Shown: positions 1 through 64,000 of the stretch, one piece after another | How positions within the stretch are numbered: position 1 is the stretch's first letter | Layout: the number at the start of each line of letters is the position of its first letter | Origin: a phage | Direction: 5' to 3' (one strand) | NCBI GenBank assembly: GCA_012646185.1 | Contig: GCA_012646185.1_4706.1 | DNA length: 64,000 nt | Translations under genes and position numbers: made by a program | Notes under the pieces: model-generated | Database searches by the model: none | What the model was told of the DNA's origin: nothing | Seen by the model: the letters and a program-made list of their open reading frames with translations, nothing else

Positions 1-1857
1 ACCACCGTAAGCTTCCAGAAGCTGGTTGACTGTTAGCTTATTAGTGTTGATTGAACCATTGACACCATCGATACCGATGCCTGCACCTGTGATGGATGTC
101 GCCGAAAGATCGATTGGTCCGGTTAACTTACCCCCGTTGATCGGTAACGCACCAACTTGCTCTGCGGTGTGTGTATGGTCAGCTAACGCCGCAAACGCCG
201 TGATAGACTTATATGTCGAATACGGCGTCATATACGCTGATTGGTTGGTGTTGTCAGCCGCTTCAGTATCGGTAGCGACATTAAAGTTCTGCACGTTGCT
301 GAGACCGACCTGCACCTTCGTTACTTCATGCGGGTTGTTCTTATTGACAACGTGTGCTGCAAAACCGTCACCGGCTAAAGCAGTGATTGCCGCTTTTGTC
401 GCAGCCGGTGTCATATAGCGGTTGGTTGCTTCACCCGTTTGCGCCTCTTCGTCGGAAGCAACAGGATAGTTCTCAACGCTCCCCAACCCAACCTGAGATT
501 TTGTTACTTGGTGTGGGTTTTCGGTATTCGCAATATGACTACTGAACCCTTGACCCGCCAGTTGCTCGATTGCGTAACGAACAAGTATTGGCGTCATGTA
601 CTTGTTGTTAACCTGACCATCGATAGCTTCTTGGGTGGTGGCAACCCCGAAGTTTTGCACGCTCCCCAACCCAACTTGCGCTTTCGTAACAGCGTGAGGG
701 TTATTGGTGTTACCGATGTGATCGGTAACCGTTGGGGTGATTAATCCTGCGATAGCGGCTGCCGTGGTCGCAGGGGTCATGTATTTATCGTTAGCAACAC
801 CCGCAGCAGCTTCTACGTTAGATGCTACACCGTAGTTCAATACATTTCCTAACCCAACTTGAGCCTTGGTTACCCCGTGGGGGTTGTTCCTGTCTCCGGT
901 ATGGGTTGTCAACGTAGCGTTGACATGATCGATACGCGTACTTAAGCCGTCGGTGATTGCTTTGATTGCGGCTCGTACACCCGCTGGTGTTGTGTACAGA
1001 TTGGTGGCCGTACCGGTAATGGTTGCATTACTATCGGCTGTACCGTAGTTCTCAACGTTTCCGAGTCCCACCTGGGCTTTCGTTACCTTGTGTGGGTTGT
1101 TATAGTTGCTGATGTGTGCAGCAGCACTATCACCACTCAGGTTAGCGATCATCTTACGCGTCATCGCCAACGTCATGTACAGATTTTCACCGATGGTTTC
1201 CAGATCGCTCTCGGTCGCCGTTGTGAAGTTCTGAACATTCCCCAAACCAACTTGTGCCTTGGTTACGCCATGTGGGTTATCGCGACGATTCTCGTGCTGC
1301 AGCAATGCGGTCATTGCTTTATTGAACCCTTCTTCAAGCGGTTCTTTCAATGATTCGATTGCAGCCACCACATCGTCCCACGTCATTGTGTCGGTTTCGA
1401 CATTATGTTGGTGGTTGATTGGCGGGAATACGGAAGGAACGTCAGCAACCTTTTCCCAGAACGTAACGCGGGGATCGTAAAGGTTGTTGGCTAAAACGTT
1501 AAGAATTTGTTGTTGATCAAGTGTAAACTCACCCCCCAGTGAATAGTAGTTCAGTTGCAACTGTCCACTGAATGCGGTGTCCAACAGCATGATGGAACCG
1601 TATAATTCCAGGCCGGTCAGCGCAGCCATGGCACGGAAGGGGTGAGTGCATAAAAAGTCAACGCCTTCTTCCAGATACGCGTTTGTTTCAGGGTTGTAGA
1701 TCTTTAACCCATTACGAAAATAGGGTGCGTATTTAGGAACGAGAAAGTTAAATCCGGTCCCCGTGGAAGGACGGACAGTGACGAGTTCTTCTGGAACCCA
1801 TGCGCCATCCAAATTCCCCTGCGGGTTATACGGAAGGCGTTTAATTTCATCTGTCAT
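1..1857 (-). CDS. tail fibre-like protein, partial (N-terminal ~619 aa; gene continues past window start)
   Basis: Hand translation of reverse strand from ATG at 1855-1857 gives MTDEIKRLPYNPQGNLDGAWVPEE...; frame checked open over several stretches toward position 1. Absent from ORF track because it runs off the edge. Six repeats of NNPHxVTKAQVGLGNVxN...YMTPA resemble the phage tail fibre repeat; HTHTAEQVG motif near the window edge. Confidence 0.75.
   Translation of the reverse strand, partial: MTDEIKRLPYNPQGNLDGAWVPEELVTVRPSTGTGFNFLVPKYAPYFRNGLKIYNPETNAYLEEGVDFLCTHPFRAMAALTGLELYGSIMLLDTAFSGQLQLNYYSLGGEFTLDQQQILNVLANNLYDPRVTFWEKVADVPSVFPPINHQHNVETDTMTWDDVVAAIESLKEPLEEGFNKAMTALLQHENRRDNPHGVTKAQVGLGNVQNFTTATESDLETIGENLYMTLAMTRKMIANLSGDSAAAHISNYNNPHKVTKAQVGLGNVENYGTADSNATITGTATNLYTTPAGVRAAIKAITDGLSTRIDHVNATLTTHTGDRNNPHGVTKAQVGLGNVLNYGVASNVEAAAGVANDKYMTPATTAAAIAGLITPTVTDHIGNTNNPHAVTKAQVGLGSVQNFGVATTQEAIDGQVNNKYMTPILVRYAIEQLAGQGFSSHIANTENPHQVTKSQVGLGSVENYPVASDEEAQTGEATNRYMTPAATKAAITALAGDGFAAHVVNKNNPHEVTKVQVGLSNVQNFNVATDTEAADNTNQSAYMTPYSTYKSITAFAALADHTHTAEQVGALPINGGKLTGPIDLSATSITGAGIGIDGVNGSINTNKLTVNQLLEAYGG
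286..1330 (-). repeat. six tandem in-frame repeats, period ~183 bp (213 bp for one unit), inside tail fibre gene
   Basis: Conserved cores start near 286, 469, 652, 835, 1048 and 1228 on the plus strand (gttctSMacg...ccMaacYtg...gttac...tgggtt). Confidence 0.8.
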
Positions 1858-1889
1858 GATGCGCCCTTTACAAGTTGTTAGTAAGTATG

Positions 1890-1907
1890 GGATACCCTGG
1901 GGTATCC
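1890..1907. promoter_or_regulatory. perfect inverted repeat GGATACCC-tg-GGGTATCC in divergent intergenic region
   Basis: Lies between the tail fibre start (1857) and the 1962 gene start; an ATATTAC motif sits about 30 nt upstream of the 1962 ATG. Regulatory role is inferred. Confidence 0.3.
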
Positions 1908-1961
1908 TGTGTTAACAGCGGTAAAATATTACTGTAACTATAAAATAAGGGGGCCTCTCCC

Positions 1962-3242
1962 ATGTATACATTGGTAAAAACTTACGGGTTACCCGTAGGT
2001 TCTGGCACGGCCTGGACAGCGCTTGAGGCGGGTGAAAGTGTCCTGAGTACGTTGTTCTCAACGTATCAAAAACTCAAGATCCAGGTCCATGAAAGCTATG
2101 CTGACCAGCAACAAGTTATTGATCTGTACGCGTTCCAATCCGAGCTTCAAAACAGTAGAGATACGCTTAATGCGTGGCTGAAGGCGAAATCGGATGCGCA
2201 TACCAACCTTCGAGGACAGCCTGGTGAACTGTCGATTAAAACCCACAAGCTTTATTGTCATGACGTTGTTACTGTAGGCTTTCTCCCTAAAGTCGGTAAT
2301 AGCGGTTATCATCCGAGCAACGCGATCCCTGAGTCGGAACGCACCGATATCCTGTTGACGAAAGCGAATACGAATTACGAAAATATCGGCAAACACTGCC
2401 TGTTCACCGTAGGTGGTTATGTTCATCCTCACGTCTACGGTAAAGACGTTGGTGTCTATATCCAGGGCGGGTTCAAGACGGCACAGCGTAGCCAAGAAAA
2501 CGATATCGGCATGATTGATTTTAGCCGTATCGGGAGTTTGGAAATCCATGCTATCACAGAAGAGATGATTGCTGATTCCACGAAGCTCTTGCCGTATAAG
2601 GACGAGATGTACTTGCGGTTACCGCGCAAGGTCGCCGAAGATGAAACCGTCGCGCTGGTGTTCGGGGGATATTTACATCTTCTTGACGATTGTTACACGA
2701 TCGTTAGTGACACGACAGCGAAAATAAACTGCATTAACATGTTTCTTTATGAAAGATACTTCCGTTCCCGCAAATACCTTGATCTAACATCTCTTGGTAT
2801 TCTGTTGAACGAAGAAGACCCACAGTCTGACATTGTTGCCAATCGTTTATTGTCGGATAAAGCATTAAAAGCGTGGGTGACGCATCCTTGCAGTTTCTGG
2901 GTGTATATCAAAGCAACATCGATTCAGGTTACGCAAGAACCCTTACCACGAAGTGGTGTACCAGGACAATATTTCTTAGGTAAGAAACCGGAAGGATTGA
3001 TTCGAGCTGATCTCGGCGAGTTACCGGCTTACGTGCAGACCTATGAAAAACCGTTATGGGTACTTCACTCGCGCTGGGGACTTCGTAAGAATATGTTGTT
3101 TGAAAATACGTTGTACAAACATACCCGCGTTAAGCGACTTAACGATACGCCTTATCTTCACCAGGTTTGGTTGGAAACGCATGCAACGTTGCAGACAGTA
3201 CACAAGCTCGAATTGATCGATTCCAGTCAGAAAAACAAATAA
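1962..3242 (+). CDS. hypothetical protein (426 aa)
   Basis: ATG start with GGGGG ribosome-binding site ~9 nt upstream; ends just before terminator hairpin. Confidence 0.85.
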   Translation: MYTLVKTYGLPVGSGTAWTALEAGESVLSTLFSTYQKLKIQVHESYADQQQVIDLYAFQSELQNSRDTLNAWLKAKSDAHTNLRGQPGELSIKTHKLYCHDVVTVGFLPKVGNSGYHPSNAIPESERTDILLTKANTNYENIGKHCLFTVGGYVHPHVYGKDVGVYIQGGFKTAQRSQENDIGMIDFSRIGSLEIHAITEEMIADSTKLLPYKDEMYLRLPRKVAEDETVALVFGGYLHLLDDCYTIVSDTTAKINCINMFLYERYFRSRKYLDLTSLGILLNEEDPQSDIVANRLLSDKALKAWVTHPCSFWVYIKATSIQVTQEPLPRSGVPGQYFLGKKPEGLIRADLGELPAYVQTYEKPLWVLHSRWGLRKNMLFENTLYKHTRVKRLNDTPYLHQVWLETHATLQTVHKLELIDSSQKNK

Positions 3243-3252
3243 CCAAACATAA

Positions 3253-3284
3253 CCCTCCTCCTTCCCTTACGGGTTGGAGGAGGG
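3253..3284. terminator. conserved terminator hairpin between convergent genes
   Basis: CCCTCCTCC-TT-CCC-TTAC-GGG-TT-GGAGGAGGG; U-rich tract follows on the minus-strand transcript. Confidence 0.7.
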
Positions 3285-3293
3285 CATATGCTG

Positions 3294-4199
3294 TTATGCT
3301 ACATATAACGTTAGATAACCATCGATGAGCGTATTCATCACACTGAGTTGGAGTACGACAGCTTTACTAACATCCGTACGTACACCGAACGGTAGTGTTT
3401 TGAATTGCTCTGGATCGGCTATTACTCTCGCGTTCTGCAAGTTGAGTGGTCCAGGCATTGACGACAATACCCAGCGATCGTTGACCATAAGGCCGTCGAT
3501 CTCTTCAGAGAGACCCAATTGCAGTGTGTTCATTTCTGCGATTAGTGCCTCCGATTGCGTATCGCCTGAGGTTAATGTGTACCCATCGGTAAGTGATGCC
3601 AGAACACCAGCAGATACGAACCAGTTGTACGAAACAATAGCGCCTGGGAGTTTACTGCTATCTCGATCGATGATATAATTCAACCCAGCCAACATATTGT
3701 TGCGAACGAGGTTGTTGAGGTCGTTATGTCCTGAGGTTAACTCAACAAGTAACTGACCAACCCATACTTGGTTACCAGGTTTAGGTGTTATCACAACCTG
3801 TATCGGTGACTTGGACTTATCCAGATCCGCGTCGACAATCTCGGTTTTGTTGAGAAGGATACCGTACGTCGATGCTAAGACAGGTAGGATCTCAGAGACC
3901 TTGGTTAATGCATCTAAGGTTTCGATCTCGATGGGCCAGTGGTGCTGTCCGCCAGGCCAAGTACCCAGTTTACCAAGATCGATGCGGTTATAATAGATGT
4001 CGACAGAGTTCACCAGCCCTGAACCCGGTTGGGGATGCACGGTTAACTTGCTGTTACGCTTGTACCCTGTGCTTTCAGAAGCCTCACCGATAACCAGTTT
4101 ATCCAGCGTTACGCCTCGAGCATCGAAATCGCTATGCTTTCGAATCAGCCGAAAGAGGATTTCTTTCGATTCTAACCCCAGGATTTCACTGTACTCCAT
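3294..4199 (-). CDS. hypothetical protein, paralog family A (301 aa)
   Basis: ATG at 4197-4199; shares IYYNRID, STYGILL and DRWVL motifs with the 5116 and 5978 genes. Confidence 0.85.
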   Translation of the reverse strand: MEYSEILGLESKEILFRLIRKHSDFDARGVTLDKLVIGEASESTGYKRNSKLTVHPQPGSGLVNSVDIYYNRIDLGKLGTWPGGQHHWPIEIETLDALTKVSEILPVLASTYGILLNKTEIVDADLDKSKSPIQVVITPKPGNQVWVGQLLVELTSGHNDLNNLVRNNMLAGLNYIIDRDSSKLPGAIVSYNWFVSAGVLASLTDGYTLTSGDTQSEALIAEMNTLQLGLSEEIDGLMVNDRWVLSSMPGPLNLQNARVIADPEQFKTLPFGVRTDVSKAVVLQLSVMNTLIDGYLTLYVA

Positions 4200-4214
4200 T
4201 TAACACCCCTTAGG

Positions 4215-5099
4215 TTACGGTAGGATTTCTGCGCCCGTCGGGCCTGCCTTACGAGCTTCCAACGCACCAAGGTCGTATTTCAGCGTCAGCGTATCGTTGG
4301 TGGTATAAAGGTTGTGGTAAGTCGAAATCAGATCGGTAACCTGCGCGCCGACGATTTCGTTCATGTCGAAGGCTGAACCTTGACCATCATCAGCACGAAC
4401 GATTTTATCGCCAGCAGAGACCATCCCAATTTCAGAAATAACCGCGTACTCTTCACCACCTTCGGTGAGTTTAGCTACATTGAGATATTCGTTAATATCC
4501 CACGGCGTCCAAACCAAAGAGACTTTACAGCTGTAGTCGTAGTACTCTCCGGTTGCTACCAGAATTCCGGTTGTTGGGATATCCGGTCGGGCAGGGTTGA
4601 GGTTCGCGTCGGTTGGGTGCCATTCGATGGTCTGAGCGACGCCGTCGACGTATTTGGTATAACGCATGGAGCGGACAACGTTATCGAAATCGATCCGGCG
4701 ACCGTAATAACAGATATACTTTTTACCGCTTTCCAGTGTCTCAATACGACGTAACCCAAATTTAGCGCGTTCGTCTGTGGTCAAATCGTTACCAACTTCA
4801 CGCATTACGAAAGGCTTGATTTTCCACGGTGAAAGATCGCTTGCTTCGTGAGCGATCGGCATCGAGGAAGGGATACCGTTAGCGTTGCGGATGAATTCAT
4901 GACCTTGGTTGCCGATACAGAAGTAACGTACAGCAGGATTACCCTCGGGGTAAACCTTTGATTGAATCTGAAGTTTTTCATTCAAGGTGCTGTGTTCTTC
5001 CCATGCATGAGGAAGACCGAGCGTAAGGTTAGTTTGTACTTGACCGCCGATAATCGTACGGACGATACGATCGGTAGCACGGATTTGTGTAGAAGCCAT
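4215..5099 (-). CDS. hypothetical protein (294 aa), possible distant member of paralog family A
   Basis: ATG at 5097-5099; contains YYGRRIDFD resembling the family YYxRI motif. Confidence 0.8.
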   Translation of the reverse strand: MASTQIRATDRIVRTIIGGQVQTNLTLGLPHAWEEHSTLNEKLQIQSKVYPEGNPAVRYFCIGNQGHEFIRNANGIPSSMPIAHEASDLSPWKIKPFVMREVGNDLTTDERAKFGLRRIETLESGKKYICYYGRRIDFDNVVRSMRYTKYVDGVAQTIEWHPTDANLNPARPDIPTTGILVATGEYYDYSCKVSLVWTPWDINEYLNVAKLTEGGEEYAVISEIGMVSAGDKIVRADDGQGSAFDMNEIVGAQVTDLISTYHNLYTTNDTLTLKYDLGALEARKAGPTGAEILP

Positions 5100-5115
5100 G
5101 TCTTTTCCTATTTAA

Positions 5116-5967
5116 TCAGTTATATTGCATCAACAGGATACCGCCGTAGTTCGTGCAGTAATCTTGGCTAAGCGTAACGATAACAGCGTTAGCGAACGCA
5201 GGGTTAACCGGATAACCCTGTGCGATAAGTTCTGTTGTTTTACCGGTTGCAAGCACGGTGGCTCCGTAAAGGTTGTTTTCGTCTTCACGGCCGTTATAAA
5301 CCCATGGGGTTGGCGCAACGTTGTTGAATAAGCTAACCATTGCGCTTAAATTACCGCCAACTTTTAACCCGGCGAGATCGGAACGGATAGCCGTACAGTC
5401 TATAGCGTAACTGTAGACCAGTGCCTGGATACGATTTGCGGTGTAGTACGGGAAATTGAGGCCGGTCATCACCGTGGACTTCATCATCCCCGCAACATCG
5501 TGGGCACTATCGAGGAGATAGAACGTAACACTTCCCGTCCAAGCCAATCCGGTTGTTTTCAACTCTACGGTGTGAGGGAACGGATATTCATCACCTCGTA
5601 CAATCGGAGAATCGACGCAGCTATCCTGATCGATAACGATTCCGTACGTTGATTGAATCAGAGGGATAAGATCGTGCGTCGTTTTAACCCCAGCATCGAT
5701 AGCAAGCTTCGGTTCCATTCCCAAGAAGAAGTCTTGGATAGGGATACGATCGTACCACACGTAGCTGCTTTCACGGTATTGTGCTGGTGTTACTGTTGCC
5801 GAAGGTGATACCTTAGCGCGTGTGTTCCGTTTATACGCGTGGTTTCCGTTTTCAGCAACATCCGTGATATCAAGTGCATCGAAGTTAAAGTCGAAGTCAG
5901 GATTGGCTGCCTGAATAAGTTCAGCGACCAGTACTTTAGGACTTTTGTTTAACAATTTCTGACTCAT
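5116..5967 (-). CDS. hypothetical protein, paralog family A (283 aa)
   Basis: ATG at 5965-5967 with AAGGAA ribosome-binding site; motifs VWYDRIP, STYGIVID, LAWTGSV, DYCTNYGGILLMQYN. Confidence 0.85.
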   Translation of the reverse strand: MSQKLLNKSPKVLVAELIQAANPDFDFNFDALDITDVAENGNHAYKRNTRAKVSPSATVTPAQYRESSYVWYDRIPIQDFFLGMEPKLAIDAGVKTTHDLIPLIQSTYGIVIDQDSCVDSPIVRGDEYPFPHTVELKTTGLAWTGSVTFYLLDSAHDVAGMMKSTVMTGLNFPYYTANRIQALVYSYAIDCTAIRSDLAGLKVGGNLSAMVSLFNNVAPTPWVYNGREDENNLYGATVLATGKTTELIAQGYPVNPAFANAVIVTLSQDYCTNYGGILLMQYN

Positions 5968-5977
5968 TGTTTATTCC

Positions 5978-6913
5978 TTAGCCTTGTTCTTCTGGAGAAC
6001 GACCCTGGAGGCTTGCGGTATGTCCGTCGACGTTGTAATAGAAAATCAATGGACCGCCGACGGCAGTACAGTAGTTTTCATCCAGACCGATCTCGATACC
6101 GTATTGGTAACCTGCTCGTGCTGGAATACGTCCGCCTAACTCGCCGTTGAAAGCCACTTTAGCGTTATACAGGTTATACGGTGCGATGTTGTCGTCTAAC
6201 ACCCAACGATCGGCGGTCATTTCAGCCAGAAGATCGGCGACCACCACATCGCTAATGACCGTACCTGTTACCAGCGAAGCTAGCAACTCACCGTAATCAG
6301 AAGTATCACGACTGTAACTGTAGATCTCACCGCTAGCGCGTACGCCCTGTCCGAAGAACTTAAGACCATCAAGCTCTTTGATCGCGATAATATCATCAAG
6401 ATTCGGTACACGCGACTTCATCAAGATACGAACACTTCCCGTCCAAGCCAGGCAGTTAGATGCGACACGAAGCAATTGTCCGTTAACGGTATCCCAGTTA
6501 AGTTCGTCGTTGACGATTTCCTCCGCGGTAAGGCCAAGACCGAAACGTTCTTTGATGATAGGCCAGATATCACGCATCTTGGTGGCGTCTGGCGCATCGA
6601 TAAGAATAGGCGCTACGTTACGCAGATACGCACCGATATTGATACGATCGTAATACAGCGTCGTCGAACCTTCGTAATCGTCTAACTCAGTAAGCTTAGC
6701 GGTTGCTGTCGCCGTAATCTGGGTGTCGCGCTCATAGGCGCTTTGGTTGGTGGTTGGTGTTCCTAAAACCAATAATTCAGGGGTTAGGATATGCTCTCCG
6801 TTCTGAGGTGGGTTATCGTGGTTGATAAGACCATACACGAGATCGGATGAGGGTAAAGAGACGTCGACCGGGTAAAGTTCGGTGTCGTCAATAGTTGTTA
6901 CCGTATCACTCAC
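5978..6913 (-). CDS. hypothetical protein, paralog family A (311 aa), GTG start
   Basis: GTG at 6911-6913 preceded by GAGGAGG with 5-nt spacer; motifs LYYDRIN, LAWTGSV, ADRWVL, ENYCTAVGGPLIFYYN. Confidence 0.85.
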   Translation of the reverse strand: MSDTVTTIDDTELYPVDVSLPSSDLVYGLINHDNPPQNGEHILTPELLVLGTPTTNQSAYERDTQITATATAKLTELDDYEGSTTLYYDRINIGAYLRNVAPILIDAPDATKMRDIWPIIKERFGLGLTAEEIVNDELNWDTVNGQLLRVASNCLAWTGSVRILMKSRVPNLDDIIAIKELDGLKFFGQGVRASGEIYSYSRDTSDYGELLASLVTGTVISDVVVADLLAEMTADRWVLDDNIAPYNLYNAKVAFNGELGGRIPARAGYQYGIEIGLDENYCTAVGGPLIFYYNVDGHTASLQGRSPEEQG

Positions 6914-6972
6914 GGTGACCTCCTCGCCGGGAATTAGATAAAAAAGACTTTACGATTTGCTGCGCTATCACG

Positions 6973-9384
6973 TTAAACGTCCTCGATAGGCAAAGGTTTA
7001 ACAATCAAACGATTGAGCGGATTCGATAGACGCATACTGATAGGCTTATACGCAGCATGATTCGTCTCACTTAGAGCCACTGATCTGAAACGACCGTTCA
7101 ACTGTTTGTAAATCGGTTCTATCCAGAGACCTCGAAGATCACGTTTACGGAAACGTTGTTCGAACGGTTTGATTGGGGTTACGGTTAACCCACGCAACGA
7201 CTCTGACGGCAGACGCTCACGAAGGTCGCGTGGTGCCCGACCTGGGAACGGTGCAAGCCACAACCCGTCAAGCGGATTTTTACGGAAACGTAACGAGACA
7301 GGATCACTAATGACTTGTGCCCAATATTGCGTACTGAATCGAACGGTTTGGGTATTCTCGTAACCGCTACAGTCACACCAGGTTGGTTTCGGAGGTGCTT
7401 CCAAACTTTCAACCGCTGATTCACGCCAGTTCGTCATCGGGTTGTTATCATGTACGAATTTGATAACTTCCGTAGCCTGGTTATCCGTATCATGAACGTT
7501 TGCCTGTGCCCAGTCTTCCCACAGTTCTTCACTACCACTTACTAAACTCGAACCAAGACGAACGGCGATTTTGTTTAGTGGTTTGATTGGATCACTGTTG
7601 ATTGTCTGGATAAAATGGATGGTGTAACTGCTCAATGTCTTAAGCAGCTGCAGCATTCCGTATTGAATATCCTTAAGACTGGTGACATCTTCCAAATCTT
7701 GACCGGTGGCCTTTGTGAAGATATCGAGAGCCAGAATTCCCGCCTCTTCTTGACTGATTGCGTCAAGCTCCCAATCCATCGCTAAGAACCATTCCTTGTA
7801 AAGCTGCCCAATACCGAAGTCGACACCAACATCCATGTAAAAGTTTTCAACGATTGCTTCAGCCATACCTCGAGCTTGATAATGCTCTTGGAGCTGGTAC
7901 ATGAACTGATGACGACGCCAGCCCTGGTAGATCTCGGTAACGGCGGTCAGAAACTCTTCAGTACTGACGACCGGACGCAATGTTACTTGCTTATCCAAAC
8001 ACCACCAGATCAGTTTATCGGGAATGATAGCAGGATCGGTAATGCTACGGAGATGGTCGAATGTCGGTAGCGTTAACACCCTGACGTGGTTAGCATGGAT
8101 CTTAGGTACTTCAATCAGCGTCATGCCCATCGAATAGTTCAGCAAATACAAGAACAGCTTGTAGGCATCTTTCATCGACATCGTCATGGTATCACCCGTC
8201 ACCGGGTTGGTTGTCGTTAACCGTGACTGATACATGCCTATCGCGCTAAGATGAATCCATTCGTTCAGCAGGAAATCATACTTAGGATACAGTTCACTGT
8301 CTGTAAGGTCTTCGGCTTCACTTTCCAACACCTTGGTCGTTAAGGTATTGTTGTCGTGCATCGACATCTTCTCTATCGTGCGGTTAAGCTCGGTATAATA
8401 CTCCGCTTCGTTATCCCGCGCTAGAGGGAACTGTTGTTGCATCACGGTAGTGACCTTACGTCTTACCGTGCCATTACCGACGATCTCTTGAAGGTTAAGC
8501 GGTTTACGCTCCATGTAAACAGCAGGTTTTAACGTCTGGGGTATCTCGGAAGCGTCTTGTTTGATCGAGAACGCACCGATTGGAATCCCACGATCGGTTA
8601 ATACCTTTTGAATGAGCTTATCGTAGTTTTCCGTTCTGCCCATGTTTCTTTCAACGTAAGCGATGTTACGATAGAACCAGAGCATTTGGGATTCGGTCAT
8701 GTATCGCTTGAATCGATCAAGACCTTGATGACTTGCCAGATAACTCCAGATATGGAAGCTATGGGCATAATGGGTATGACAGTTTTCCCAACGAATACCT
8801 TTTATCATCTCAGGTATTTGTGTGAATAGGATGGCGTATAGCGCAGGCCAATGAAGCATATCGACGCTCTCGTATGCCGGATGTTCCCAGCGTCTGAAGT
8901 AATCGTCGATTTCTTGCTGTAAACGTGGAATAAGATTGGCCTCGCGCGACTCAACCTCTTGTGTATCGTACCAGAGAATCTCATGATTGCGTGCCGCAAT
9001 TGCTTTCTCGATATCGATGGGGTTAAGGATACCCAAGATCAACATACGTTGTTCCGGGTACCGCGCAATTAAACGATTGAAATAATCTCCACCATACGCG
9101 TATTCCCTTGCCGTCATGCGATGCCGTAACATGTTTTCCTTAGTGAACTCGATCTCTTCGAGCGTATCCAGGGAATTTACGGTCATCATTGTCTGACAAG
9201 GATGATACTCGCCAGCGAGATTCATGTAGTATAACCACGTGCGTGGGTCGTCCCCGACGGCCATCTGGTAGACTTCGGAAACCTTGAGGTTTAACCGTTC
9301 TGCCGTGATGTCGCTTTTAATAATCAGGGTGTCCGTTAGACGCTGCACGCTTTCCGAATAAAGCTGATAGTCAGTGTTGGACAC
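6973..9384 (-). CDS. hypothetical large protein (~803 aa), start moved to GTG at 9382-9384
   Basis: Track start is TTG at 9453; the in-frame GTG at 9384 has a GGAGGA ribosome-binding site 7 nt upstream and avoids overlap with the divergent 9412 gene. C-terminus carries three short RFRKxxLxGLWxxP repeats. Confidence 0.75.
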   Translation of the reverse strand: MSNTDYQLYSESVQRLTDTLIIKSDITAERLNLKVSEVYQMAVGDDPRTWLYYMNLAGEYHPCQTMMTVNSLDTLEEIEFTKENMLRHRMTAREYAYGGDYFNRLIARYPEQRMLILGILNPIDIEKAIAARNHEILWYDTQEVESREANLIPRLQQEIDDYFRRWEHPAYESVDMLHWPALYAILFTQIPEMIKGIRWENCHTHYAHSFHIWSYLASHQGLDRFKRYMTESQMLWFYRNIAYVERNMGRTENYDKLIQKVLTDRGIPIGAFSIKQDASEIPQTLKPAVYMERKPLNLQEIVGNGTVRRKVTTVMQQQFPLARDNEAEYYTELNRTIEKMSMHDNNTLTTKVLESEAEDLTDSELYPKYDFLLNEWIHLSAIGMYQSRLTTTNPVTGDTMTMSMKDAYKLFLYLLNYSMGMTLIEVPKIHANHVRVLTLPTFDHLRSITDPAIIPDKLIWWCLDKQVTLRPVVSTEEFLTAVTEIYQGWRRHQFMYQLQEHYQARGMAEAIVENFYMDVGVDFGIGQLYKEWFLAMDWELDAISQEEAGILALDIFTKATGQDLEDVTSLKDIQYGMLQLLKTLSSYTIHFIQTINSDPIKPLNKIAVRLGSSLVSGSEELWEDWAQANVHDTDNQATEVIKFVHDNNPMTNWRESAVESLEAPPKPTWCDCSGYENTQTVRFSTQYWAQVISDPVSLRFRKNPLDGLWLAPFPGRAPRDLRERLPSESLRGLTVTPIKPFEQRFRKRDLRGLWIEPIYKQLNGRFRSVALSETNHAAYKPISMRLSNPLNRLIVKPLPIEDV

Positions 9385-9411
9385 GATCGGTCCTCCAAGG
9401 AGCCAGTGTAA

Positions 9412-12321
9412 ATGAACGATATAAATAAAGGGCGCGTCGCCCTCGAACGTCAAATGAGCAATAATGACGTTGCGAAGGCACTCATGAACAAATTTGTCGC
9501 TCCTGCTCCGCAGTCACGTCTTTATAATACACGTGATGCGGAAGGAGCGAACGGTCGTTTCGGGTTAGTTGTTCCCGACCAAATGACGATGAACACGGTT
9601 ACGCGTGCGACCGCGACAAACATCGAGGATAATAAAAACATCCTCGAGTTGTTCCCTGAACTTAAACGCGTGATGCAGATCTATGTTGCCGCGTTGACGA
9701 ACCCTAACGATCTTAAGACGGTCGAGATGTTTATCGACAGCGAAGATTTCCCCGGCAGAGTCGCAGAAATCGTTCAGCCGATGATCGATACCATCGACAC
9801 GCATTTTAAGAATATCTATAAAATAAAGACGCTTATCCCTCGTATCATCGAAGACGTCTTCTTTATCAAGGGCAGTTATAACTTCGTTGTTCTGCCAGAA
9901 AGCACGCTCGACCGCGCGATTAATGGTAACGGTCAACTGAAACTTGAAGAATACGGATTTAAAGACAACCATTTTGCAAGTTGGGGGCTTCTAGGTAACG
10001 ACAGTCGCAAACGCCACGAAAATCAATTACCCGCGACGGTTTCGATGGAAGATTATTTCTCGGGTGTTAATGAAACCATACCGTACGATCCTGTTGTTCG
10101 CATAGACAGCATTAAGTTTACCAATACCCTGCTTCGCGATAAGGACGGTAAATTCATTGAAGCGAAGATCGATATTCCGGATATGGTTACGGTTGTCGAT
10201 AACCCAGACATCCTCCGCATGCCCATTCTGCATCAACGTCGAGCAGCGACAGCAGTGCAGCGTGCGTTACGCGCAAACACGTTAGGAGGTAGTGGTTTGG
10301 TAACGCTGTCAGGCGATCCGACCCTAACCGCTAACCGACGCGAGCTAACGCAAGAACAGGTTAACGAGATCTGGAATAAGCTCAACATCCAACGTCACAC
10401 TAAGGTATCTCCCGTTTACGCGTTGGCGACTCCAGATACGCTTGATCGTCAAAGCGTCGGTCATCCTGGTGTGATGCACGTACCACCTGAGGCATTAGAA
10501 CCCGTACATGCGCCCGGTGATCCTGAGAACCATATCGGGTATTTGGTTCAGTTGGATGAGTTTGGTTATCCGGTGCGTTTGGTTGAAGATGCTGCATATT
10601 ACAAGCAGTTGGAAGGTCGGTTGTCGAAGATCACTGCAGATATCGCAGGCACGTCAAGCAACGGCATGGCGAGCGAGATGATTGGTGCGGCCAAGAACAT
10701 GATCCAAGGTACGTCATGTAATCAGGTAGACATGTCGGCCTTCGTATCGTCGTACGAATCGCTGATGCAACGTTACATCGTTGAACGTATTGTCAACGGT
10801 TATCTTGGCAGTGCGGTGGAGATCGGTGCGACATCATCGTTTTACCTATCGATGCTTGCCCGTAGCCTCGCTCACAAGCAGACCCGTGTTTTGTTTATTC
10901 CTCGAGAGATGGTGACTTACATCGCCTATGAATACAACAAATACGGTATCGGTCGTTCGCTGCTTGAAAGTACGAAGATGATCTCGTCGCAACGAGCCAT
11001 GCTCATGGTTCAAGAACTAATGGCGAAAATCAAAAGTTCGTTGAACTATACGACGTTAAGCGTAATGCTTGAAGACACCGACAGAAACCCGGTCGATACC
11101 GTCGAACAAGCACTGCATAGTTTCGCTCGTGTCTACCAGTCTGGTTTCCCGTTGGGTGAAACTAACCCGATGGATATCATCAACGCGTACGAACGAAGCT
11201 CGATTCGATTGAAGGTTGAGGGGAATAACCCACGCTTCCCGAAATTGAATACAGACGTCAGCGTTGAGCAGCGTAACTATCAGTCTCCTGATAATGAGCT
11301 GATGGATCGTTACCGTCGTGACCATTTCATGGGCTTGGGTGTGTCTCCGGAGATTATCGATACTTCCTACCAATCTGAATTCGCAGCTTCTGTGATTACA
11401 GCTAACGCGATGCAAGAGAAACAGTTCACGGTTTGTCGTGAGGTGATCACGAATGGATTATCGGACCACATCAAGAAATATACGGCATACAGTCCCGTGT
11501 TGTTGACGTCGTTACGAAACACGGTTCGTGCGAACATGTCTAAGCTCTCCCAGGCACAATTGAAGCAGCTTTTTGGTAGCGATTTCGAAAACGGTGTTAT
11601 CCGTAACGTTAACGCCTATCAGGAGATTGACGACCAATCAGCAACAATGGATCTGGATTACACTAAACCAGAAGTCCAGGAAGTTATTGCCGATGCTTAT
11701 GTGTCCATGTTCTTAAACAGCCTGCGTGTGCGTTTACCAGATAGCAATGCTCGTCGCCTTGAAGATCAGGTACGTGAATATAATCAGTACAAGGAAGCGA
11801 TTACTGCGCAACTTGATGATTATTTAACGCCTGATTACGTCATGGGTCTGGGTGGGGTTGATGAAACAACGCTGCAGATGATCCGCGCATGCATTATTGG
11901 TACCGCGATGCGTACGTGGGCAAAAGAGAACAACTTCAATCAGGAGCTGGCTGATCTCTTCAGTCTTGACGATAAGAAGAATGCCGTGCAAGATTGGAAA
12001 CGTATGTCCATGGAACATATTGAAGTCATGGGTAAATGCATGGGTGATTTTGCATTGTATATTCAGAATCTGACGAAGAAGATTGAAGAGAAGATGGGAG
12101 CTCAAGCACAGGACGGCAGCGTTTCATCTGACGGTTCGTGGTCATCCGATTCAAGTAGCGATACCGGTTCTTCTGATGACTTCGGTGGCGGTGACGATTT
12201 CGGAGATACTGATTTCGATACCGAAACGATGGAGGAAACCTCAACAGAAGAAACAACCACATCTGAGGATACGACGACCGACACAACGTCAGAAGACGAT
12301 ACTTCAGGTGGCGTTGTCTAA
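9412..12321 (+). CDS. large virion-type protein (969 aa) with acidic S/T/D-rich C-terminal tail; possibly portal (weak guess)
   Basis: ATG with AAGGAG ribosome-binding site 9 nt upstream; C-terminal ~70 aa low-complexity acidic tail; A-run and terminator hairpin downstream. Confidence 0.8.
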   Translation: MNDINKGRVALERQMSNNDVAKALMNKFVAPAPQSRLYNTRDAEGANGRFGLVVPDQMTMNTVTRATATNIEDNKNILELFPELKRVMQIYVAALTNPNDLKTVEMFIDSEDFPGRVAEIVQPMIDTIDTHFKNIYKIKTLIPRIIEDVFFIKGSYNFVVLPESTLDRAINGNGQLKLEEYGFKDNHFASWGLLGNDSRKRHENQLPATVSMEDYFSGVNETIPYDPVVRIDSIKFTNTLLRDKDGKFIEAKIDIPDMVTVVDNPDILRMPILHQRRAATAVQRALRANTLGGSGLVTLSGDPTLTANRRELTQEQVNEIWNKLNIQRHTKVSPVYALATPDTLDRQSVGHPGVMHVPPEALEPVHAPGDPENHIGYLVQLDEFGYPVRLVEDAAYYKQLEGRLSKITADIAGTSSNGMASEMIGAAKNMIQGTSCNQVDMSAFVSSYESLMQRYIVERIVNGYLGSAVEIGATSSFYLSMLARSLAHKQTRVLFIPREMVTYIAYEYNKYGIGRSLLESTKMISSQRAMLMVQELMAKIKSSLNYTTLSVMLEDTDRNPVDTVEQALHSFARVYQSGFPLGETNPMDIINAYERSSIRLKVEGNNPRFPKLNTDVSVEQRNYQSPDNELMDRYRRDHFMGLGVSPEIIDTSYQSEFAASVITANAMQEKQFTVCREVITNGLSDHIKKYTAYSPVLLTSLRNTVRANMSKLSQAQLKQLFGSDFENGVIRNVNAYQEIDDQSATMDLDYTKPEVQEVIADAYVSMFLNSLRVRLPDSNARRLEDQVREYNQYKEAITAQLDDYLTPDYVMGLGGVDETTLQMIRACIIGTAMRTWAKENNFNQELADLFSLDDKKNAVQDWKRMSMEHIEVMGKCMGDFALYIQNLTKKIEEKMGAQAQDGSVSSDGSWSSDSSSDTGSSDDFGGGDDFGDTDFDTETMEETSTEETTTSEDTTTDTTSEDDTSGGVV

Positions 12322-12355
12322 ACGGACGTAAAAAAAAAAAATAACACATAGTTAA

Positions 12356-12389
12356 CCTTCTCCCCTTCCCTTACGGGTTGGGGAGAAGG
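12356..12389. terminator. conserved terminator hairpin
   Basis: CCTTCTCCCC-TT-CCC-TTAC-GGG-TT-GGGGAGAAGG; A12 run at ~12330-12341 gives a U-run after the hairpin on minus-strand transcripts. Confidence 0.75.
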
Positions 12390-12406
12390 GCTATGCGCTA
12401 TTTAAC

Positions 12407-12682
12407 TTATCTCGAGGTTAACCACGATTCAATTGTGGTGAGGTTGCTTCGCAATACGCGCCAACTAGGGTGTGGTGGGATCACAGCACCTTGGTCGATT
12501 ACGGTTAGCTGAGCCTGGTACTTCTGTTTCATACGGGCTACCGTAGCGTTTACCGAAAGGAAAAGCTGGTAACGTTCGTACGCCGTCAGTACAGCATCCA
12601 TTTGGATTGCTTCGGTTGCTAAAACGATTTCGCGTAAGTCCTTTGCGTCCATCGGGACAGTAATGAGTTTATAATGACTCAT
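12407..12682 (-). CDS. hypothetical small protein (91 aa)
   Basis: ATG at 12680-12682 with AAGGAA ribosome-binding site; terminator immediately downstream. Confidence 0.7.
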   Translation of the reverse strand: MSHYKLITVPMDAKDLREIVLATEAIQMDAVLTAYERYQLFLSVNATVARMKQKYQAQLTVIDQGAVIPPHPSWRVLRSNLTTIESWLTSR

Positions 12683-12731
12683 AGGGTTTCCTTATCAACC
12701 AGGGTATCGCGTTAACAATACCCATCGTCAA

Positions 12732-15269
12732 TTACTGCTCTTCACGTTCCAGCAGATACTCGGAAGCGGTAATACCGTTTACCGTACGTACTGCTTTCAG
12801 ACGAGTATCATCGCTCAGAATTACAGTAACAGATTGCAGACCTTTTACTTTGGTTTCGAAGGTCTTGAACACCTGATCCAGCATACGAGCAATGCTTGGG
12901 TTGGTTGCAGCAGATGCGTGAGTGTAACCGCTCTGGTTCAGCTTCAGAATCTTGGCGTTGGTCGGTACGCGAACAACAACATGCGGACGCATCGCGAACA
13001 CGCTGTGATTGAACCAGTAAGCATCGTTGCTATCTTCGTCGGTAACGATGTCTGGATTAACACGCATATCCTCGATAGCCGCATCCGCCAAACGACGTTC
13101 GATTTCGTCAGCATCCAGAGAACCATCTTTCTCCAGTTCTGCACGATACTCACTCATGGCAACCAGATGACGTTCACGATTCGCTGCGGATTTTTCGTGA
13201 GCGGCTTTCAGGTAGTCATGCATGTTGTACAGTTCTGCCATGGAAAGACGAATGTTCCACTGACCTTCGCCGTCACGATTGCAGTAGAGACACTTCAGCA
13301 TGTTGACCCAGGTATAGTAGCAATTGGAGAATTCATCTTCAATGAACTTCTGGTCCATTTTAAGATCGTGAATCAGCCAACCGGACAGTTCTCCGATATC
13401 ATCAACGAAGCTAGAGATGGTGGTTTCAGAGAAGTTCTTCGGTACGATACGTTTGATCAGCTTGTTAACGTCTTTGGTCATGCTATCATTCAGGAAATGC
13501 CAGATACGCAGAGGAATGACATCTCGATACTGTTGCATGATCTGACGATAAGCTTTGATATCGTCGCTACGACCTTTATCAATAGACAACGCATCCAGGA
13601 ATTCATGGATTGCATCCAGCTCTTTGTCGGTATAGGTTCCCAGATAGGAATTGACGGTGGCCAGGAATGCTAATGCGTCGTTTTGGTTGACGTCGGTGTT
13701 GGTCTGCTGAATGATCGCTACTGAAGCTTTGGTTTCAGCATCCTCAACGCTTGACGCTGCGATCGCGTCGGTGACGGTAAACAGTTTCATTTCGCGCTGC
13801 TCACCGACAACGATTGGCTCACGCTGAACCGGCTTGTTAAGACTAACACGAACAACTTCTGCTTGCGCGATACGATCCAGTTTTGCCATTTCCTGCTCTG
13901 CCATACGACGAGCGGTTGGATCTGATTCAAGTTCGATGTATTCCACTTCTTCCTCCGTGAGGGATGTAATGTCAACAATGGTTTCATGAAGAATTCCGTT
14001 TTCGTCGATACGTGCTCGACGAGCGAAGTGCCTGAAGTCATACAACGTCGGCCAACGACTATTAGGTGCAAAGTCTTTGGCTTTCAGACGCATCTGCATA
14101 AATTCTTCATGTTGAACAACACGACCGTAACGCTTAGCATCTTCGGTCGCATCAATTGGATTAACGGTCTTTGTTGCCGTAGCGGAACGAGCCGTACGAA
14201 CCGGTTCAGGTTGAACGGGTTTCTGCTGCCCAGCCTTAACATGCCATTCTGGCTCTTCGTACTGCTCAGCAAATTGCTCAGCGGCTGCAAAGATATCGTT
14301 GATACCACCAATATCTCCTTCAGGATTTGTCGAGTAAATCCGTGGTTGTGGTGCCTCGTAACGCGGCGCTGTAGCAGCAGGTGCGTCATCAACGATAGGA
14401 TCGTCATCACCAACATCATACAAACGGTTGAACGCACAATCCTTCGAATCAATGTACGATGGCGTTTGTGGTTGGACAACCGTCGGCCGAGGTTGTGTGC
14501 CGTATCCTGGTGTTGTTGGAGCCATACCACGCATAACTGCTGGGTTAGGTTGGTATTGTGGTTGCGGGTAGGTTCCACCATACATGGCGTACGCAGGCTG
14601 TTGCGGTTGACCATACCCGTTGCTAACCATCGCACTTGCTTGCGGACCACGATAAGTCATCCCCATCTGCATCACCTGCTGCTTCAAACCACGTGACTTC
14701 TGAGCGATTTGCGCTAGGCTTCCGCTTTTATTCAGCTGCGTGTACTTGTTCGCGGCTTCCGGGTTAATGCGTGATAATTCAATCGCGCGATAATATTCCG
14801 GGTACTGATTCGGTTCAAAGAGCCACGTTACAAGATGATACAGCGCAACTGTGCTCACAGCAGCAGAGACGATCTGGTCGTCGGACGCGTTCTGTGGCAT
14901 CGGGTTGATGTAAGAGAACACGTTCCAACAACAGTCTTCAACAAGCGATTCCATCATCATATCGTTATTGGTATAACGTGCGACGAACTCGGTTTGTATT
15001 TTGTCTTGCTGAGCGAAGTCTTTCAGGACATTAAAGATGGCTTGACGGATTTTGACGATCGTCGCTTCTTGGGTGATGAAGTTATAGTTCTGCTGATATG
15101 AGGGTTGTTGGTATTGTGGTGGTTGATAGGCGTTATTCGGGTATGCGCCGTACGGCGATTGCTGATACTGTTGCTGACGAACCCGTTCAGCCGCATAATT
15201 AACCGTGCTCGTATAGGGGTTTTCGCTATAGCCCATTTGTTGATACATGTTGTTACTGCCATTATACAT
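12732..15269 (-). CDS. hypothetical protein (845 aa) with two Q/Y/P-rich low-complexity regions
   Basis: ATG at 15267-15269 with AAAGGA ribosome-binding site; N-terminal ~65 aa and residues ~190-270 are Q/Y/P/G-rich. Confidence 0.85.
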   Translation of the reverse strand: MYNGSNNMYQQMGYSENPYTSTVNYAAERVRQQQYQQSPYGAYPNNAYQPPQYQQPSYQQNYNFITQEATIVKIRQAIFNVLKDFAQQDKIQTEFVARYTNNDMMMESLVEDCCWNVFSYINPMPQNASDDQIVSAAVSTVALYHLVTWLFEPNQYPEYYRAIELSRINPEAANKYTQLNKSGSLAQIAQKSRGLKQQVMQMGMTYRGPQASAMVSNGYGQPQQPAYAMYGGTYPQPQYQPNPAVMRGMAPTTPGYGTQPRPTVVQPQTPSYIDSKDCAFNRLYDVGDDDPIVDDAPAATAPRYEAPQPRIYSTNPEGDIGGINDIFAAAEQFAEQYEEPEWHVKAGQQKPVQPEPVRTARSATATKTVNPIDATEDAKRYGRVVQHEEFMQMRLKAKDFAPNSRWPTLYDFRHFARRARIDENGILHETIVDITSLTEEEVEYIELESDPTARRMAEQEMAKLDRIAQAEVVRVSLNKPVQREPIVVGEQREMKLFTVTDAIAASSVEDAETKASVAIIQQTNTDVNQNDALAFLATVNSYLGTYTDKELDAIHEFLDALSIDKGRSDDIKAYRQIMQQYRDVIPLRIWHFLNDSMTKDVNKLIKRIVPKNFSETTISSFVDDIGELSGWLIHDLKMDQKFIEDEFSNCYYTWVNMLKCLYCNRDGEGQWNIRLSMAELYNMHDYLKAAHEKSAANRERHLVAMSEYRAELEKDGSLDADEIERRLADAAIEDMRVNPDIVTDEDSNDAYWFNHSVFAMRPHVVVRVPTNAKILKLNQSGYTHASAATNPSIARMLDQVFKTFETKVKGLQSVTVILSDDTRLKAVRTVNGITASEYLLEREEQ

Positions 15270-15303
15270 TTCTTACGATCCTTTTTATTTATTCGGTTAT
15301 GTG

Positions 15304-17100
15304 TCAATCGATTATGTCGTGATCGTTAATTTCTACAATTTCTTCATCGAATCGACCGACGTCTTTCTTCAAGCCTGCATTGGTTGCTGCAACGTCATTT
15401 GCAATTTGTGGGGTAATGATTAACCGACCGCGCTCATCGATAGGTGCGTACATACTGAACTTCTGACGTCCGGTTGGTTCGGAGTGTGGAAGATTCAGAT
15501 AGCTTGCACAGAACGGGATGGAACCACTAACCAAACGACTCTCGTCAGCCAATGCAGCACCGCCTGCGTTTTGGCTCTGGAGAACAACATGCGTGCTCAC
15601 TTTGAACAGCATGCAATCACCAGGTGACTGAATCGATGTTGCCACTTTCTCACGTTTATCACGATTGCTCTGGATATTGAGAATCGCTTCCGTTGCAACT
15701 TGATTTCGCAACGCCTTCTGTACATCGCGATTGGTCATCTCTTTACGGTTGTTCTGTCGTTTACCACGTTCTGTGGTTTTAAGATGGAACCCCAGTTTAA
15801 AGATGCTCTTACGCACATCCTCCATGACATATTCCAACACCATCAATTCCTTACCGAACATCGTCGTGGTGTCAACACGACTCATTTCGATAGTGACATT
15901 GTCAATCAGATACGCCATAAATTCATAGAAGTCGTCGCAAGGAATATTTTCCTGTTTGAACTTCTTCTGCTGAATTTCGTCAACGTAAAGATCGAGACTG
16001 TCGATGTGGTGGTTTACATCACGCAACAAACGCGCATCCGCATTGTTGTTATTAAAGATAATCAAACCGAGTAATGTACGCCAATGGTCTGGCGCATTCG
16101 CGAACTCTTCAACCGGATAGTCTTCCGGAAAACGATCGTAATAACGGTCGATGAGATACAAGAATGCACCGACAAGGCCAAGAACAATACGTTCCGTGCC
16201 TCCACGTCTTACAGCAATTTGAATATCAGGATGTTTGTAACGTACAGCGCTAGCGCTACGGCTTTTACCGCTTTTGCTGATACTAAAGCCTTTAGGAATA
16301 ACCCCCATGGTGCGATAGATTACCCATTGGTCACGCGGAAAATCACGTTCAGCAAGGTTCCGTCCGGTTACGGCTTCGACACCTGCAAAACGTCGGAAAC
16401 ACTCACCCACCCCGTACTTCGCAAAGAGATAGTGACCCAGTGTGGTTACGCTGGTGTGGTTGATGTTGTCACCGTTCACTTTACTTTGTTTAGTAAGATG
16501 ATAGATTTGCGACCAGGGTAATGACAGGTAATGACGATAATCGATACCGGTCGGTGTATCGTTGCTCAGGAACTGATACGGTGTACGTTTAACCGTGATT
16601 TTGTCACGCGGAAGCATGATGAACGCCATGTCTTTCGTGTAACTGATTACGGGGTCAGCGAGTACCGCACTGAGAATGAAGTTCGCACCACGTAGACGCA
16701 TTTTACCACCCTGACCTACCGCGGGTAATAGGAGAGGATGTCGGATAATGCAGTAGTCCTTTCCGGGTTCACGACGGTCACCTGATTCCATCGCGCCGTA
16801 CCAGCGGAATTCTAGCATCACCATAAACACATCGGAAGGCGCAAGGTCGAAGGTCAGCTTACCGCTATCCTTCCCTTTGGTTTTCTTTCCTCCGCTTAAG
16901 TAGTGGAACTGTTCGCGGGCCATACAGCGACGCAGGCCATGATACACCAGATCCTTAGGTAAACTATCTTTGCTGTTCCGCCAAAGACGATCAACATAGG
17001 ACTCAACATCTTGCATCTTATCGACGACGATGTTGCGTGCTATCTTCTCGTTCATCTTCGGTGCAAGCTCAGCGACAGCTTTGCAGAATCTAGGATCCAT
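15304..17100 (-). CDS. hypothetical protein (~598 aa), start moved to ATG at 17098-17100
   Basis: Track start GTG at 17103; adjacent ATG has AAAGGAG ribosome-binding site 6 nt upstream. Confidence 0.8.
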   Translation of the reverse strand: MDPRFCKAVAELAPKMNEKIARNIVVDKMQDVESYVDRLWRNSKDSLPKDLVYHGLRRCMAREQFHYLSGGKKTKGKDSGKLTFDLAPSDVFMVMLEFRWYGAMESGDRREPGKDYCIIRHPLLLPAVGQGGKMRLRGANFILSAVLADPVISYTKDMAFIMLPRDKITVKRTPYQFLSNDTPTGIDYRHYLSLPWSQIYHLTKQSKVNGDNINHTSVTTLGHYLFAKYGVGECFRRFAGVEAVTGRNLAERDFPRDQWVIYRTMGVIPKGFSISKSGKSRSASAVRYKHPDIQIAVRRGGTERIVLGLVGAFLYLIDRYYDRFPEDYPVEEFANAPDHWRTLLGLIIFNNNNADARLLRDVNHHIDSLDLYVDEIQQKKFKQENIPCDDFYEFMAYLIDNVTIEMSRVDTTTMFGKELMVLEYVMEDVRKSIFKLGFHLKTTERGKRQNNRKEMTNRDVQKALRNQVATEAILNIQSNRDKREKVATSIQSPGDCMLFKVSTHVVLQSQNAGGAALADESRLVSGSIPFCASYLNLPHSEPTGRQKFSMYAPIDERGRLIITPQIANDVAATNAGLKKDVGRFDEEIVEINDHDIID

Positions 17101-17139
17101 CACACACTCCTTTCAGAAAGTTGCTTAAGCAGATTAAAG

Positions 17140-18576
17140 TTACTTTTTCGATGACGCCTTTTCAAGAATCTTGAAAAAGGTCATACCTATACCGACAACG
17201 GCCGCGGTTATGCTCGCAGCGGCTTTCCAAACATCGACGTTACGTTGACGTCGCGCTTCTTCCGCTTCACGTTGTCTTTTTGCCTCTTCATCACGTCGAC
17301 GTATCTCAGCAGCAAACTCGTCGTGCTTACGTTTGGCTTCTTCGTCTCGACGACGAAGTTCAGCGACGAATTCTTCATGTTTGCGTTTAGCCTCGTCATC
17401 ACGACGTTTTAAATCAGCTTGATAATCTTCGTGTATTTGTTTACGTAGATCATCTTGACGCTTCATTTCGGCTTGGTGTTGTTCCATCCTACGTTTTTGT
17501 TCGTCTTTAAGCTGATCGAGTTCGGCTTTATGTTGTTCATCGCGCAGCTTTGCGTCGGCGCGATGCGCCTCATGCATCTGTGCGATAACTGCCTTGTGTT
17601 CATCCGCCATACGCCGCATTTCAGCCATCACCCCTTTAAGGGTTTCTTCTGATGCCTTACGTTCGTAGCTACGCTGGTCGAAATCATTTTTGTAGGCTTC
17701 TTTTTGGATGGGGTCGCGCCAATGCAATGCCGATTCACGTGTCGGAAAAACATTGTACTTCCACATCTCTTTTTCCAAATCTTCGACCGGTACGAAGATG
17801 GAGTCATTATTCCCGAAGGTAACCAACATACCTGGCGCGCCTGCTCCATTCGTTGGTTTTATTTCGAACGCTTTCCCCAGCACGTTAACCCATAAGCTAT
17901 ACGGATTATGAAAGTCGGGTGGCGTCCAATGGATAGTGAGTTGCGTTCCGAGAATCCGGAAACCCTCTGTTTTTCCCGTCAAGCTCCGCGCGCACGTTGC
18001 GATGTAGGGGTGATCAATCCCTTTCGTAACGTGGTCTGCGCTTTTGTATTCTCCTTTAACTTTTACGATTGCCACGTTGATTTGCGCGACATAAGCAGGT
18101 TGATTAAAGTTCAGCGTGTTGAGGTCAATTTGACATATTTCATCCAGCGTATCGTACCAGTCTTGCTGGTCTAATAGACGCGGCATTTTCTCAGCGTTAA
18201 CAATACGACGGATATGCGGTTTCCTTATCGCGTAACCTGTGCCGTTTTTAACACGGAGTATATCCCGACGTCTACCCGCGTAGACGAAGTTTCTGAATGC
18301 ACCATTCGCATTAGATACGTCATGGCTGTCAACTATTACAGGACTACGAAATTTTGAACGTCGTACGATCCTGAATGTATTGCCGTCCTCAACCCTACCA
18401 GGAATGTACTGGAACATATTGTCGGAGGTGATAACCAACACGGTATGGCCAGATTCATTAATACATGCCCATCCTAATTCCAGGTCATATAACGGTTCAG
18501 CATAACCGTCAATGCGATAAGCGTGCGTACCATCCCACGGTTCGAACGCGGTATCACATATTGGCATGGAGGGCAT
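17140..18576 (-). CDS. hypothetical protein (~478 aa): globular N-domain, E/R/K-rich repeat helix, C-terminal transmembrane anchor
   Basis: Start moved to ATG at 18574-18576 (GGAGG, 6-nt spacer); three 19-aa repeats LRRRDEEAKRKHEEFVAE; hydrophobic AAASITAAVVGIGMTFF followed by KILEKASSKK at the C-terminus. Confidence 0.8.
   Translation of the reverse strand: MPSMPICDTAFEPWDGTHAYRIDGYAEPLYDLELGWACINESGHTVLVITSDNMFQYIPGRVEDGNTFRIVRRSKFRSPVIVDSHDVSNANGAFRNFVYAGRRRDILRVKNGTGYAIRKPHIRRIVNAEKMPRLLDQQDWYDTLDEICQIDLNTLNFNQPAYVAQINVAIVKVKGEYKSADHVTKGIDHPYIATCARSLTGKTEGFRILGTQLTIHWTPPDFHNPYSLWVNVLGKAFEIKPTNGAGAPGMLVTFGNNDSIFVPVEDLEKEMWKYNVFPTRESALHWRDPIQKEAYKNDFDQRSYERKASEETLKGVMAEMRRMADEHKAVIAQMHEAHRADAKLRDEQHKAELDQLKDEQKRRMEQHQAEMKRQDDLRKQIHEDYQADLKRRDDEAKRKHEEFVAELRRRDEEAKRKHDEFAAEIRRRDEEAKRQREAEEARRQRNVDVWKAAASITAAVVGIGMTFFKILEKASSKK
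17255..17425 (-). repeat. tandem ~57-bp in-frame repeats encoding the E/R/K-rich helix
   Basis: Repeated cgacg...gcgac...ttcttc...tttgcgttt units visible on the plus strand; bounds approximate. Confidence 0.5.
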
Positions 18577-18726
18577 CGTCAACCTCCATCTGATTGAAAA
18601 CTATCACGCATAATGCATTTCCCTTTTCTTGTTCTTATCGAGCCGACAGCCGACGGTTTCAGCATCGTTCCTAGCGCGAGAACGACCTTACGTGTTGTCT
18701 ATGCCTTATTCATCGCAGGCGTCTGT

Positions 18727-18746
18727 CACCTAGGTAATGTAAGCGT
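18727..18746 (-). promoter_or_regulatory. conserved motif CACCTAGGTAATGTA (plus strand), candidate promoter element
   Basis: Same core as elements at 25205-25267 and 63861-63924; lies after a terminator and ~150 nt upstream of the 18576 start. Confidence 0.3.
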
Positions 18747-18784
18747 CAAATTTTTTCTATTCGCAACAATAAACGGCATAGAAA

Positions 18785-18814
18785 CCTCCCCCAACCCTTA
18801 CGGGCTGAGGGAGG
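18785..18814 (-). terminator. terminator hairpin downstream of major capsid gene
   Basis: CCTCCC...CCC-TTAC-GGG...GGGAGG; U-rich run follows on minus-strand RNA (plus 18750-18765). Confidence 0.65.
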
Positions 18815-18913
18815 CTGACTTATGTATCACGGTGCCGGATGAATGTCCGGTGCAATGAAACCATCCGCAACGTTGTCGTCAAGAATATCGTCCAACGAAG
18901 CAGCTACGGTAGT

Positions 18914-21136
18914 TCAGTTAGTCTGAACCGGCAGCTTGATGTTTTCAGTGTAGACCTTACGCAGGTTCACAACGTTAATCAGACCCAGCAGCGGGCAGTT
19001 GTTAACGAAGCGGCAGCGCGGCTGAACCATGGTTTCTTTAGAAACCTGACCGTTACGGGTAACCTGAGCAACAGATACCAGTTCCGGTACATACAGGAAC
19101 ATACCGAAGGTCAGCGGATCCGGAGAACCCTGGATACCACGAGACAGGGTCACGAAGATCTTATCGCGCAGCATGACGTTCGGGTTATCTACAACCACGA
19201 AGTTGAAGCTTACACCAACGGTACGGAAATCGCCATCGGTCTGCAGGAACTGCGGGATGTAGTTGTCAGTTGCTACTACGCAACGCGGTTTCTCATCAGC
19301 GTTGGAAGACAGCAGCTGCAGAGCTGGCTGATAACCAGACTCGGAGTACATGCGGTATGCCATCTCACGAATCACGTTCATGATCGCAGCAGACACTTCA
19401 GCACGACGTTCTGCAGTGGTGGTACCCTGAACAGATTTCTCCAGGTCCAGATTGATTTCTTCGAACCACGGACGGATCAGGTAACGACCGAAACCTTCGA
19501 TCTGGATGTCGCCGAACTGACGGAAGCGAGAGGTCGCAACCGCTTTCAGTGCGTCTTTGTAGCTGAACAGTTTCTCAACCATCAGGTTGTCGAAACGTGC
19601 GTTAGCAGCTTGGATCAGAACGTCCAGGTCAGCAGCGTTTTCTTCCCAATCCAGCGGACGAGGAATGGAGAACGGAGCCAGCAGGCCGATTGCGTAACGT
19701 TCTTGCTTCATGTTGAAGTCAAGGTGCTTACCGCGCTCACGACGGTTGCTGTTGTTACGGCGGATACGCAGTTCGTAACCAACCAGTTTGAAGCTCAGGT
19801 CTTCAGCCAGCTGTTTGAACTCTTCGCCCTTACGCGGTTGTTCGATGTTGTCACGATCGACCAGACGATACAGTTCAGCGTTAGCGCCGTTAACACGCAG
19901 ACCGGCTTTCTCTACGTTGGAAGAACCGTAAACTTCGATTGCCAGCTGAGCAGCGGATTTCGAATCGATGATGTCCTGCAGCGCTTCAGCTCGTGCACCT
20001 TTAACGTCAACGGTGTTCTCATCAACGAAGATGGAGTGGGTGTCGAACGCCAGGGTCATTTTGCGGAAGTCGCCTTCCAGGGATTTCTGGAAACCGTTGG
20101 TGATCAGACCAGATACGTCGAACGGTACGTAAGAGGTTTTGCTGTGCTTGGTAGATTTGATTTCCACCAGGATTTTGGTCAGCGTGATCTGGGCGTCCAG
20201 CGCGTCGGTGTTGTCGCTGTAACCGTTAGCCAGGATGCTATCGTCTTCAGCGATACCGATCATGTCGATCAGTTTATCAACAGCCAGGTAAGACGTTTTA
20301 TAAGTTACGCCTTTAATTTCGATGTCGCGCGGAGCAACGATAGCTTTGTCAACGAAGTACTGTGCGTTAGCATCGTCAGCACGATAGATCGGATGCAGAT
20401 CGGTCACGTCGTTGGACAGAACGTCGTTGTACATGAACGCATCCAGCAGCGGACGACGTACCCAATCAGCCGGAGTACCGTCAGCGTTACGACGCAGGTG
20501 GTTGAACACCAGCGGACGACGGAAAGATACGTCGTAACCGATCTGGTTCGGAGCCAGAACGATGGTGTTGTACAGTTCGTTACCCATGCGGCTCAGACGA
20601 GAAGCCTTCACGTTGAACACAACGGAGTACGGCATCATGTCACGCAGTTCTTTCTGGTCGTAGGACAGCTGAACCAGTTCTTCAGATTCGCAACCGCAGG
20701 AATCAGCAGCCATCATGACGAAGTTAGAGCTGTCAACTTCACGGCCAGACGGAGTGGTGCTGATGTTCATGGAACGTGCTTGTTTAGCATATTCCACCGG
20801 GTTACCATGAGCCAGCATGATCAGTGCTGCTGCACGAGCCTGCTGTGCGTTCATGGTGAACAGCTGTTCTTCAATACGCTGCTTCTCTTCCGGAGTGGTG
20901 GTTTCGAAGCCCAGCATGGACAGAACCGGTTCTTCGGCTTTACGGATGTCGCTGCTGAAGCTCTTAACATCCATTTCGTTAACCAGTTTGTCCATGGATT
21001 TGAAATCAACCTTAGAAGCAGATTCCATAGACAGGAAGGTGTTCTCCAGACCTTTGTCTGCTGGTTTGCTACCATTAGCGGTCAGGAACTGGCGAGTGGC
21101 CGCGACCTGTTGGCTAAGAAGGGTTTTATCATTCAT
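18914..21136 (-). CDS. putative major capsid protein (740 aa)
   Basis: ATG at 21134-21136 with AAAGGA ribosome-binding site; length close to the ~750-aa capsid proteins of phiKZ-like phages (recollection, not verified); strong host-like codon bias; own terminator. Confidence 0.55.
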   Translation of the reverse strand: MNDKTLLSQQVAATRQFLTANGSKPADKGLENTFLSMESASKVDFKSMDKLVNEMDVKSFSSDIRKAEEPVLSMLGFETTTPEEKQRIEEQLFTMNAQQARAAALIMLAHGNPVEYAKQARSMNISTTPSGREVDSSNFVMMAADSCGCESEELVQLSYDQKELRDMMPYSVVFNVKASRLSRMGNELYNTIVLAPNQIGYDVSFRRPLVFNHLRRNADGTPADWVRRPLLDAFMYNDVLSNDVTDLHPIYRADDANAQYFVDKAIVAPRDIEIKGVTYKTSYLAVDKLIDMIGIAEDDSILANGYSDNTDALDAQITLTKILVEIKSTKHSKTSYVPFDVSGLITNGFQKSLEGDFRKMTLAFDTHSIFVDENTVDVKGARAEALQDIIDSKSAAQLAIEVYGSSNVEKAGLRVNGANAELYRLVDRDNIEQPRKGEEFKQLAEDLSFKLVGYELRIRRNNSNRRERGKHLDFNMKQERYAIGLLAPFSIPRPLDWEENAADLDVLIQAANARFDNLMVEKLFSYKDALKAVATSRFRQFGDIQIEGFGRYLIRPWFEEINLDLEKSVQGTTTAERRAEVSAAIMNVIREMAYRMYSESGYQPALQLLSSNADEKPRCVVATDNYIPQFLQTDGDFRTVGVSFNFVVVDNPNVMLRDKIFVTLSRGIQGSPDPLTFGMFLYVPELVSVAQVTRNGQVSKETMVQPRCRFVNNCPLLGLINVVNLRKVYTENIKLPVQTN

Positions 21137-21285
21137 TGAAAGTATCCTTTACAGAATTAACTTATATAAGTCGGTCGATAGACCATAGCGTACACGCGTG
21201 CATGCGCCACTATAGTATCAGTAAACACTTACCGTTATTGAGGTCGTGATACAACACTAAAAATGCCGCATAACTTTTCCCTACG

Positions 21286-21906
21286 TCACAAACGACGCAG
21301 GCGATAATGGATGGAACGATTGGTGCAATATGAACGGAACAGCGGCAATTGCGCAACTTCCGCAAGACTCATATTAATTCGCAGGTGTTCAATAACGGCG
21401 CTGTAGTTATCAGCAATACGATCGCTCAATAACTCTTCTGCCAATAAAGGAAGACAATCGACAACAATCGCGATCACATCCTCATTAACATAACGCACCC
21501 GAACACTCAGCGGACGTTTGTCTGGGCTGTAAGTTGGATCCGCCAAACGACGTTCAATATCACGCGGATAGCTCGTCAGTAAATGGTAATAACCATTGTC
21601 ATAACGATTGATGTACTCACACAGCACATCAACATTCTTCTCTGGCGGCAAACCTGTTTCGTCATAGTGATACGCAAACATACCACCAAGCAGGTTGTTA
21701 AGATGAACCGCAGGGTTCGCTTGTTCGTGTTCTTTCGTGATGAAGAAAGGCACGTTCTGGGCTGCGAAATAAAAACCTACATCATTGGGCGATAGTATGC
21801 CGAAAAGACTTTTAGGGTCTAATAACACCTGTAAGTCATCACGCGCATTTCGAATAATCGCGTGTTCTACCCAATTCGGAACGACGAGATATCGGAGTTC
21901 CTTCAT
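21286..21906 (-). CDS. hypothetical protein (206 aa)
   Basis: ATG at 21904-21906 with AAGAGG ribosome-binding site. Confidence 0.8.
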   Translation of the reverse strand: MKELRYLVVPNWVEHAIIRNARDDLQVLLDPKSLFGILSPNDVGFYFAAQNVPFFITKEHEQANPAVHLNNLLGGMFAYHYDETGLPPEKNVDVLCEYINRYDNGYYHLLTSYPRDIERRLADPTYSPDKRPLSVRVRYVNEDVIAIVVDCLPLLAEELLSDRIADNYSAVIEHLRINMSLAEVAQLPLFRSYCTNRSIHYRLRRL

Positions 21907-21945
21907 TATGATTACCTCTTTGCAAGTATCGAAAGGATTGAGTCG

Positions 21946-23556
21946 ATGGACCCAAAACAGATAGCCATTAAGATTATTACGTTACTGTTTCGTAATGCAC
22001 AATTGAACCATCCCGATCCCAGTACGATCGAACATGTTAAATCCGTCTTAGATAAAGTCGAACCCCCGAAAAACCATCTCGCTACAGACGTAGATAGAGA
22101 GGTTTTCAACAACCTGATGAATACCATTCATTGGATGTTGGAACAACCATTATCGGAACCTTTCGATAAACAACAGTTGTTACAAAGGATACGTTTGGAT
22201 TGCCTTGAACAAAGCAATCTTTACGAGATTCTTGCCGACGGACTGTACGATATCGAAGACGACGCTCATATCAGTAAGGTCTGTTCGCTCTATTACAATG
22301 AATTACGTAATCTGATTACCCGGCGTCGTGTTTTCGAAACCTTTAAAAACACGTACATGGATATCAGTAACGGGCGACTTGGGGATAAAGAATTTTTCGA
22401 TGCGATGGCGAATCTGAAATTATCGCTAGACAGTATCGAAATGGATACCGAAAATCCCGAAGAGATGTCGTGTATGATTGACGGCTTTATCGCTGACAGC
22501 GAAGACGATATCGAGAAAGTTGAACGTATGTTCGTCAAAGCGATGGAACGTAACAGTCCTGAAGGTGGATTTGTAACCGGCTGGCAAGGCTTTAATAAAA
22601 TGTTGGGGTCGGTCGGCGTTTTACGTCGCGGTACCTTAGGACTGATTGGTGCAATGCAGCACCGGAACAAGTCAGGCGTGTTGTTAAAACTGTTCACACA
22701 TCTGGCATTGTACAACAAACCCCATTTCTTTTTCCCAGAGCGAGCAAAGAAAGCATTACTGATTCATTTGTCGACAGAAAACGAAGTGGAAGAAAACACG
22801 CTTCAGATATACAAGAACATGCGAGAACAGGAAACGGGCGAATATGTCGATATTCGTAAGATTGACCCTCGCGAGGCATCACGTTATGTGTTGAAGGTGT
22901 TCAACGATGCGGGTTTCTCTGTTTGTATGCGTCGTGTTGATGGGATGAGTTATAAACAACTCGCTAATCTCATCGACCATTTCGAACGCATGGGTTATGA
23001 AGTCATGGCGTTGTTCATTGACTATCTGAAAATGTTCTCATCGGAAGGGTTGGATAGAAATGGACCGACCGGCGCATGGCTCCAAGAACTCTTCAACAAA
23101 GTCCGTAACCTCTGCAGCGTTAAACGTATTTTAGGTATGACGGTACACCAGCTGTCATCCGATGCGAAGATGCGTGCGCGTGATGGTAACGATGAAGAGT
23201 TTGTTGACCAGGTCGCAGGTTTAAGTTACTGGGATGGTTGTAAAGGGATCGACCGTGAGATTGACCTTGAGGTGATTGTTGATATCGTTAAGGAGCCGGG
23301 CAAACGTCAAAGTTGGCAGGTCTTTGCGTTAGGGAAAGACCGTCAACCGGATAACGGTTCAACGAAACCTGAAGACAAACATTTCGCGATGCCATTCCAA
23401 ACCATCGGGATGCTTCCTGATGATTACGGTAAGAAAGCAGTATACTGCCGCAAGGTTGGCGGACAACCTGTCTCCGAGGGAGGTAAAGGTCCGTGGAACA
23501 AGTTCGATGAAAACGCAGCACCGAGTAATGAATTACAATTTGATTTAGAATTTTAA
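21946..23556 (+). CDS. putative DnaB-like helicase (~536 aa) with atypical P-loop
   Basis: Start moved from GTG 21862 to ATG 21946 (AAAGGA, 8-nt spacer). GWQGFNKMLGSVGVLRRGTLGLIGAMQHRNKSG parallels the DnaB Walker A region; ALFIDYL resembles DnaB Walker B IDYLQL; QLSSD follows. Confidence 0.5.
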   Translation: MDPKQIAIKIITLLFRNAQLNHPDPSTIEHVKSVLDKVEPPKNHLATDVDREVFNNLMNTIHWMLEQPLSEPFDKQQLLQRIRLDCLEQSNLYEILADGLYDIEDDAHISKVCSLYYNELRNLITRRRVFETFKNTYMDISNGRLGDKEFFDAMANLKLSLDSIEMDTENPEEMSCMIDGFIADSEDDIEKVERMFVKAMERNSPEGGFVTGWQGFNKMLGSVGVLRRGTLGLIGAMQHRNKSGVLLKLFTHLALYNKPHFFFPERAKKALLIHLSTENEVEENTLQIYKNMREQETGEYVDIRKIDPREASRYVLKVFNDAGFSVCMRRVDGMSYKQLANLIDHFERMGYEVMALFIDYLKMFSSEGLDRNGPTGAWLQELFNKVRNLCSVKRILGMTVHQLSSDAKMRARDGNDEEFVDQVAGLSYWDGCKGIDREIDLEVIVDIVKEPGKRQSWQVFALGKDRQPDNGSTKPEDKHFAMPFQTIGMLPDDYGKKAVYCRKVGGQPVSEGGKGPWNKFDENAAPSNELQFDLEF

Positions 23557-23582
23557 ACGCAAAAAAAAAAGATTGTGCGGTT

Positions 23583-23614
23583 CCCTCCTCCAACCCGTAA
23601 GGGAAGGAGGAGGG
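23583..23614. terminator. conserved terminator hairpin between convergent genes
   Basis: CCCTCCTCC-AA-CCC-GTAA-GGG-AA-GGAGGAGGG preceded by A10 (U10 after hairpin on minus strand). Confidence 0.8.
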
Positions 23615-23630
23615 GTTATGACCGCTTTGA

Positions 23631-23957
23631 TTAACTTATTGTCATGAATTCATTAGGTGAAAATTTCCAGCCGTTCTCAGTGAGAAGCGTGTTGAGTTTC
23701 GCTGCAACGATAAGCCATGCATGCATGGCTGTTACATCGTATTGGCGATTCACTCGACGTTGGTTTTCGATATTGATTTGCTCCTGTTCAGTGATGTTTG
23801 GATAAAGTGCGATAGCGCTAGGTTTACCCAGCGCGCTAGTCATCACCGCCGTACATTCACTGATAATGTTGTTTAAGTGGTAGTTATACACCGTTCCACG
23901 CATGACGCGATGACGGCATTCGATAATAGCGTCGTAAATGATTTCTCGAGTAATCAT
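23631..23957 (-). CDS. hypothetical small protein (108 aa)
   Basis: ATG at 23955-23957; terminator downstream. Confidence 0.75.
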   Translation of the reverse strand: MITREIIYDAIIECRHRVMRGTVYNYHLNNIISECTAVMTSALGKPSAIALYPNITEQEQINIENQRRVNRQYDVTAMHAWLIVAAKLNTLLTENGWKFSPNEFMTIS

Positions 23958-23963
23958 GATAAT

Positions 23964-24365
23964 TTAAAACATACGGTCGTTTTTAGCACGGGCGTCCATT
24001 ACCAGATCGTAGATGCCTGCGGTTCGTAAGCACTCTTCGTAGTAACGATGTGTGCCTTCCTCAGCCATCCACGATAACCCACGGCTATCCGCAACAATAA
24101 CCAGTTTGTTATTGTTGAACGCACACACCACACGGTAGGTCGCGTTGTTATTCGGATCGCGAGTGATAAGTTCGTAAACGCCGTTAACAGGTTTACTGAA
24201 TTCACCGTTTAACGGAACGAGTTCGGTAGTACCTTCAGCAAACGTTACGTTGATCGGTGATGGGTCTTTAGCGATAACAGTATATTCCACATTGTGTTCT
24301 TTACTGGTCATAATACCGAAGTAAGAACTCACAGGGGAACGTGGTACACTAAGAATATTAAACAT
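23964..24365 (-). CDS. hypothetical protein (133 aa)
   Basis: ATG at 24363-24365 with AAGAGGA ribosome-binding site. Confidence 0.8.
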   Translation of the reverse strand: MFNILSVPRSPVSSYFGIMTSKEHNVEYTVIAKDPSPINVTFAEGTTELVPLNGEFSKPVNGVYELITRDPNNNATYRVVCAFNNNKLVIVADSRGLSWMAEEGTHRYYEECLRTAGIYDLVMDARAKNDRMF

Positions 24366-24435
24366 AGATGTTGTCCTCTTAATTGGATTTAGATTGTTGG
24401 GTGTGTTATTGGGAAATGAAAACGTTGTTTCGGTT

Positions 24436-25005
24436 TTAGACGATGAGTGACCAGGTGGTAAGCACCCCGCTTGCGAATTCGAGCTTAAGACGTTTACCGA
24501 TAAGTTGTTGTTGGATCATCTTCTCGGTGATACGTCGATCATGCTGAACCGCTTTATCAAACGCTTCTTTCGCTTCAGCTTGGTAGAAGTTCGTTTCTTC
24601 GTTTTCGTCGATCTCTTCGAGAGCATCGTCGTCGATGTCAGCAAGTTTCACTCGACCGTTTTCATCAGGTTGTTCTGCAGGTTCATTGTCATACGGCGTG
24701 TCTTTTGTTGGTGCGACACGATGTTGCAACTCGACCTGCGTTAACATGATCTCCATCTCACCATCGATAGGAATGATTTCATCGGCGCTGCCGTTTTCGG
24801 TCAGCTCTCGACTTTCCAGTAATGTCGTCGTAACAGAGAACACCTCTTCAACAGGAACCTCATCATCGTCGATGGTGTTAACCGTATTGCTGGTAACTTC
24901 GGCAACAACCATCAAATCAAATGCGTGAGGGTCACCTGGCATTTTGATTCCTGGAAGTTTGTTGAGGTACCAAGGATCAAGAATCATGATTTCTGGATTA
25001 AACAT
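24436..25005 (-). CDS. hypothetical acidic protein (189 aa)
   Basis: ATG at 25003-25005 with GAAAGG ribosome-binding site; ~200-nt leader after the conserved element. Confidence 0.8.
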   Translation of the reverse strand: MFNPEIMILDPWYLNKLPGIKMPGDPHAFDLMVVAEVTSNTVNTIDDDEVPVEEVFSVTTTLLESRELTENGSADEIIPIDGEMEIMLTQVELQHRVAPTKDTPYDNEPAEQPDENGRVKLADIDDDALEEIDENEETNFYQAEAKEAFDKAVQHDRRITEKMIQQQLIGKRLKLEFASGVLTTWSLIV

Positions 25006-25204
25006 CGTATTTTACCTTTCTATGTTAGGTGGATTGCGGATAGAAGAATCAATGCATAGATTGATAGTTCTTTGTTAGAAATTATTGCCGAACCGGTTAT
25101 GGTTATAACGCGTGTTTTCGTATTCTGACGGGTCGCGTATTAATAAGGCCATGACTGTATCCTCGATTATTAAGAGAAATTTACAACGATAACAGTAACC
25201 GCTG

Positions 25205-25267
25205 TTATCACCTAGGTAATGTAGTCGCGAAATAAACTGGAGTAATGCGAAATAAGACAGCATAGAA
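25205..25267 (-). promoter_or_regulatory. conserved ~60-nt element, candidate phage promoter
   Basis: About 85% identical to 63861-63924; plus strand reads CACCTAGGTAATGTAGTCGCGAAATAAACTG...CGAAATAAGACAGCATAGAA. Confidence 0.35.
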
Positions 25268-25299
25268 CCCTCTCCCAACCCATCAGGGAAGGGAGAGGG
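25268..25299 (-). terminator. conserved terminator hairpin
   Basis: CCCTCTCCC-AA-CCC-ATCA-GGG-AA-GGGAGAGGG directly after the stop of the 25304 gene. Confidence 0.7.
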
Positions 25300-25303
25300 A
25301 ATA

Positions 25304-26671
25304 TTAAACGGTTGGGCGAACGGTGTTGTCTTTTTCTGGTGCAAGCCATAACGTGACCGTACCATGGCATGTCCACTGTGGTTCACGTACAGAAGAACCT
25401 GCCATCGTAACAGCACAATCGGTACGCATGATAACCCCGTATGCTTCGCAGAGATTGTTATCCTGCATCCACACAACTTTAGCAGGCATGCCAGGATACA
25501 ACAAATCCATGTTTGCGTATTCCCACACCAACTGCATTGTTCTGCCGCGTAATCCAGCAGTATTACTTAATTCACGCCATCGGTTATCGGTTACGCGCCC
25601 CATCCCTTTCGCCACCTTCACGTTATCGCTACGTTCTTCAGTTACGTACTCGCTAACGTTTACGGTACGACTGATTATCGTATCACCCCCTTTTGATAAT
25701 GTCATTCCCTGACTCATCTGACTTGCCGAAACAAAACGCCCGCCCGCATTACCTAACAACGAAGCCGCGTTATTGATGTCGCTTACCGACGCCCCTCTCG
25801 TACATGCAATTTCCACGTATTTGTCACGATTGATCCAGGTCTTGTCCATGCCCGGAAACATATCGGCAGGATAGTTGTAAAAGATAGCCGTACGGCGGCC
25901 ATCAGAGAAACGGGTTTCGTCATAGAGAGGATAAATATACAGATACGGGGATTGATAATAACAACCGACATCCGCTGAATAAATACCGACCTGGTTCTGG
26001 ATTTTGTCTACGAGATCCATTGCGTTGGTACCGTGTGGAAGAATAAGCAACTTGAACAGGTTGTCGTTATTCGGTGCAACAATATCCACACCCTGCATTT
26101 TGAACCCGGTATCGGCTTCAACCGCAGAAAGTATCTTGCTGAATTCGAGCCGTAACACATCCAGCACTTTCGACCCGGTATAGTTTTCACCGGTTTCTGA
26201 TTGCATGAAGCTTTCAAGAACAGGATCGAACAGTTGAAATTGAAGATCGACCATTTGTTCGTAGTCTTTCTTCGAAGAATCGGTTGCGGTACGTTCGTCG
26301 TTAGCAGACATACGACTGTCTACGGTTGTTAAACAAACCGCCCGGTAGACGTAAGCTTGCGCAGCATCGTCTACGGTTTGGCGTTGTCCGCGCATCAGGC
26401 TGTACGCCTGCACGATGATGCGCATTTTAAGTTGTTGTTGGTATGGTAGAATGTATTTTCCGTAACTGCCCGGTGGGAACTTTACAGAAATATAAAGTTC
26501 ATCCCCTGCGTTACGTTCATAGTCTCGATACGTGTGGACTTGAGTCACTAAAGGAACAGACACCGTCATTGACGGCGTGATTAATTCCGCGGTGACTTTA
26601 TACGCAACAGCAACTGCTTCCTGCGCAAATGTACCGATATACCGTCCTAACGGCGTCTGTTTGTAATCCAT
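25304..26671 (-). CDS. hypothetical protein (455 aa)
   Basis: ATG at 26669-26671; long ORF; upstream gene stops 2 nt before its start. Confidence 0.85.
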   Translation of the reverse strand: MDYKQTPLGRYIGTFAQEAVAVAYKVTAELITPSMTVSVPLVTQVHTYRDYERNAGDELYISVKFPPGSYGKYILPYQQQLKMRIIVQAYSLMRGQRQTVDDAAQAYVYRAVCLTTVDSRMSANDERTATDSSKKDYEQMVDLQFQLFDPVLESFMQSETGENYTGSKVLDVLRLEFSKILSAVEADTGFKMQGVDIVAPNNDNLFKLLILPHGTNAMDLVDKIQNQVGIYSADVGCYYQSPYLYIYPLYDETRFSDGRRTAIFYNYPADMFPGMDKTWINRDKYVEIACTRGASVSDINNAASLLGNAGGRFVSASQMSQGMTLSKGGDTIISRTVNVSEYVTEERSDNVKVAKGMGRVTDNRWRELSNTAGLRGRTMQLVWEYANMDLLYPGMPAKVVWMQDNNLCEAYGVIMRTDCAVTMAGSSVREPQWTCHGTVTLWLAPEKDNTVRPTV

Positions 26672-26673
26672 GT

Positions 26674-27279
26674 TTAACGACCCCGTTGCTGTTGTTGAAT
26701 GATGAATTCTTCGATCTTCGTACCACGGAATTCGCTGTGACGAACCGCTTGCAGTTGCTCTTCAACGGTTGGGCCTGCGTTGAGACCGCCACGACGTGCG
26801 CGGTTGATGCCGATTTTACGACGCTGACCGATTTCACGTAAACGTGAAGATAATCCGCTCATTTCGGTTGGGTCTTTAATACGACCGCGTGCAACGTTCC
26901 ACAGACCACCCATGAACTCTTCGAGGATACGGCTGGCTTCGAGAGACGGTACGCGTGCGTTGGGATCGTTTTCGAGATTGTATTTAACGTATTCCGTGTG
27001 TTCCAGAAGAAGCATGAACATCTTCATGGCGTTCACGTCAGGATTTGCAATACGCATAGGGACACCACGAGAATGTTTTTCAGCAGCCTGCGGTACAGTG
27101 AGCTGTGCGGGCACCTCTTCGTTCATGGCCATATCGTCGATTTCTGCAACCCCTGAAGAGTAGACACCGCTGACTTCGTTGGTGTAGTTATCCACCATGA
27201 ATTTACGGGGAATCCAGAATTCGAATTTACGTTCAAATAGACGTTTGGTTGGGGTATCTTTAACGTGTTGTAGACTCAT
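26674..27279 (-). CDS. hypothetical protein (201 aa)
   Basis: ATG at 27277-27279 overlapping the upstream TGA (ATGA coupling). Confidence 0.8.
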   Translation of the reverse strand: MSLQHVKDTPTKRLFERKFEFWIPRKFMVDNYTNEVSGVYSSGVAEIDDMAMNEEVPAQLTVPQAAEKHSRGVPMRIANPDVNAMKMFMLLLEHTEYVKYNLENDPNARVPSLEASRILEEFMGGLWNVARGRIKDPTEMSGLSSRLREIGQRRKIGINRARRGGLNAGPTVEEQLQAVRHSEFRGTKIEEFIIQQQQRGR

Positions 27280-28592
27280 GGTTCAATAGCTCCTGCTCGT
27301 AACAGCATAATAACGAACGGTGTGAAATAATAACGATCTAGCGGAGAAAGCAACGGTATTGCGTCAACCATCTGTTTCAGTGCCGGATGGCTGATCGCTT
27401 TCTCATCGACCATATCACGTACCATACTCTCAATAATCGTCATTGGGGCTTGATTGCGGTAGAAAGCCTCTGTGAAAACATAGTACGGATCGTCCGCTAC
27501 CGATGGAAACAACGGAACGCCGTCATACTCCATCGATGTAAGGTTGGTCACCAACGGATTTGTCGGTGGTGTGTTTTCAGGTACAGCCAACTCTTTACCT
27601 ACGTCTTCACCGAGCGACGTGGTCGCAGGCCACATACAGAACCGCGCACCACTAAAACGAATCCCACCTGCAGCCGGGTACTGATAGAAACGCTTTGTTG
27701 ACAACAGTGTGAATTTCACCGTCAACCGTGCTTCGTCTTCCCGACGTCCGTCCATGACCCATTCAAAGACAGAAATCGCGTTCGCTTCCTGGCTGTCGTC
27801 TACGTTAAGGCGTCCGAAGTTCCATGAAGGTTTTCCTTCAAGCGACGACCATAATTTCGTAAACGCGTTAACGCACCAGGGATCGTAGGTTGCAGCATCT
27901 TGACCAGGAACAAGCAATGTGTTTAATTCACGGCTGTAGAATTCATGGTAGTACGCGTGACAAAGTCCCAGTGCACGACGGAGATAATCGTACTTACGAT
28001 TGTATTTCTCCGTTGCCATTACGGGATGTTTTCCGTGCTTTAACTGGTCTTGGTCGTACAGCGTATCCTCAACGATTTTCGCTTCCAGTTCGATAAGCTG
28101 TTTTTCGTCAAGAATACGTTGGAAGGAAATATCACATTCGTAAGCCGGTGCTAAGCTGATGTTCTTCGGCGTGATTCGGGTGATCGTGTACACCGCGATA
28201 CGATGATCGAGACCGGAGATTAACAGCATGTTACCTAAAAGAGGAACCGATACCGCCGGAAGTATACACGTACCCTCGGATTGAAAACGTGCGGTCCCGT
28301 TGTCGTACGACGGCGTCAATGACGACATTAACTTGATAGGGTAATGTCTGATGCGACGGTACTGCTGCTCGGCAATATCACGGTTAGCTTGAAAACTGCT
28401 TTGTTCATCATCACGACCGAGAATCTGTTCGTAATAATCACATTCTACGGAATAACCGGATGCGTAATTCACTAACCCGATTTGACTATTGTATTGCTCA
28501 TCCACCACTGCAGAACGATAAACATCGTCGCGAGCCTTCGCGGGTTGTTGGGGGTTGATGATGGGTTTCGCGGGCTTCTTAGCGAGCGCCAT
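27276..28592 (-). CDS. hypothetical protein (438 aa)
   Basis: ATG at 28590-28592; overlaps end of upstream gene. Confidence 0.85.
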   Translation of the reverse strand: MALAKKPAKPIINPQQPAKARDDVYRSAVVDEQYNSQIGLVNYASGYSVECDYYEQILGRDDEQSSFQANRDIAEQQYRRIRHYPIKLMSSLTPSYDNGTARFQSEGTCILPAVSVPLLGNMLLISGLDHRIAVYTITRITPKNISLAPAYECDISFQRILDEKQLIELEAKIVEDTLYDQDQLKHGKHPVMATEKYNRKYDYLRRALGLCHAYYHEFYSRELNTLLVPGQDAATYDPWCVNAFTKLWSSLEGKPSWNFGRLNVDDSQEANAISVFEWVMDGRREDEARLTVKFTLLSTKRFYQYPAAGGIRFSGARFCMWPATTSLGEDVGKELAVPENTPPTNPLVTNLTSMEYDGVPLFPSVADDPYYVFTEAFYRNQAPMTIIESMVRDMVDEKAISHPALKQMVDAIPLLSPLDRYYFTPFVIMLLRAGAIEP

Positions 28593-30144
28593 AGCGTTTC
28601 ACTCCTACGATGGTACCGACAAGAATTCTCGGTACGAATAAACTACGATGTTTGAACCATGAAGCGGTTGTTGGGATACGTTTGATGGCTTCGATAAGCC
28701 CGATTAGCGTATAGCATCCCCGACTGTTCTTCCTAGGCCAGTACTTTTTATCTAGACCTAATACTGCAAACAGTTCATCCACCAGATTGGGATAACAACA
28801 CAACGCTTCAAGTGTTTCAACCTGTAACTGACTTAAATCTAACAGTATCGCTAGACGAACGTGGTAATCACTCCGTAAGTCTAACGGATCTTTCGCTTCA
28901 AGATCACCAACGTCGGTTAATGTCCACGCGTCTCTTGCGTAGCGGTATTTGCCCTTCCAAACCTCAAGGAAAAAAGGAGATTGGTAGTGGCATTTTGACC
29001 ATTCTGGGTACTCACGGAACCACCGAACAAGATCGGGATGGAATTCACCTTCTTCGGCTAACGAGTCCAACGTCACCAATAGGTTAGGTTGTTCAGGATC
29101 GATGGCAAGCAGCGCGGTGAAAAGCGTGCTTGATGGAAGTTCGGTTTCCACGCTCGATGGCGGTAGCCATTCATCCAAATCAGGATACCGATACGCTTGA
29201 ATCGATGCGCCCTGTTCAGGCAAGAACGAATCACGAAGAATGTCCTGATACTGCACCACCATACCACCACGACGCGCACGGGATTTATCACGCACCGAAA
29301 GGCTCGGTTTGTAAAGGTACTCTTCGGGGAGTATCTGTTGGTGTACTTGAACCGGATACCGTGCTACGATGTGTGTTGGCGTGTCGTACGTGTAACGGTA
29401 AGAGAAGGTTGCGTTGTACGAAGAACTGTTCTCATTCTTCTCGGGTTTCGGAGCGTCGGTGAAATCAAATTGACCAGAGATCTCTTCTTGCATTTCCCTG
29501 ATAACCAATTTAACGCTCTTACCGTCACCGGCAACTGTCGTCATGGTGGTTGCACGGTTGTCGAACCCATCCCTAAGGTATTCGCTGAACTTATCCCCGT
29601 AACCCGCTATTGCTTCTCGGTGTGTATGAATAACTTTTAACAACATGAGAAACTGTGTTGGGATCGCATAGCTGTATTCGGCGCTAAGAAAGGCGGCAAC
29701 ATGCTGACTTGTGAGCAACCGTTTCATGTCGTACCACCAACGTTCGGCAGTGACCTGATCTTCGAACCGTTTGGTGATCTGCATGGTTGCAACCATCGTA
29801 CTGTAAACAGGTACCAGCGATACACCAAGGTTACGGTCTTCAAATACGGGAAGACTGTTTCGTTTGTAAACAGTATCGTACATAGAGGCCTGTTCTTCAG
29901 GGACAATGTTAAGCTCAATTTGGATAAACCCGTCAGCAGGCCCCTTTACATCCTGATCAACAACTTGCGGCGGTTGCTCGTTCGCAGCACTCATTTTAGC
30001 GTGAAGCGCTTCCCCTCGAAAAAGAATGTTCTCCCGACTATAATCCCACCCGCAAAGCTCGCTGATCTGCCGTAACACCGCGATTGCAACCGGACGTGTT
30101 ACCGTCGCGTATACGTCATTGATTTTTCGATCAAGTTTAGGCAT
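28579..30144 (-). CDS. hypothetical protein (~521 aa), start moved to ATG at 30142-30144
   Basis: Track start GTG at 30171; ATG at 30144 has GAGGA ribosome-binding site 8 nt upstream and lies 2 nt after the upstream stop. Confidence 0.8.
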   Translation of the reverse strand: MPKLDRKINDVYATVTRPVAIAVLRQISELCGWDYSRENILFRGEALHAKMSAANEQPPQVVDQDVKGPADGFIQIELNIVPEEQASMYDTVYKRNSLPVFEDRNLGVSLVPVYSTMVATMQITKRFEDQVTAERWWYDMKRLLTSQHVAAFLSAEYSYAIPTQFLMLLKVIHTHREAIAGYGDKFSEYLRDGFDNRATTMTTVAGDGKSVKLVIREMQEEISGQFDFTDAPKPEKNENSSSYNATFSYRYTYDTPTHIVARYPVQVHQQILPEEYLYKPSLSVRDKSRARRGGMVVQYQDILRDSFLPEQGASIQAYRYPDLDEWLPPSSVETELPSSTLFTALLAIDPEQPNLLVTLDSLAEEGEFHPDLVRWFREYPEWSKCHYQSPFFLEVWKGKYRYARDAWTLTDVGDLEAKDPLDLRSDYHVRLAILLDLSQLQVETLEALCCYPNLVDELFAVLGLDKKYWPRKNSRGCYTLIGLIEAIKRIPTTASWFKHRSLFVPRILVGTIVGVKRYGAR

Positions 30145-30520
30145 CGATGTCGTCCTCGCTAATTTCCTCACCTCCTTGTTGTCGATATCCGGTATAATGA
30201 ATCAGACTGCTCTGTAGAAGCTCTTTAACGAGCCCTAGACGCGTTTTATCTGTTTCATTGGACGTTTCCATTAATGTTTCTATTTCGTTGTTTAAAACAG
30301 CGTATAGCGCTTCTAACGGCAATCCTTGGATGATTGGTTTGATGGTACCTTCCGGTAGTGCCGCAACAGGAATCTGCACGACGGTTTCATGTGAGGTATG
30401 TGGGTTAATACGGCAAATATACATACCGGGTACTGAATGTCGCGGGCACGCCGCTACCAAGCATGTCTGTTGCTGCGCACCGTTAAGTGCGAGTGAGAGA
30501 AATTTTGCTTCACGTGTCAT
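30137..30520 (-). CDS. hypothetical protein (127 aa)
   Basis: ATG at 30518-30520. Confidence 0.75.
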   Translation of the reverse strand: MTREAKFLSLALNGAQQQTCLVAACPRHSVPGMYICRINPHTSHETVVQIPVAALPEGTIKPIIQGLPLEALYAVLNNEIETLMETSNETDKTRLGLVKELLQSSLIHYTGYRQQGGEEISEDDIDA

Positions 30521-30571
30521 CGCAGATTCCTGTTTGAAAGATAAGATATCACATGATGGTCGACAGCATAA

Positions 30572-30593
30572 AGCCCACCCCGAAGGGCGGGCT
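30572..30593 (-). terminator. hairpin AGCCCACCC-CGAA-GGGCGGGCT with GCATAAA/TTTATGC flanks
   Basis: Sits between the stop of the 1128-aa gene and the next start. Confidence 0.5.
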
Positions 30594-30608
30594 GTTTATG
30601 CGTACGGA

Positions 30609-33600
30609 TTACTTGTAGGCACCGCAATGGGCTTTGATGAGGAAAAGCACCGCTTGCATCGGTTTATTGAACTGTTGCCATAACGTCAATGCCGGATGGA
30701 ACAACCAATCTTCCAGACCAAGAACGATACCGTAGTTAACGACATTATTAACATCGTTCTCAACGTTGAGTTCGCTATCCAGGAATTTATCGATTGAACG
30801 CAGGGTCTGCATGGCGTTGTCAGCAATAAGCCAAGCTTCATGTGCTTCACGAGCCGCACGCAGCACTGCCTCCAGTTCGCTGATAGTAGCTACCGGTAAT
30901 TCCTCACTGGTGAGGTCGTCAGAAACCGTAAACTGGCGATTGATACCGGTGTAGATCCACTGCATCAGTTTCGCTGCTTCCTCGTTCGGGTTGTTACGCG
31001 TTGTCGCATAAGTCGCGCTCACCTTCACGATATGCGTTTCACCAAGATACGCTTTGGAACCAACACCTTTACGATCGCTGTCTTTCCACGGTTGTACGGT
31101 AGCGACCATGAGCTTATCCCATTTCTGAATAGGAATACGCTTCAGACCAACAACCGATCCAGCGGATGTTTCGGACTGGTTGCTCTTCCGCACGTCGCTG
31201 AGCTCACGATCGATAGCAACGATTAATTCACGCGTCATGTTACCAAGCATTTTGATTTCACCCAACGCAGCGATGAGCTTCTTCACGTCAGTAACAGGTT
31301 CACCACCGATGGTAAGATGACGGATGAAACGTTTCAGAATAATCCGTTCTGCTGCTGGGTTACCACGACGCGCTTTAGCCAACGCTTGCTGTGTTTCGGC
31401 GAACAGCTTATCCCATGGAGCCGTAGCGGCGGTATAGTAACGATGGTTGGTTTCGATCCAGTTACCGATACGGTTGACCGCGCTCTTAACGGTATCCATG
31501 AATCCTTCCATCGCAATTTCGGTAGCTTCGACGTTACCCTGGAAGTTATCAGGACCGATTTCGCGTGCCGCTACCAGAATACCTTCCACCGCACTCACCG
31601 CATGACGACCGATAGCCAGATTTCGCTGTGCTTCTTCAGCACGCTCAACGAATTCCACTACCGCAGGATCGTCAACGATTTCCGCCTCGGCAACAGCACG
31701 CGTACCCGCATCACCTTCCAGCGTTTCGATAGTGACAACCGGATCGTTTTCACCGGCAACATCCTGATACTCTTCCTGTTTGAGATCGCCGTTATCAGCC
31801 GCTGCGACAGCGGTGAGTATACGGACGGTAACATCACCGAGTTCTTTTGCAGCGAATCCGTAAACGGTGCATGCTGTTTTTGCAAAGTTCATTAGAATGC
31901 GTGTACGTTTAACGATGTAACCAACGCCGTAGTCACTACCGCTATTATCGATGTCACGGATTAACTGCTCAGCCGTTTCTTGAAGGATAGATACTGACTT
32001 CAAGAGATCGTCTTCAAACAGTTTCTTCGACACCTCAACCAACATATCAGCATTGATGTTGGGTGGGGTTTTGTCGCCCTGTTGTTTCATCTCGCTTAAT
32101 TCATCGCGGAACTTACTGATTCCATCCAAAGCGGCACTGGCGGTATGTCCGAACGCGGCAACTCCTGGCATTGTTGTTGCTGACAACATATCCGAATCGG
32201 CGTTTGGACTTTCGCCTTCTTTAAGATCCTTCAGCTGGTCGAAGAACTTGCGAGATGCTTCAGCGATACGTTTGCTGTCTTTCACCGCGTTTACGATTTT
32301 ATCGACGGATTTAGCGTCGTTTGCAAGCAGCGTATCGAGTTTGTTCCATTCGACACCGACTTTCGTCGCATCCTTAGTATCGCTTGGCGGAGGAAGCAGT
32401 TTTGTCACCGGAGTCGTGCGTTGTTCTTTGGTCAGCTTGTTGGCCTTCTCTTCGATTTTTTTCTTGTTAACACCAAAGAGATTTTTCAAACGCGCCACGA
32501 GGGCTTTTAAGAACTTCGCGACCGCTTCGTAAACCGATTTCAGAATCTGTTTAAAGCGACCCGGCTGCTTTTCCCCGTCTTCCAGATTGAGATCGCTGTT
32601 CAGTGCGACATCAAGCTGTTTGTACGATTCCATGATGTATTCGTCTTTGATTTCAGGACGAATCTCGAAGCTTTCCATCGGACCTTCAGCCGGACGGAAT
32701 TCCATTTTCAGTTCGCCTTGCAGGGTAGGGTCGACAATAGCGATAGCTTCACCCTGACCATCAGCGTTAAAGCGTTCAGCGTAACGAGTACGGCGAACAA
32801 TAACGCTCTTATCCCCATCAAGACGACGCACCACCATGGTGCCAGGAATGTACGGTTGTTCTGTTTCAATGACGGTTACATCTGTTTCACCCTCACCGAG
32901 AATAACAGATGCACGCTGTTCGACAACAGGAACATCTAATACACCACGGGCTTCCAGCTCTTGATGGATTTCGAACGACTCTTGTTTCAGATCTTCATCT
33001 TCTTCGTTTTCGTCGTCTTCATCATCGTCACCTTTGGTGTTTTCATCATCCTTGGTGGTTGTGTCGTCGGTGGCACCAGCGTCAGCGTCGGTGTTAGCAG
33101 GTTCTTCGGACGCAGGTTCGGTGGTGTTGTCCTCCGTGGACGACCCGTCAGTGTTATCGACATCAACATCACCTTGCAGTTCTGTTTCCTGAGCAACTGC
33201 TTCGGCTTTCTGCTCGCCGGTATTACCATCATTAGCGTCGACAACAGGTTGTTCGTCAGCGACGGTATCTTCAACCTTTTCTACTTTCTCCACGACACGT
33301 TTAATCACGGTGACTTTGATGGGTTCTTCCGTTGTTTTGGTTTCTGACGTCACCTCGGCTGCCGCAGCCGCTGTTTCAGCAACAGGTTCTGCTTTTTCCG
33401 GTTCGACGACATTACCTTTAACACCTTCGGTGGTTTCTGCAGGTTGCGCTGCCTGTTCGATTTGCGCCGGATTGGTTGGATCGATGGCGTTAGCCGCATC
33501 CTGAATCTTGTTCTTCAGGTTGTCGCGGTCAGCGTTAACGGTCGGGTCGTTGGTCACTTTCGGTGCCGGTGTTTCGGTCGGTGCGTTTGCCGGATACGGG

Positions 33601-33995
33601 TTCTTCGGCTCTTCGCCAGGTGCGGTCGGTACCGCGATCAGAACGAACGGTTGAACATCGTTACCGTCTTCCATGGTTACGCCACCGTTGCTCGGTGTGA
33701 AACGAATTCGTAAACTACCATCAATAGGACGGGTCACAATAACAGCACGTACGACATCCTCACCGTTCTCATCCGTGCTACGAATCACACGAACAGCGTC
33801 ATCAACGGTAGCCCCTTCCTCGAGCGTATCTGATTCGATCGTCGCTTCGATGCTGTCTGGCCGTGCCGCTGTAGGTAATGCGATCACTTGCTCTTCTTTA
33901 TCAGTAGAAAGCGTTGCTTTGACTTCGATAGGTGTATCGCCGCTTTCCAGGTTAAGATGCGACTTACGCATCAGATCAGCTAACGATTTTTTCAT
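30609..33995 (-). CDS. large protein (1128 aa) with acidic low-complexity region; shares a motif with the tandem paralog family 34011-40592
   Basis: ATG at 33993-33995 with AAGAGGAA ribosome-binding site; D/E/T-rich stretch (…KDDENTKGDDDEDDENEEDEDL…). Confidence 0.85.
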   Translation of the reverse strand: MKKSLADLMRKSHLNLESGDTPIEVKATLSTDKEEQVIALPTAARPDSIEATIESDTLEEGATVDDAVRVIRSTDENGEDVVRAVIVTRPIDGSLRIRFTPSNGGVTMEDGNDVQPFVLIAVPTAPGEEPKNPYPANAPTETPAPKVTNDPTVNADRDNLKNKIQDAANAIDPTNPAQIEQAAQPAETTEGVKGNVVEPEKAEPVAETAAAAAEVTSETKTTEEPIKVTVIKRVVEKVEKVEDTVADEQPVVDANDGNTGEQKAEAVAQETELQGDVDVDNTDGSSTEDNTTEPASEEPANTDADAGATDDTTTKDDENTKGDDDEDDENEEDEDLKQESFEIHQELEARGVLDVPVVEQRASVILGEGETDVTVIETEQPYIPGTMVVRRLDGDKSVIVRRTRYAERFNADGQGEAIAIVDPTLQGELKMEFRPAEGPMESFEIRPEIKDEYIMESYKQLDVALNSDLNLEDGEKQPGRFKQILKSVYEAVAKFLKALVARLKNLFGVNKKKIEEKANKLTKEQRTTPVTKLLPPPSDTKDATKVGVEWNKLDTLLANDAKSVDKIVNAVKDSKRIAEASRKFFDQLKDLKEGESPNADSDMLSATTMPGVAAFGHTASAALDGISKFRDELSEMKQQGDKTPPNINADMLVEVSKKLFEDDLLKSVSILQETAEQLIRDIDNSGSDYGVGYIVKRTRILMNFAKTACTVYGFAAKELGDVTVRILTAVAAADNGDLKQEEYQDVAGENDPVVTIETLEGDAGTRAVAEAEIVDDPAVVEFVERAEEAQRNLAIGRHAVSAVEGILVAAREIGPDNFQGNVEATEIAMEGFMDTVKSAVNRIGNWIETNHRYYTAATAPWDKLFAETQQALAKARRGNPAAERIILKRFIRHLTIGGEPVTDVKKLIAALGEIKMLGNMTRELIVAIDRELSDVRKSNQSETSAGSVVGLKRIPIQKWDKLMVATVQPWKDSDRKGVGSKAYLGETHIVKVSATYATTRNNPNEEAAKLMQWIYTGINRQFTVSDDLTSEELPVATISELEAVLRAAREAHEAWLIADNAMQTLRSIDKFLDSELNVENDVNNVVNYGIVLGLEDWLFHPALTLWQQFNKPMQAVLFLIKAHCGAYK

Positions 33996-34010
33996 AAAGC
34001 GTTATTCCTC

Positions 34011-35117
34011 TTAAAAGTAATATTTCAGCGCCTCGCGAGAGACATCAAGCATAGCCGCTGTTGAATTCGTAAAGAACTCGGCATAGCCCACAAGCGGCAC
34101 CTTGATCCACGCGGTATACGCTGTAAGGTATCGAGAAAGGGCTACCATAGCATCATCAGAAGCAGTAGTAACTGACAACTGACCTTGTTGACGATAAACG
34201 TCGTTAAGTTTTGCTTGTAGATTCCCTGCGATTTCGAGTAACTCGTTGGCGTACTTTTTGCGATGGTAACTAACCAGTAAATCAACACCCGTATTTACCG
34301 ACTCGAGTAGCACACCAACTTGTTCTAATGTTGGCATTGTAACCACCATATCCCGTTCAACGGACGGTACATCCTGGACTTCAAACCGTGCGGATTGAAT
34401 GGCGAGGGACTGTTGAATTGAACCAGAACCTGAGGCGGTAACCTGATCGAGTCGTAGCGTACGGTTACCCAGTAACGTTACGTTGACGAGTCTCGATTCG
34501 TTCAGCGTACTGTAGACTTTGTGCAATAACGTATACGCGTCACGGTTAATCACATCGATTAATGCGGTATCCGTCTGTTTTAAGATAATGTCGAGCGCTC
34601 TATCTAACGTATTAGCGAACTGCTTGAAATCATCACGGAACGACGAAGACAAGAGATATTCAGCGATTGCCAAATTCTGTTTGTATAACGTATTCCCAGT
34701 TGTGAAGTCGAATCCAAAACTGTTCCCATACCGTAGGTGCGGTGCCAGCGTTGACGAAGCTTCGAAGCTTTGCGCGATGGGTTTACGACCAACGGCTTTT
34801 GTGTAGTGACGGCGGATGTTGCTGAGTTCGAGCTGTAGTGCACGACTACGATCGATAAACCGGGCGATAAAAGCAGTGATGTTCCGCAACGTTGTCCAGA
34901 TCGCATCGATGATGGCTTTGATGATTTTCATCGCAAGCTGATTGTACGATTCCATCGTGAGGAGATCAGCACTTTCTGTGGTATAACCGGTTGCCGGAAT
35001 ACCGCCTGCTTGCTGATAAATAAGCTGGTGAATTTGTCGTTGCGTTGCTGTCTCTGGCACAGGTAATGTTTTTAACAAGCTTAACGCTTGAATCTGTCCG
35101 TCATAGGTCTGCAGCAT
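34011..35117 (-). CDS. hypothetical protein, paralog family B (possible head internal protein); start uncertain (35117 or 35159)
   Basis: ATG at 35115-35117 has GAGGAAA ribosome-binding site; the track ATG at 35159 lacks one and overlaps the upstream gene by 59 nt. Confidence 0.7.
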   Translation of the reverse strand: MLQTYDGQIQALSLLKTLPVPETATQRQIHQLIYQQAGGIPATGYTTESADLLTMESYNQLAMKIIKAIIDAIWTTLRNITAFIARFIDRSRALQLELSNIRRHYTKAVGRKPIAQSFEASSTLAPHLRYGNSFGFDFTTGNTLYKQNLAIAEYLLSSSFRDDFKQFANTLDRALDIILKQTDTALIDVINRDAYTLLHKVYSTLNESRLVNVTLLGNRTLRLDQVTASGSGSIQQSLAIQSARFEVQDVPSVERDMVVTMPTLEQVGVLLESVNTGVDLLVSYHRKKYANELLEIAGNLQAKLNDVYRQQGQLSVTTASDDAMVALSRYLTAYTAWIKVPLVGYAEFFTNSTAAMLDVSREALKYYF

Positions 35118-36402
35118 TGCTGGTTTCCTCAAGTTCGAGATGCGCGTCAAGATAATCATTAAGACCGTCGATGACGTCGCAGACAGTTAACAGGAATCGG
35201 GCAAAAGCAACCGCTTGGAAACCGACGACGTTACGCGCGATACCCACACGTTGAACGATAGCGGATGCGGTGGTATCGTCGTTGTCCATCTGTTGTAGCA
35301 AACGCTCGTAAGGTTGAATCCATTCGTCCTGGTCGGCAAGGCTTGCTTCAAGACAACGTTTAAATTCCAACTGGCGTAGCGTAGACCATAACGTACTTAA
35401 TGCGTTGATGATCGCGTTGGTTCCGTCGATAACGTCGTTTAACGGTAAGAAACGGAATCCGTCTTTTGCTGATTGGAAAGATACGGCTTCCCACACAACG
35501 CTGAATTGCGTTCCTGTTGCGTCTTCGATGTTGTGTACTTTAAGATAGGAAGCACCAACAGGTACGTCAACGACCAGATCGTCTGTTCCGGTAGGCGTTA
35601 ACGGCTTCTCGCATAACGCCTCGTTAATGACCTCGAGGATATTCTCCCAACAGGCTTCGTTTTCTGCAGCGATACCTTCTTTGTTATCCGCAGATGGTGC
35701 TTTTAGTAGCTGCATTAATAACGGATCGAGTTGACGATGCCATGCTGCGAGGATTCCTGTGTTCGTCACGATGTTTTCTGCGGTTTGTCGTAAATCAGCA
35801 ATACTGCTTACGGCACCACCTTTCGGATGAAGATATCGCCAGTTGTAGGGAAAGTTCTCCCAGAATGCGTTATCTTCATTAACATCGTATTCGGAAATAG
35901 TTTTCAACGCAGCCGCTTTCTTTAATAACGGCTTCACCTGACGAACGAATCGACGATAACAACGATTGCAGATATCGATCGCGTAGCGGTATAACTCGTT
36001 CATGTAAAGCCATAACGCTCGGGTTGCTTCTTTTGCGGTCTTGTCAAAACTTTCCATGTTCAAGCTCATCCCGCTGGAAGTTTCCTCTTCCAGACCATCG
36101 ATGATGTGGTTTGGGTCCATTCCCATTCCGGCTGCTGCGGTTGTTGCGATATGTTTGATGGTGCTGATATCGCGTTCCTCGACTGCAGCCATGTTTGGGA
36201 CAATATCCAGCCTGAGTTTATTTAATGTTTGAAGGTGTTGTTCACCTTCTTTCATCATCGTGTTTGTTTCGTCGATTGAGTGAAACTGATTCTCAATATT
36301 ACTGGCATCGAGAATGTTGCCAGCGATACCGAACGATTCTACAGGTTCATCATCAATCCCTTGAAACAACGATGTCATGGGTTGTTGTAACACGTTTTCC
36401 AT
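35101..36402 (-). CDS. hypothetical protein, paralog family B (433 aa)
   Basis: ATG at 36400-36402 with GGAG ribosome-binding site. Confidence 0.85.
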   Translation of the reverse strand: MENVLQQPMTSLFQGIDDEPVESFGIAGNILDASNIENQFHSIDETNTMMKEGEQHLQTLNKLRLDIVPNMAAVEERDISTIKHIATTAAAGMGMDPNHIIDGLEEETSSGMSLNMESFDKTAKEATRALWLYMNELYRYAIDICNRCYRRFVRQVKPLLKKAAALKTISEYDVNEDNAFWENFPYNWRYLHPKGGAVSSIADLRQTAENIVTNTGILAAWHRQLDPLLMQLLKAPSADNKEGIAAENEACWENILEVINEALCEKPLTPTGTDDLVVDVPVGASYLKVHNIEDATGTQFSVVWEAVSFQSAKDGFRFLPLNDVIDGTNAIINALSTLWSTLRQLEFKRCLEASLADQDEWIQPYERLLQQMDNDDTTASAIVQRVGIARNVVGFQAVAFARFLLTVCDVIDGLNDYLDAHLELEETSNAADL

Positions 36403-36509
36403 TTGGGACTCCTACGTAGGAAAATCTTGGCGGGTGATCATGTCCGCCATTTACCTTCTGAACCGTTGATTCAGAAGTCAAAAGATAACCGGATACCAAC
36501 GTCATAAAA

Positions 36510-36541
36510 CCTTCCTCCAACCCAACAGGGAAGGAGGAAGG
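36510..36541 (-). terminator. conserved terminator hairpin
   Basis: CCTTCCTCC-AA-CCC-AACA-GGG-AA-GGAGGAAGG. Confidence 0.7.
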
Positions 36542-36551
36542 GATATAGTGG

Positions 36552-37841
36552 TTATGCTTTTTCGGTTACAGCGTCGAAGTATTTCGCTGCAGCAAATACA
36601 GCATCTGCATATTGACGGTTAGCAACACGGAGGATCTTAGCTGCTAATACCGCGCTCAAGCGCGCCATTTCAGAAATGGCGCTTATATAAGGACGAACGG
36701 TTTCACGATCTGCTTCCGGTAGATTGTCGAGCATACCGTCCCATTTAGTTTTAATTTTCATGCCGTTGAGTTTAGCAGTACGTTCGACAGTACTTGTTAA
36801 ACTTTCTGTCTGGTGAAAATACACGGGGTCAACAACACGAAACGCGTTAAGATACGAAGTCAGTGCGGCTTTCAATTCGTCGTCGTTATTGAAAATGTTC
36901 GCGTTTTCAATACTACCGGTCGCGGTTTCTTCAACTTCGATCTGAATATTCTTCACGAGCGCGCAGGCCTTAATGGTATCTTTCTCAGCCATAAGAGCGT
37001 CAAGACCTTTAACAACATATCGTTTCCCACCACTTTCTGGTATTTTGAGTCCTTTTAACGCAGGCTTGATGGCGTAAATATAATCGTCCAGAATATCGGC
37101 AAGTGTCGTCAAATCGGTTAGTTTATTAACTTTCTTGTTAATGTCGTCAGTTTGGAGTAGTAAAAAAGTGGATGCTTGTGTGGATGCCGCTAACTGCTCA
37201 ATATGTTTACGAATCTCCAACGCGTTAACCGTTTTTGCGTTAGGGAACATGCTAATCATATTCCCGGTCGGTTTATTTAGTTGTTTGATGTGACGCTCGC
37301 CTTTATTTACAGCGGTTGCAACATCGGTAATTTTTTTATACGCTACCGCAAGGTTTTTGAAAAGCAGCTGAATCAGCTTACATAACTGTTCAGCCATGTT
37401 CGCAATGATTACCCAGACTGCGTATAACGCTTGTGCTGCGCGTTCTTTAAAGCCTTCCAGTACAATAGCTTGCCCTTCCACCAAACGATCGTCGGCTTGG
37501 AACATGTCTTCATCAGACATCCCCAGGTTAGCCGCTGACGTCGAAGCAATCTGACGGATAAGGGCGACGTCACTAGCACGTGCTTCCGTGATCGTTGGTG
37601 CGATCATGTACGCGGTATCTTCCAGCGTTGCTGAGGTACGCACCGCGATTTCAGCCAGTTCGCTGGATTCATCGATTGTCTCGTCGGTACGTCGAATCAC
37701 CAACTCAACTTCGTCCTCTTCGATTTCCGCGTTAGGATCATTTTGCTCCGTCGGAATTGCCGCAAGAAGATCTTCGGCGCTGAGCAATGCGAGTTCGAAT
37801 GCGTTTTTATTGACGTTATCAAAAAGAGAGATGCGGGCCAT
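36552..37841 (-). CDS. hypothetical protein, paralog family B (429 aa)
   Basis: ATG at 37839-37841; N-terminus MARISLFDN resembles the other paralogs. Confidence 0.85.
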   Translation of the reverse strand: MARISLFDNVNKNAFELALLSAEDLLAAIPTEQNDPNAEIEEDEVELVIRRTDETIDESSELAEIAVRTSATLEDTAYMIAPTITEARASDVALIRQIASTSAANLGMSDEDMFQADDRLVEGQAIVLEGFKERAAQALYAVWVIIANMAEQLCKLIQLLFKNLAVAYKKITDVATAVNKGERHIKQLNKPTGNMISMFPNAKTVNALEIRKHIEQLAASTQASTFLLLQTDDINKKVNKLTDLTTLADILDDYIYAIKPALKGLKIPESGGKRYVVKGLDALMAEKDTIKACALVKNIQIEVEETATGSIENANIFNNDDELKAALTSYLNAFRVVDPVYFHQTESLTSTVERTAKLNGMKIKTKWDGMLDNLPEADRETVRPYISAISEMARLSAVLAAKILRVANRQYADAVFAAAKYFDAVTEKA

Positions 37842-37850
37842 GTTAGTTCC

Positions 37851-39167
37851 TTAACCTTTTGTATAAGCTTTAACGAGAGTGTTGATAAATGAGGTCAATG
37901 CACGAAGATATTGGTAAGCGAATTGGTTTTCAATACGGTTCTCTTTACCGCAAAGCAGAATCGCACGCTTAACGAGCTTAGGATAGATCTCAACGTACGG
38001 TTGGTAGCTCGCATCAAAATTCTGCTCGTTGAAGCGTTTCATGGTGATTTCCTGGATGCGCTCCATGGTGCGAATTTTATTACGAGAGAAGATCTCAGAG
38101 AAAGCGCGTCCGCGTTTTGTTACCATCAACAGATCTTTCGCGAACGTCAGTTGTCGAACGCTACGCAAATCGTCAGGTGTCGGCAGGACGTACGTTTCCG
38201 GATCACTATCCCATTCAACATCTTCAACGACAATATCCAAGTCGAGGTAACGTTTAACCGCATCGATGATATTGTCTTTTGACGCATCGAATTCTTTCAA
38301 GAAGACTGCGCCGTTGATGTAACGAATGCGTTTTCCGGAAACCGTTGGGGTGATAACGTCAGTACCTTCCACGGAACCGCGATTTTCCAGCGTCGATTTG
38401 ACAGCGTTCAAGAAAGTCAGATAATCAACGGGAAGTTTTTCAACCTTATCTAAATGGAAGTCGATGATGTTTAACCCCAACCCATCAATAACTGAATAAC
38501 CGTCCGATTTAAGGAACATCTGATTGAAGGTATCGATGTTGCTTTTCAGCGCGTCTACACCACCAACGTTGTTACGGTTAGGGAAAAGTGTCCGCCACTC
38601 CGCTTTAAATGCAACTTCTTTATTTTCCTCGTATTTGCCTTTAGGCATTTGTTCGAGGGCTGCAACGGCTTTCTGAAAATTGCGCGTCTCGTCGTAAACA
38701 AGACGGGTAAGCTTCTCGAAGGCTGCTGCCAGGGTCAGGGCAATATCAACAATGATATCCCAGATCTTTTTCATGGCTTTTACAACGGTGTCCTTAAACC
38801 CTTCAACAACCAAAGCTTCTCCAACCTCAACACGATCGGTTGGCGTCAGCAATGCTTCGGAGGGTAGACCCAGAGCAATCGATGCGGATTCTTGCACGTT
38901 ACGAACCAACGCAACATCACTGTAGTTAGCCGATTCGATAGTCGGAGCAACATCAAAACTGATTTCCCGTAATGCAGCAACAGCAGGGAAAGCACGATCA
39001 AGTGCATCTTCATGTTCGTCGATTGTCGCCAAACGTAATTCAACGCCATCGGCATCGATGACATCGGCTGTAGGCTCCACAGCAAGCGCCTCAGCAACAA
39101 TAGGATCTTTTTCAAACGCCTCAAGGCTGATATCGCCTTGGGTCGCAAATAGCGGTATGTGTACCAT
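37851..39167 (-). CDS. hypothetical protein, paralog family B (~438 aa), start moved to ATG at 39165-39167
   Basis: Track start TTG at 39191; ATG at 39167 has GGAG ribosome-binding site 7 nt upstream; N-terminus MVHIPLFATQ fits the family M-x-x-I-x-LF pattern. Confidence 0.8.
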   Translation of the reverse strand: MVHIPLFATQGDISLEAFEKDPIVAEALAVEPTADVIDADGVELRLATIDEHEDALDRAFPAVAALREISFDVAPTIESANYSDVALVRNVQESASIALGLPSEALLTPTDRVEVGEALVVEGFKDTVVKAMKKIWDIIVDIALTLAAAFEKLTRLVYDETRNFQKAVAALEQMPKGKYEENKEVAFKAEWRTLFPNRNNVGGVDALKSNIDTFNQMFLKSDGYSVIDGLGLNIIDFHLDKVEKLPVDYLTFLNAVKSTLENRGSVEGTDVITPTVSGKRIRYINGAVFLKEFDASKDNIIDAVKRYLDLDIVVEDVEWDSDPETYVLPTPDDLRSVRQLTFAKDLLMVTKRGRAFSEIFSRNKIRTMERIQEITMKRFNEQNFDASYQPYVEIYPKLVKRAILLCGKENRIENQFAYQYLRALTSFINTLVKAYTKG

Positions 39168-39215
39168 GTGTTGTCTCCAGTAATGATTCAAAAGATAAAC
39201 CTGAGCGGCATAGAA

Positions 39216-39247
39216 CCCTCTCCCAACCCGTTAGGGAAGGGAGAGGG
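39216..39247 (-). terminator. conserved terminator hairpin
   Basis: CCCTCTCCC-AA-CCC-GTTA-GGG-AA-GGGAGAGGG. Confidence 0.7.
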
Positions 39248-39269
39248 GATATGTCAGTTTATTAACTGA

Positions 39270-40592
39270 TTACTGCTGTGCTGCGTCAGCCGGTTTCTCA
39301 GCCGCCTGGCCGCCGTACTCTTTCAGCATTTTAGCAACGCCATCCAGGACAGCGTTACCTGCCTGAACACCGTATTTCATCAGACCGGTCTGCGGGTTCA
39401 CATAGCAGGAACGTGCGTCTTTCAGCGCAGACAGTACAGCTTGAACACGCTGTTTTTCCTGAGCGGAAACTTCGCCTTTCTTAGACAGATCGGCTTCCAT
39501 ATCGTCACCGAATTTAACAGCGTCTTTGAAGCCCTGGGATTTCTTACCGATGTTGCCTTTCAGCGCCAGCAGTTTGTCAGCCAGTGCTTCAACACCGCTA
39601 ACCGCAGCAGCCAGCTGGTTCAGGGACAGGACGGTAGCTTCAACTTCTTTTGCTTCGCCGGAGCGTTCCCAGGTTACTTTACCATCATTGGCTTTGAAAC
39701 CCCAACCTGCCGGGCCAGCAACGTCAGCAATCGCCGGAGCGTTCAGTTTATCAGCGTACTCGGTGTGAGACTTAGCAATAACGGTACCAACGAATTTATC
39801 AGCACGATCGTCAGCAGCCTTCATTGCTTTCTCGAAGGTGTCGGCGATTTTGGTCGCGCTGGTAACCAGATCGTCGCCACCGGTGTAGCCTGAAACACCG
39901 CTACCCAGTTTAACTTTGGTATTTTTAGCAGTGCCTTTACGCTTGGCGATCATTTCTTTCAGTTTAGCAGCACGCGCTTTCAGTTTGGTCGCGCCGTCGA
40001 AGATGCGATCCATGAACTTCACGAAGGTTTCCCAGGAAGTCTTCAGGAAGTTCTTGATGGTTGCCCACAGTTTCTGCCACCATTTTTGTTCTTCCAGGAA
40101 GATCATGTTGGTTGCATCGTAGCGGGAAGCGGAACCACCGAAGCTTTCGAAGGACGGCATGGTTTCCGGCATTTTGAAACCGATAGTACCACACAGACGT
40201 TTCAGATTACGCATGTGTTCCTGAGCGGTCTGTGCAGACATACCACCGTCTTTCAGGTAGCTTTCGGTTGCAACAACGGTTTCCGTCAGTTCATCCATGG
40301 CATCATCCATGGCTTCTGCGGTTTCGTCGTCTTTTGCAATTTCGATAACAACAGAATCAACCTGCTCGATATCACCACGAACTTCGATAGCCAGTTCGGT
40401 TTCAGCTGCGGTATCTTCAGCGATTTCAGCACGTTCGGTCAGTTCAGCCACAACGTTTTCATCCGCTGCTGCAGCATCAGCTGCCGGTTCTGCTTCAACG
40501 GTTGCCGCTGCATCCGGATCGATCTCAGCAGCCAGTTGAACCAGCTGTGCGTTAGATGGATTTGCGACAAGACGATCAAAAATAGAAGGCAT
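39270..40592 (-). CDS. hypothetical protein, paralog family B (440 aa), Ala-rich, strong codon bias
   Basis: ATG at 40590-40592 with AAAGGAAA ribosome-binding site; codon usage resembles highly expressed host genes. Confidence 0.85.
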   Translation of the reverse strand: MPSIFDRLVANPSNAQLVQLAAEIDPDAAATVEAEPAADAAAADENVVAELTERAEIAEDTAAETELAIEVRGDIEQVDSVVIEIAKDDETAEAMDDAMDELTETVVATESYLKDGGMSAQTAQEHMRNLKRLCGTIGFKMPETMPSFESFGGSASRYDATNMIFLEEQKWWQKLWATIKNFLKTSWETFVKFMDRIFDGATKLKARAAKLKEMIAKRKGTAKNTKVKLGSGVSGYTGGDDLVTSATKIADTFEKAMKAADDRADKFVGTVIAKSHTEYADKLNAPAIADVAGPAGWGFKANDGKVTWERSGEAKEVEATVLSLNQLAAAVSGVEALADKLLALKGNIGKKSQGFKDAVKFGDDMEADLSKKGEVSAQEKQRVQAVLSALKDARSCYVNPQTGLMKYGVQAGNAVLDGVAKMLKEYGGQAAEKPADAAQQ

Positions 40593-40656
40593 AATTTGTT
40601 TCCTTTACAATAAATTGCACATTAGCTAATGTGGCTTAAGTGAACCGTCAGCTCAC

Positions 40657-41187
40657 TTAAAAGCCCTTAAAACCCGGTGCCATAGGTTGCCCAAACACCG
40701 CATTCAAAGTACATATGATGTCCTGGATGCCATTGTCCCAATGGAGCCAAGTACGCACCATCTCTTCGTCTGACAACGTGATATAACTCATAAGTTTACC
40801 GCTGCTTTCCAGACGTTGGTGTGAACTTAACGACTGACGATCTGACCAGTTATCAATCAATTGTCCAGCAATCTGTACGTTCGTGTCTCGTCTACCCGTA
40901 TGAATAAACCGTAGCGTATCACGGATAAACTCCAGACTGGTGAAGTTCAGATTTGGGTTATGGCTGTTCATTTCCACCCAATCGGTGATGGGGTACATCA
41001 AACGATAAAGGGTAGAAAGAACCTGACGTTCATATTTCCAGTCATCGAGAGGAGTACCATCGACCAGACGCTGATACAAACTAACAACGTCGCGATCGTA
41101 GTTCTCCTGGCGTTTTACACCGTTAACCGGAAATCCGAAGAACCCGGTACCGTATAACGTTAAAGGGACGTCACGAAGTGCATTCAT
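40657..41187 (-). CDS. hypothetical protein (176 aa)
   Basis: ATG at 41185-41187 overlapping the upstream TGA. Confidence 0.8.
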   Translation of the reverse strand: MNALRDVPLTLYGTGFFGFPVNGVKRQENYDRDVVSLYQRLVDGTPLDDWKYERQVLSTLYRLMYPITDWVEMNSHNPNLNFTSLEFIRDTLRFIHTGRRDTNVQIAGQLIDNWSDRQSLSSHQRLESSGKLMSYITLSDEEMVRTWLHWDNGIQDIICTLNAVFGQPMAPGFKGF

Positions 41188-42086
41188 ACAGCTGCCTCTT
41201 CTTTTCGTTTAATATCATAACGAAGTTTCTTCAGTCGCTCTTCGTGATATTCGATCTGCTGCTGGATTTTTGGATCGTTGCCCGCATTCTGCTGTTTTTG
41301 CTTCAGTGACAAAATCCAATACTCCAGCGCTTGGGCTTCTTCTTTGGCTGCTTGCAATGACGCTTCTTCACGTTCGCTGCGCCAGATGCGATAACGGTAA
41401 ATAAGCGTGTTGGTCATTTGAGTGTCGGACCATGAGCCCATACGCATCGGGTCAGTATTACCTGCGTTGTACAATCCATTACCAACACCGTCTTCATCAG
41501 AAACCACAACATCCGGGATTTTATCCAACCCAGCAAGGATCTGTTGTTTCTGTCCACATAGCACCTCGGTGGCGATGGCGAAACCGTACATGTTGGCGGT
41601 CAGGTAAGCAATCTCGTTTTTGGTGAAGAACTCACCAAGTGCCTTATCACCACCCGGCATGCTTTCGCAGATGACCGTTGCACGAAGCAGCGTACGGGCG
41701 TAGCTAACGTAGAAGCCCAGGGATTCAACAAGACGTACCAGAGCGGCTTCTTTGAAACTTAGACCGTCAGCAGCAACATCGATTTCCAGGTTTTTGTTAA
41801 CACGTTTAACGATTTCTGGAATCAGGTCGACAGCGTTGCGTAGCGCTAAGTGAACGTTTTCTACCCAGCTTCCAGAGCGAACGCGGGTTAAACGCTGGTG
41901 CAGATCCTTGTCAGCGAGTTTCCATAAGGCGCTTTCCCCTTTTTGGAGAAGCGAAGCGGATGTCTCGTAGTAAGGAATCGCGGTGTTGTTGATTTCGTCA
42001 CGGATCGATTCAAGTGCGTCAGCAACACCGGTGCGTTTAAAAAGCGGCTTCAAACCGCGAATGAATTCTTTAAAATCAATTGCCAT
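41184..42086 (-). CDS. hypothetical protein (300 aa)
   Basis: ATG at 42084-42086. Confidence 0.8.
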   Translation of the reverse strand: MAIDFKEFIRGLKPLFKRTGVADALESIRDEINNTAIPYYETSASLLQKGESALWKLADKDLHQRLTRVRSGSWVENVHLALRNAVDLIPEIVKRVNKNLEIDVAADGLSFKEAALVRLVESLGFYVSYARTLLRATVICESMPGGDKALGEFFTKNEIAYLTANMYGFAIATEVLCGQKQQILAGLDKIPDVVVSDEDGVGNGLYNAGNTDPMRMGSWSDTQMTNTLIYRYRIWRSEREEASLQAAKEEAQALEYWILSLKQKQQNAGNDPKIQQQIEYHEERLKKLRYDIKRKEEAAV

Positions 42087-42125
42087 GAGTGAGCACCTAT
42101 GCTATTTCGAAACAGGTTACGTGTA

Positions 42126-43232
42126 TTAACGAATCTGTGGGACGTTTCCGGTACGGAGCGCCTGGAGGATCGTCAGAAGATCGGAACCCGAGGTTGACGA
42201 ACTGTTGGATTTTTCCAGTTGCTTGAAGCTTACGGTGGTCCCTTGATCCAAGCTGTGGAAATAGAAGGTCACCATCTCTTCAGCTTCGTCGATGATGATC
42301 AACTGCATTGCGAGGGCTTCAGCCATGACTTTCTGACGTGTGGTATAGTCAGATAAACGACGTCCGATCTTACGCTCGATGGCTTCCTGGTTAGCCTTAG
42401 AGATGATATAGGTGGAGGCGATTGCTCCAGAAGAAGGGATCTTTGTGCTCGCTGCAGCTTTTGCGGCATTGATGCGCGCAGCGTTAACAGCCTTACGGAT
42501 ACCCTCTTTATCCATGCGTGAGATTCGTTTATGCTCACGAACCAGATCGCTAAGCAGGATCATATCGCTCCAGAAAGATAGCTCACCGGCCATCATGCGA
42601 TGCCAACGTGCTCGCCAGGTGTTCTGTGGACCGCCAATCGCTAAAATCGACGCAAGCACTTCCGCTGGCGAACTCGCGATACGCATGCTGATGTTCAACG
42701 GCATTTTCATCGTTGCCTGACCATCGGTCAGCGTCACGGTTAAGAACTTGCCGGTGACCGCGTTCGCATCTTTGTTCAGCAATTCGATCGCTGCGTCGCT
42801 GGCTCCAACATCGAGGCTATTTTTTTGTTTCCCTTGCAGGTTGAATCCTTTGTCATCAAGGAAAACAAGGCTTTTGCTATCCGCACTTTCCAGCGCTAAT
42901 TTAATAGCCTTATCCGTCAGGTTAGCGTTACGATTTGGGTTAACACGACCCAGCGTTTTATCGACACTGATGTTACCCACCTGCATGATGGTATTCAACG
43001 CCAGTAAATAGAACCCGGTATACATGTTTTCAGCGGTGCGCATGCAGTTGCCTAACGCATTGCGTGCGTCGCTATAATACAACTCACGTTCAAAGATCAA
43101 CGGCGCGATAACGCGTGAAGGTTGTGAGAGTTCAACCAACGAACCTGGCTGGATAAGTTTATTAACTTCGTAGACTTTAGCGATACCGGACGCAACAACG
43201 TTAACAGCGTCGGCAATTTCTGATGCTACCAT
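42126..43232 (-). CDS. hypothetical protein (368 aa)
   Basis: ATG at 43230-43232; divergent from the 43267 gene. Confidence 0.8.
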   Translation of the reverse strand: MVASEIADAVNVVASGIAKVYEVNKLIQPGSLVELSQPSRVIAPLIFERELYYSDARNALGNCMRTAENMYTGFYLLALNTIMQVGNISVDKTLGRVNPNRNANLTDKAIKLALESADSKSLVFLDDKGFNLQGKQKNSLDVGASDAAIELLNKDANAVTGKFLTVTLTDGQATMKMPLNISMRIASSPAEVLASILAIGGPQNTWRARWHRMMAGELSFWSDMILLSDLVREHKRISRMDKEGIRKAVNAARINAAKAAASTKIPSSGAIASTYIISKANQEAIERKIGRRLSDYTTRQKVMAEALAMQLIIIDEAEEMVTFYFHSLDQGTTVSFKQLEKSNSSSTSGSDLLTILQALRTGNVPQIR

Positions 43233-43266
43233 ATTGAAATCCTTATTTACAAATAAAGGAAAGAAA

Positions 43267-44472
43267 ATGTCTAATTACTACGACCAAGCTATTCAAACCA
43301 TTCAGGAGAATAATGCGTCGTTAACACCCGAAGCTGTGGAGGCAGCGGGCAATGCGGTGTTATTCACTGATTCGGATTGGGCAATAGCGCGGAAGAATAT
43401 TCGTACCAGTGTCGGTCAAGGGACATACGAGGACAGTATCGCCAGACGGTATCGGAATGTGTCACCTATTCCGGGTAACAGTCCGATTCCGATTAACCGC
43501 GATCATGCCGGTATTACCTTCTTCACACGACCTAATTTACATCTTACCGACGCGAACTTAAAACGAGATCGACGTTTGTGGTCGTTACGTACGGATAACC
43601 CTAACAGTATTCAGGCTGTTGTCCGTGACTACTTGGACCCTGTGGGTGCCAGAAAGCGGAACCATCGAGGACGTGCCATCGTCGATGAGCGCAATCCATT
43701 CATAAGTATACTGACGGACAACCTGACGGATATCAGCGGTTTCAATGACATGGAAATGCAGGTCTATCAGGGCAAACCGGGATTACGCCAAGAAACCGTT
43801 GTGATGGCTGACGGTTCGGTGGATATGTTCCAGCCTTATAACCTGAACGCGACATTCAAGAACATCATGGGTAACCCCATCATGTTCCTTCATTATATTT
43901 GGTTGATTTACATCGCTGGTGTGCATAATGGCGAACTGACGCCAAGCCCTCAGGCCATCATTGATAATGAAATGGATTACTGGACAAGATGTTATCGTAT
44001 CATCCTGGATCCGACTGGGATGTATGTTCGTTATATCTTCGCACCGACCGCGATGTTTCCTGTCGGACTACCGATTGGTAATATGGCTAACTACAGCATC
44101 GATAAACCCTTCACGCAAGATAACGAACGTATCACTATCCCATACCAAGCGGTTGGTAACAACGCATTCGATGAAATTCTGAAGGATGAATTCAATCGCC
44201 TTGTCCTGATGTTCTATTACGGTGAGAACGATACCCGTACGTTCCTTGAAGATGAGGAGTTGGTACCTATCTCACCCTACGAGCGTCGAATCATGTCGTA
44301 TCGTGTCGATATGTATCCATTTATTCATCCGTTGACCTCAGAGCTTCTTTGGTTCGTACCCGCCGATGATTACAACGAATTCTATCTGGATCTTGAGCCG
44401 TCGGCGTTACCACCGGATACGTTCAGTCGCGATCTTGTCCGTACCACCATTCCGCAAAATTACGAGGGATAA
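43267..44472 (+). CDS. hypothetical protein (~401 aa), start moved from TTG 43234 to ATG 43267
   Basis: ATG at 43267 has AAAGGAAAG ribosome-binding site; the track TTG start would overlap the divergent gene. Confidence 0.8.
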   Translation: MSNYYDQAIQTIQENNASLTPEAVEAAGNAVLFTDSDWAIARKNIRTSVGQGTYEDSIARRYRNVSPIPGNSPIPINRDHAGITFFTRPNLHLTDANLKRDRRLWSLRTDNPNSIQAVVRDYLDPVGARKRNHRGRAIVDERNPFISILTDNLTDISGFNDMEMQVYQGKPGLRQETVVMADGSVDMFQPYNLNATFKNIMGNPIMFLHYIWLIYIAGVHNGELTPSPQAIIDNEMDYWTRCYRIILDPTGMYVRYIFAPTAMFPVGLPIGNMANYSIDKPFTQDNERITIPYQAVGNNAFDEILKDEFNRLVLMFYYGENDTRTFLEDEELVPISPYERRIMSYRVDMYPFIHPLTSELLWFVPADDYNEFYLDLEPSALPPDTFSRDLVRTTIPQNYEG

Positions 44473-44475
44473 TAA

Positions 44476-47469
44476 ATGAGCGTAACCAACAAAGATCTTG
44501 CTGAACAGCTCAATCGTTATATGCTTTCACCTATTGAAATGCAGGCTGTTGCAAGCGATATGATCCGTTTGGCCTCTGATGGTGAATTAACCCTGGTTGA
44601 TCCCAGCTGTCCGTTTGTTTATCTGCTGGAGGTTGCAACGGCAACGGCTGCGAACCAGAACGCGCGGGATGAGTCCCGTGTTCGCGAACTGTATCCAAAA
44701 CTTGCAACCAACTGGAACCAGCTCTATCGTTGGATGTATGATGAGTCGTACGTCGGACGTTTCGCGATGCCGGGTAAAACGGAAATCATTTATTCGTTAG
44801 GGTATCAGGAAATCCTCGATCGGGCTGTAGAGATTCCCAACACCATTGCCTCCGATGATTTAAGCCGTTCTTACAGCCGTAAGTTAGTGATACCACGTAC
44901 GACGGCGTTTACGGTGGCCGGAATGGATTTCGGGTTACATTATCCCATCGAAATCCAAGTACAAGCGCATGATCAGATCCGCGTCGTTTATAACACCGAT
45001 AACATCAGCCCATTGCAAACCTTGGAGAGTAACCAAGTTGAGTACGGGGTTGTTCGTGTAAAAGCGGGTAAAGTGTTGGTGATGCGTATCCCGCTGTTCC
45101 AGTTTAAAACACTGGTAAAAGATGTGCCGTTTAACAGCGTTCACGGGATGAACAGCAGCATTACCTTCGAAGATCAGTTTTACCATTGTCGTGCGTACAT
45201 GTCGTCGGATAACGATACCTGGACGGAGATAGCGACAACGCACAGTCAACAGATCTACGATCCGTTAACACCAACCATCGCGTTACAAGTAGAAGGGAAC
45301 AAACTTAACTGGCGTGTTCCTGAAATCTATTTGTCTCAAGGTACGATGGATAAAAGCACCATTCGACTTGAGGTGTTGACGACGAAAGGGAAAATCAGCG
45401 TCGACCCGTCTGATTACGATGTGACCGACTGGAAAGATAATTACATCGATTTGTCGCCAAAAGCCGAACAGAAATACAGTGCGCCGCTAAGTGCATTCAA
45501 CATTAAAGGGATTTATAGCGAAGGGGCGTTGTCGGGCGGACGATCTGCGTTAACGTTCGAGGAACAACGTGAACGTGTTATGGCAGGTGTGAACAAAACC
45601 AAGGTGCCGATCACAGGAACGCAGGTCGAGCTGGTGCTTCAAGATGCGGGTTACGGGATGGTGACCACCATCGACAACGTAACTAATCGTTCGTTCCTGG
45701 CAACCCGAGATTTACCGCAATTGAGCGACAGCGTACCTCAAGCCGGTTCGTTGATGGGGTCTTTCTATACGTCAGCTGCAGCATTGGTGAAAAGTAAGTT
45801 TGTCGCCGATAACGGCGATCGTATTACGATTAAACCTGATTGCTTGTATCGTGACAGTAACGGAAGTATCGCACTGTTGTCAGACGATGAAATTGACCGT
45901 ATTAATGCAGGCAACTCTGATGCGAAGTTGAACGCGGTAAACAACGCCATGTTGTTCTACAGTCCGTTTCATTACGTATTAGATGCAACAAGCGATTTCG
46001 ACATCCATGCTTATTACCTGGATGCCCCTAAGATCGGCACGCAAGCATTCCTCGACGCGAACGAGACAATCCCGTTAACCGCTATGGTGACCGGATACCG
46101 TCTGGATCGTATCGCTGAAGGATATCGTCTAAGCCTCATTGTAGAAGGTAACGACGCGTGGAAGGCGCTCGACGATAAAAACGTGCACATCCAGCTGGGG
46201 TTCAATCCGCGGGGTGAGGGTGATTATGCGACGATGTTAGCATCGCCTACAACCGATGAACAAGGTCGTCGTTTGTTCACCTTCGATATCACCACGAATT
46301 ACGATTTTACACGAATCCTGGCTGATGATTCCACGGCGTATGAACCGTATATCGCATTGACCTCTTTCTCGATGTATGAATCGACACCGCGGGCTTACTG
46401 GGCATCACTGCAGCAGTATTTGGAAATCTTCCATGTGGTGACGGATTACGCGCCGGAAGATGTCGACGGTATTTTACACAGCGCTTCCGATAATTACCTG
46501 GTTAAGAAACTCACGCTTCAAAATGGGTATTGTTTCTACCGTGAACGTCTCACCGCAACCTTTGGTTATGATCTGGACGGTCTTTGGATGCGCTCACGTA
46601 CGGTGGCCTCGGAGATTACGTATAAACGTTACACCGAGAACATTCCGTGGGTGTATGACGAAGATATTCCAGCGACGGATGAGACCGGTTCGGTTATCAT
46701 TGAGCAAGGCGATGATGGTACGTTGTCGGTTAAATATCTGCATCGTAAAGGTGACCCGAAATTAAACAGTGATGGAAGCCAAGCCTATCGTTATCTGAAA
46801 GGCGACATCATGAAAGATAATTACGGTAATCCGATCCCTGTCGATGAACGTGAGGTTCTGCGTAACCTGGACATGTTCTTTATCGATGCGTCGTATCTGC
46901 TCGCGAACGATACGGACGTGATTGACTATCGTAACACGATTCCTACACAGCTTATTGAGTGGATTCAGAACGATATCAGCACGTTCAGGAATTTCTGTTA
47001 TGAGGAAACAGAGATTTCATTGTATCCTAAGCAATCGCTGGGGTATGTGGATGTGATTGTGGAAAACGGATTGGAAACAACGCTTCCTGCTGCCTTATCG
47101 TTCAACGTGACGCTTTACTTACCGGCTAAGCAATACGCTGACCTGGATTTACGTCAAGTTCTTCAAGCGATGGTATCGAAAGTCATCAACGAATGCTTAA
47201 CATCCCGTACGGTGGCTAAAGCAGAAATGATCGCGATGATTCGTGAGGAGGGCGGTGACGACATCCTTAACGTTGAAATCGATGATTTTGGGCCAGGTAA
47301 GAACCTCAGTGTTTATACCGCGAAGAACGACGGCGTTCGTTGTGCGGTGAAGAAAGAGCTTTATGTTAAAGCGGATGGTATCTTGTCCGTACGTGAAGCG
47401 ATCGATGTGAGTTTTGTGAAACACGCACAAAGCAACAGTTCAGCGCTAGCGCAAGGCCTTCGTGTCTAA
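44476..47469 (+). CDS. large hypothetical protein (997 aa)
   Basis: ATG at 44476 with GAGGGA ribosome-binding site; starts 3 nt after the upstream stop. Confidence 0.85.
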   Translation: MSVTNKDLAEQLNRYMLSPIEMQAVASDMIRLASDGELTLVDPSCPFVYLLEVATATAANQNARDESRVRELYPKLATNWNQLYRWMYDESYVGRFAMPGKTEIIYSLGYQEILDRAVEIPNTIASDDLSRSYSRKLVIPRTTAFTVAGMDFGLHYPIEIQVQAHDQIRVVYNTDNISPLQTLESNQVEYGVVRVKAGKVLVMRIPLFQFKTLVKDVPFNSVHGMNSSITFEDQFYHCRAYMSSDNDTWTEIATTHSQQIYDPLTPTIALQVEGNKLNWRVPEIYLSQGTMDKSTIRLEVLTTKGKISVDPSDYDVTDWKDNYIDLSPKAEQKYSAPLSAFNIKGIYSEGALSGGRSALTFEEQRERVMAGVNKTKVPITGTQVELVLQDAGYGMVTTIDNVTNRSFLATRDLPQLSDSVPQAGSLMGSFYTSAAALVKSKFVADNGDRITIKPDCLYRDSNGSIALLSDDEIDRINAGNSDAKLNAVNNAMLFYSPFHYVLDATSDFDIHAYYLDAPKIGTQAFLDANETIPLTAMVTGYRLDRIAEGYRLSLIVEGNDAWKALDDKNVHIQLGFNPRGEGDYATMLASPTTDEQGRRLFTFDITTNYDFTRILADDSTAYEPYIALTSFSMYESTPRAYWASLQQYLEIFHVVTDYAPEDVDGILHSASDNYLVKKLTLQNGYCFYRERLTATFGYDLDGLWMRSRTVASEITYKRYTENIPWVYDEDIPATDETGSVIIEQGDDGTLSVKYLHRKGDPKLNSDGSQAYRYLKGDIMKDNYGNPIPVDEREVLRNLDMFFIDASYLLANDTDVIDYRNTIPTQLIEWIQNDISTFRNFCYEETEISLYPKQSLGYVDVIVENGLETTLPAALSFNVTLYLPAKQYADLDLRQVLQAMVSKVINECLTSRTVAKAEMIAMIREEGGDDILNVEIDDFGPGKNLSVYTAKNDGVRCAVKKELYVKADGILSVREAIDVSFVKHAQSNSSALAQGLRV

Positions 47470-47490
47470 AACAAAATAGCATGAGCATAA

Positions 47491-47522
47491 CCCTCCTCCA
47501 ACCCGTCAGGGAAGGAGGAGGG
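47491..47522. terminator. conserved terminator hairpin between convergent genes
   Basis: CCCTCCTCC-AA-CCC-GTCA-GGG-AA-GGAGGAGGG. Confidence 0.75.
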
Positions 47523-47531
47523 AATATGCTG

Positions 47532-50500
47532 TTATCTTACGTTATTGCTGTTCTGCTGTTCGCTGAACCAACCGTACACCTTGAGATCGGTACCGTATTT
47601 CAATGCGATATACGCATTCAGTGCGGCACAGAACAAAGACGCGAATGCCCATATCAGCGAAGGATCAACATCTTCCGTTACCACCGGGAGAGTATTATCC
47701 GGTTCCCATGATGGAGAACTGTCCATGAACGTCGTGACCATTACTCGCCGTTGTTCTTCGGTGGTAAAGTCGCTATGAGGTTCCAACGCTTCTTTTGCCA
47801 GACGTCGATATTCGAACATATGCGTTGCTAAAGCCGATGAGTTACCAGATTCGCCTTCATAGTTCGGATCCACCGCATAACAGAGTTCTGTTGAATCTAA
47901 CAAAGCAACCGCCTGTGTGATGCTGTCGGCAGTGCCTGCACCATAGAGTTCGATAGACCGCGAAAGCTTCTCACAGAACGCATCCAACGCGGCAGGATTG
48001 GACACCTGAAGGTCAAGGCCTAATGTCCACGGATAGTTACTGAATACACCCGTAAACCGCGGCATAACACCCAACAGATGTTGTCCGATTACAGCACGGT
48101 TATAAACAGCCCGGTTATAGACTTGAAACGCAGCCTCCAAAGCTTGGTTATAATGACGACGAAGTTCGTCACGAGAGTTGCGGAACCTGTTTGCCGCAAG
48201 ACTCGTGGCTGCGACGCTACAAACATCGTAATTGGTGGACGAGAGCACAGTTTCGTTAAGATCGAACGCTTCCTGTTTCAACGATCCGCTAACCGCTGCT
48301 GCTTCGCTGTTTGCTTTATCGACAACAGTACTCAAAGCGTTGATGTAACGTTTAGCTCGGACTTCCAGCCATTGTGCGATGCCGAGAACATCCACAGCGG
48401 CTTTAGCAAGGTCACGCGCGTTCACGATTTCGTTCTTCAAGGCACCCAACCCTTTATTCTCAGGCGAAGAGGCTTGTTGACGAATCATGCTGTTTAACAT
48501 GGTAAGCAGATTATCCAACTCGTGCCCACTGACCTTGTTACGCGCATCGGTAATCGGCCCTTGCAGGAATTTACGGCAACCATCGTTGTATCGAATCAGT
48601 TTATCCACATCGATAGATTCGTTCGTGGATTCCTTGAACTGATCCTTCAATTCTTCACGGTAGTCATGGATTTCACTTGCGAGATTATCGATAGTGATAC
48701 CATCATGTCCAAGAAGAACTTTATTGAAGTTACCTTTCTCGAATGCCAGAGCAAGACCTTCACGAATCTTAGCGAGTTTATCCTGATCAAGTTCACGACC
48801 GTTCGATAGCTCTTTCACTTCCGAGCTGATTAATGCCGAAACGTTACCCAGATTGTCGGTAACCCCTTTGAACGCTCCCGACCAGATCGTTCCTGCTTCA
48901 GCGTATTTCGCAATGGTCTGAATACCGACGGTGTGCAGCGACGCTAAACGTTTCTTCGTGCCTTCGGTAAGCAGAGCGTCTTTAGCTCGCGTAAGCTGGC
49001 TGTTATTAGCTTCCGCCTGCTGAATCGCTGCTTTCGCACTTCCATTACGCCAGCTCTTAACCAGCCAATCAACCAAACGTTTTAGGATGTTGACGGTATA
49101 TTCCATCGTCCGCCGTAACGTTTCCCACGCGCTTTCTGCGGTATAGATGCCGTACCCTTCCATCTTCAACGCTTTCAAGCTTGTTTGACGTGCCAGCCAT
49201 TCTACCGTTGCGGAACAAACGTTTACAAAGGCTTCCAGGTAGGTGTAATAGACGTCTGTTGCCGACGTTTCGTTGAACTTTGAATGCAGATAGAACTGAT
49301 CGTAAAGTTCGTCGTCATCGCCGAAGGCATCATAGTTCCACAGTTCTGTATCACAACCTGTACCGCAGAAGACGTCAGCTGTCGTAAACTCTTTAAGCGC
49401 TTTAGCTGCATCATTCGTCAGGAATTTACCCGTTTCGACTACATCGTCGACATTAAGCTTGGGGAGTTCGTCGGTGACTGGCTCTTCCAACATCAGCATA
49501 TTGAAGAATGTGCTGTACTTGTATCCGAGCCATTTTGGATAACTGCTTTCAGGGATCGTAGACAACGGCTTGATTTTCTTGGCTTCAGCCAATGTGTCTT
49601 TTGCGACCTGATATTGGTTTTCCCCAGCCTTGACGCGACGTAATGCTTTTTCTTCCAACTGCTTAAGCTTGGCATGGCGTGCTTGTGCTGGAGCTTCAAC
49701 AAGTTTTTGTACTGACCGCATTGCAGAAATCGCTTCTTTTAATACGATCATCGGCATACGAACTTTGCCGTCGTCGAAACTAAGAGCGCGAGCGACACGT
49801 TTACTTACGACAGGCTTATCATGGATATTTCGTTCCACCCATGATTTGTTTGCGTAAGTTTGAGCGATCTGCTGTTGGATATTTTCAAGGTATTTCCAGC
49901 CGTTGGAAGCTTTGTTATCCAGAAGCGGATTCGGTCCCTTCTTATCGAAAAGTTTCAGAATCGGACCAAAGAAACCTTCCTGTACGAGTTCGATACGCGT
50001 GTATCCGTCAGCCGCTTCGATTTCTTCTTGGGTTTTGTCCCAGAGCTGTTCACTACGGACAGCAGTAGCTGTTTCAGATACCGACATAACAAGCTCGGCA
50101 ACAACTTCAGCACAGGTCAGTACGGTACGCACGCATTGCACTAGCATACGCTGGTAAACGATACGTGCGTTTTGTAGACGTGCGATAACCGCTAAATAAC
50201 CGATATTGTCAAGACGTTCGTCGGCTTGAGCAGAGTCGACACGTTCTATCAGTTGTTTAACCAGCGCGGCTGTTTCCGGATAATCGTTCACGACGTCACG
50301 CATAATTCGTGATGCGAAAACCGCGGTACCTAAAACGTTAAGAAGTGTTTTACCGTCCCATTCTTTTGGTGTCGCTACCGATTCGGTAGGGATGAGATTT
50401 CCCGCTTGATCGAAGTATGGCATAAGGACATTGATATCCGTAGACGGTACTGCGGTGATTGCGTTGTACTCTTCATCCGCACCATCGTTGCCAGACGGCT

Positions 50501-51137
50501 GTAATGCAAGTGCTTGTTCAAGGATTTTGCGGTCAACAGCATAAAGCGCCGACAGAGCCTGTGTTACCGCAACCAGATCAACGATCGGCGACCAGAGCTG
50601 TGCGAGCTTACCTTCGTATTTCTGTACAGCGATAGCAAGGTCTTCTTTTACGTCAGGATGATTGATTAAACCACCCAGCGCTTCATGGATTGCAGAAAAA
50701 CGTTCAGAATGTGCTTGAGTTAATGCAACAAAATCGTCAACGTACGATGCATTTTCTTCAAGGCGTGCAAGTTCCTGCTCCAGAAGATCTTTTACTTGCG
50801 TGGCGGATGCGTTTCTCAGCTGTTCCCCGATAATCGCGATGGCTTTATCGACAACACGACAAGCTTCATTGAAGCCTGTCGTTGAAGGTAACTCGGTCCA
50901 TAATGCCAGCGGCTTACCTTCCATTGCGTCAGGAAGGGAATATGACAACATTGCTAGTTGTTGACGTGATACCTGTTTGTCACGATGTAACGTTTCTTTC
51001 AACGCCAGAAGCTCATCAAGACCCACACTGCTAGGGATCGTGGGATGTGATACGGCGTTGATATTTTCTGTCAATGACTCAAGAACCAATAAACCATTTT
51101 CAGCGGAAGATAACCCTGCTTTAAGGTATTTGTTCAT
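47532..51137 (-). CDS. giant protein (1201 aa); shares ELVQEGF-type motif with the 930-aa and family B proteins
   Basis: ATG at 51135-51137 with ACGGAG ribosome-binding site. Confidence 0.85.
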   Translation of the reverse strand: MNKYLKAGLSSAENGLLVLESLTENINAVSHPTIPSSVGLDELLALKETLHRDKQVSRQQLAMLSYSLPDAMEGKPLALWTELPSTTGFNEACRVVDKAIAIIGEQLRNASATQVKDLLEQELARLEENASYVDDFVALTQAHSERFSAIHEALGGLINHPDVKEDLAIAVQKYEGKLAQLWSPIVDLVAVTQALSALYAVDRKILEQALALQPSGNDGADEEYNAITAVPSTDINVLMPYFDQAGNLIPTESVATPKEWDGKTLLNVLGTAVFASRIMRDVVNDYPETAALVKQLIERVDSAQADERLDNIGYLAVIARLQNARIVYQRMLVQCVRTVLTCAEVVAELVMSVSETATAVRSEQLWDKTQEEIEAADGYTRIELVQEGFFGPILKLFDKKGPNPLLDNKASNGWKYLENIQQQIAQTYANKSWVERNIHDKPVVSKRVARALSFDDGKVRMPMIVLKEAISAMRSVQKLVEAPAQARHAKLKQLEEKALRRVKAGENQYQVAKDTLAEAKKIKPLSTIPESSYPKWLGYKYSTFFNMLMLEEPVTDELPKLNVDDVVETGKFLTNDAAKALKEFTTADVFCGTGCDTELWNYDAFGDDDELYDQFYLHSKFNETSATDVYYTYLEAFVNVCSATVEWLARQTSLKALKMEGYGIYTAESAWETLRRTMEYTVNILKRLVDWLVKSWRNGSAKAAIQQAEANNSQLTRAKDALLTEGTKKRLASLHTVGIQTIAKYAEAGTIWSGAFKGVTDNLGNVSALISSEVKELSNGRELDQDKLAKIREGLALAFEKGNFNKVLLGHDGITIDNLASEIHDYREELKDQFKESTNESIDVDKLIRYNDGCRKFLQGPITDARNKVSGHELDNLLTMLNSMIRQQASSPENKGLGALKNEIVNARDLAKAAVDVLGIAQWLEVRAKRYINALSTVVDKANSEAAAVSGSLKQEAFDLNETVLSSTNYDVCSVAATSLAANRFRNSRDELRRHYNQALEAAFQVYNRAVYNRAVIGQHLLGVMPRFTGVFSNYPWTLGLDLQVSNPAALDAFCEKLSRSIELYGAGTADSITQAVALLDSTELCYAVDPNYEGESGNSSALATHMFEYRRLAKEALEPHSDFTTEEQRRVMVTTFMDSSPSWEPDNTLPVVTEDVDPSLIWAFASLFCAALNAYIALKYGTDLKVYGWFSEQQNSNNVR

Positions 51138-51152
51138 AAAACACTCCGTTGA

Positions 51153-51183
51153 CCTAGGTGGAGGCCAATAACCTCCACCTAGG
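51153..51183 (-). terminator. distinct near-perfect hairpin CCTAGGTGGAGG-ccaataa-CCTCCACCTAGG
   Basis: 12-bp stem between the stop of the 930-aa gene and the start of the 1201-aa gene; terminator, attenuator or processing site. Confidence 0.5.
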
Positions 51184-51218
51184 GTTGAACAACGCGTACG
51201 GTTATACGGTACGCACGA

Positions 51219-54011
51219 TTACGCTAATTTACCGAAACCGGCCTTCTGTAGTTTCTCGTTGATCAGTTTTGCTTCAGCGAAAACATAATCACGATACGCA
51301 GTGACTAATCCGTCCACCCGTGAACGCAAGGCTTCTTCGAAGCTATACCACGCAGCGATTTCACGAATCTGTGCGTTGATATAATCAACGGTTGAGCGAA
51401 GCTCGGTTGCGTTTTCTTGCGGAATGGCTTTCACCTGGCGAGCAACGTCATTTAAACGACGGAACTGTGTTTCGATTTCTTTAAACTTACTGTCAGCAAG
51501 TTTGCTGAATTCGTCACCGGAACGGGTAAATAACAGATAGCTGTTGCCGTCAAGTGCGGTCGCTAACTGCTGAAGTACGTTGGTGTCCGGATACACAGGA
51601 GTACCGCTTTGCAATACTTTCTCACCGAATTCCGCGAAGTCCTTCGGCGGTAAGTGTGCAGACGTTGTCAATTCGTTGAAACGGAAAGTCAGCGAACTAT
51701 CATACAACATCCGGTACGCTTCCATACCCTGTTTCATGGTACCGGCCAGGTTAGCCAGACGCGGAGCAATCTCGCCTTCTTTAGCGCGTTTCTGGTCTTC
51801 TAACGCCCCTTCGAGTTCTTTACACTGGTCGTTCAGATACACGATACGATCGGGACGCAGACGACGCATCTCACGAAGAATGGTATCCAGCTTACCTTCC
51901 TGGAAATAACCTAACGTTAAAGACGTACACGCTTGCTGAAGACGATCGAAGACCGGTAAGGTTACCATCTCCTTACGGATACCATCAACAATCGCAGAAA
52001 CAGCCGAAAGTTTCTGTTCTGTAGTCAATGGAACATCAGAGGCCGACTTGCTGGGCGCACCAACAACGTTACGCATTGCGTCGGTATCCTCGGTTTTATC
52101 AACCTCTTTACGAACATGCTCATCAGGAACATAAACGTTAGCATTACGTTTCGCCTGCTTGATAGCATCGCTGGCCGCTTTTTCGGTGGCCGCTACGCTA
52201 TCGGCACGTTTCTTCAAGAGTTCAATAATCCAGAGCACCAGACGACGAATCGCAGTGTAGGCTGTCGTGATGATGACGCCGATAACAGCCATCTTCATGA
52301 TACCGAACGATTCCATGGTCGGCTCTAACGCTTGGTCTGGCATATACCGTTCACGCAGTTCCAGATAGATCTGCTCATCTGGTTTGCTGACCTCACCACG
52401 ATGCGAAGTACGATAGATGGCTTCGTCAATCTCAACAAGATCTTTGCGGGCCTGGCGATCGGATTCTGTTAAGTAAGCACAACCGGATACATCATCTTCG
52501 AAGCTTAAGAATTTGAAAAAGTCACTGACGTCGATCTTGATCTTCTTCGCTTCATTGTCAACGTTAATGAAATCCGTTTTACGAGACTGCTGTTGAATCT
52601 TAATATCCTTTATCGGTTTAAGCGCTTTGTCTTTTAATGCCTGCATGATCTGTTTCCAGCTGGCATCGCGTTCAAGAACAAGGAAATAGTTCTTGAGTTC
52701 GAATGCGCGATAGCGGACAACAAGTTGTTCTACCTGGACATGAGCGAGTTGTACGTCCATCAGCCAACGCGACAGCGCAGAAACCAAACGGCTATACGCA
52801 AGCAGCGTCTGGTACGTCAGCTTCATGTGTTTCTCGTAGAGCTCAATGTCTCCGCCCTGGATGTCGGCTGTCGGGTTCATTTCCTTCGTTGCTTTGAAGA
52901 CTTGTTCGGCTTCATTCAGCATTTGCTCAAACTTGACTTCATTGAACGCGTTGAATGGTTCGGCCAGTTCGTTCATCCGATCGTGTAGTTCGCGAACCCA
53001 AGCTTCTTTGTGATTACGAATGACCGCATCAGCGTGGAGTTCGGTTTGATGTTTCTGTACCCATTCTTCAATGATATCCGCAGCTGCAACAACACCTGTG
53101 TTGTCAGAAATCAATGGGATGACGTTAGAGAGCGTACCCGCACATGCTGGCGTTTTCCAATGATCATTAAGTGTGTTGCGGAACGTAATGATGTCCGTCA
53201 TTGACGTAGTGATATCGAGGAACGTGTTACCGTTACGACTCATGCTTGTGATGTTTGTGGCAAACGTCTTTTGTTGTTCTACAACGAATGGAATCAACGC
53301 CATCAACCAATCAGCAATACACTGTGCTTTTTCTTTCAGGTTTTTGTCGGCGATTTCTTTGAGATTAATTGCGCCGCCGTACCCCGCAAGTTCGTTATAC
53401 ACATCGTTCAAGGTCATCTGCGCATCAAGCATTTCTTTGAAACGCGGATAATCTTCCCCTAACGCATCGATGATATCCTGGATAACGTCGTCGGTTGTAG
53501 CGATAAATTTCTTCGTGTCGACTTTAGATTTCCAGATTATTTTCACCGCTTCTTTCATAACGGTGAACATGATCTGCCAAATACGCTTAATAAGTTCCCA
53601 GACTTTCTTCGCACCATCGACAAACAGTTTAGAGATCTTGGCAACGAATCCTTCCTGCACTAACTCAACGCCGTTACGTGATGGGATTTCCGTGAAGAAA
53701 GCATCCGGCAGTTGTTTCGGGAATGCGTCACCAAGACGCATACGCAGTTCCGGTACATCAGCACGAGAAATACCGCGTGTTACTAATTGTTCGTGAAGAC
53801 GAACGTTTTCTTCACCAGCAGCCACGAATTCATTAACGTCGAAGGAGACCATTGCTTCCTGATCTTCGGTGGTAACAACGCTTGAACCGTCGCTGGTTTG
53901 GATGTCTTCGTCAGGGAACGCCATGAGCATACCGTGACGCATTTCAACCACTCCGTAATCGGTTGCTAAACCGAATTCGTTGTGGTCGGGAGTAATAACT
54001 GGGATACTCAT
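51219..54011 (-). CDS. large protein (930 aa)
   Basis: ATG at 54009-54011 overlapping the upstream TGA; contains VELVQEGFVAKISKLF. Confidence 0.85.
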   Translation of the reverse strand: MSIPVITPDHNEFGLATDYGVVEMRHGMLMAFPDEDIQTSDGSSVVTTEDQEAMVSFDVNEFVAAGEENVRLHEQLVTRGISRADVPELRMRLGDAFPKQLPDAFFTEIPSRNGVELVQEGFVAKISKLFVDGAKKVWELIKRIWQIMFTVMKEAVKIIWKSKVDTKKFIATTDDVIQDIIDALGEDYPRFKEMLDAQMTLNDVYNELAGYGGAINLKEIADKNLKEKAQCIADWLMALIPFVVEQQKTFATNITSMSRNGNTFLDITTSMTDIITFRNTLNDHWKTPACAGTLSNVIPLISDNTGVVAAADIIEEWVQKHQTELHADAVIRNHKEAWVRELHDRMNELAEPFNAFNEVKFEQMLNEAEQVFKATKEMNPTADIQGGDIELYEKHMKLTYQTLLAYSRLVSALSRWLMDVQLAHVQVEQLVVRYRAFELKNYFLVLERDASWKQIMQALKDKALKPIKDIKIQQQSRKTDFINVDNEAKKIKIDVSDFFKFLSFEDDVSGCAYLTESDRQARKDLVEIDEAIYRTSHRGEVSKPDEQIYLELRERYMPDQALEPTMESFGIMKMAVIGVIITTAYTAIRRLVLWIIELLKKRADSVAATEKAASDAIKQAKRNANVYVPDEHVRKEVDKTEDTDAMRNVVGAPSKSASDVPLTTEQKLSAVSAIVDGIRKEMVTLPVFDRLQQACTSLTLGYFQEGKLDTILREMRRLRPDRIVYLNDQCKELEGALEDQKRAKEGEIAPRLANLAGTMKQGMEAYRMLYDSSLTFRFNELTTSAHLPPKDFAEFGEKVLQSGTPVYPDTNVLQQLATALDGNSYLLFTRSGDEFSKLADSKFKEIETQFRRLNDVARQVKAIPQENATELRSTVDYINAQIREIAAWYSFEEALRSRVDGLVTAYRDYVFAEAKLINEKLQKAGFGKLA

Positions 54012-54448
54012 GCATTCTCTCCTTGCAGTGCGTTAGCGAAAGCCGTTGCAAGTTGTGCAACCAGTTTCGGATCAACGCCTTCGATAACGTCAGGCAGCCC
54101 TGCGGTTTCTTGGTCACGAACAGCGGAGGCTAATAACAGCATGGTTTCAGGTGCGGTTGGCTCATGCACCATGCGGTAACGCAGGCACCAGAAGTAGCGA
54201 GCAACGTCTAACGCATCAGCCAGCCCAATAACCAGCACCTTGTTCAGCTTATCCAACCCTTCACGGATTTTAGGGAGATGTTCACGAACGAAAATGCTAT
54301 CTGCGGTCAGATCTTCTTTTTCAGCGAATACGGGCATGCTGTAACCAGCGATATAACCTGCGGCAATACTTAGCGCACGGGTCTGTTGTTCGGCTGGGAA
54401 ATCACGTACCAGGTCTTTCAGCTGAACGGCGAAATCAGAAATATTCAT
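54008..54448 (-). CDS. hypothetical protein (146 aa)
   Basis: ATG at 54446-54448. Confidence 0.8.
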   Translation of the reverse strand: MNISDFAVQLKDLVRDFPAEQQTRALSIAAGYIAGYSMPVFAEKEDLTADSIFVREHLPKIREGLDKLNKVLVIGLADALDVARYFWCLRYRMVHEPTAPETMLLLASAVRDQETAGLPDVIEGVDPKLVAQLATAFANALQGENA

Positions 54449-54481
54449 GTTAAATTCCTTTATAGTAGAAGGTGAATTAGG

Positions 54482-55792
54482 TTACGCGACGACAGAGTCG
54501 AGTTTCGCTGACACTTTGAACAGATCGTTGTTCATTGTGGAAGAAAGGACTTGTTGAATTTCTTCCTGTTTAACGGCTTTACGAACCCCAGGACGAAGGA
54601 TAAGCGTAACCATCTGTGAAAAGGTACGATTATTGTTCATCGCACTCAGCGTTTCATCGATTGTTTTGATGGTATCCAGCGTCATGGAACGAACATCGCT
54701 TGGGATATCACGATCTTTCAAGCGTATAATTAAATCTTGTTTGATTTTACGGAATCGTTCCATGTCGTTATCGTAAATGCTGTATGTTGGATCTAACCAA
54801 ACAGAAAGCGCGGTTACGGCCACAACAACCAACACACCGATAGCGCCAACAGAAGCTAAACCTATCGCCATCATAGAGGCTATAGTAGCATCCATGATGA
54901 AGGAGAGCCAGAACATCGTTTTGGACTTCATGGAGTTGGTGCCATAAAGCCGATACATTTTAGCAAGCCCGCTAACGAGATACTCCCCACTACCGTGACG
55001 CGTAGCGAACTGATCAGCCATGAATTCGGAAGCAACGTCAGTGTATCGACCAGCATTGTTTACATTTCGTAACTGCATTGCTCTGTTAGACACGTAAACC
55101 GTGTACCAGACACTACCATCGTCTGAATCACTGATTTTGTCTACGTCAACGTTGGTATCCAACGTTTTGTTTAACGCTTTCGCCAGTTCGATACGTTTTA
55201 CCTTATCGGTTGTTCCCAACAGTTCACGCTGTACGGTCATGATCGAGGCTTCGACACGAACCGTTTCTGATAATGTTTCAAGGAAAGTAAATGCGTGCCC
55301 GATTTCATGCAGCATTATGGCTGCTTTTTCTTCCGGAAGAAAGGGTTCTGTCGCTGTTAGCAGTTCATACGTGATGGCAGAACGAATCTTCAACTCCTCA
55401 AAGATACCGTAAACACGACCTTTTTCTAAATCGACGTAACCGACAGGTGCATCTTTAATCTTCTTAAGGAGTGCGACACCATCAGCACCACGCATCCATA
55501 ACCGATGATAGTCCGCCAGGATCGTGTTGTTTGTCGAAATATCCGGTGGGTACACGTAGGCGTTCATCTGGCCCATTTTCATGTCGACCGAGAATTCGAT
55601 GTTCAACCCCGTATAGCGTTTAACCATCTCGGTTAAACGACCGTCCTTGAAAACGTTTAAAACCTCTTTTTTATCCAGTCCCTGTTTGCTTCTGAAGAAC
55701 TCGGTCATTTCCTTGAACAAGGAACCATCTTGAAACTTGATGGCTTCCATCGTTAATTCGTCATGACCATACACGCGTTGTAGTAATGACAT
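54482..55792 (-). CDS. putative zinc metallopeptidase (HExxH) with hydrophobic membrane segment (436 aa)
   Basis: MLHEIGHAF motif with Glu residues downstream; ~40-aa hydrophobic stretch FWLSFIMDATIASMMAIGLASVGAIGVLVVVAVTALSVWL. Confidence 0.8.
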   Translation of the reverse strand: MSLLQRVYGHDELTMEAIKFQDGSLFKEMTEFFRSKQGLDKKEVLNVFKDGRLTEMVKRYTGLNIEFSVDMKMGQMNAYVYPPDISTNNTILADYHRLWMRGADGVALLKKIKDAPVGYVDLEKGRVYGIFEELKIRSAITYELLTATEPFLPEEKAAIMLHEIGHAFTFLETLSETVRVEASIMTVQRELLGTTDKVKRIELAKALNKTLDTNVDVDKISDSDDGSVWYTVYVSNRAMQLRNVNNAGRYTDVASEFMADQFATRHGSGEYLVSGLAKMYRLYGTNSMKSKTMFWLSFIMDATIASMMAIGLASVGAIGVLVVVAVTALSVWLDPTYSIYDNDMERFRKIKQDLIIRLKDRDIPSDVRSMTLDTIKTIDETLSAMNNNRTFSQMVTLILRPGVRKAVKQEEIQQVLSSTMNNDLFKVSAKLDSVVA

Positions 55793-55803
55793 TGTACACT
55801 CTC

Positions 55804-55821
55804 TAAATTTACGTAAATTTA
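55804..55821. promoter_or_regulatory. perfect 18-bp palindrome TAAATTTACGTAAATTTA in divergent intergenic region
   Basis: 12 nt upstream of the metallopeptidase start codon, inside the 220-nt gap before the polymerase gene; operator or leader hairpin. Confidence 0.35.
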
Positions 55822-56013
55822 AGGGCTAATGGATCGGCTGGCCGCACCAATCACAATGTGTCCGCTGCTATGCAACGGCATTCATAGAAATACCTTTTGA
55901 CGGTAACATCACCCATCACACCCCAAGCAATAAGAGTGGTCGGTTAAAAACAACAGAACGTGGGGATGATATAGAAAATCACCTTTTAACACTTATTACG
56001 AGTTTATCAAGCC

Positions 56014-57513
56014 ATGAGCGAACAAGAACGAAAACCTAAGAAGAAACTGCTCGGTATTCAATGTCGACACATCAGCTATAACGAAGCGAACGACGGCAGC
56101 AAGAACGACCTCATGATCGCAAAAGAGATCATGTTCTTTGATGACAATACGCAAGCGACGAACCTTCGCTTCTTTGAGAATTACAAACGTCCGTTTTGGG
56201 TGACGGTAGAGAGTAAACGTAAGAACAAATATAAAAAGGAAAGCGAGAAGCTCTCGCATGTGCGTCGCTATGATGTCCGCCAAAGTGAACTGGTTGAAAA
56301 GATCAGTTCGGTGCTTTATAAAAGACGTGCTGACGATAACACCCGTTTACAGCAGCTTGCACGGAGTCCATACCTCTACGGCACGGACGTTAGCGCCAGC
56401 TGTTATTTAAAAACCCAGTACAACACAAAATGGCCGGAATACGTCGATAAATTACCCGCTTCCATTGCCTGTTTCGATATCGAAACCGACGTTGTCCATG
56501 GACATGGTAAGATCGTTTGTATGTCTATTACAATGGGATACAATGCGATACTTTGCTATACCAAGGACTTCGTTGGTCATATTCCGAATGCGATTGAGAA
56601 AACCCATGAGAAGATTCGATATTACCTGGCCGAACGTCTGAATACCAAAGAAGATCCTCATGCGTTCGAAAAATATCAGTACGATGTGCGAATCGTAGAA
56701 AGTCCGGCACAAGCAGTCATCCAATGCATGCAGAAGGTTCACGAATGGCAGCCGGATTATCTCCTTGGCTGGAATATCGCGTTCGATATTCCGCGCATGC
56801 TCCAGGCACTGAACGAGGAAGGGTATCGTCCCGAGGATGTTTTCTCCGATCCTCGTGTACCCCCTAAGTATCGTATTGCTCGCTGGGTACCACCGAAGAC
56901 CGACAAGGTATCTGCTTCAGGCCGTAAAACCAACCTTACCCTCGAGCAGACCTGGCCGATGTTTTATACGATGGCTACGTATCAGGTTATGGATGCGATG
57001 TGTGGTTATAAGTTCGTTCGTTTAGGAAGACCGGATGAGGGACGCTATTCACTCGATGCGGTGTTAGAGCGTAATAAATGCCATACGAAATTAAAAGCGA
57101 TTCCTGGTACAGAAGGGTTCACGGAGCTCGCCTGGCACGAAGAGATGCAAACGAACCATCAAATCGACTACGGCGTATATAACCTTTGGGATAACCAAGG
57201 TATTGAGGCGTTGGACCAGAAAACAAAAGACTATTCGATGACCATCCCGATTCGTTTAGCGGCGTCGGATTTGAAAGATTTCAGTTCCAACCCTAAACGT
57301 ATCTGCGATAAACTTTTCTTCGTGTATCTTAACCGTGGGGAAGTCATGGGATGCACCGCCGACGACATGACCCAGGAAGAAGATAAGTGGGTTATCTCAC
57401 GAACCGGACATATCGTCACATTACCATGCGATCTCATGGCGGACAACGGCATTCATCTCTTCTGGGATATGCCTAATTTAAGGAGCTATATTCGATTATT
57501 TGTTGCGGATTAA
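56014..57513 (+). CDS. family-B DNA polymerase, N-terminal/3'-5' exonuclease part (5' exon plus read-through to in-intron stop)
   Basis: Exo I FDIETD, Exo II GWNIAFDIP, Exo III YNLWD in T4-like order and spacing; no polymerase motifs A/B/C; ORF ends at the start of the intron region. Confidence 0.75.
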   Translation: MSEQERKPKKKLLGIQCRHISYNEANDGSKNDLMIAKEIMFFDDNTQATNLRFFENYKRPFWVTVESKRKNKYKKESEKLSHVRRYDVRQSELVEKISSVLYKRRADDNTRLQQLARSPYLYGTDVSASCYLKTQYNTKWPEYVDKLPASIACFDIETDVVHGHGKIVCMSITMGYNAILCYTKDFVGHIPNAIEKTHEKIRYYLAERLNTKEDPHAFEKYQYDVRIVESPAQAVIQCMQKVHEWQPDYLLGWNIAFDIPRMLQALNEEGYRPEDVFSDPRVPPKYRIARWVPPKTDKVSASGRKTNLTLEQTWPMFYTMATYQVMDAMCGYKFVRLGRPDEGRYSLDAVLERNKCHTKLKAIPGTEGFTELAWHEEMQTNHQIDYGVYNLWDNQGIEALDQKTKDYSMTIPIRLAASDLKDFSSNPKRICDKLFFVYLNRGEVMGCTADDMTQEEDKWVISRTGHIVTLPCDLMADNGIHLFWDMPNLRSYIRLFVAD

Positions 57514-57606
57514 CCTTCGTTCTGTAAAAACTTACCGATATATAGAAATTACTGTGAGATACCAAAGGTACTCGTAAGTTTAGTAATTTCTGAGCGGTAG
57601 GTAAAT

Positions 57607-58743
57607 ATGTTGGAACATCTTGAACATTTAGACAATGAATACTTAAATTTCACCAATCGTCGTTATCGTATCTTCGAAGACGGTACACTTTACGATTACA
57701 AAGAGAATTGTAAAGTACCTGTTATAATAGAAGATAACAACTCTTACGTTATTATCGATTGGTATCGTGGGGTTGGTAAATACGAATTGGGGATGATCAT
57801 GCTTACAGCATTTGATCGCATCCACATTCCTAACTATCTTTACGATGAAATTGAATCGTTGTTTATTGATAACGACCCGACGAACTTTTCGTATAGTAAC
57901 CACATCTATCGTTTCCGTAATGGACCGCTGGCTGTGGAAGGGTATCCGGGATATTACTACATCCCGTTTGCCACGTACTATGCGCTAAATGAACAAGGTG
58001 AATGTTTAAGTCTTTTGTCTGGGGAAGGTATAACGTGGACAATGACGCAGCAAAACGGTACGCGGCGTCCCGGCTATCGATACAGAAAGGTAACACCTGA
58101 TAGCGGTTTTACGGCTCAGCTGTATCGTCATCGAGCGATGATGTTGACGTTTCGTCGTTACGACGCAAGCGTTGTGGAAATGACCGTTAATCACAAGAAC
58201 GGTATTAAAGGCGATGATTGGCTGGATAACCTGGAATGGGCAACCTACAAGGAAAACAACAATCATGCGCGTATAAACGGTTTATGTGACGGCAAAGCGA
58301 AACCTATCAAGATCTTTGATTATAATCGTCATACCGAACGTCATTTCAAGAGCATCGCTGAGGCGGAACGTGCGTATCCACACGTAGCAAAAGGACGTTT
58401 CAAATGGTGGGTTGAAAATCCACCGAAACGTATACCTGAATGTAACCTCTACATCAAACATGCGTTCGATAATACTCCGTGGCCTGAATGGAAACTGGGT
58501 GATGAACGACGTATTGAAGATGTAGCGGGTATTCCGATTATCGCCCTTAACATGGTTACAGGCGAGAAACGAGTGTATTCATCGGTTACAGCTGCGGGTA
58601 AGGATACGAAAACAAGTTGGATAACAGTACGACGTCACTGTGATAAGCGTGTCGTTCCTGTTAAACAAGCATGGTGTTTCCGTTATGCTGACGACGTCAA
58701 AAACATGCCTGAGTTAACTTCCCTACCAACAATCGAACAGTAA
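57607..58743 (+). CDS. HNH homing endonuclease (378 aa)
   Basis: ATG start; motif VNHKNGIKGDDWLDNLEWATYKENNNHA (His-Asn-His); located inside the intron. Confidence 0.8.
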   Translation: MLEHLEHLDNEYLNFTNRRYRIFEDGTLYDYKENCKVPVIIEDNNSYVIIDWYRGVGKYELGMIMLTAFDRIHIPNYLYDEIESLFIDNDPTNFSYSNHIYRFRNGPLAVEGYPGYYYIPFATYYALNEQGECLSLLSGEGITWTMTQQNGTRRPGYRYRKVTPDSGFTAQLYRHRAMMLTFRRYDASVVEMTVNHKNGIKGDDWLDNLEWATYKENNNHARINGLCDGKAKPIKIFDYNRHTERHFKSIAEAERAYPHVAKGRFKWWVENPPKRIPECNLYIKHAFDNTPWPEWKLGDERRIEDVAGIPIIALNMVTGEKRVYSSVTAAGKDTKTSWITVRRHCDKRVVPVKQAWCFRYADDVKNMPELTSLPTIEQ

Positions 58744-59254
58744 CGATAACAGGTCCCCCTACTTGTAATGAGTGGGTGAACTCTCTTTAATTGCTGGAAA
58801 CCTTTAATGCCCCTCCACACCACAACGCAATCCGAAAGGGTAAACGTGATGGTTGTCGAAAGACAGAAAAAAGTTGGAGGGGATTACCTAAGCTGAAATA
58901 AAAGCCGTTACTTTCTGGATATGGAAAGAGTCTAACGGTGCTAAGGGTCCTGCTAGAAATAAGGTAACCGTAGCAGCGAAGACCCTACGGACTGTCGTGA
59001 CCGACTCGATGAGTTGGCGTGGTTAACACGGACAGGCTACGGGTAACGTTCAACGACCATCCGGTTGCGCGGAGTAGGAGAATTAGGATGTTCTCCGAAA
59101 AGGGAGAAGTCGGTCGAGGTGTTGTAGAAACACCGTTGCTTTGCTTCGCAAACATAAGACAGGCTAAGATATGGTCTATATTAAATGTAATACTATGATG
59201 TATAGAATTTAATGGCTCGATATTAGCAGTTCATATCCAAATGGGCAGATCCTG
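58744..59254 (+). ncRNA. group I intron catalytic core (3' portion)
   Basis: Region aligns by eye to T4 td intron: CTTGTAAT...GGGTGAACTCTCT...AATTGCTGG then R and S elements; no protein-coding capacity. Confidence 0.55.
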
Positions 59255-59470
59255 TTGAATCTATCCAGAGCATGTGTTTTTCGTGAGCTCTCACGCATTG
59301 AGGGCGTCTCTGACTACCAATTCAGGAAGCTAGGTATCAACTTTATTACCGGAGGTAAAACGAACGCTGTAGACTTCTGTAGAATCGTTTATAAAGCACC
59401 ATCGATGTTTGAGCTCTTAGAACATTTCGATGCGACGCGTCCAAAAGAGGAAGCGCGGACCATCGAATGA
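59255..59470 (+). CDS. possible 3' exon of the polymerase-exonuclease gene (frame open from 59213), or small independent ORF
   Basis: ORF follows directly after the intron core; track start is TTG; terminator hairpin downstream. Confidence 0.3.
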   Translation: MNLSRACVFRELSRIEGVSDYQFRKLGINFITGGKTNAVDFCRIVYKAPSMFELLEHFDATRPKEEARTIE

Positions 59471-59519
59471 TTCAAGTAGGTTGATCCTCGTTTAACAAAA
59501 AAGAAAACACATGCGAAGC

Positions 59520-59549
59520 TCCTCCCCCTGGCGGAAGCCGGAGGGAGGG
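59520..59549. terminator. hairpin with GGAA loop, terminator between convergent genes
   Basis: CTCCTCCCCCTGGC-GGAA-GCCGGAGGGAGGG with one mismatch; U-rich on the minus side. Confidence 0.6.
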
Positions 59550-59556
59550 GTGAGGT

Positions 59557-60042
59557 TTATGCGCGTTCGTTACCAACCGTTACTTTGTAGTCAGCGTCGG
59601 TTAAGAATATAGACAGGAATCCATGTTCTTTGCAAATCTGACTAAGGATGTCAGCAATGATTTCGTTGATCATCGGCTTGTTTGCAAGGGCATAGATGTA
59701 CCCGGGTGTAAAAGAAAGTGCGTGATTGATCATAGGCTCATGAGAAGCCAAGATAAGGATCACGTGATGCTTCCCATCGTCGGTAACGACCGCTTGCGTA
59801 GACACGAAGAAATCAGTGAAGCAGCAGCGATCACAGGCTTTAGGTATATACAAGTCACCCAGAGCTTCGTTACGTGCTTTTACGTGTGTTTCAGGGGTGA
59901 TGCTGCTAAGTTGATCTTCAGCGAGATCCAAGACATCCTCAATCGTTTTAAGAATAGCGTTGCGGAAATCCTCACGGTAGAATGGGATGATATCACGATC
60001 GTTCATGTAATCGCCGGATTCGATAGTAAAGTTGATGTTCAT
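59557..60042 (-). CDS. hypothetical protein (161 aa)
   Basis: ATG at 60040-60042. Confidence 0.8.
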   Translation of the reverse strand: MNINFTIESGDYMNDRDIIPFYREDFRNAILKTIEDVLDLAEDQLSSITPETHVKARNEALGDLYIPKACDRCCFTDFFVSTQAVVTDDGKHHVILILASHEPMINHALSFTPGYIYALANKPMINEIIADILSQICKEHGFLSIFLTDADYKVTVGNERA

Positions 60043-60152
60043 TGAATGCTCCTAGTGGTTATGTCGATTGATTGATGTATTGATTTATGTTTGATGGGGT
60101 ATACTTGAAACTACAAATAAGGCTCTTGGCGTTGCTGTTATGGTTCAGTTCT

Positions 60153-60605
60153 TTATCCCTTGTTGGATTCGTCAATATACTTGGTGTCGTAAGACAAATG
60201 CTGAATTAATTTTCTAGGTCTGATGAATATACGACATGTGATAAACACATCAGGATTGTATTGTTCCACGCAACGTCCGAAGGCTCGTTTTGCGGCGTGA
60301 CGCATCAACACTAATTCCCGATCGTTCATCTCATCATCAAATTCGATGTGTATCGTGATTTTATCGGGAAATAAATAGATAGAGTAATCGCCACCAATAC
60401 CGCCGTCGTCAAAACGATAATCGTTGTGGTAATGGTGAAGTTTACCTTCGTGTATCGTCTGGTACCACCCGACGTTACTATCAAGGCCCATACCCAGGCG
60501 TCCGAATGCCTGATTAATAATATCTTCGACGACGGATGCGGGTGTGGGGCCATTGAACAATCTATCCAGACGTTTTTTCATCGATTTGTCGTTTTTCATG
60601 TTCAT
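60153..60605 (-). CDS. hypothetical protein (150 aa)
   Basis: ATG at 60603-60605 with CAGGAAAAG ribosome-binding site. Confidence 0.8.
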   Translation of the reverse strand: MNMKNDKSMKKRLDRLFNGPTPASVVEDIINQAFGRLGMGLDSNVGWYQTIHEGKLHHYHNDYRFDDGGIGGDYSIYLFPDKITIHIEFDDEMNDRELVLMRHAAKRAFGRCVEQYNPDVFITCRIFIRPRKLIQHLSYDTKYIDESNKG

Positions 60606-60633
60606 TGTTTCTTTTCCTGTGTAGTCGGTATAC

Positions 60634-60669
60634 AGCCCTTCCCCGGCCTTGGTGGCTAGGGAAGGGGCT
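60634..60669 (-). terminator. hairpin AGCCCTTCCCC...GGGAAGGGGCT
   Basis: Between the stop of the 60681 gene and the start of the 60153 gene; one bulge. Confidence 0.5.
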
Positions 60670-60680
60670 ATGCTACGTTG

Positions 60681-61079
60681 TTATGCTTCGCAATCAGCTG
60701 AAGGCGTCGCGCCTTTCTTACCGGCGATACGCCAAATCCGACACGCTGGGTAATGGTTAACCTCTAGAGAGCAAGGAATGTTATATTTCTCTTCCAGCGC
60801 ATAAAGACATTTCGTTAGCTGCTCCAGCGCGTTCTCGTCGTGTCGTAACGCGTGGTGGCCTAATCGATGTTGGTCGTTCTTTATATACGCCTCGAAGAGA
60901 ACATGTTGGCGATGTACGCTGACGTTTACAGCCTCGAGTATAGCTTGGTCGAGCATACGACTAAAGCACATCAACGAGTCAGATACGTTTTCTCGCTTAA
61001 CCAGATCGATCATGGCGGGAATATACGAATGGTCGATGTTATCGATGACCGCTTTAGCGACGGAATCAGCAACGTTCAT
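60681..61079 (-). CDS. hypothetical protein, small paralog pair C (132 aa)
   Basis: ATG at 61077-61079; shares KAVxDNIDH, MIDxxKxE, EEKYNIPxSLEVN with the 61115 gene. Confidence 0.8.
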   Translation of the reverse strand: MNVADSVAKAVIDNIDHSYIPAMIDLVKRENVSDSLMCFSRMLDQAILEAVNVSVHRQHVLFEAYIKNDQHRLGHHALRHDENALEQLTKCLYALEEKYNIPCSLEVNHYPACRIWRIAGKKGATPSADCEA

Positions 61080-61114
61080 CTTTTAATCCCTAGTTTGTTA
61101 TTGATCACGTATAT

Positions 61115-61510
61115 TTACTCTTTGACGTCAGTTGTCGTTTCGACATGCTTCTCACTACTGACGTACCAGAGCAGGTACGCTGGGAAAAGATTGACCTCTA
61201 AGCTAAATGGGATATTGTATTTCTCTTCCATTTTACAGAGATGTTCTTTAAGTAAATTTCTCGCGTCTCTGTCACCACGAACAGAGTGCCAGTCTAGTTC
61301 TTTGTTCTCCTTTACCAGGACCTCTACGATGATACGTTGCTCGTGAACCTCGGTTTTCACAGTGAAAAGTAAATCGCTGCTATCAAAACGGGTAAAACGA
61401 ATGTATGAACCAGGTGTTTTTTCTTGTTTAATAATATCGATCATGGTAGAAATGCGCGGATGATCGATGTTGTCGTTAACAGCTTTAACGATGGATTCTA
61501 CAATGCTCAT
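61115..61510 (-). CDS. hypothetical protein, small paralog pair C (131 aa)
   Basis: ATG at 61508-61510 with AAGGA ribosome-binding site. Confidence 0.8.
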   Translation of the reverse strand: MSIVESIVKAVNDNIDHPRISTMIDIIKQEKTPGSYIRFTRFDSSDLLFTVKTEVHEQRIIVEVLVKENKELDWHSVRGDRDARNLLKEHLCKMEEKYNIPFSLEVNLFPAYLLWYVSSEKHVETTTDVKE

Positions 61511-61605
61511 TTTTTATCCTTAATGTTATCGATATTGACGAGTTCATCAATACGGCACTGTTGGTTGAATTCGATTAATCGTTGAACTTTATCTTTGATA
61601 GACAT
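61507..61605 (-). CDS. possible 32-aa ORF (MSIKDKVQRLIEFNQQCRIDELVNIDNIKDKK), translationally coupled
   Basis: ATG 2 nt after the upstream stop; its TGA overlaps the ATG of the 61115 gene; GAAGGAG upstream. Below the ORF-track size cut-off. Confidence 0.3.
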   Translation of the reverse strand: MSIKDKVQRLIEFNQQCRIDELVNIDNIKDKK

Positions 61606-61607
61606 GA

Positions 61608-62066
61608 TTACCCATTAGCTCCTTCTTCGTCTGGAGAGTACTCCATTGTGTAGAATTCATAACCATCGGAAAACTTGAGTGTTAATGTAATAGGGAAATC
61701 GCACGGCGTAGCTGATTTCGTAAATGCGTTATTAGCAACATCTGCCAACCGACGTATAGCATCAGTCCCGCTGACGCTGAATGGTAGTTGTATGTTGATA
61801 AGGATACGATGCTTGTAAACATAGAAAACAACGGTACTGTCAAGATAGACGCTATGGAACGGTATTGTTGGGATGCGTTCCACGATGGTAAAATACGTCC
61901 CGTCATTATCGCTATGTCCCACCGACCAAATATCGGATTTGCGTAGATTTTGTTTGAGAGATTCGATGCTTCGAGTGACGGTATCAGCAACAGGCGTGAC
62001 GTAAGCGTCTTTATGCGAGTCGAAAAGTTCGTTGACGTTAGATTCGAATGAAAACGTTGTTGCCAT
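61608..62066 (-). CDS. hypothetical protein, small paralog pair D (152 aa)
   Basis: ATG at 62064-62066; C-terminal region resembles the 62132 gene (PITLTLKFSDGYEFY vs PVILTINGHDGSGLFEF). Confidence 0.8.
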   Translation of the reverse strand: MATTFSFESNVNELFDSHKDAYVTPVADTVTRSIESLKQNLRKSDIWSVGHSDNDGTYFTIVERIPTIPFHSVYLDSTVVFYVYKHRILINIQLPFSVSGTDAIRRLADVANNAFTKSATPCDFPITLTLKFSDGYEFYTMEYSPDEEGANG

Positions 62067-62091
62067 TTTCTACCTCAATGGTTTAACCGAT

Positions 62092-62118
62092 ACGTGCCCC
62101 ACCTAACAAGGGACACGT
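62092..62118 (-). terminator. hairpin ACGTGCCCC-acctaacaa-GGGACACGT
   Basis: One mismatch; sits between two minus-strand genes. Confidence 0.35.
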
Positions 62119-62131
62119 TATCGTTGATTAA

Positions 62132-62626
62132 TTACTCTTCTGTGTTTTCATTGTCGGGATCGTAGTGGAATTCGAACAGCCCTGAACCGTCGTGCCCGTT
62201 GATTGTTAGTATAACGGGCATATCGAATCCTCGGACACGCGAATGAAAACACTGTGCTAATTTGAGTTTGGCGTATGCCGCTATTTCATTGACAGCAATA
62301 CACGATTCACCTGTTATACTCAGTATAACGTCGATACTAACAATGTTGTCGTGCAACGCAAAACGCCAGCGATCGATACGATTATTATCTTTATCGGTTG
62401 TCTCGTTTACGAGATAGACTTTATCGTCAACCGACAAAGCGGGACTCCAGCAACGATCGTTTATTAAATTCGCCTGGAGTTTTAGTATCGTCTGATCGAT
62501 AATATCCCAACACGTAACCAGCGTGGTGTCAGGCACTGAGTAGAGAAGGGCGTGCACTTTATCCTTTATTTTAAGTGCTTCCGCAGGACGTCCGCAAATA
62601 CCATGCATTTCAACTTTCTTATTCAT
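62132..62626 (-). CDS. hypothetical protein, small paralog pair D (~164 aa), start moved to ATG at 62624-62626
   Basis: Track start GTG at 62632; ATG two codons later follows a purine-rich AGAAAGAAG. Confidence 0.75.
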   Translation of the reverse strand: MNKKVEMHGICGRPAEALKIKDKVHALLYSVPDTTLVTCWDIIDQTILKLQANLINDRCWSPALSVDDKVYLVNETTDKDNNRIDRWRFALHDNIVSIDVILSITGESCIAVNEIAAYAKLKLAQCFHSRVRGFDMPVILTINGHDGSGLFEFHYDPDNENTEE

Positions 62627-62669
62627 ATTCACTTCTTTCTTAATCTAAATGTTAGTTGGGGTGGAATGC

Positions 62670-63272
62670 TTACATGCTTTCTAACATATCGATGATCATG
62701 GAACCCATACCGAAACTCGGTCTTTCACCGATGTACTCAGCAAGCTGGCGATGGACGTCTTTTGGATTTCCTTCTTCACCATCGGCATCGATGTAGACCG
62801 AAAAAGAAAATGAATCGGAATCCACGCTGATAACCAGACGACGTTCATTGCGTTCCTTGAGCGTGTCGACGATAGCTGCTTTCAGTACTGCGATCGCGTT
62901 CATCGCGTGCAAGATATCTCCATCGGGTTTCGGCAGATCGATCTTTTCTTTCAGGTCGATATTGATGTTGGTTACAATTGGGTTGAGGTCGACCTTGACG
63001 TAATCGTTAGGGTACATGCGAATAATCGCACGATCGATATCTGAACCGTAAAAGTCAACACGTGGCTTTAACACTTCTTTGTTTGGATCCATGTTTTCAT
63101 CCATACCCGCCTGCAAGAAACGTTCTACGTTATCCAGTTCACGATAAACTGACGCTTCGATTTCTTTCAGATAGTTGGCTGCGGTTTCATGTTCTTTACG
63201 CAGCTCGTCTTTAAGGAGCTGTACGGTGACTTCACTGGAACGAATGCTGTTCGCGAATTGGGTAATTGACAT
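62670..63272 (-). CDS. hypothetical protein (~200 aa), start moved to ATG at 63270-63272
   Basis: Track start TTG at 63302; ATG at 63272 has AAGGAA ribosome-binding site 6 nt upstream. Confidence 0.75.
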   Translation of the reverse strand: MSITQFANSIRSSEVTVQLLKDELRKEHETAANYLKEIEASVYRELDNVERFLQAGMDENMDPNKEVLKPRVDFYGSDIDRAIIRMYPNDYVKVDLNPIVTNINIDLKEKIDLPKPDGDILHAMNAIAVLKAAIVDTLKERNERRLVISVDSDSFSFSVYIDADGEEGNPKDVHRQLAEYIGERPSFGMGSMIIDMLESM

Positions 63273-63327
63273 ATCGAATTCCTTAAATTCTCTTGAGTTC
63301 AATTAATGATGAAAAGCTGTAAAAAAA

Positions 63328-63345
63328 GGTGGGGCGAACCCCACC
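63328..63345 (-). terminator. intrinsic terminator GGTGGGG-CGAA-CCCCACC with U7 tract on minus strand
   Basis: A7 on plus strand immediately 5' of the hairpin; downstream of the 63371 gene. Confidence 0.8.
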
Positions 63346-63370
63346 AAAACGTCAGACACACGCAGGAAAA

Positions 63371-63796
63371 TTAATTCAGTGACGCATATAACGCATAACG
63401 ACTGTAGATCTCAACCGCCGGTCCGTTATGCGTTAACAGACCATCCCGGTTGTAATACTGGAAAAATGAATAACGTTTGTCGAAGTGATAAACAAAAGCA
63501 ATGTCTTTGCTGCCAAGACCTGTGATGCGTGGTCTGTTTTTATCTAACAGCGCTTTGACTTTTAACAGTGTTGCCGCACGTGCTTTAACGTTAGGGATTA
63601 ATCCATCACAATCGATATAAACTGTGTAACCTGTTTCAGATGTTGCGACGGTCGTATTGCGATTGACGCGGAAGATTTTTGTTTCGTATGTACTATCTTC
63701 AAGAATTGGGTTTTGTTTTTCGTATTTTCGTTTACGCAGAAATTCTACAACGGTGATATAGTTAGCGGTAATATGCCCGGTTATAGCTTGTAACAT
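63371..63796 (-). CDS. hypothetical protein (141 aa)
   Basis: ATG at 63794-63796 with AAAGGA ribosome-binding site; conserved upstream element. Confidence 0.8.
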   Translation of the reverse strand: MLQAITGHITANYITVVEFLRKRKYEKQNPILEDSTYETKIFRVNRNTTVATSETGYTVYIDCDGLIPNVKARAATLLKVKALLDKNRPRITGLGSKDIAFVYHFDKRYSFFQYYNRDGLLTHNGPAVEIYSRYALYASLN

Positions 63797-63860
63797 CTTG
63801 ACATCCTTTTATATTGGATTGGTTGCAATTGTCTTAAATAGATGATAAGATATTTTGCTC

Positions 63861-63924
63861 TTATCACTAAGGTAATGTAGTCGTGAAATAAACTGCGTTA
63901 ACACGAAATAAAAACAGCATAGAA
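63861..63924 (-). promoter_or_regulatory. conserved ~60-nt element, candidate phage promoter
   Basis: About 85% identical to 25205-25267; about 70 nt upstream of the 63796 start. Confidence 0.35.
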
Positions 63925-63964
63925 CCCTCCTCCCACATCCTTCAAGAGGACGGTGGGAAGAGGG
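63925..63964 (-). terminator. conserved-type hairpin CCCTCCTCCCAC...GTGGGAAGAGGG
   Basis: One mismatch; the gene it terminates lies beyond the window end. Confidence 0.5.
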
Positions 63965-64000
63965 AGAGATTAAATGTCGTGGACGGCAATGCCGTTTAAC

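Follow-up and report, generated by a model that had tools for sequence, protein, structure and literature searches.

A probable mobile group I intron with its own HNH homing endonuclease gene in the split family B DNA polymerase gene of a Goslar-like jumbo phage

Results

The Interrupted Gene and Its Product

The window analyzed in this work, i.e., the whole stretch of 64,000 nucleotides of contig GCA_012646185.1_4706.1, derives from a Goslar-like jumbo phage with 95% nucleotide identity to vB_EcoM_Goslar. Goslar is an isolated, nucleus-forming jumbo phage whose record names E. coli as host, and the window phage is its relative. The locus is composed of a 499-codon reading frame, an HNH endonuclease ORF, a non-coding stretch and a short reopened frame, followed by a hairpin which is likely to act as a bidirectional terminator (Table 1). 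The earlier note on this DNA had the frame reopen at 59213 and run to 59470; this frame is real, with the true start of exon 2 at 59216.

Table 1. Coordinates of the features at the locus and the evidence on which each is placed.
Feature	Coordinates	Strand	Evidence
Exon 1 of the PolB N-terminal/3'-5' exonuclease subunit gene, 499 codons, end ...IRLFVAD	56014..57510	+	ORF, invariant Exo residues, AF2/Foldseek, intron-less alleles
P1 5' strand, exon GGAU; U57510 is the 5' splice-site U in a U•G wobble	57507..57510	+	pairs with GUCC 58753-58756
Predicted group I intron, 1705 nt; starts UAA (in-frame stop), ends G59215 (omega-G)	57511..59215	+	intron-less alleles, RF00028, structure counts
P1a 5' strand UCGUU, pairs with AACGA 58742-58746, closes the endonuclease ORF loop	57517..57521	+	RNAalifold
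Variable endonuclease cassette (leader and ORF) in extended P1 loop	57530..58742	+	identity drop versus Goslar
HNH homing endonuclease ORF, 378 aa; HNH_3 at residues 192-218, NUMOD1 at 309-344	57607..58743	+	Pfam, PHROG 59
Internal guide sequence AGGUCC: GUCC with exon 1 GGAU (P1); AG can pair with exon 2 CU (P10, 2 bp)	58751..58756	+	complementarity
P2 hairpin CCUACUU / GAGUGGG	58758..58776	+	invariant among six type A sequences
P3 UCUCUU 58782-87 / GGGAGA 59102-07, enclosing P4-P6, P7 5' strand, P7.1/P7.2	58782..59107	+	cmscan alignment, pair counts
P4	58792-97 / 58968-75	+	cmscan alignment, pair counts
P5 and long P5 extension	58800-04 / 58961-65; extension ~58810-58939	+	cmscan alignment, pair counts
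P6 and extensions	58976-59049	+	cmscan alignment, pair counts
P7 5' strand GACCAU (R element)	59055..59060	+	pairs with AUGGUC 59171-59176
P7.1/P7.2	59061-59096	+	cmscan alignment, pair counts
P8 with two internal hairpins	59109..59164	+	helices 20-22 of structure model
P7 3' strand AUGGUC (S element, within AAGAUAUGGUCUA)	59171..59176	+	cmscan, pair counts
P9 hairpin AUUAAAU / AUUUAAU	59180..59213	+	compensatory change in L016
Exon 2, 84 codons and stop, start LDISSSYPNG (PolB motif A)	59216..59470	+	translation, homologs, profile alignment
GC-rich hairpin between the convergent polymerase gene and the minus-strand gene 59557-60042	59518..59551	.	RNA fold, z-score -2.1

The PolB exonuclease motifs that had been noticed in 56014-57513 are present: the 499-aa ORF contains FDIETD, GWNIAFDIP, and YNLWD, and the Exo I, II, and III residues D155/E157, N254/D258, and Y389/D393 are invariant in an alignment of 86 sequences of the family. 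The family profile matched RB69 gp43 across the Exo motifs (E = 2.5e-6), while the Pfam model DNA_pol_B_exo1 scored 16.4 bits, which is below its cut-off of 23. An AF2 model of the host protein (pLDDT 88.3, pTM 0.83) gave RB69 gp43 as the top Foldseek matches (E = 5e-13, probability 1.0), followed by T4 gp43 and then by Pol epsilon and E. coli Pol II; the RB69 alignments span about 450-475 columns of the approximately 900-residue gp43, i.e., the N-terminal half only. Exon 2 contributes motif A (DxxSLYPS type), here D501-I-S-S-S-Y506-P507; none of the 86 aligned sequences departs from D501, Y506, or P507, nor from D499 at the end of exon 1. The profile aligns the motif A stretch collinearly to RB69 404-431, with D501 opposite D411 and Y416-P417 matched, the stretch alone being weak at 1.6 bits, and distant homologs read ...ADLD(I/V)xS(S/T)YPN uninterrupted.

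The predicted spliced product of 583 aa is 100% identical over 100% of its length to the database protein P0001 (583 aa) and aligns with PHROG 3011 from end to end, its residues 8-576 corresponding to positions 5-570 of the 576 in the profile (E = 4e-178). It is covered contiguously in 288 of 299 phage records and fused at the junction in intron-less alleles, so that a protein ending at 57513 is not what related phages have. Motifs B and C, the fingers and the thumb are absent, since the protein stops 84 residues past the junction, as it does in all orthologues. The literature places the polymerase domains on a separate polypeptide; no partner polymerase subunit was found in the 64-kb window. 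The interrupted gene codes for the exonuclease-bearing N-terminal subunit, with motif A, of a chimallivirus PolB that is split and highly divergent. It is not to be classed as a complete T4-type polymerase; of the earlier label "T4-type DNA polymerase gene" what stands is family B and a gp43-like N-terminal/exonuclease half with motif A.

Boundaries of the Intron

The splice sites, which the earlier note had left open, are now set at 57510/57511 and 59215/59216. The boundaries are fixed because intron-less alleles in three Goslar-like metagenome contigs (L010, L011, and L017) read ...GTT GCA GAC/CTC GAY ATH..., i.e., they are fused exactly at 57510/59216. The insertion separates the D499 codon from that of L500, two codons upstream of the aspartate of motif A, in the part of the gene where conservation is highest. 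Exon 1 ends in GGAT in all intron-containing alleles and in AGAC in all intron-less ones; at position -1 there is U in all eight intron-containing alleles with the end of exon 1 read (window, Goslar, L008, L009, and L013-L016) versus C in the three intron-less alleles. All seven complete introns terminate in G (..AAUGG or ..AGUGG in A1, ..AAGAG in A2, ..CAAUGG in B). Exon 1 is followed by the stop codons TAA 57511 and TAG 57598, exon 2 is in a different frame (the intron length of 1705 equals 3n+1) and has no start codon ahead of motif A, the first in-frame start being TTG 59255, past the motif. Removal of the intron restores the intact conserved frame seen in the intron-less alleles, P0001, and PHROG 3011. 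With D499, D501, Y506, and P507 invariant, the two exon frames different and stops following exon 1, splicing would appear to be needed for an intact gene.

Ribozyme Core and Structure

The distance from the end of the endonuclease ORF to the 3' splice site is 472 nt, and it is about 510 nt to the next start codon; as previously proposed, this non-coding stretch holds a group I core in which the R and S elements pair as P7, with a G•U replacing one A-U pair in L013 and L016. The covariance-model check proposed in the earlier note was run, and RF00028 matches 58705-59196 at 42.5 bits (full model, positions 1-253), below the gathering score of 50 and well beyond chance (E = 6.8e-9 in a local scan; E = 1.8e-7 over all 64 kb of the window, with no other match there). 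Among sister alleles Goslar scored 44.7, L009 47.0, L008 70.4, and HPP-Temi 59.2 bits, the latter two, at the same site, exceeding the cut-off. The presence of P7.1/P7.2 makes this an intron of IA type.

In a P1-P9 model of 129 pairs with the P3/P7 pseudoknot, 95.3% of cells were paired versus 41-49% in slid controls across six variants, and compensatory double changes were found in 10 pairs versus 0-2 in slid controls, with the observed covariation score reached in none of 500 shuffles; these values come from six related sequences and a structure hand-drawn from one of the six. The compensatory changes sit in P5e (four pairs), P6a (two), P6c, P6d, and P7.2, whereas in P1, P1a, P2, and the greater part of P3/P4/P7 the type A sequences do not vary, which leaves these helices with no covariation signal. 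P9 carries a compensatory change of U-A to C-G in L016, and Goslar-type alleles have a different P9 sequence. The P1 pairing, with the wobble U57510•G58753, was found independently by RNAalifold. P1 is short at 4 bp and P10 could form 2 bp at most; the guide AGGUCC is complementary to the ligated junction GGAU/CU with one G•U and is conserved in both type A and type B introns, with AGUCC in HPP-Temi. At the position of P1a, type B introns have the helix AAAUCGG/CCGAUUU and HPP-Temi has ACGUAAA/UUUACGU.

The Endonuclease Cassette

The ORF after exon 1 is an HNH endonuclease ORF, as the first reading of the sequence had it: HNH_3 (25.7 bits, cut-off 24.8; sequence VNHKNGIKGDDWLDNLEWATYKENNNHA) and NUMOD1, a DNA-binding module of helix-turn-helix type (32.9 bits, cut-off 22.8), are both above their cut-offs, and PHROG 59 "HNH endonuclease" is matched with E = 3.9e-17. 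The sole PDB match is a weak one to I-HmuI (1U3E; E = 0.053, 15.3 bits, residues 123-227). The ORF shares the reading frame of exon 1 and lies in the P1 loop, which is not usual in classic phage introns, where td and nrdB use P6 and SPO1 uses P8. In the comparison with Goslar, identity drops from 100% to about 60-70% over precisely this cassette and is back at 100% at 58743; the two endonucleases are 67% identical and the exons 97%. The endonuclease is intact in 7/7 alleles (dN/dS 0.01-0.05), and the exact window protein is present on 25 contigs.

Variants and Distribution

While elements of this kind are well known, this one is unannotated and comes in several competing versions among near-identical phages. 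Three intron/endonuclease variants occupy one insertion site, and intron-less, A1, A2, and B alleles coexist in phages with exons 95-98% identical; other chimalliviruses have a second intron site, 6 nt further downstream. Around the insertion there is a peak of diversity that is purely synonymous (pi 0.139 and 0.229 versus a background of 0.040), and the genealogies of host and intron are decoupled. The same ribozyme lineage interrupts an RNAP gene in phiKZ-type phages, as seen from a 32-nt core at 93.8% identity (local alignment score 54).

Discussion

The covariance-model match, the intron-less alleles and the 583-aa protein P0001 bear out the central claim of the earlier note, namely that a family B polymerase gene is interrupted by a group I intron which carries an HNH endonuclease ORF and is followed by a short 3' exon. 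We regard it as very probable, from comparison of sequences, that 57511-59215 is a mobile group I intron which encodes an HNH homing endonuclease and is inserted in the exonuclease-subunit gene of a split PolB.

The intron may be genuine and yet depend in vivo on a protein cofactor, either maturase activity of the HNH protein or a host or phage chaperone. This matters because transcription takes place inside the phage nucleus and protein synthesis outside. A P1 loop of about 1.2 kb and long peripheral extensions may fold slowly, P1 has just 4 bp, and in vivo many group I introns rely on chaperones or maturases; against this, the sequence holds no maturase indication, some LAGLIDADG proteins are maturases but HNH intron proteins are not known to be, and those group I introns of phages that have been studied are self-splicing in vitro. 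We consider such dependence unlikely.

It is much harder to maintain that there is no splicing and that the HNH ORF is a free-standing homing endonuclease gene between two genes or splitting one, with a functional 499-aa exonuclease that may or may not be accompanied by a downstream peptide translated on its own. Phages often carry free-standing HNH genes, Goslar gp068 is a stand-alone 499-aa "DNA polymerase" in GenBank/RefSeq with the downstream region unannotated (neither record has a feature under the exon 2 match), and the low confidence of the AF2 model at residues 497-515 might make the C-terminal part seem dispensable. However, the 472 nt past the ORF are a group I core with significant covariance-model scores and compensatory changes, and the intron-less alleles fuse exactly at the ribozyme boundaries. 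Moreover, a separately translated exon 2 would have no start before motif A, yet D501, Y506, and P507 are invariant across the 86 homologs, and the 40-aa junction peptide is identical in 10/10 alleles despite heavy synonymous change.

Equally improbable is a decayed, non-splicing intron remnant that would leave the polymerase-subunit gene a pseudogene in the window phage. The Rfam score under gathering and the short P1 and P10 would fit such decay, but the same interrupted allele is found in the isolated phage Goslar and on >200 contigs, the exons are under strong purifying selection (dN 0.000-0.006 versus dS 0.10-0.28), the changes in the helices are compensatory and not random, the endonuclease is intact and constrained, and the gene family spans some 300 jumbo phage records. 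An intein or other in-frame protein insertion, suggested by an HNH ORF in the frame of exon 1 and by the occurrence of homing endonuclease domains in inteins, is refuted by the two stop codons that separate exon 1 from the ORF and by the frame shift between the exons, and the 472 nt are a non-coding ribozyme with no intein splicing motifs.

For a mobile, self-splicing intron the following course can be proposed. After transcription the ribozyme would fold such that the exon end GGAU pairs with the guide GUCC (58753-56) just downstream of the endonuclease ORF, with the short helix UCGUU/AACGA closing the approximately 1.2-kb loop that holds the ORF. A guanosine cofactor would attack after U57510 and the freed exon 1 would then attack after omega-G59215, so that ligation of ...GCG GAU to CUC GAU... 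would yield the 583-aa protein with an intact A-D-L-D-I-S-S-S-Y-P motif A; on an unspliced transcript translation would end at the UAA formed by the first three intron bases. The 378-aa HNH/NUMOD1 protein would act as a site-specific DNase and most likely nick DNA as I-HmuI does; nicking is here an analogy and not a result, since the sequence match to I-HmuI is weak (E = 0.053). In co-infections its targets would be intron-less or foreign alleles, cut close to the insertion site, and repair from the intron-containing genome would copy the intron together with flanking exon bases, i.e., homing with co-conversion.

The closest parallels are the introns of the Bacillus phages SPO1 and SP82 (I-HmuI, I-HmuII) and Bastille (I-BasI), which likewise are HNH-bearing group I introns in a highly conserved motif of a phage DNA polymerase gene. 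In those phages the host gene encodes a family A polymerase and the SPO1 ORF is in P8; here the interrupted gene specifies the exonuclease-bearing N-terminal subunit of a family B polymerase that is split, an extended P1 loop holds the ORF, and the phage is a nucleus-forming jumbo phage of a Gram-negative host. The present endonuclease is also much larger than I-HmuI (378 versus 174 aa), and the similarity is marginal. As in those introns, exon sequence beside the insertion site varies between phages, and similar ribozymes with highly divergent ORFs occur in closely related phages, an observation that gave Goodrich-Blair and Shub (1994; reference 37 in PMC11620839) their title.

In common with the T4 td intron (I-TevI, group IA2) there is an in-frame UAA directly after the 5' splice-site U, P7.1/P7.2, and the element CGACyAUCC...GGAGUAGG. 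The close resemblance to the td core which the earlier note had seen did not hold up: local alignment to the td ribozyme scores 21 versus 18.7±2.2 for shuffles, so that the overall similarity is not significant, there were no T-even phages among the blastn matches, and only the generic P7/P7.1 element is common to both. The td ORF, which is in P6 and encodes a GIY-YIG enzyme and not an HNH one, lies downstream of the P3-P5 core sequence (L024 1432-2169) and not in the P1 loop, and the P5 extension is long here (~130 nt).

Among chimalliviruses, gp210 of PhiPA3 is an HNH intron endonuclease in the virion RNA polymerase beta-subunit gene whose cutting and competitive advantage were demonstrated experimentally (Birkholz et al., 2024, Science; PMC11620839). 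[quoted passage not shown] In each case a group I intron with an HNH endonuclease sits beside codons for catalytic aspartates in a core polymerase gene, and a relative of the phage is free of the intron. They differ in the gene (a DNA polymerase subunit versus an RNA polymerase gene), in the hosts (E. coli/Salmonella versus Pseudomonas), and in that here several intron/endonuclease variants and intron-less alleles coexist at one site. The phiKZ gp82/201phi2-1 gp144/EL gp51 family is the exonuclease-bearing subunit of the phiKZ-like divergent PolB (Kazlauskas and Venclovas, 2011; PMC3201878), and the 201phi2-1 gp144 record itself names phiKZ gp82 and EL gp51 as relatives. The spliced host protein is a full-length member of this family, with about 39% identity to the phiKZ-type protein; the genes for phiKZ gp82, 201phi2-1 gp144, and EL gp51 are uninterrupted, whereas that of the window phage carries the intron.

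Gene model and splice sites

Conceptual splicing of the two reading frames flanking the HNH ORF gives a product of which 80% or more is covered, as a single uninterrupted match, by 288 of 299 jumbo phage records, and the polymerase of related phages therefore does not end at 57513. The predicted spliced product has a database counterpart of 583 aa at 100% identity and spans PHROG 3011 'DNA polymerase' from one end to the other (E = 4e-178), so that the short exon 2 represents the normal C-terminus of the family. The reading frame that reopens downstream of the intron is real and translates to WLDISSSYPNGQ... Read-through and an intein are both excluded: the HNH ORF is cut off from exon 1 by two stop codons, and exon 2 does not share the exon 1 frame.

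Uninterrupted orthologues (SL2 gp270, RSL2 ORF179 and 201phi2-1 gp144) read ...h-h-A-D-L-D-(I/V)-x-S-(S/T)-Y-P-N, and this conserved A-D-L-D places the junction at ...FVAD|LDISS; a junction at ...RLFV|LDISS (57504|59216), suggested by visual comparison with the general form of motif A, was dropped on the same grounds. Metagenome contigs were scanned, with codon degeneracy allowed, for the exon 1 end, and three Goslar-like contigs, L010 (240 kb), L011 and L017 (249 kb), proved to carry intron-less alleles in which ...GTT GCA GAC continues straight into CTC GAY ATH AGC..., exactly at 57510|59216. The intron is therefore 1705 nt long; its first bases are an in-frame UAA and its last base is a G. 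The predicted ligated junction is ...UUUGUUGCGGAU|CUCGAUAU..., the spliced RNA is predicted to fall about 1.7 kb below genomic length, and LFVADLDISSSYPNGQILLNLSR is one example of a predicted tryptic peptide across the junction. Scans for sigma-70 promoters and terminators gave no signal above shuffle expectation; these phages rely on their own RNA polymerases.

Positions of the intron, its elements and other features in the window
Feature	Position	Strand	Details
Exon 1	56014-57510		ORF extends to 57513
Intron	57511-59215
HNH ORF (HEG)	57607-58743		378 aa
Exon 2	59216-59470
Rfam group I match	58705-59196		full model
ORF-closing helix	57517-57521 / 58742-58746		UCGUU / AACGA
P1, intron strand	58753-58756		GUCC
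P7	59055-59060 / 59171-59176		GACCAU / AUGGUC
Mosaic ribozyme	58743-59215
Invariant motif A	57505-57513, 59216-59257
Counterpart of DW(I/M)|VTLPS	~57400-57415		...GHIVTLP...
phiKZ gp123 homolog	15304-17103	-	PHROG 'polymerase'
766-aa ORF	18839-21139	+
740-aa ORF	18914-21136	-
DnaB-like replicative helicase	21862-23556	+	PHROG 3213, E = 6e-123
Run of about eight ORFs	59557-63800	-	130-210 aa each

Region 55900-59700 is 95% identical, across its alignable parts, to Escherichia phage vB_EcoM_Goslar. This jumbo phage (237 kb, genus Goslarvirus) forms a phage nucleus and serves as a model in the cell biology of that structure. The locus is laid out alike in Goslar, with gp068 'DNA polymerase' (499 aa) and gp069 'NUMOD1 domain protein' followed by about 820 unannotated bases and then the next gene on the opposite strand. 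Its records do not annotate the intron and leave exon 2, which holds the invariant motif A, without annotation; our literature searches for a DNA polymerase intron in Goslar or chimalliviruses found none described. The real gp068 product is most probably the 583-aa protein formed after splicing, not the annotated 499 aa, and genetics, antisense knock-down, structural studies and proteomics of this subunit all need the corrected gp068 model.

Downstream of the polymerase gene several ORFs of the minus-strand run look paralogous (60681-61079 and 61115-61510 share ...NIDH...MID..K...NIP.SLEVN...), and their Goslar counterparts are annotated as hypothetical proteins.

Ribozyme structure

The Rfam group I model gave no match at its gathering score. 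Run permissively it aligned at 42.5 bits (cut-off 50), with an E-value of 6.8e-9 in the local scan and 1.8e-7 across the whole window, the only RNA-family match there; the covariance-model check suggested in the earlier note thus returned a significant match, but one below gathering. The P7 pairing proposed in that note was found, and its claim of likeness to T4 td was not borne out, as the similarity to the td ribozyme was not significant. A genuine group I intron can score under the Rfam gathering cut-off, and this one has been missed by annotation.

Six type A ribozymes (the window, Goslar and contigs L013, L015, L016 and L009) were aligned as ORF-deleted constructs over 539 columns. From this alignment RNAalifold independently proposed a P1 between the exon GGAU and the intron GUCC, with U57510 in a U•G wobble, and a helix closing the ORF-containing loop, and it also recovered P2, P4, P5 and P6; the full architecture was then written out with the P3/P7 pseudoknot, P7.1/P7.2 and the extensions of P5, P6 and P8. 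In the proposed structure 95.3% of cells form a standard pair, against 41-49% when partners are slid, and 10 pairs (18 cells) show compensatory double changes, against 0-2; the covariation score was attained by 0 of 500 shuffles, and all these figures refer to few, related sequences and to a structure drawn from one of the six. Compensatory changes include ACCC/GGGU to CCUC/GAGG, GGAGA/UCUCC to GGGGA/UCCCC and CCGUUA/UAACGG to CCACCG/CGGUGG, as well as a C-G pair in place of U-A in P9.

Within type A there is no variation in P1, P2 or most of P3, P4 and P7, and the P1 region draws its support from other intron types. In type A and type B alike, AGGUCC lies 3' of the ORF and can pair along its length with the ligated junction GGAU|CU, one of the pairs being G•U. 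In each intron type a helix also brackets the ORF, its sequence being unrelated from type to type (type A UCGUU/AACGA, type B AAAUCGG/CCGAUUU, Pseudomonas phage HPP-Temi ACGUAAA/UUUACGU), which places the endonuclease ORF in the loop of an extended P1. A guide upstream of the ORF, in the conserved 19 nt past the 5' splice site (e.g., GUUC 57519-57522), was set aside because the post-ORF AGGUCC is conserved in A, B and HPP-Temi and was the one chosen by RNAalifold.

Endonuclease and allelic variation

The intron protein combines an HNH motif with a NUMOD1 helix-turn-helix, in agreement with the HNH assignment of the earlier note (Pfam HNH_3 and NUMOD1 each exceed the curated cut-off); its only match among solved structures is the nicking enzyme I-HmuI, a weak one (E = 0.053). 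The ORF is intact in 7 of 7 complete introns and dN/dS within a variant class is 0.01-0.05, which argues that it encodes a functional protein. The exact HEG sequence of the window was found on 25 contigs.

Eleven alleles of the locus, with exons 95-98% identical, were recovered from Goslar-like phages. Three are intron-less (L010, L011 and L017), the window, L013, L015 and L016 combine the type A ribozyme with HEG variant A1 (intron of 1705-1706 nt), Goslar and L009 combine it with variant A2 (1762 nt), and a type B ribozyme is present in L008 (1536 nt) and in L014, whose contig ends within the intron. Type B scores 70.4 bits in Rfam, which exceeds gathering. The endonuclease proteins are 67% identical between A1 and A2 and about 40% identical between A and B.

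Exon and intron genealogies are decoupled. The window ribozyme is a recombinant mosaic, identical to Goslar (A2) in P6-P8 and matching L013/L016 (A1) in the HEG cassette and P9, while the P6-P7.2 of L013/L016 differs from that of the window at many compensated positions. Between Goslar and L009 dS is 0.21 in the exons and 0.10 in the HEG, and the window and L008 share the closest exons (dS 0.10) and have entirely different introns. Nucleotide diversity peaks at the insertion site (pi rises from 0.040 upstream to 0.139 over the final 30 nt of exon 1, and is 0.229 over the initial 30 nt of exon 2), and the 40-aa junction peptide is identical in 10 of 10 alleles. All intron-containing alleles end exon 1 with ...AGC TAT ATT MGA TTA TTT GTT GCG GAT and all intron-less alleles with ...AGT TAT ATC CGT CTA TTC GTT GCA GAC, the latter carrying seven synonymous changes within the final nine codons; the first serine codons of exon 2 follow the HEG type (A1 AGC AGT TCA, A2 TCT TCA AGY, B AGC TCA TCT). 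Among the cluster members listed the interrupted 499-aa form occurs on about 213 contigs and the uninterrupted 583-aa form on about 101 (roughly 2:1). Homing with co-conversion, divergence of the target site and exchange of introns would yield these patterns.

Goslar-like proteins (P0121-P0149) were also seen on contigs of about 236-259 kb in many NCBI isolate assemblies of E. coli and Salmonella enterica, and the exact exon 1 protein of the window alone is on 139 contigs. Goslar-like phages often accompany isolates, perhaps through a carrier state, pseudolysogeny or contamination, and Salmonella may be another host.

Related introns in other phages

In Pseudomonas phage HPP-Temi (L004, PP968062, 569-4234) the orthologous gene is interrupted by a group I intron that scores 59.2 bits and carries an HNH ORF of 444 aa. 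Its insertion site is 6 nt downstream of that in the window, past A-D-L-D and directly after the motif A aspartate codon, and its guide GUCC pairs with an exon GGAU from TTG GAT, the Goslar-like GGAU being from GCG GAT. Among the best 120 distant homologs (33-41% identity) at least 19 stop at ...AD or ...ADLD, many metagenomic ones at ...ADLD (P0042, P0055, P0076, P0096, P0116 and P0120), and one distant homolog has a 444-aa ORF directly 3' of the truncated ORF. With so many homologs truncated at the same motif, introns of this kind have probably been widely overlooked in the annotation of jumbo phage polymerase genes. Phage vB_PQ1 was rejected as a further case, as its gene is split into five CDSs in what looks like frameshifts or assembly errors.

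Four distant homologs (P0094, P0104, P0113 and P0118) break off at a conserved DW(I/M)|VTLPS about 45 residues upstream of motif A, which could mark a third insertion site or merely contig ends.

A 32-nt P7/P7.1 core of the window intron recurs at 93.8% identity in 46 phiKZ-type phages, within the roughly 320 nt, unannotated and lacking an ORF, that separate the 'RNA polymerase beta subunit' and 'RNA polymerase' CDSs, as in Pseudomonas phage SL2 (L023, NC_042081, 2868-3191; ribozyme local alignment score 54). As judged from this core, the ribozyme lineage of the window probably interrupts an RNA polymerase gene in phiKZ-type phages. A group I-like ribozyme sharing this core over 31 nt, in a putative helicase-gene intron, is also found in an unrelated AT-rich phage (L020, IMGVR_UViG_3300045988_153096, ~8190-9250, minus strand), downstream of a LAGLIDADG-type ORF which itself follows a DnaB-like helicase ORF ending ...SSAIADVI; a permissive Rfam scan reported nothing at this ribozyme, though P3/P4/P7-like elements are visible by eye.

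The interrupted gene

The exonuclease motifs quoted for exon 1 are present, and the Exo I/II/III residues are invariant in an 86-sequence alignment, as are D499, D501, Y506 and P507 of the spliced protein, whose junction lies between D499 and L500. A direct PDB sequence search with the spliced protein gave no PolB match, so that profile and fold searches were needed. A fold search with the AlphaFold model (pLDDT 88.3, pTM 0.83) ranks RB69 and T4 gp43 first (E about 5e-13), aligned over only about 450-475 columns, roughly the N-terminal half of these ~900-residue enzymes. The family profile matches RB69 gp43 collinearly via Exo I-III, and its stretch 'rahvaDlDvsstYPnaeavlniskett', weak alone, puts D501 opposite the catalytic D411 (RB69 404-431). 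In phiKZ-like phages PolB is very divergent, with exonuclease and polymerase modules on separate polypeptides (PMC3201878; PMC7824862), and the interrupted gene is accordingly the exonuclease/N-terminal subunit with motif A retained. What stands of the claimed T4-type polymerase is therefore a gp43-like N-terminal half with motif A, not a complete enzyme.

A polymerase-domain partner was not found within the 64-kb window. The PHROG 'polymerase' ORF was rejected because it is a homolog of phiKZ gp123 (PDB 7OGP, E = 6e-41), a non-virion RNA polymerase subunit. The 766-aa ORF was rejected too, as its translation has an odd, shadow-ORF-like composition relative to the 740-aa ORF that it overlaps almost fully on the opposite strand; the former had no family matches in PHROGs or NCBIfam and the latter none in NCBIfam. 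A regular-expression search for motifs B and C in all open frames of at least 300 aa matched none, a weak test for a divergent enzyme.

According to the literature the separate polymerase subunit possesses its own catalytic aspartates, although the exonuclease subunit keeps an invariant motif A. Residues 497-515 have an AlphaFold pLDDT below 50 in the isolated chain; this segment might dock into the partner subunit.

Discussion

The intron is real and the interpretation in the earlier note was essentially right. It is an unannotated addition to a well-known type of element, and its new value is in the gene model, the allelic series and the lesson for Rfam searches.

It is possible, if rather unlikely, that the locus is an active battleground of rival intron endonucleases among co-circulating nucleus-forming phages. 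The synonymous codon choice linked to each variant at the start of exon 2 could make its own target self-immune, and the synonymous changes in exon 1 of intron-less alleles could give resistance to cutting. On such a battleground the endonucleases may, by analogy with PhiPA3 gp210, be weapons of interference competition or marker exclusion among co-infecting Goslar-like phages more than selfish passengers. Both homing and interference would need the endonuclease to enter the phage nucleus. If true, this would be an endonuclease interference system tractable in E. coli, and the intron-less alleles, the two HEGs in one ribozyme and the second ribozyme, all at one site, offer a natural allelic series for competition tests in that host. 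Self-splicing introns of chimalliviruses are of current interest because the intron endonuclease gp210 of PhiPA3 was shown to act as a weapon between the co-infecting phages PhiPA3 and PhiKZ (PMC11620839); the present target, unlike that of gp210, is a replication gene.

Follow-up and report, generated by a model that had tools for sequence, protein, structure and literature searches.

Split and Intron-Bearing Polymerases

The family-B DNA polymerase (PolB) of Methanothermobacter thermautotrophicus is split into two polypeptides, which jointly form the catalytic core. The break in that enzyme is located near motif C, at a site that is occupied by an intein in relatives, whereas in the phage gene described here it falls just after motif A. 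For the chimalliviruses, PhiKZ-like jumbo phages that form a nucleus, a split of the polymerase was predicted by Kazlauskas and Venclovas in 2011 (PMC3201878), who assigned the two aspartates of the active site to the polymerase chain; the exonuclease was called a "standalone protein" by Iyer et al. (2021). According to the abstracts of two 2026 preprints (Basu et al., PMC13648687; Rani et al., PMC13648698), DNAP-N and DNAP-C of PhiKZ constitute a stable 1:1 complex, as visualized by cryo-EM, and the polymerase of Goslar comprises DNAPN, DNAPC, and Rhc; which chain bears motif A is not stated in the abstracts. Group I introns encoding HNH nicking endonucleases of the I-HmuI/I-BasI type are cited from the polymerase genes of SPO1/SP82 and Bastille (PMC12908238, PMC11620839). 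In a chimallivirus RNA polymerase gene, the intron endonuclease gp210 of PhiPA3 interferes with PhiKZ during co-infection (Birkholz et al. 2024, PMC11620839).

Organization of the Locus

The window, that is, the whole stretch of 64 kb that was analyzed, belongs to a Goslar-like E. coli chimallivirus with about 95% (95.4%) identity to Goslar at the DNAP-N locus; genes for a PhiKZ-type capsid, a DnaB-like helicase, and nvRNAP are also present. Positions 56014-59470 would, with a probability of about 0.88, encode DNAP-N of the split chimallivirus family-B polymerase, in a gene that a mobile group I intron divides between D499 and L500, inside motif A. The assignment to the DNAP-N subunit follows from the presence of Exo I-III and motif A on this chain and of motifs B and C on a separate protein. 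The split as such was already known; the additions made here are minor and comprise an unannotated intron in Goslar, the intron site in motif A, and the position of the break. The features of the locus are as follows.

54482-55792, minus strand: divergent neighbor gene upstream of DNAP-N, matching phrog_2767 (virion structural protein)
56014-57510, plus strand: DNAP-N exon 1, codons 1-499, ending in ...LFVAD499 (open reading frame; end fixed by the intronless allele L013)
56476-56484, plus strand: Exo I, FD155-I-E157-TD (D155 and E157 invariant in 83 homologues; aligns to FDIEV of RB69)
56773-56787, plus strand: Exo II, WN254-IAF-D258-IP (N254 invariant, D258 nearly so; aligns to WN..FD.P of RB69/T4)
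57178-57192, plus strand: Exo III, Y389-NLW-D393 (Y389 and D393 invariant; aligns to YISYNIID of RB69)
57508-57510, plus strand: codon of the invariant D499, preceding motif A and separated from it by the intron
57511-59215, plus strand: group I intron, 1705 nt (comparison with L013; RF00028 match)
57511-57513, plus strand: in-frame TAA directly after the 5' splice site, ending unspliced translation at 499 aa
57607-58743, plus strand: gene of an I-HmuI-like HNH/NUMOD1 homing endonuclease, 378 aa (Pfam, PHROG)
58705-59196, plus strand: ribozyme core (P2/P3-P9), as delimited by the Rfam match for group I introns
58753-58758, plus strand: GUCCCC, a candidate for the internal guide sequence, which would pair with GGAU of the exon, with U.G at the splice site
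59216-59470, plus strand: exon 2, codons 500-583 and stop, with motif A and, at the C-terminus, a helical segment (family profile)
59216-59239, plus strand: motif A, L500-D501-I-S-S-S-Y506-P507 (invariant residues; T4/RB69 alignment)

A virion-protein gene divergent from DNAP-N is an arrangement shared with FLC1-1B, pVa-21, Noxifer, SPN3US, and PhiEaH1. The gene is orthologous to DNAP-N of PhiKZ and Goslar, with the same divergent neighbor and the same separate partner gene; different from PhiKZ, it is split by a group I intron in both the window phage and Goslar. Past 59470, all open reading frames (ORFs) of the window are on the minus strand, as had been pointed out in a preceding sequence-only reading of this DNA.

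Exon 1 and the Exonuclease Domain

Exon 1 comprises the N-terminal domain, the 3'-5' exonuclease domain, and a strand running into motif A; including its stop codon, the 499-aa ORF spans 56014-57513. Its product is 96.5% identical to Goslar gp068 and is matched by the DNAP-N family profile at E=2e-187. The three exonuclease motifs reported from the letters alone are indeed present (D155/E157, N254/D258, and Y389/D393); they are aligned to those of RB69/T4 and follow in the order Exo I (DxE), Exo II (Nx2-3FD), and Exo III (Yx3D) on an N-terminal plus RNase H-like exonuclease fold. Structure prediction bears out this assignment, since in a Foldseek search the AF2 model of DNAP-N (mean pLDDT 88) has RB69 and T4 gp43 as best PDB matches (E 4e-13), while for the motif A segment, residues 499-514, the pLDDT is below 50, with a range of 45-90 over the whole tail. 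With gp43 of T4 and RB69, DNAP-N shares the N-terminal and exonuclease fold as well as the collinear arrangement of Exo I-III and motif A at similar spacing; in contrast to these single-chain enzymes, the fingers and the thumb, together with motifs B and C, reside on another protein, DNAP-C.

On the raw ORFs, Pfam detects PF03104 only, with a score of 16.4 against a cut-off of 23, and single-sequence phmmer against PDB yields no match for either DNAP-N or DNAP-C; for these reasons, profiles built from homologues were needed. The model phrog_3011 ("DNA polymerase") covers residues 8-576 of the 583 residues of the intronless allele P0001 (E 1e-177), and in 288 phage records at least 80% of the joined protein is covered at one genomic place, that is, by an uninterrupted orthologue. 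Full-length identity of DNAP-N to the proteins of PhiKZ, SPN3US, the EL group, and Erwinia phages is 29-39%; among the 83 homologues, overall identity is only about 36%.

Intron and Splice Boundaries

The metagenomic intronless allele L013 aligns to the window through 57506 (collinear through 57510) and again from 59216. Exact excision of the intervening 1705 nt restores the reading frame, with U57510 preceding the 5' splice site and G59215 being the terminal (omega) G. The joined product has a length of 583 aa, close to the roughly 570 aa estimated before, and it differs from the intronless product by two substitutions in 583 aa, both located in exon 1, with junction and exon 2 being identical. 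The intronless P0001 is likewise a 583-aa protein and reads ...LFVAD/LDISSSYPNG... across the junction; the nucleotide junction GCGGAT/TAAC is also found in the distant allele L015.

The Rfam model RF00028 matches with 42.5 bits, as compared with a gathering score of 50 (E 8e-9 local, 2e-7 for the whole window), and this is the single such match within the window; Goslar possesses the same intron (44.7 bits). From the sequence, we infer that the intron self-splices from the transcript. The ribozyme core is near-invariant in comparison with Goslar, with conservation starting at about 58743, whereas megablast yields no alignment for the endonuclease ORF. A pairing scan revealed two 4-bp P1 candidates, at 57519-57522 and 58753-58756, without covariation support, covariation of P1 being uninformative since the Goslar copy is too similar and the L015 intron too different. 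The segment 58753-58758 is unchanged in Goslar, and GUCCCC recurs just past the ORFs in the divergent L015 intron. A guide sequence at this position would, tentatively, put the endonuclease ORF inside the P1 loop. Mobile introns have recurrently landed in motif A of DNAP-N, where at least three positions are struck. For the ORF-less insert of about 420 nt in allele L016, there was no Rfam match at E<0.001, and exon 2 of the interrupted allele L017 was looked for and not found.

Exon 2 and Motif A

The 3' exon, which had been considered putative, is real; the open frame 59213-59470 is matched by the DNAP-N family profile at E=5e-26. Compared with the intronless allele, exon 2 shows 10 synonymous and 0 nonsynonymous codon changes, resulting in an identical protein, and compared with Goslar 12 synonymous and 0 nonsynonymous changes. 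Exon 2 is under purifying selection and functional. Its first in-frame start is TTG at 59255, downstream of motif A.

The residues D499, D501, Y506, and P507 are invariant in the 83 homologues. According to hhalign, motif A is part of one contiguous match to T4 gp43 (FDLTSLYPS; probability 96.1%, E 3e-9), and in the HMMER alignment the segment falls collinearly on RB69 404-430. The latter stretch alone contributes only 1.2 bits; the match carries weight because it is collinear and supported by hhalign. Within the window, the motif A of exon 2 is the sole occurrence of DxxSxYP in a long open frame.

The DNAP-N chain ends about 80 residues past motif A, and the chain break maps just after this motif, at about residues 431-437 of T4/RB69, not between the exonuclease and polymerase domains. 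The sequence-only reading had regarded the protein as only the exonuclease half of a polymerase, devoid of motifs A, B, and C even if spliced. This holds true for motifs B (KxxxNSxYG) and C (YGDTDS), which are found neither in the spliced product nor anywhere else in the window, but not for motif A (DxxSLYPS), since the spliced product contains AD/LDISSSYPN, with D501 and the Tyr-Pro pair. Judged from its sequence, spliced DNAP-N is a proofreading exonuclease plus one polymerase active-site motif and therefore more than an "exonuclease half"; in this it also departs from the older literature, where the chimallivirus chain is "the exonuclease".

Two further candidates in the window were rejected. 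The pattern "..VFSDTDH.." at 20252, considered as motif C, belongs to a shadow ORF of 766 aa that runs antisense to the gene of the major capsid protein. The ORF at 15304-17103 on the minus strand, labeled "polymerase" in PHROG, is not a DNA polymerase but a homologue of the nvRNAP subunit gp123 of PhiKZ (PDB 7ogp_E, E 6e-41).

The Partner Chain DNAP-C

DNAP-C is known here from Goslar and its relatives and not from the window, in which it was absent by Pfam on 20 large ORFs, by tblastn, and by a 78-homologue HMM against the six-frame translation. In Goslar, it corresponds to gp244, a protein of 717 aa that matches PF20286 at E 2e-204 ("divergent family B DNA polymerase"), is encoded about 95 kb from gp068, and carries motif B (K152xxxN156SxxG160) and motif C (D405-T-D407-S). 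The DNAP-N and DNAP-C genes occur with identical genus counts in about 300 phage genomes. From the two possibilities offered previously for the polymerase domain, a separate gene elsewhere is thus borne out by gp244, while its absence is excluded for the family by this co-occurrence.

The invariant residues of DNAP-C are R122, K126, K152xxxN156xxxG160, and D405-T-D407-S; there is no invariant Asp upstream of motif C. An all-helical insert of about 190 residues separates motifs B and C, and it is inside this insert that the motif A Asp candidate of 2011 (D229 of EL, corresponding to D221 of Goslar) is located, with a conservation of 60%. The DNAP-C profile aligns to RB69 from residue 437 on only. 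The presence of motif A on DNAP-N argues against the 2011 assignment of its aspartate to the polymerase chain.

Proposed Working of the Two-Chain Enzyme

The 583-aa DNAP-N would form a 1:1 complex with DNAP-C. DNAP-N would bring in proofreading activity and the first strand of the palm, on which Asp501, as a metal ligand, and Tyr506 are located; DNAP-C would contribute the thumb, the fingers including motif B, and the palm hairpin that bears Asp405 and Asp407 of motif C. Tyr506 aligns to the conserved tyrosine of motif A. With the active-site residues divided over both chains, neither chain alone would be a polymerase, and a so-called "exonuclease" chain that bears the first palm strand with motif A would fit an obligate 1:1 enzyme. 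Unspliced RNA would be translated only as far as the TAA with which the intron begins, yielding a 499-aa protein without motif A. The spliced product is expected to give the peptide LFVADLDISSSYPNGQILLNLSR, which the 499-aa product alone would not. That the efficiency of splicing sets the ratio of full-length DNAP-N to the 499-aa form, which would retain the exonuclease and lack motif A, is considered less likely.

In both the GenBank and the RefSeq record of Goslar, gp068 is a protein of 499 aa that ends before motif A, and neither the intron (NC_048170, 81187-82948) nor exon 2 is annotated. A "gp068" expressed or modeled from these records would be a truncated subunit without the invariant aspartate of motif A.

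Alternative Readings

The locus might encode a stand-alone accessory 3'-5' exonuclease, loosely tied to a complete polymerase elsewhere, with DxxSxYP being a noncatalytic relic. This corresponds to the sequence-only reading and to the wording of Iyer et al., and it would be in line with the sub-threshold exonuclease domain as the sole Pfam result, with the placement of both aspartates on the polymerase chain in the 2011 paper, and with the low-confidence tail of the AF2 model. A relic would drift, yet D499, D501, Y506, and P507 are invariant across 83 sequences whose overall identity amounts to only about 36%. In addition, DNAP-C offers no invariant Asp before motif C, the 2011 candidate being located in the helical insert at 60% conservation, and its profile reaches RB69 only from residue 437. 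Mobile introns typically pick functionally constrained codons, and motif A is struck at no fewer than three positions. Finally, the stable 1:1 core complex of PhiKZ DNAP-N and DNAP-C, as described in a preprint abstract, is at variance with a loose association, and a stand-alone exonuclease is thus improbable.

Very improbable is a gene broken by insertion of the endonuclease, from which, in default of splicing, the 499-aa protein only would be made and exon 2 would be left as a decaying remnant. Both Goslar records, listing a 499-aa CDS and nothing over exon 2, and the Rfam score below gathering would be compatible with such a scenario, but decay is not what is seen in exon 2, with its 0 nonsynonymous versus 10-12 synonymous changes and its profile match of E 5e-26, nor in the ribozyme core, which stayed near-invariant relative to Goslar while the endonuclease ORF fell to 68% identity. 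Both ends of the insert are canonical, U being found at -1 and G as the last base, and about 300 genomes possess the gene as a core component of replication. It is scarcely credible that the insert is an element other than an intron, be it an intein, as HNH-bearing inteins have been reported in PolB genes of jumbo phages (MIJ3), or a free-standing endonuclease gene, common among phages, between genes for proteins of 499 aa and about 84 aa. The stop codon right after D499 and the HNH ORF with an ATG of its own, 96 nt past that stop, leave no continuous intein reading frame; the frame of exon 2 offers no start codon ahead of TTG 59255, which is itself downstream of the invariant residues of motif A, and the HNH gene is separated from exon 2 by the core of a group I ribozyme.

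Endonuclease and Proposed Homing of the Intron

The endonuclease of the group I intron in DNAP-N scores above the Pfam cut-offs for HNH_3 (25.7 versus 24.8) and NUMOD1 (32.9 versus 22.8), matches phrog_59 ("HNH endonuclease", E 4e-17), and is weakly similar to I-HmuI (1u3e, E 0.05). As in the I-HmuI/I-BasI introns, an intron coding for an HNH plus NUMOD endonuclease sits in a DNA polymerase gene, within a conserved part of its active-site region, and as in the introns of the HMU phages, a conserved ribozyme core is combined with a divergent ORF. Differences concern the host gene, which here belongs to a nucleus-forming phage and encodes the N-terminal chain of its split PolB, and the ORF, which is located upstream of the ribozyme core and apparently occupies the P1 loop.

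While the exon 1 products are 96.5% identical, the endonuclease is only 68% identical to Goslar gp069. Beside the insertion site, 11-17 nt per 60 nt differ, versus 0-6 (mostly 0-4) elsewhere in the gene; these clustered nucleotide differences in the flanks entail no amino-acid changes. Ser-Ser-Ser, for instance, is encoded by AGC-AGT-TCA in the window but by TCT-TCA-AGC in the gene of Goslar. Alleles with and without the intron exist side by side. The HNH/NUMOD1 enzyme would cut or nick intronless alleles at the codons of motif A, and recombinational repair would spread the intron; homing by this route would explain the synonymous burst around the insertion site.

With PhiPA3 gp210, the system has in common the virus family, the combination of group I intron and HNH endonuclease, an essential polymerase gene as host, and the coexistence of intron-plus and intron-minus relatives; the target is a DNA polymerase subunit instead of the vRNAP, and a role in competition is ascribed here by analogy. 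It is conceivable, albeit rather doubtful, that the endonuclease serves as a weapon in co-infection, which would, like gp210, act on rivals, nicking their intronless motif A codons and thereby disabling the replicase. If true, the recoded flanks and the fast-diverging endonuclease would be the record of an arms race over this site. Following the RNA polymerase intron of PhiPA3, the intron in motif A of DNAP-N would represent the second natural system for intron-endonuclease competition among nucleus-forming phages.

Gene structure and intron boundaries

The gene lies on the plus strand and comprises the following open frames:

56014-57513 (+), ORF of 499 aa by ORF call
57607-58743 (+), ORF of 378 aa scoring above the Pfam thresholds of HNH_3 and NUMOD1
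ending at 59470 (+), open frame by ORF call

The ORFs beyond 59470 are all located on the minus strand, as the sequence-only reading had stated. The 499-aa ORF and the frame ending at 59470 were joined in silico to a product of 583 aa, which was compared with a phage collection by tblastn; 288 of the 299 matching phage records cover 80% or more of its length at one genomic location. The phages FLC1-1B, pVa-21, Noxifer, SPN3US, SL2, and PhiEaH1 each match with a single annotated CDS (585-638 aa), and when these six proteins are aligned to the two frames of the window, the junction falls at ...YIRLFVAD/LDISSSYPNG... (the slash marks the insertion site). Exactly this junction is found in P0001, a 583-aa protein from a 237-kb ENA metagenome contig, which differs from the joined product by two substitutions only. 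The feature, its location, and the exons guessed from the sequence were borne out.

Because the DNA of L013, the intronless locus encoding P0001, aligns with the window to 57506 and again from 59216, with the unaligned bases between keeping collinearity through 57510, the comparison places an intron of 1705 nt at 57511-59215; both boundaries and an intronless allele are thus established. The intron opens with a TAA stop and closes with G59215; its 5′ splice site follows T57510. The uninterrupted site of L013 reads GTTGCAGAC/CTTGACATTAGC, and the tryptic peptide LFVADLDISSSYPNGQILLNLSR is predicted to be unique to the spliced product. Exon 2 (59216-59470) matches a profile of 83 homologues with E 5e-26, and its codon changes are exclusively synonymous (10 synonymous and 0 non-synonymous versus the intronless allele; 12 and 0 versus Goslar). 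Both results argue that exon 2 is translated and belongs to a functional gene, and selection on it is established.

Exonuclease motifs and motif A

Pfam analysis of the 499-aa ORF returned a sub-threshold exonuclease match only. In an alignment of 83 full-length homologues of DNAP-N, the N-terminal subunit of the split family-B polymerase (mean identity about 36%), the residues D155 and E157 (Exo I), N254 and D258 (Exo II), and Y389 and D393 (Exo III), as well as D499, D501, Y506, and P507, are invariant or nearly invariant. The profile of these homologues matched RB69 gp43 (E 9e-6) in three collinear stretches, corresponding to Exo I/II, Exo III, and motif A, the third of which pairs 'rahvaDlDvsssYPngeivlniskett' with RB69 404-430; hhalign gave one contiguous alignment with T4 gp43 (T4 138-431, 96.1% probability, E 3e-9), which runs through motif A. 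The three exonuclease motifs recognized in the sequence-only reading are thus confirmed by residues conserved in the 83 homologues and aligning with RB69, but its claim that the spliced product is devoid of polymerase motifs does not hold. Since motif A, with the invariant D501, Y506, and P507, sits in that product, the assignment as exonuclease only needs correction. The intron insertion is two codons upstream of the motif A aspartate.

The AF2 model of the protein (mean pLDDT 88.4) is very confident to about residue 460; in the PDB, it comes closest to RB69 and T4 gp43 (E 4e-13, about 455 aligned columns). Residues 499-514, with a pLDDT of <50, show no reliable fold in the model; such values would be expected of a palm strand and helix needing the other subunit. 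The DNAP-N proteins of Pseudomonas phages, as seen in Noxifer (L005) and SL2 (L007, PhiKZ group), contain an extra 55-60 residues or so between Exo II and Exo III (alignment A1 columns 394-460). Goslar-like, Vibrio, Salmonella, and Erwinia phages lack this segment, which probably explains the two-piece tblastn matches of the PhiKZ group.

The C-terminal subunit and the position of the split

A motif pattern search found nothing similar to motifs B or C anywhere in the window, Pfam found no polymerase domain in its 20 largest ORFs, and a profile of 78 homologues of DNAP-C, the C-terminal subunit, had no match in its six-frame translation. Two candidates from the window were rejected. The gene at 15304-17103 (-) is named 'polymerase' in Goslar RefSeq and in PHROGs, but it is a homologue of the nvRNAP subunit PhiKZ gp123 (PDB 7ogp_E, E 6e-41) and not the missing DNA polymerase half. 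The motif C-like '..VFSDTDH..' occurs in a 766-aa ORF, 18839-21139 (+), lying antisense to nearly the whole major capsid gene 18914-21136 (-) (PhiKZ_MCP, E 5e-216); with no Pfam match and a low-complexity-looking translation, it is most likely a shadow ORF.

The second 'DNA polymerase' of Goslar is gp244 (174314-176467, 717 aa), which adjoins the chimallin gene about 95 kb from gp068, the DNAP-N gene, and matches PF20286, 'divergent family B DNA polymerase', with E 2e-204. The suggestion that the polymerase domain would be a separate gene elsewhere is therefore correct for Goslar. Invariant in the gp244 family are R122 and K126; K152, N156, and G160 (motif B); D405-T-D407-S (motif C); and K469, E471, K484, and Y486, and its alignment contains no invariant aspartate upstream of motif C. 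With this, the motif content of both chains is established, as is their co-occurrence from identical genus counts for DNAP-N and DNAP-C (Pseudomonas 81, Erwinia 62, Salmonella 24, Vibrio 23, Serratia 21, Aeromonas 20, Klebsiella 16, Ralstonia 13, Bacillus 9).

The DNAP-C profile aligned with RB69 only from residue 437 on, over the hairpin, the fingers, and motif B, followed by the KKRY region, and with T4 over motif C and KKRY. In the AF2 model of gp244 (pLDDT 91.6), whose best PDB matches are RB69/T4 gp43, two long finger helices are followed by an all-helical insert at about 206-395 and then by the motif C hairpin. Kazlauskas and Venclovas (2011; PMC3201878) assigned D229 in the polymerase chain of phage EL as the aspartate of motif A. 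In the retrieved sequence of EL gp021, motif C is represented by D398 within SDTD398A, and D229 is equivalent to Goslar D221, a position that is Asp in 47 of the 78 sequences and lies inside the helical insert. The better-supported reading is that the chain breaks shortly behind motif A, near T4/RB69 431-437, and that the active site is composite, with Asp501 and Tyr506 contributed by DNAP-N and motifs B and C by DNAP-C; this reading speaks against the motif A assignment of 2011.

The core of the finding is a known system, combining a known split polymerase subunit with a known type of mobile intron, since it was predicted in 2011 that PhiKZ-type PolB is divided between one chain with the exonuclease and another with the polymerase (PMC3201878), and the complex was reported in 2026. 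The split is repeated in later work (PMC5105663; PMC7824862), the exonuclease being named a 'standalone protein' in PMC7824862. According to the abstracts of two preprints of October 2026, PhiKZ DNAP-N and DNAP-C associate stably at 1:1 in a complex whose cryo-EM structure was solved at 2.1 Å (PMC13648687), and the Goslar polymerase is DNAPN-DNAPC-Rhc (PMC13648698); both abstracts are silent on which chain bears motif A. Goslar gp190 (NC_048170 233087-234613), located outside the window and annotated as 'ribonuclease' with an RNase HI domain, is, judged from annotation, probably the third subunit Rhc (RNase H-clamp) of these preprints. The additions made here are modest: an intron missing from the public annotation, in which the gene is truncated; a position for the split just after motif A; and motif A as an intron hotspot.

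The intron and its counterpart in Goslar

The sole Rfam group I match in the window is to an intron core; it spans 58705-59196 and scores 42.5 bits (E 8e-9), against a gathering score of 50. In Goslar, this site is occupied by the same intron (NC_048170 81187-82948, 1762 nt). Window and Goslar hardly differ over the first 60 bases of the intron and over the ribozyme core; the endonuclease ORF is not alignable to Goslar by megablast, the proteins being 68% identical versus 96.5% for exon 1. In both Goslar records, DNAP-N is a 499-aa CDS (gp068, NC_048170 79690-81189) that ends at the intronic stop, and intron 81187-82948 and exon 2 (to about 83203) are without annotation. Two other group I introns of Goslar are annotated (169269-169645 and 211817-212245), both in RNAP genes and each beside an HNH gene.

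A candidate P1, in which exon GGAU is paired with GUCC at 58753-58756, is conserved in Goslar and in the interrupted homologue locus L015, without covariation support; if it holds, the endonuclease ORF would tentatively be located in the P1 loop. The intron would self-splice from the transcript, and the spliced 583-aa DNAP-N would join DNAP-C in one enzyme with a palm built from both chains. Unspliced RNA would give a 499-aa product without motif A. Spread of the intron would proceed through nicking or cutting of intronless alleles by the HNH enzyme.

Over the length of the gene, intron-plus and intron-minus alleles show 0-6 (mostly 0-4) nucleotide differences per 60 nt. The value rises to 11 directly 5′ of the insertion site and to 13-17 directly 3′ of it where Goslar is among the alleles compared; all of these flank differences leave the protein unchanged. 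Co-conversion or target-site divergence would give such a cluster of synonymous changes at the insertion site. The motif A Ser-Ser-Ser (59222-59233) is encoded by AGC-AGT-TCA in the window and the intronless allele, and by TCT-TCA-AGC in Goslar (L001 6480-6491). A serine codon can change family only through more than one substitution, which suggests either another donor for the 3′ flank of the Goslar intron or recoding of this flank under endonuclease pressure.

Motif A as a recurrent intron target

Among the 120 best homologue clusters, 19 stop within motif A, i.e., at ...VAD, ...ADLD, or ...ADLDV plus a few residues. Three interrupted loci were examined:

L015, interrupted at the same AD/LD position, with the junction GCGGAT/TAAC shared with the window; HNH ORF, second ORF, and weak group I match; exon 2 opens LDVSAAYP
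L016, 4980-5397, interruption of about 420 nt after ADLD in a metagenomic DNAP-N gene, no ORF
L017, interrupted a few codons later; group I match from the break, HNH gene on the opposite strand

The L016 insert has no Rfam match at E<0.001 and may be an ORF-less or atypical intron. Because the 19 clusters stop there and L015-L017 are interrupted there, motif A of DNAP-N is a recurrent intron target; phage mobile introns favour conserved active-site codons (PMC12908238). In three further DNAP-N homologue clusters, P0094, P0104, and P0113, the sequence stops at ...GH(x)(x)WI.., some 35 residues before motif A is reached, which could reflect a second interruption site or contig ends.

Phage identity and neighbouring genes

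In the phage collection, 55800-59600 matches Goslar (Escherichia phage vB_EcoM_Goslar) alone (95.4% identity, 68% of the query, two pieces), and the window encodes a major capsid protein of the PhiKZ type, a divergent DnaB-like helicase, and PhiKZ-type internal head and head-tail proteins. Together with the nvRNAP gene, these matches argue for a Goslar-like chimallivirus, i.e., a nucleus-forming jumbo phage. The window is roughly collinear with Goslar 23.7-87.7 kb (offset from the locus alignment).

Directly downstream of the polymerase gene, eight small ORFs in a row (131-210 aa) occupy 59557-63796 (-). The first of them, 59557-60042 (-), has no PHROG match, and the Goslar counterpart of the region is annotated as hypothetical proteins gp070-gp075. 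By eye, at least two neighbours among the eight, 60681-61079 and 61115-61510 (-), are evidently paralogous, sharing ...NDNIDH... and ...EEKYNIP.SLEVN....
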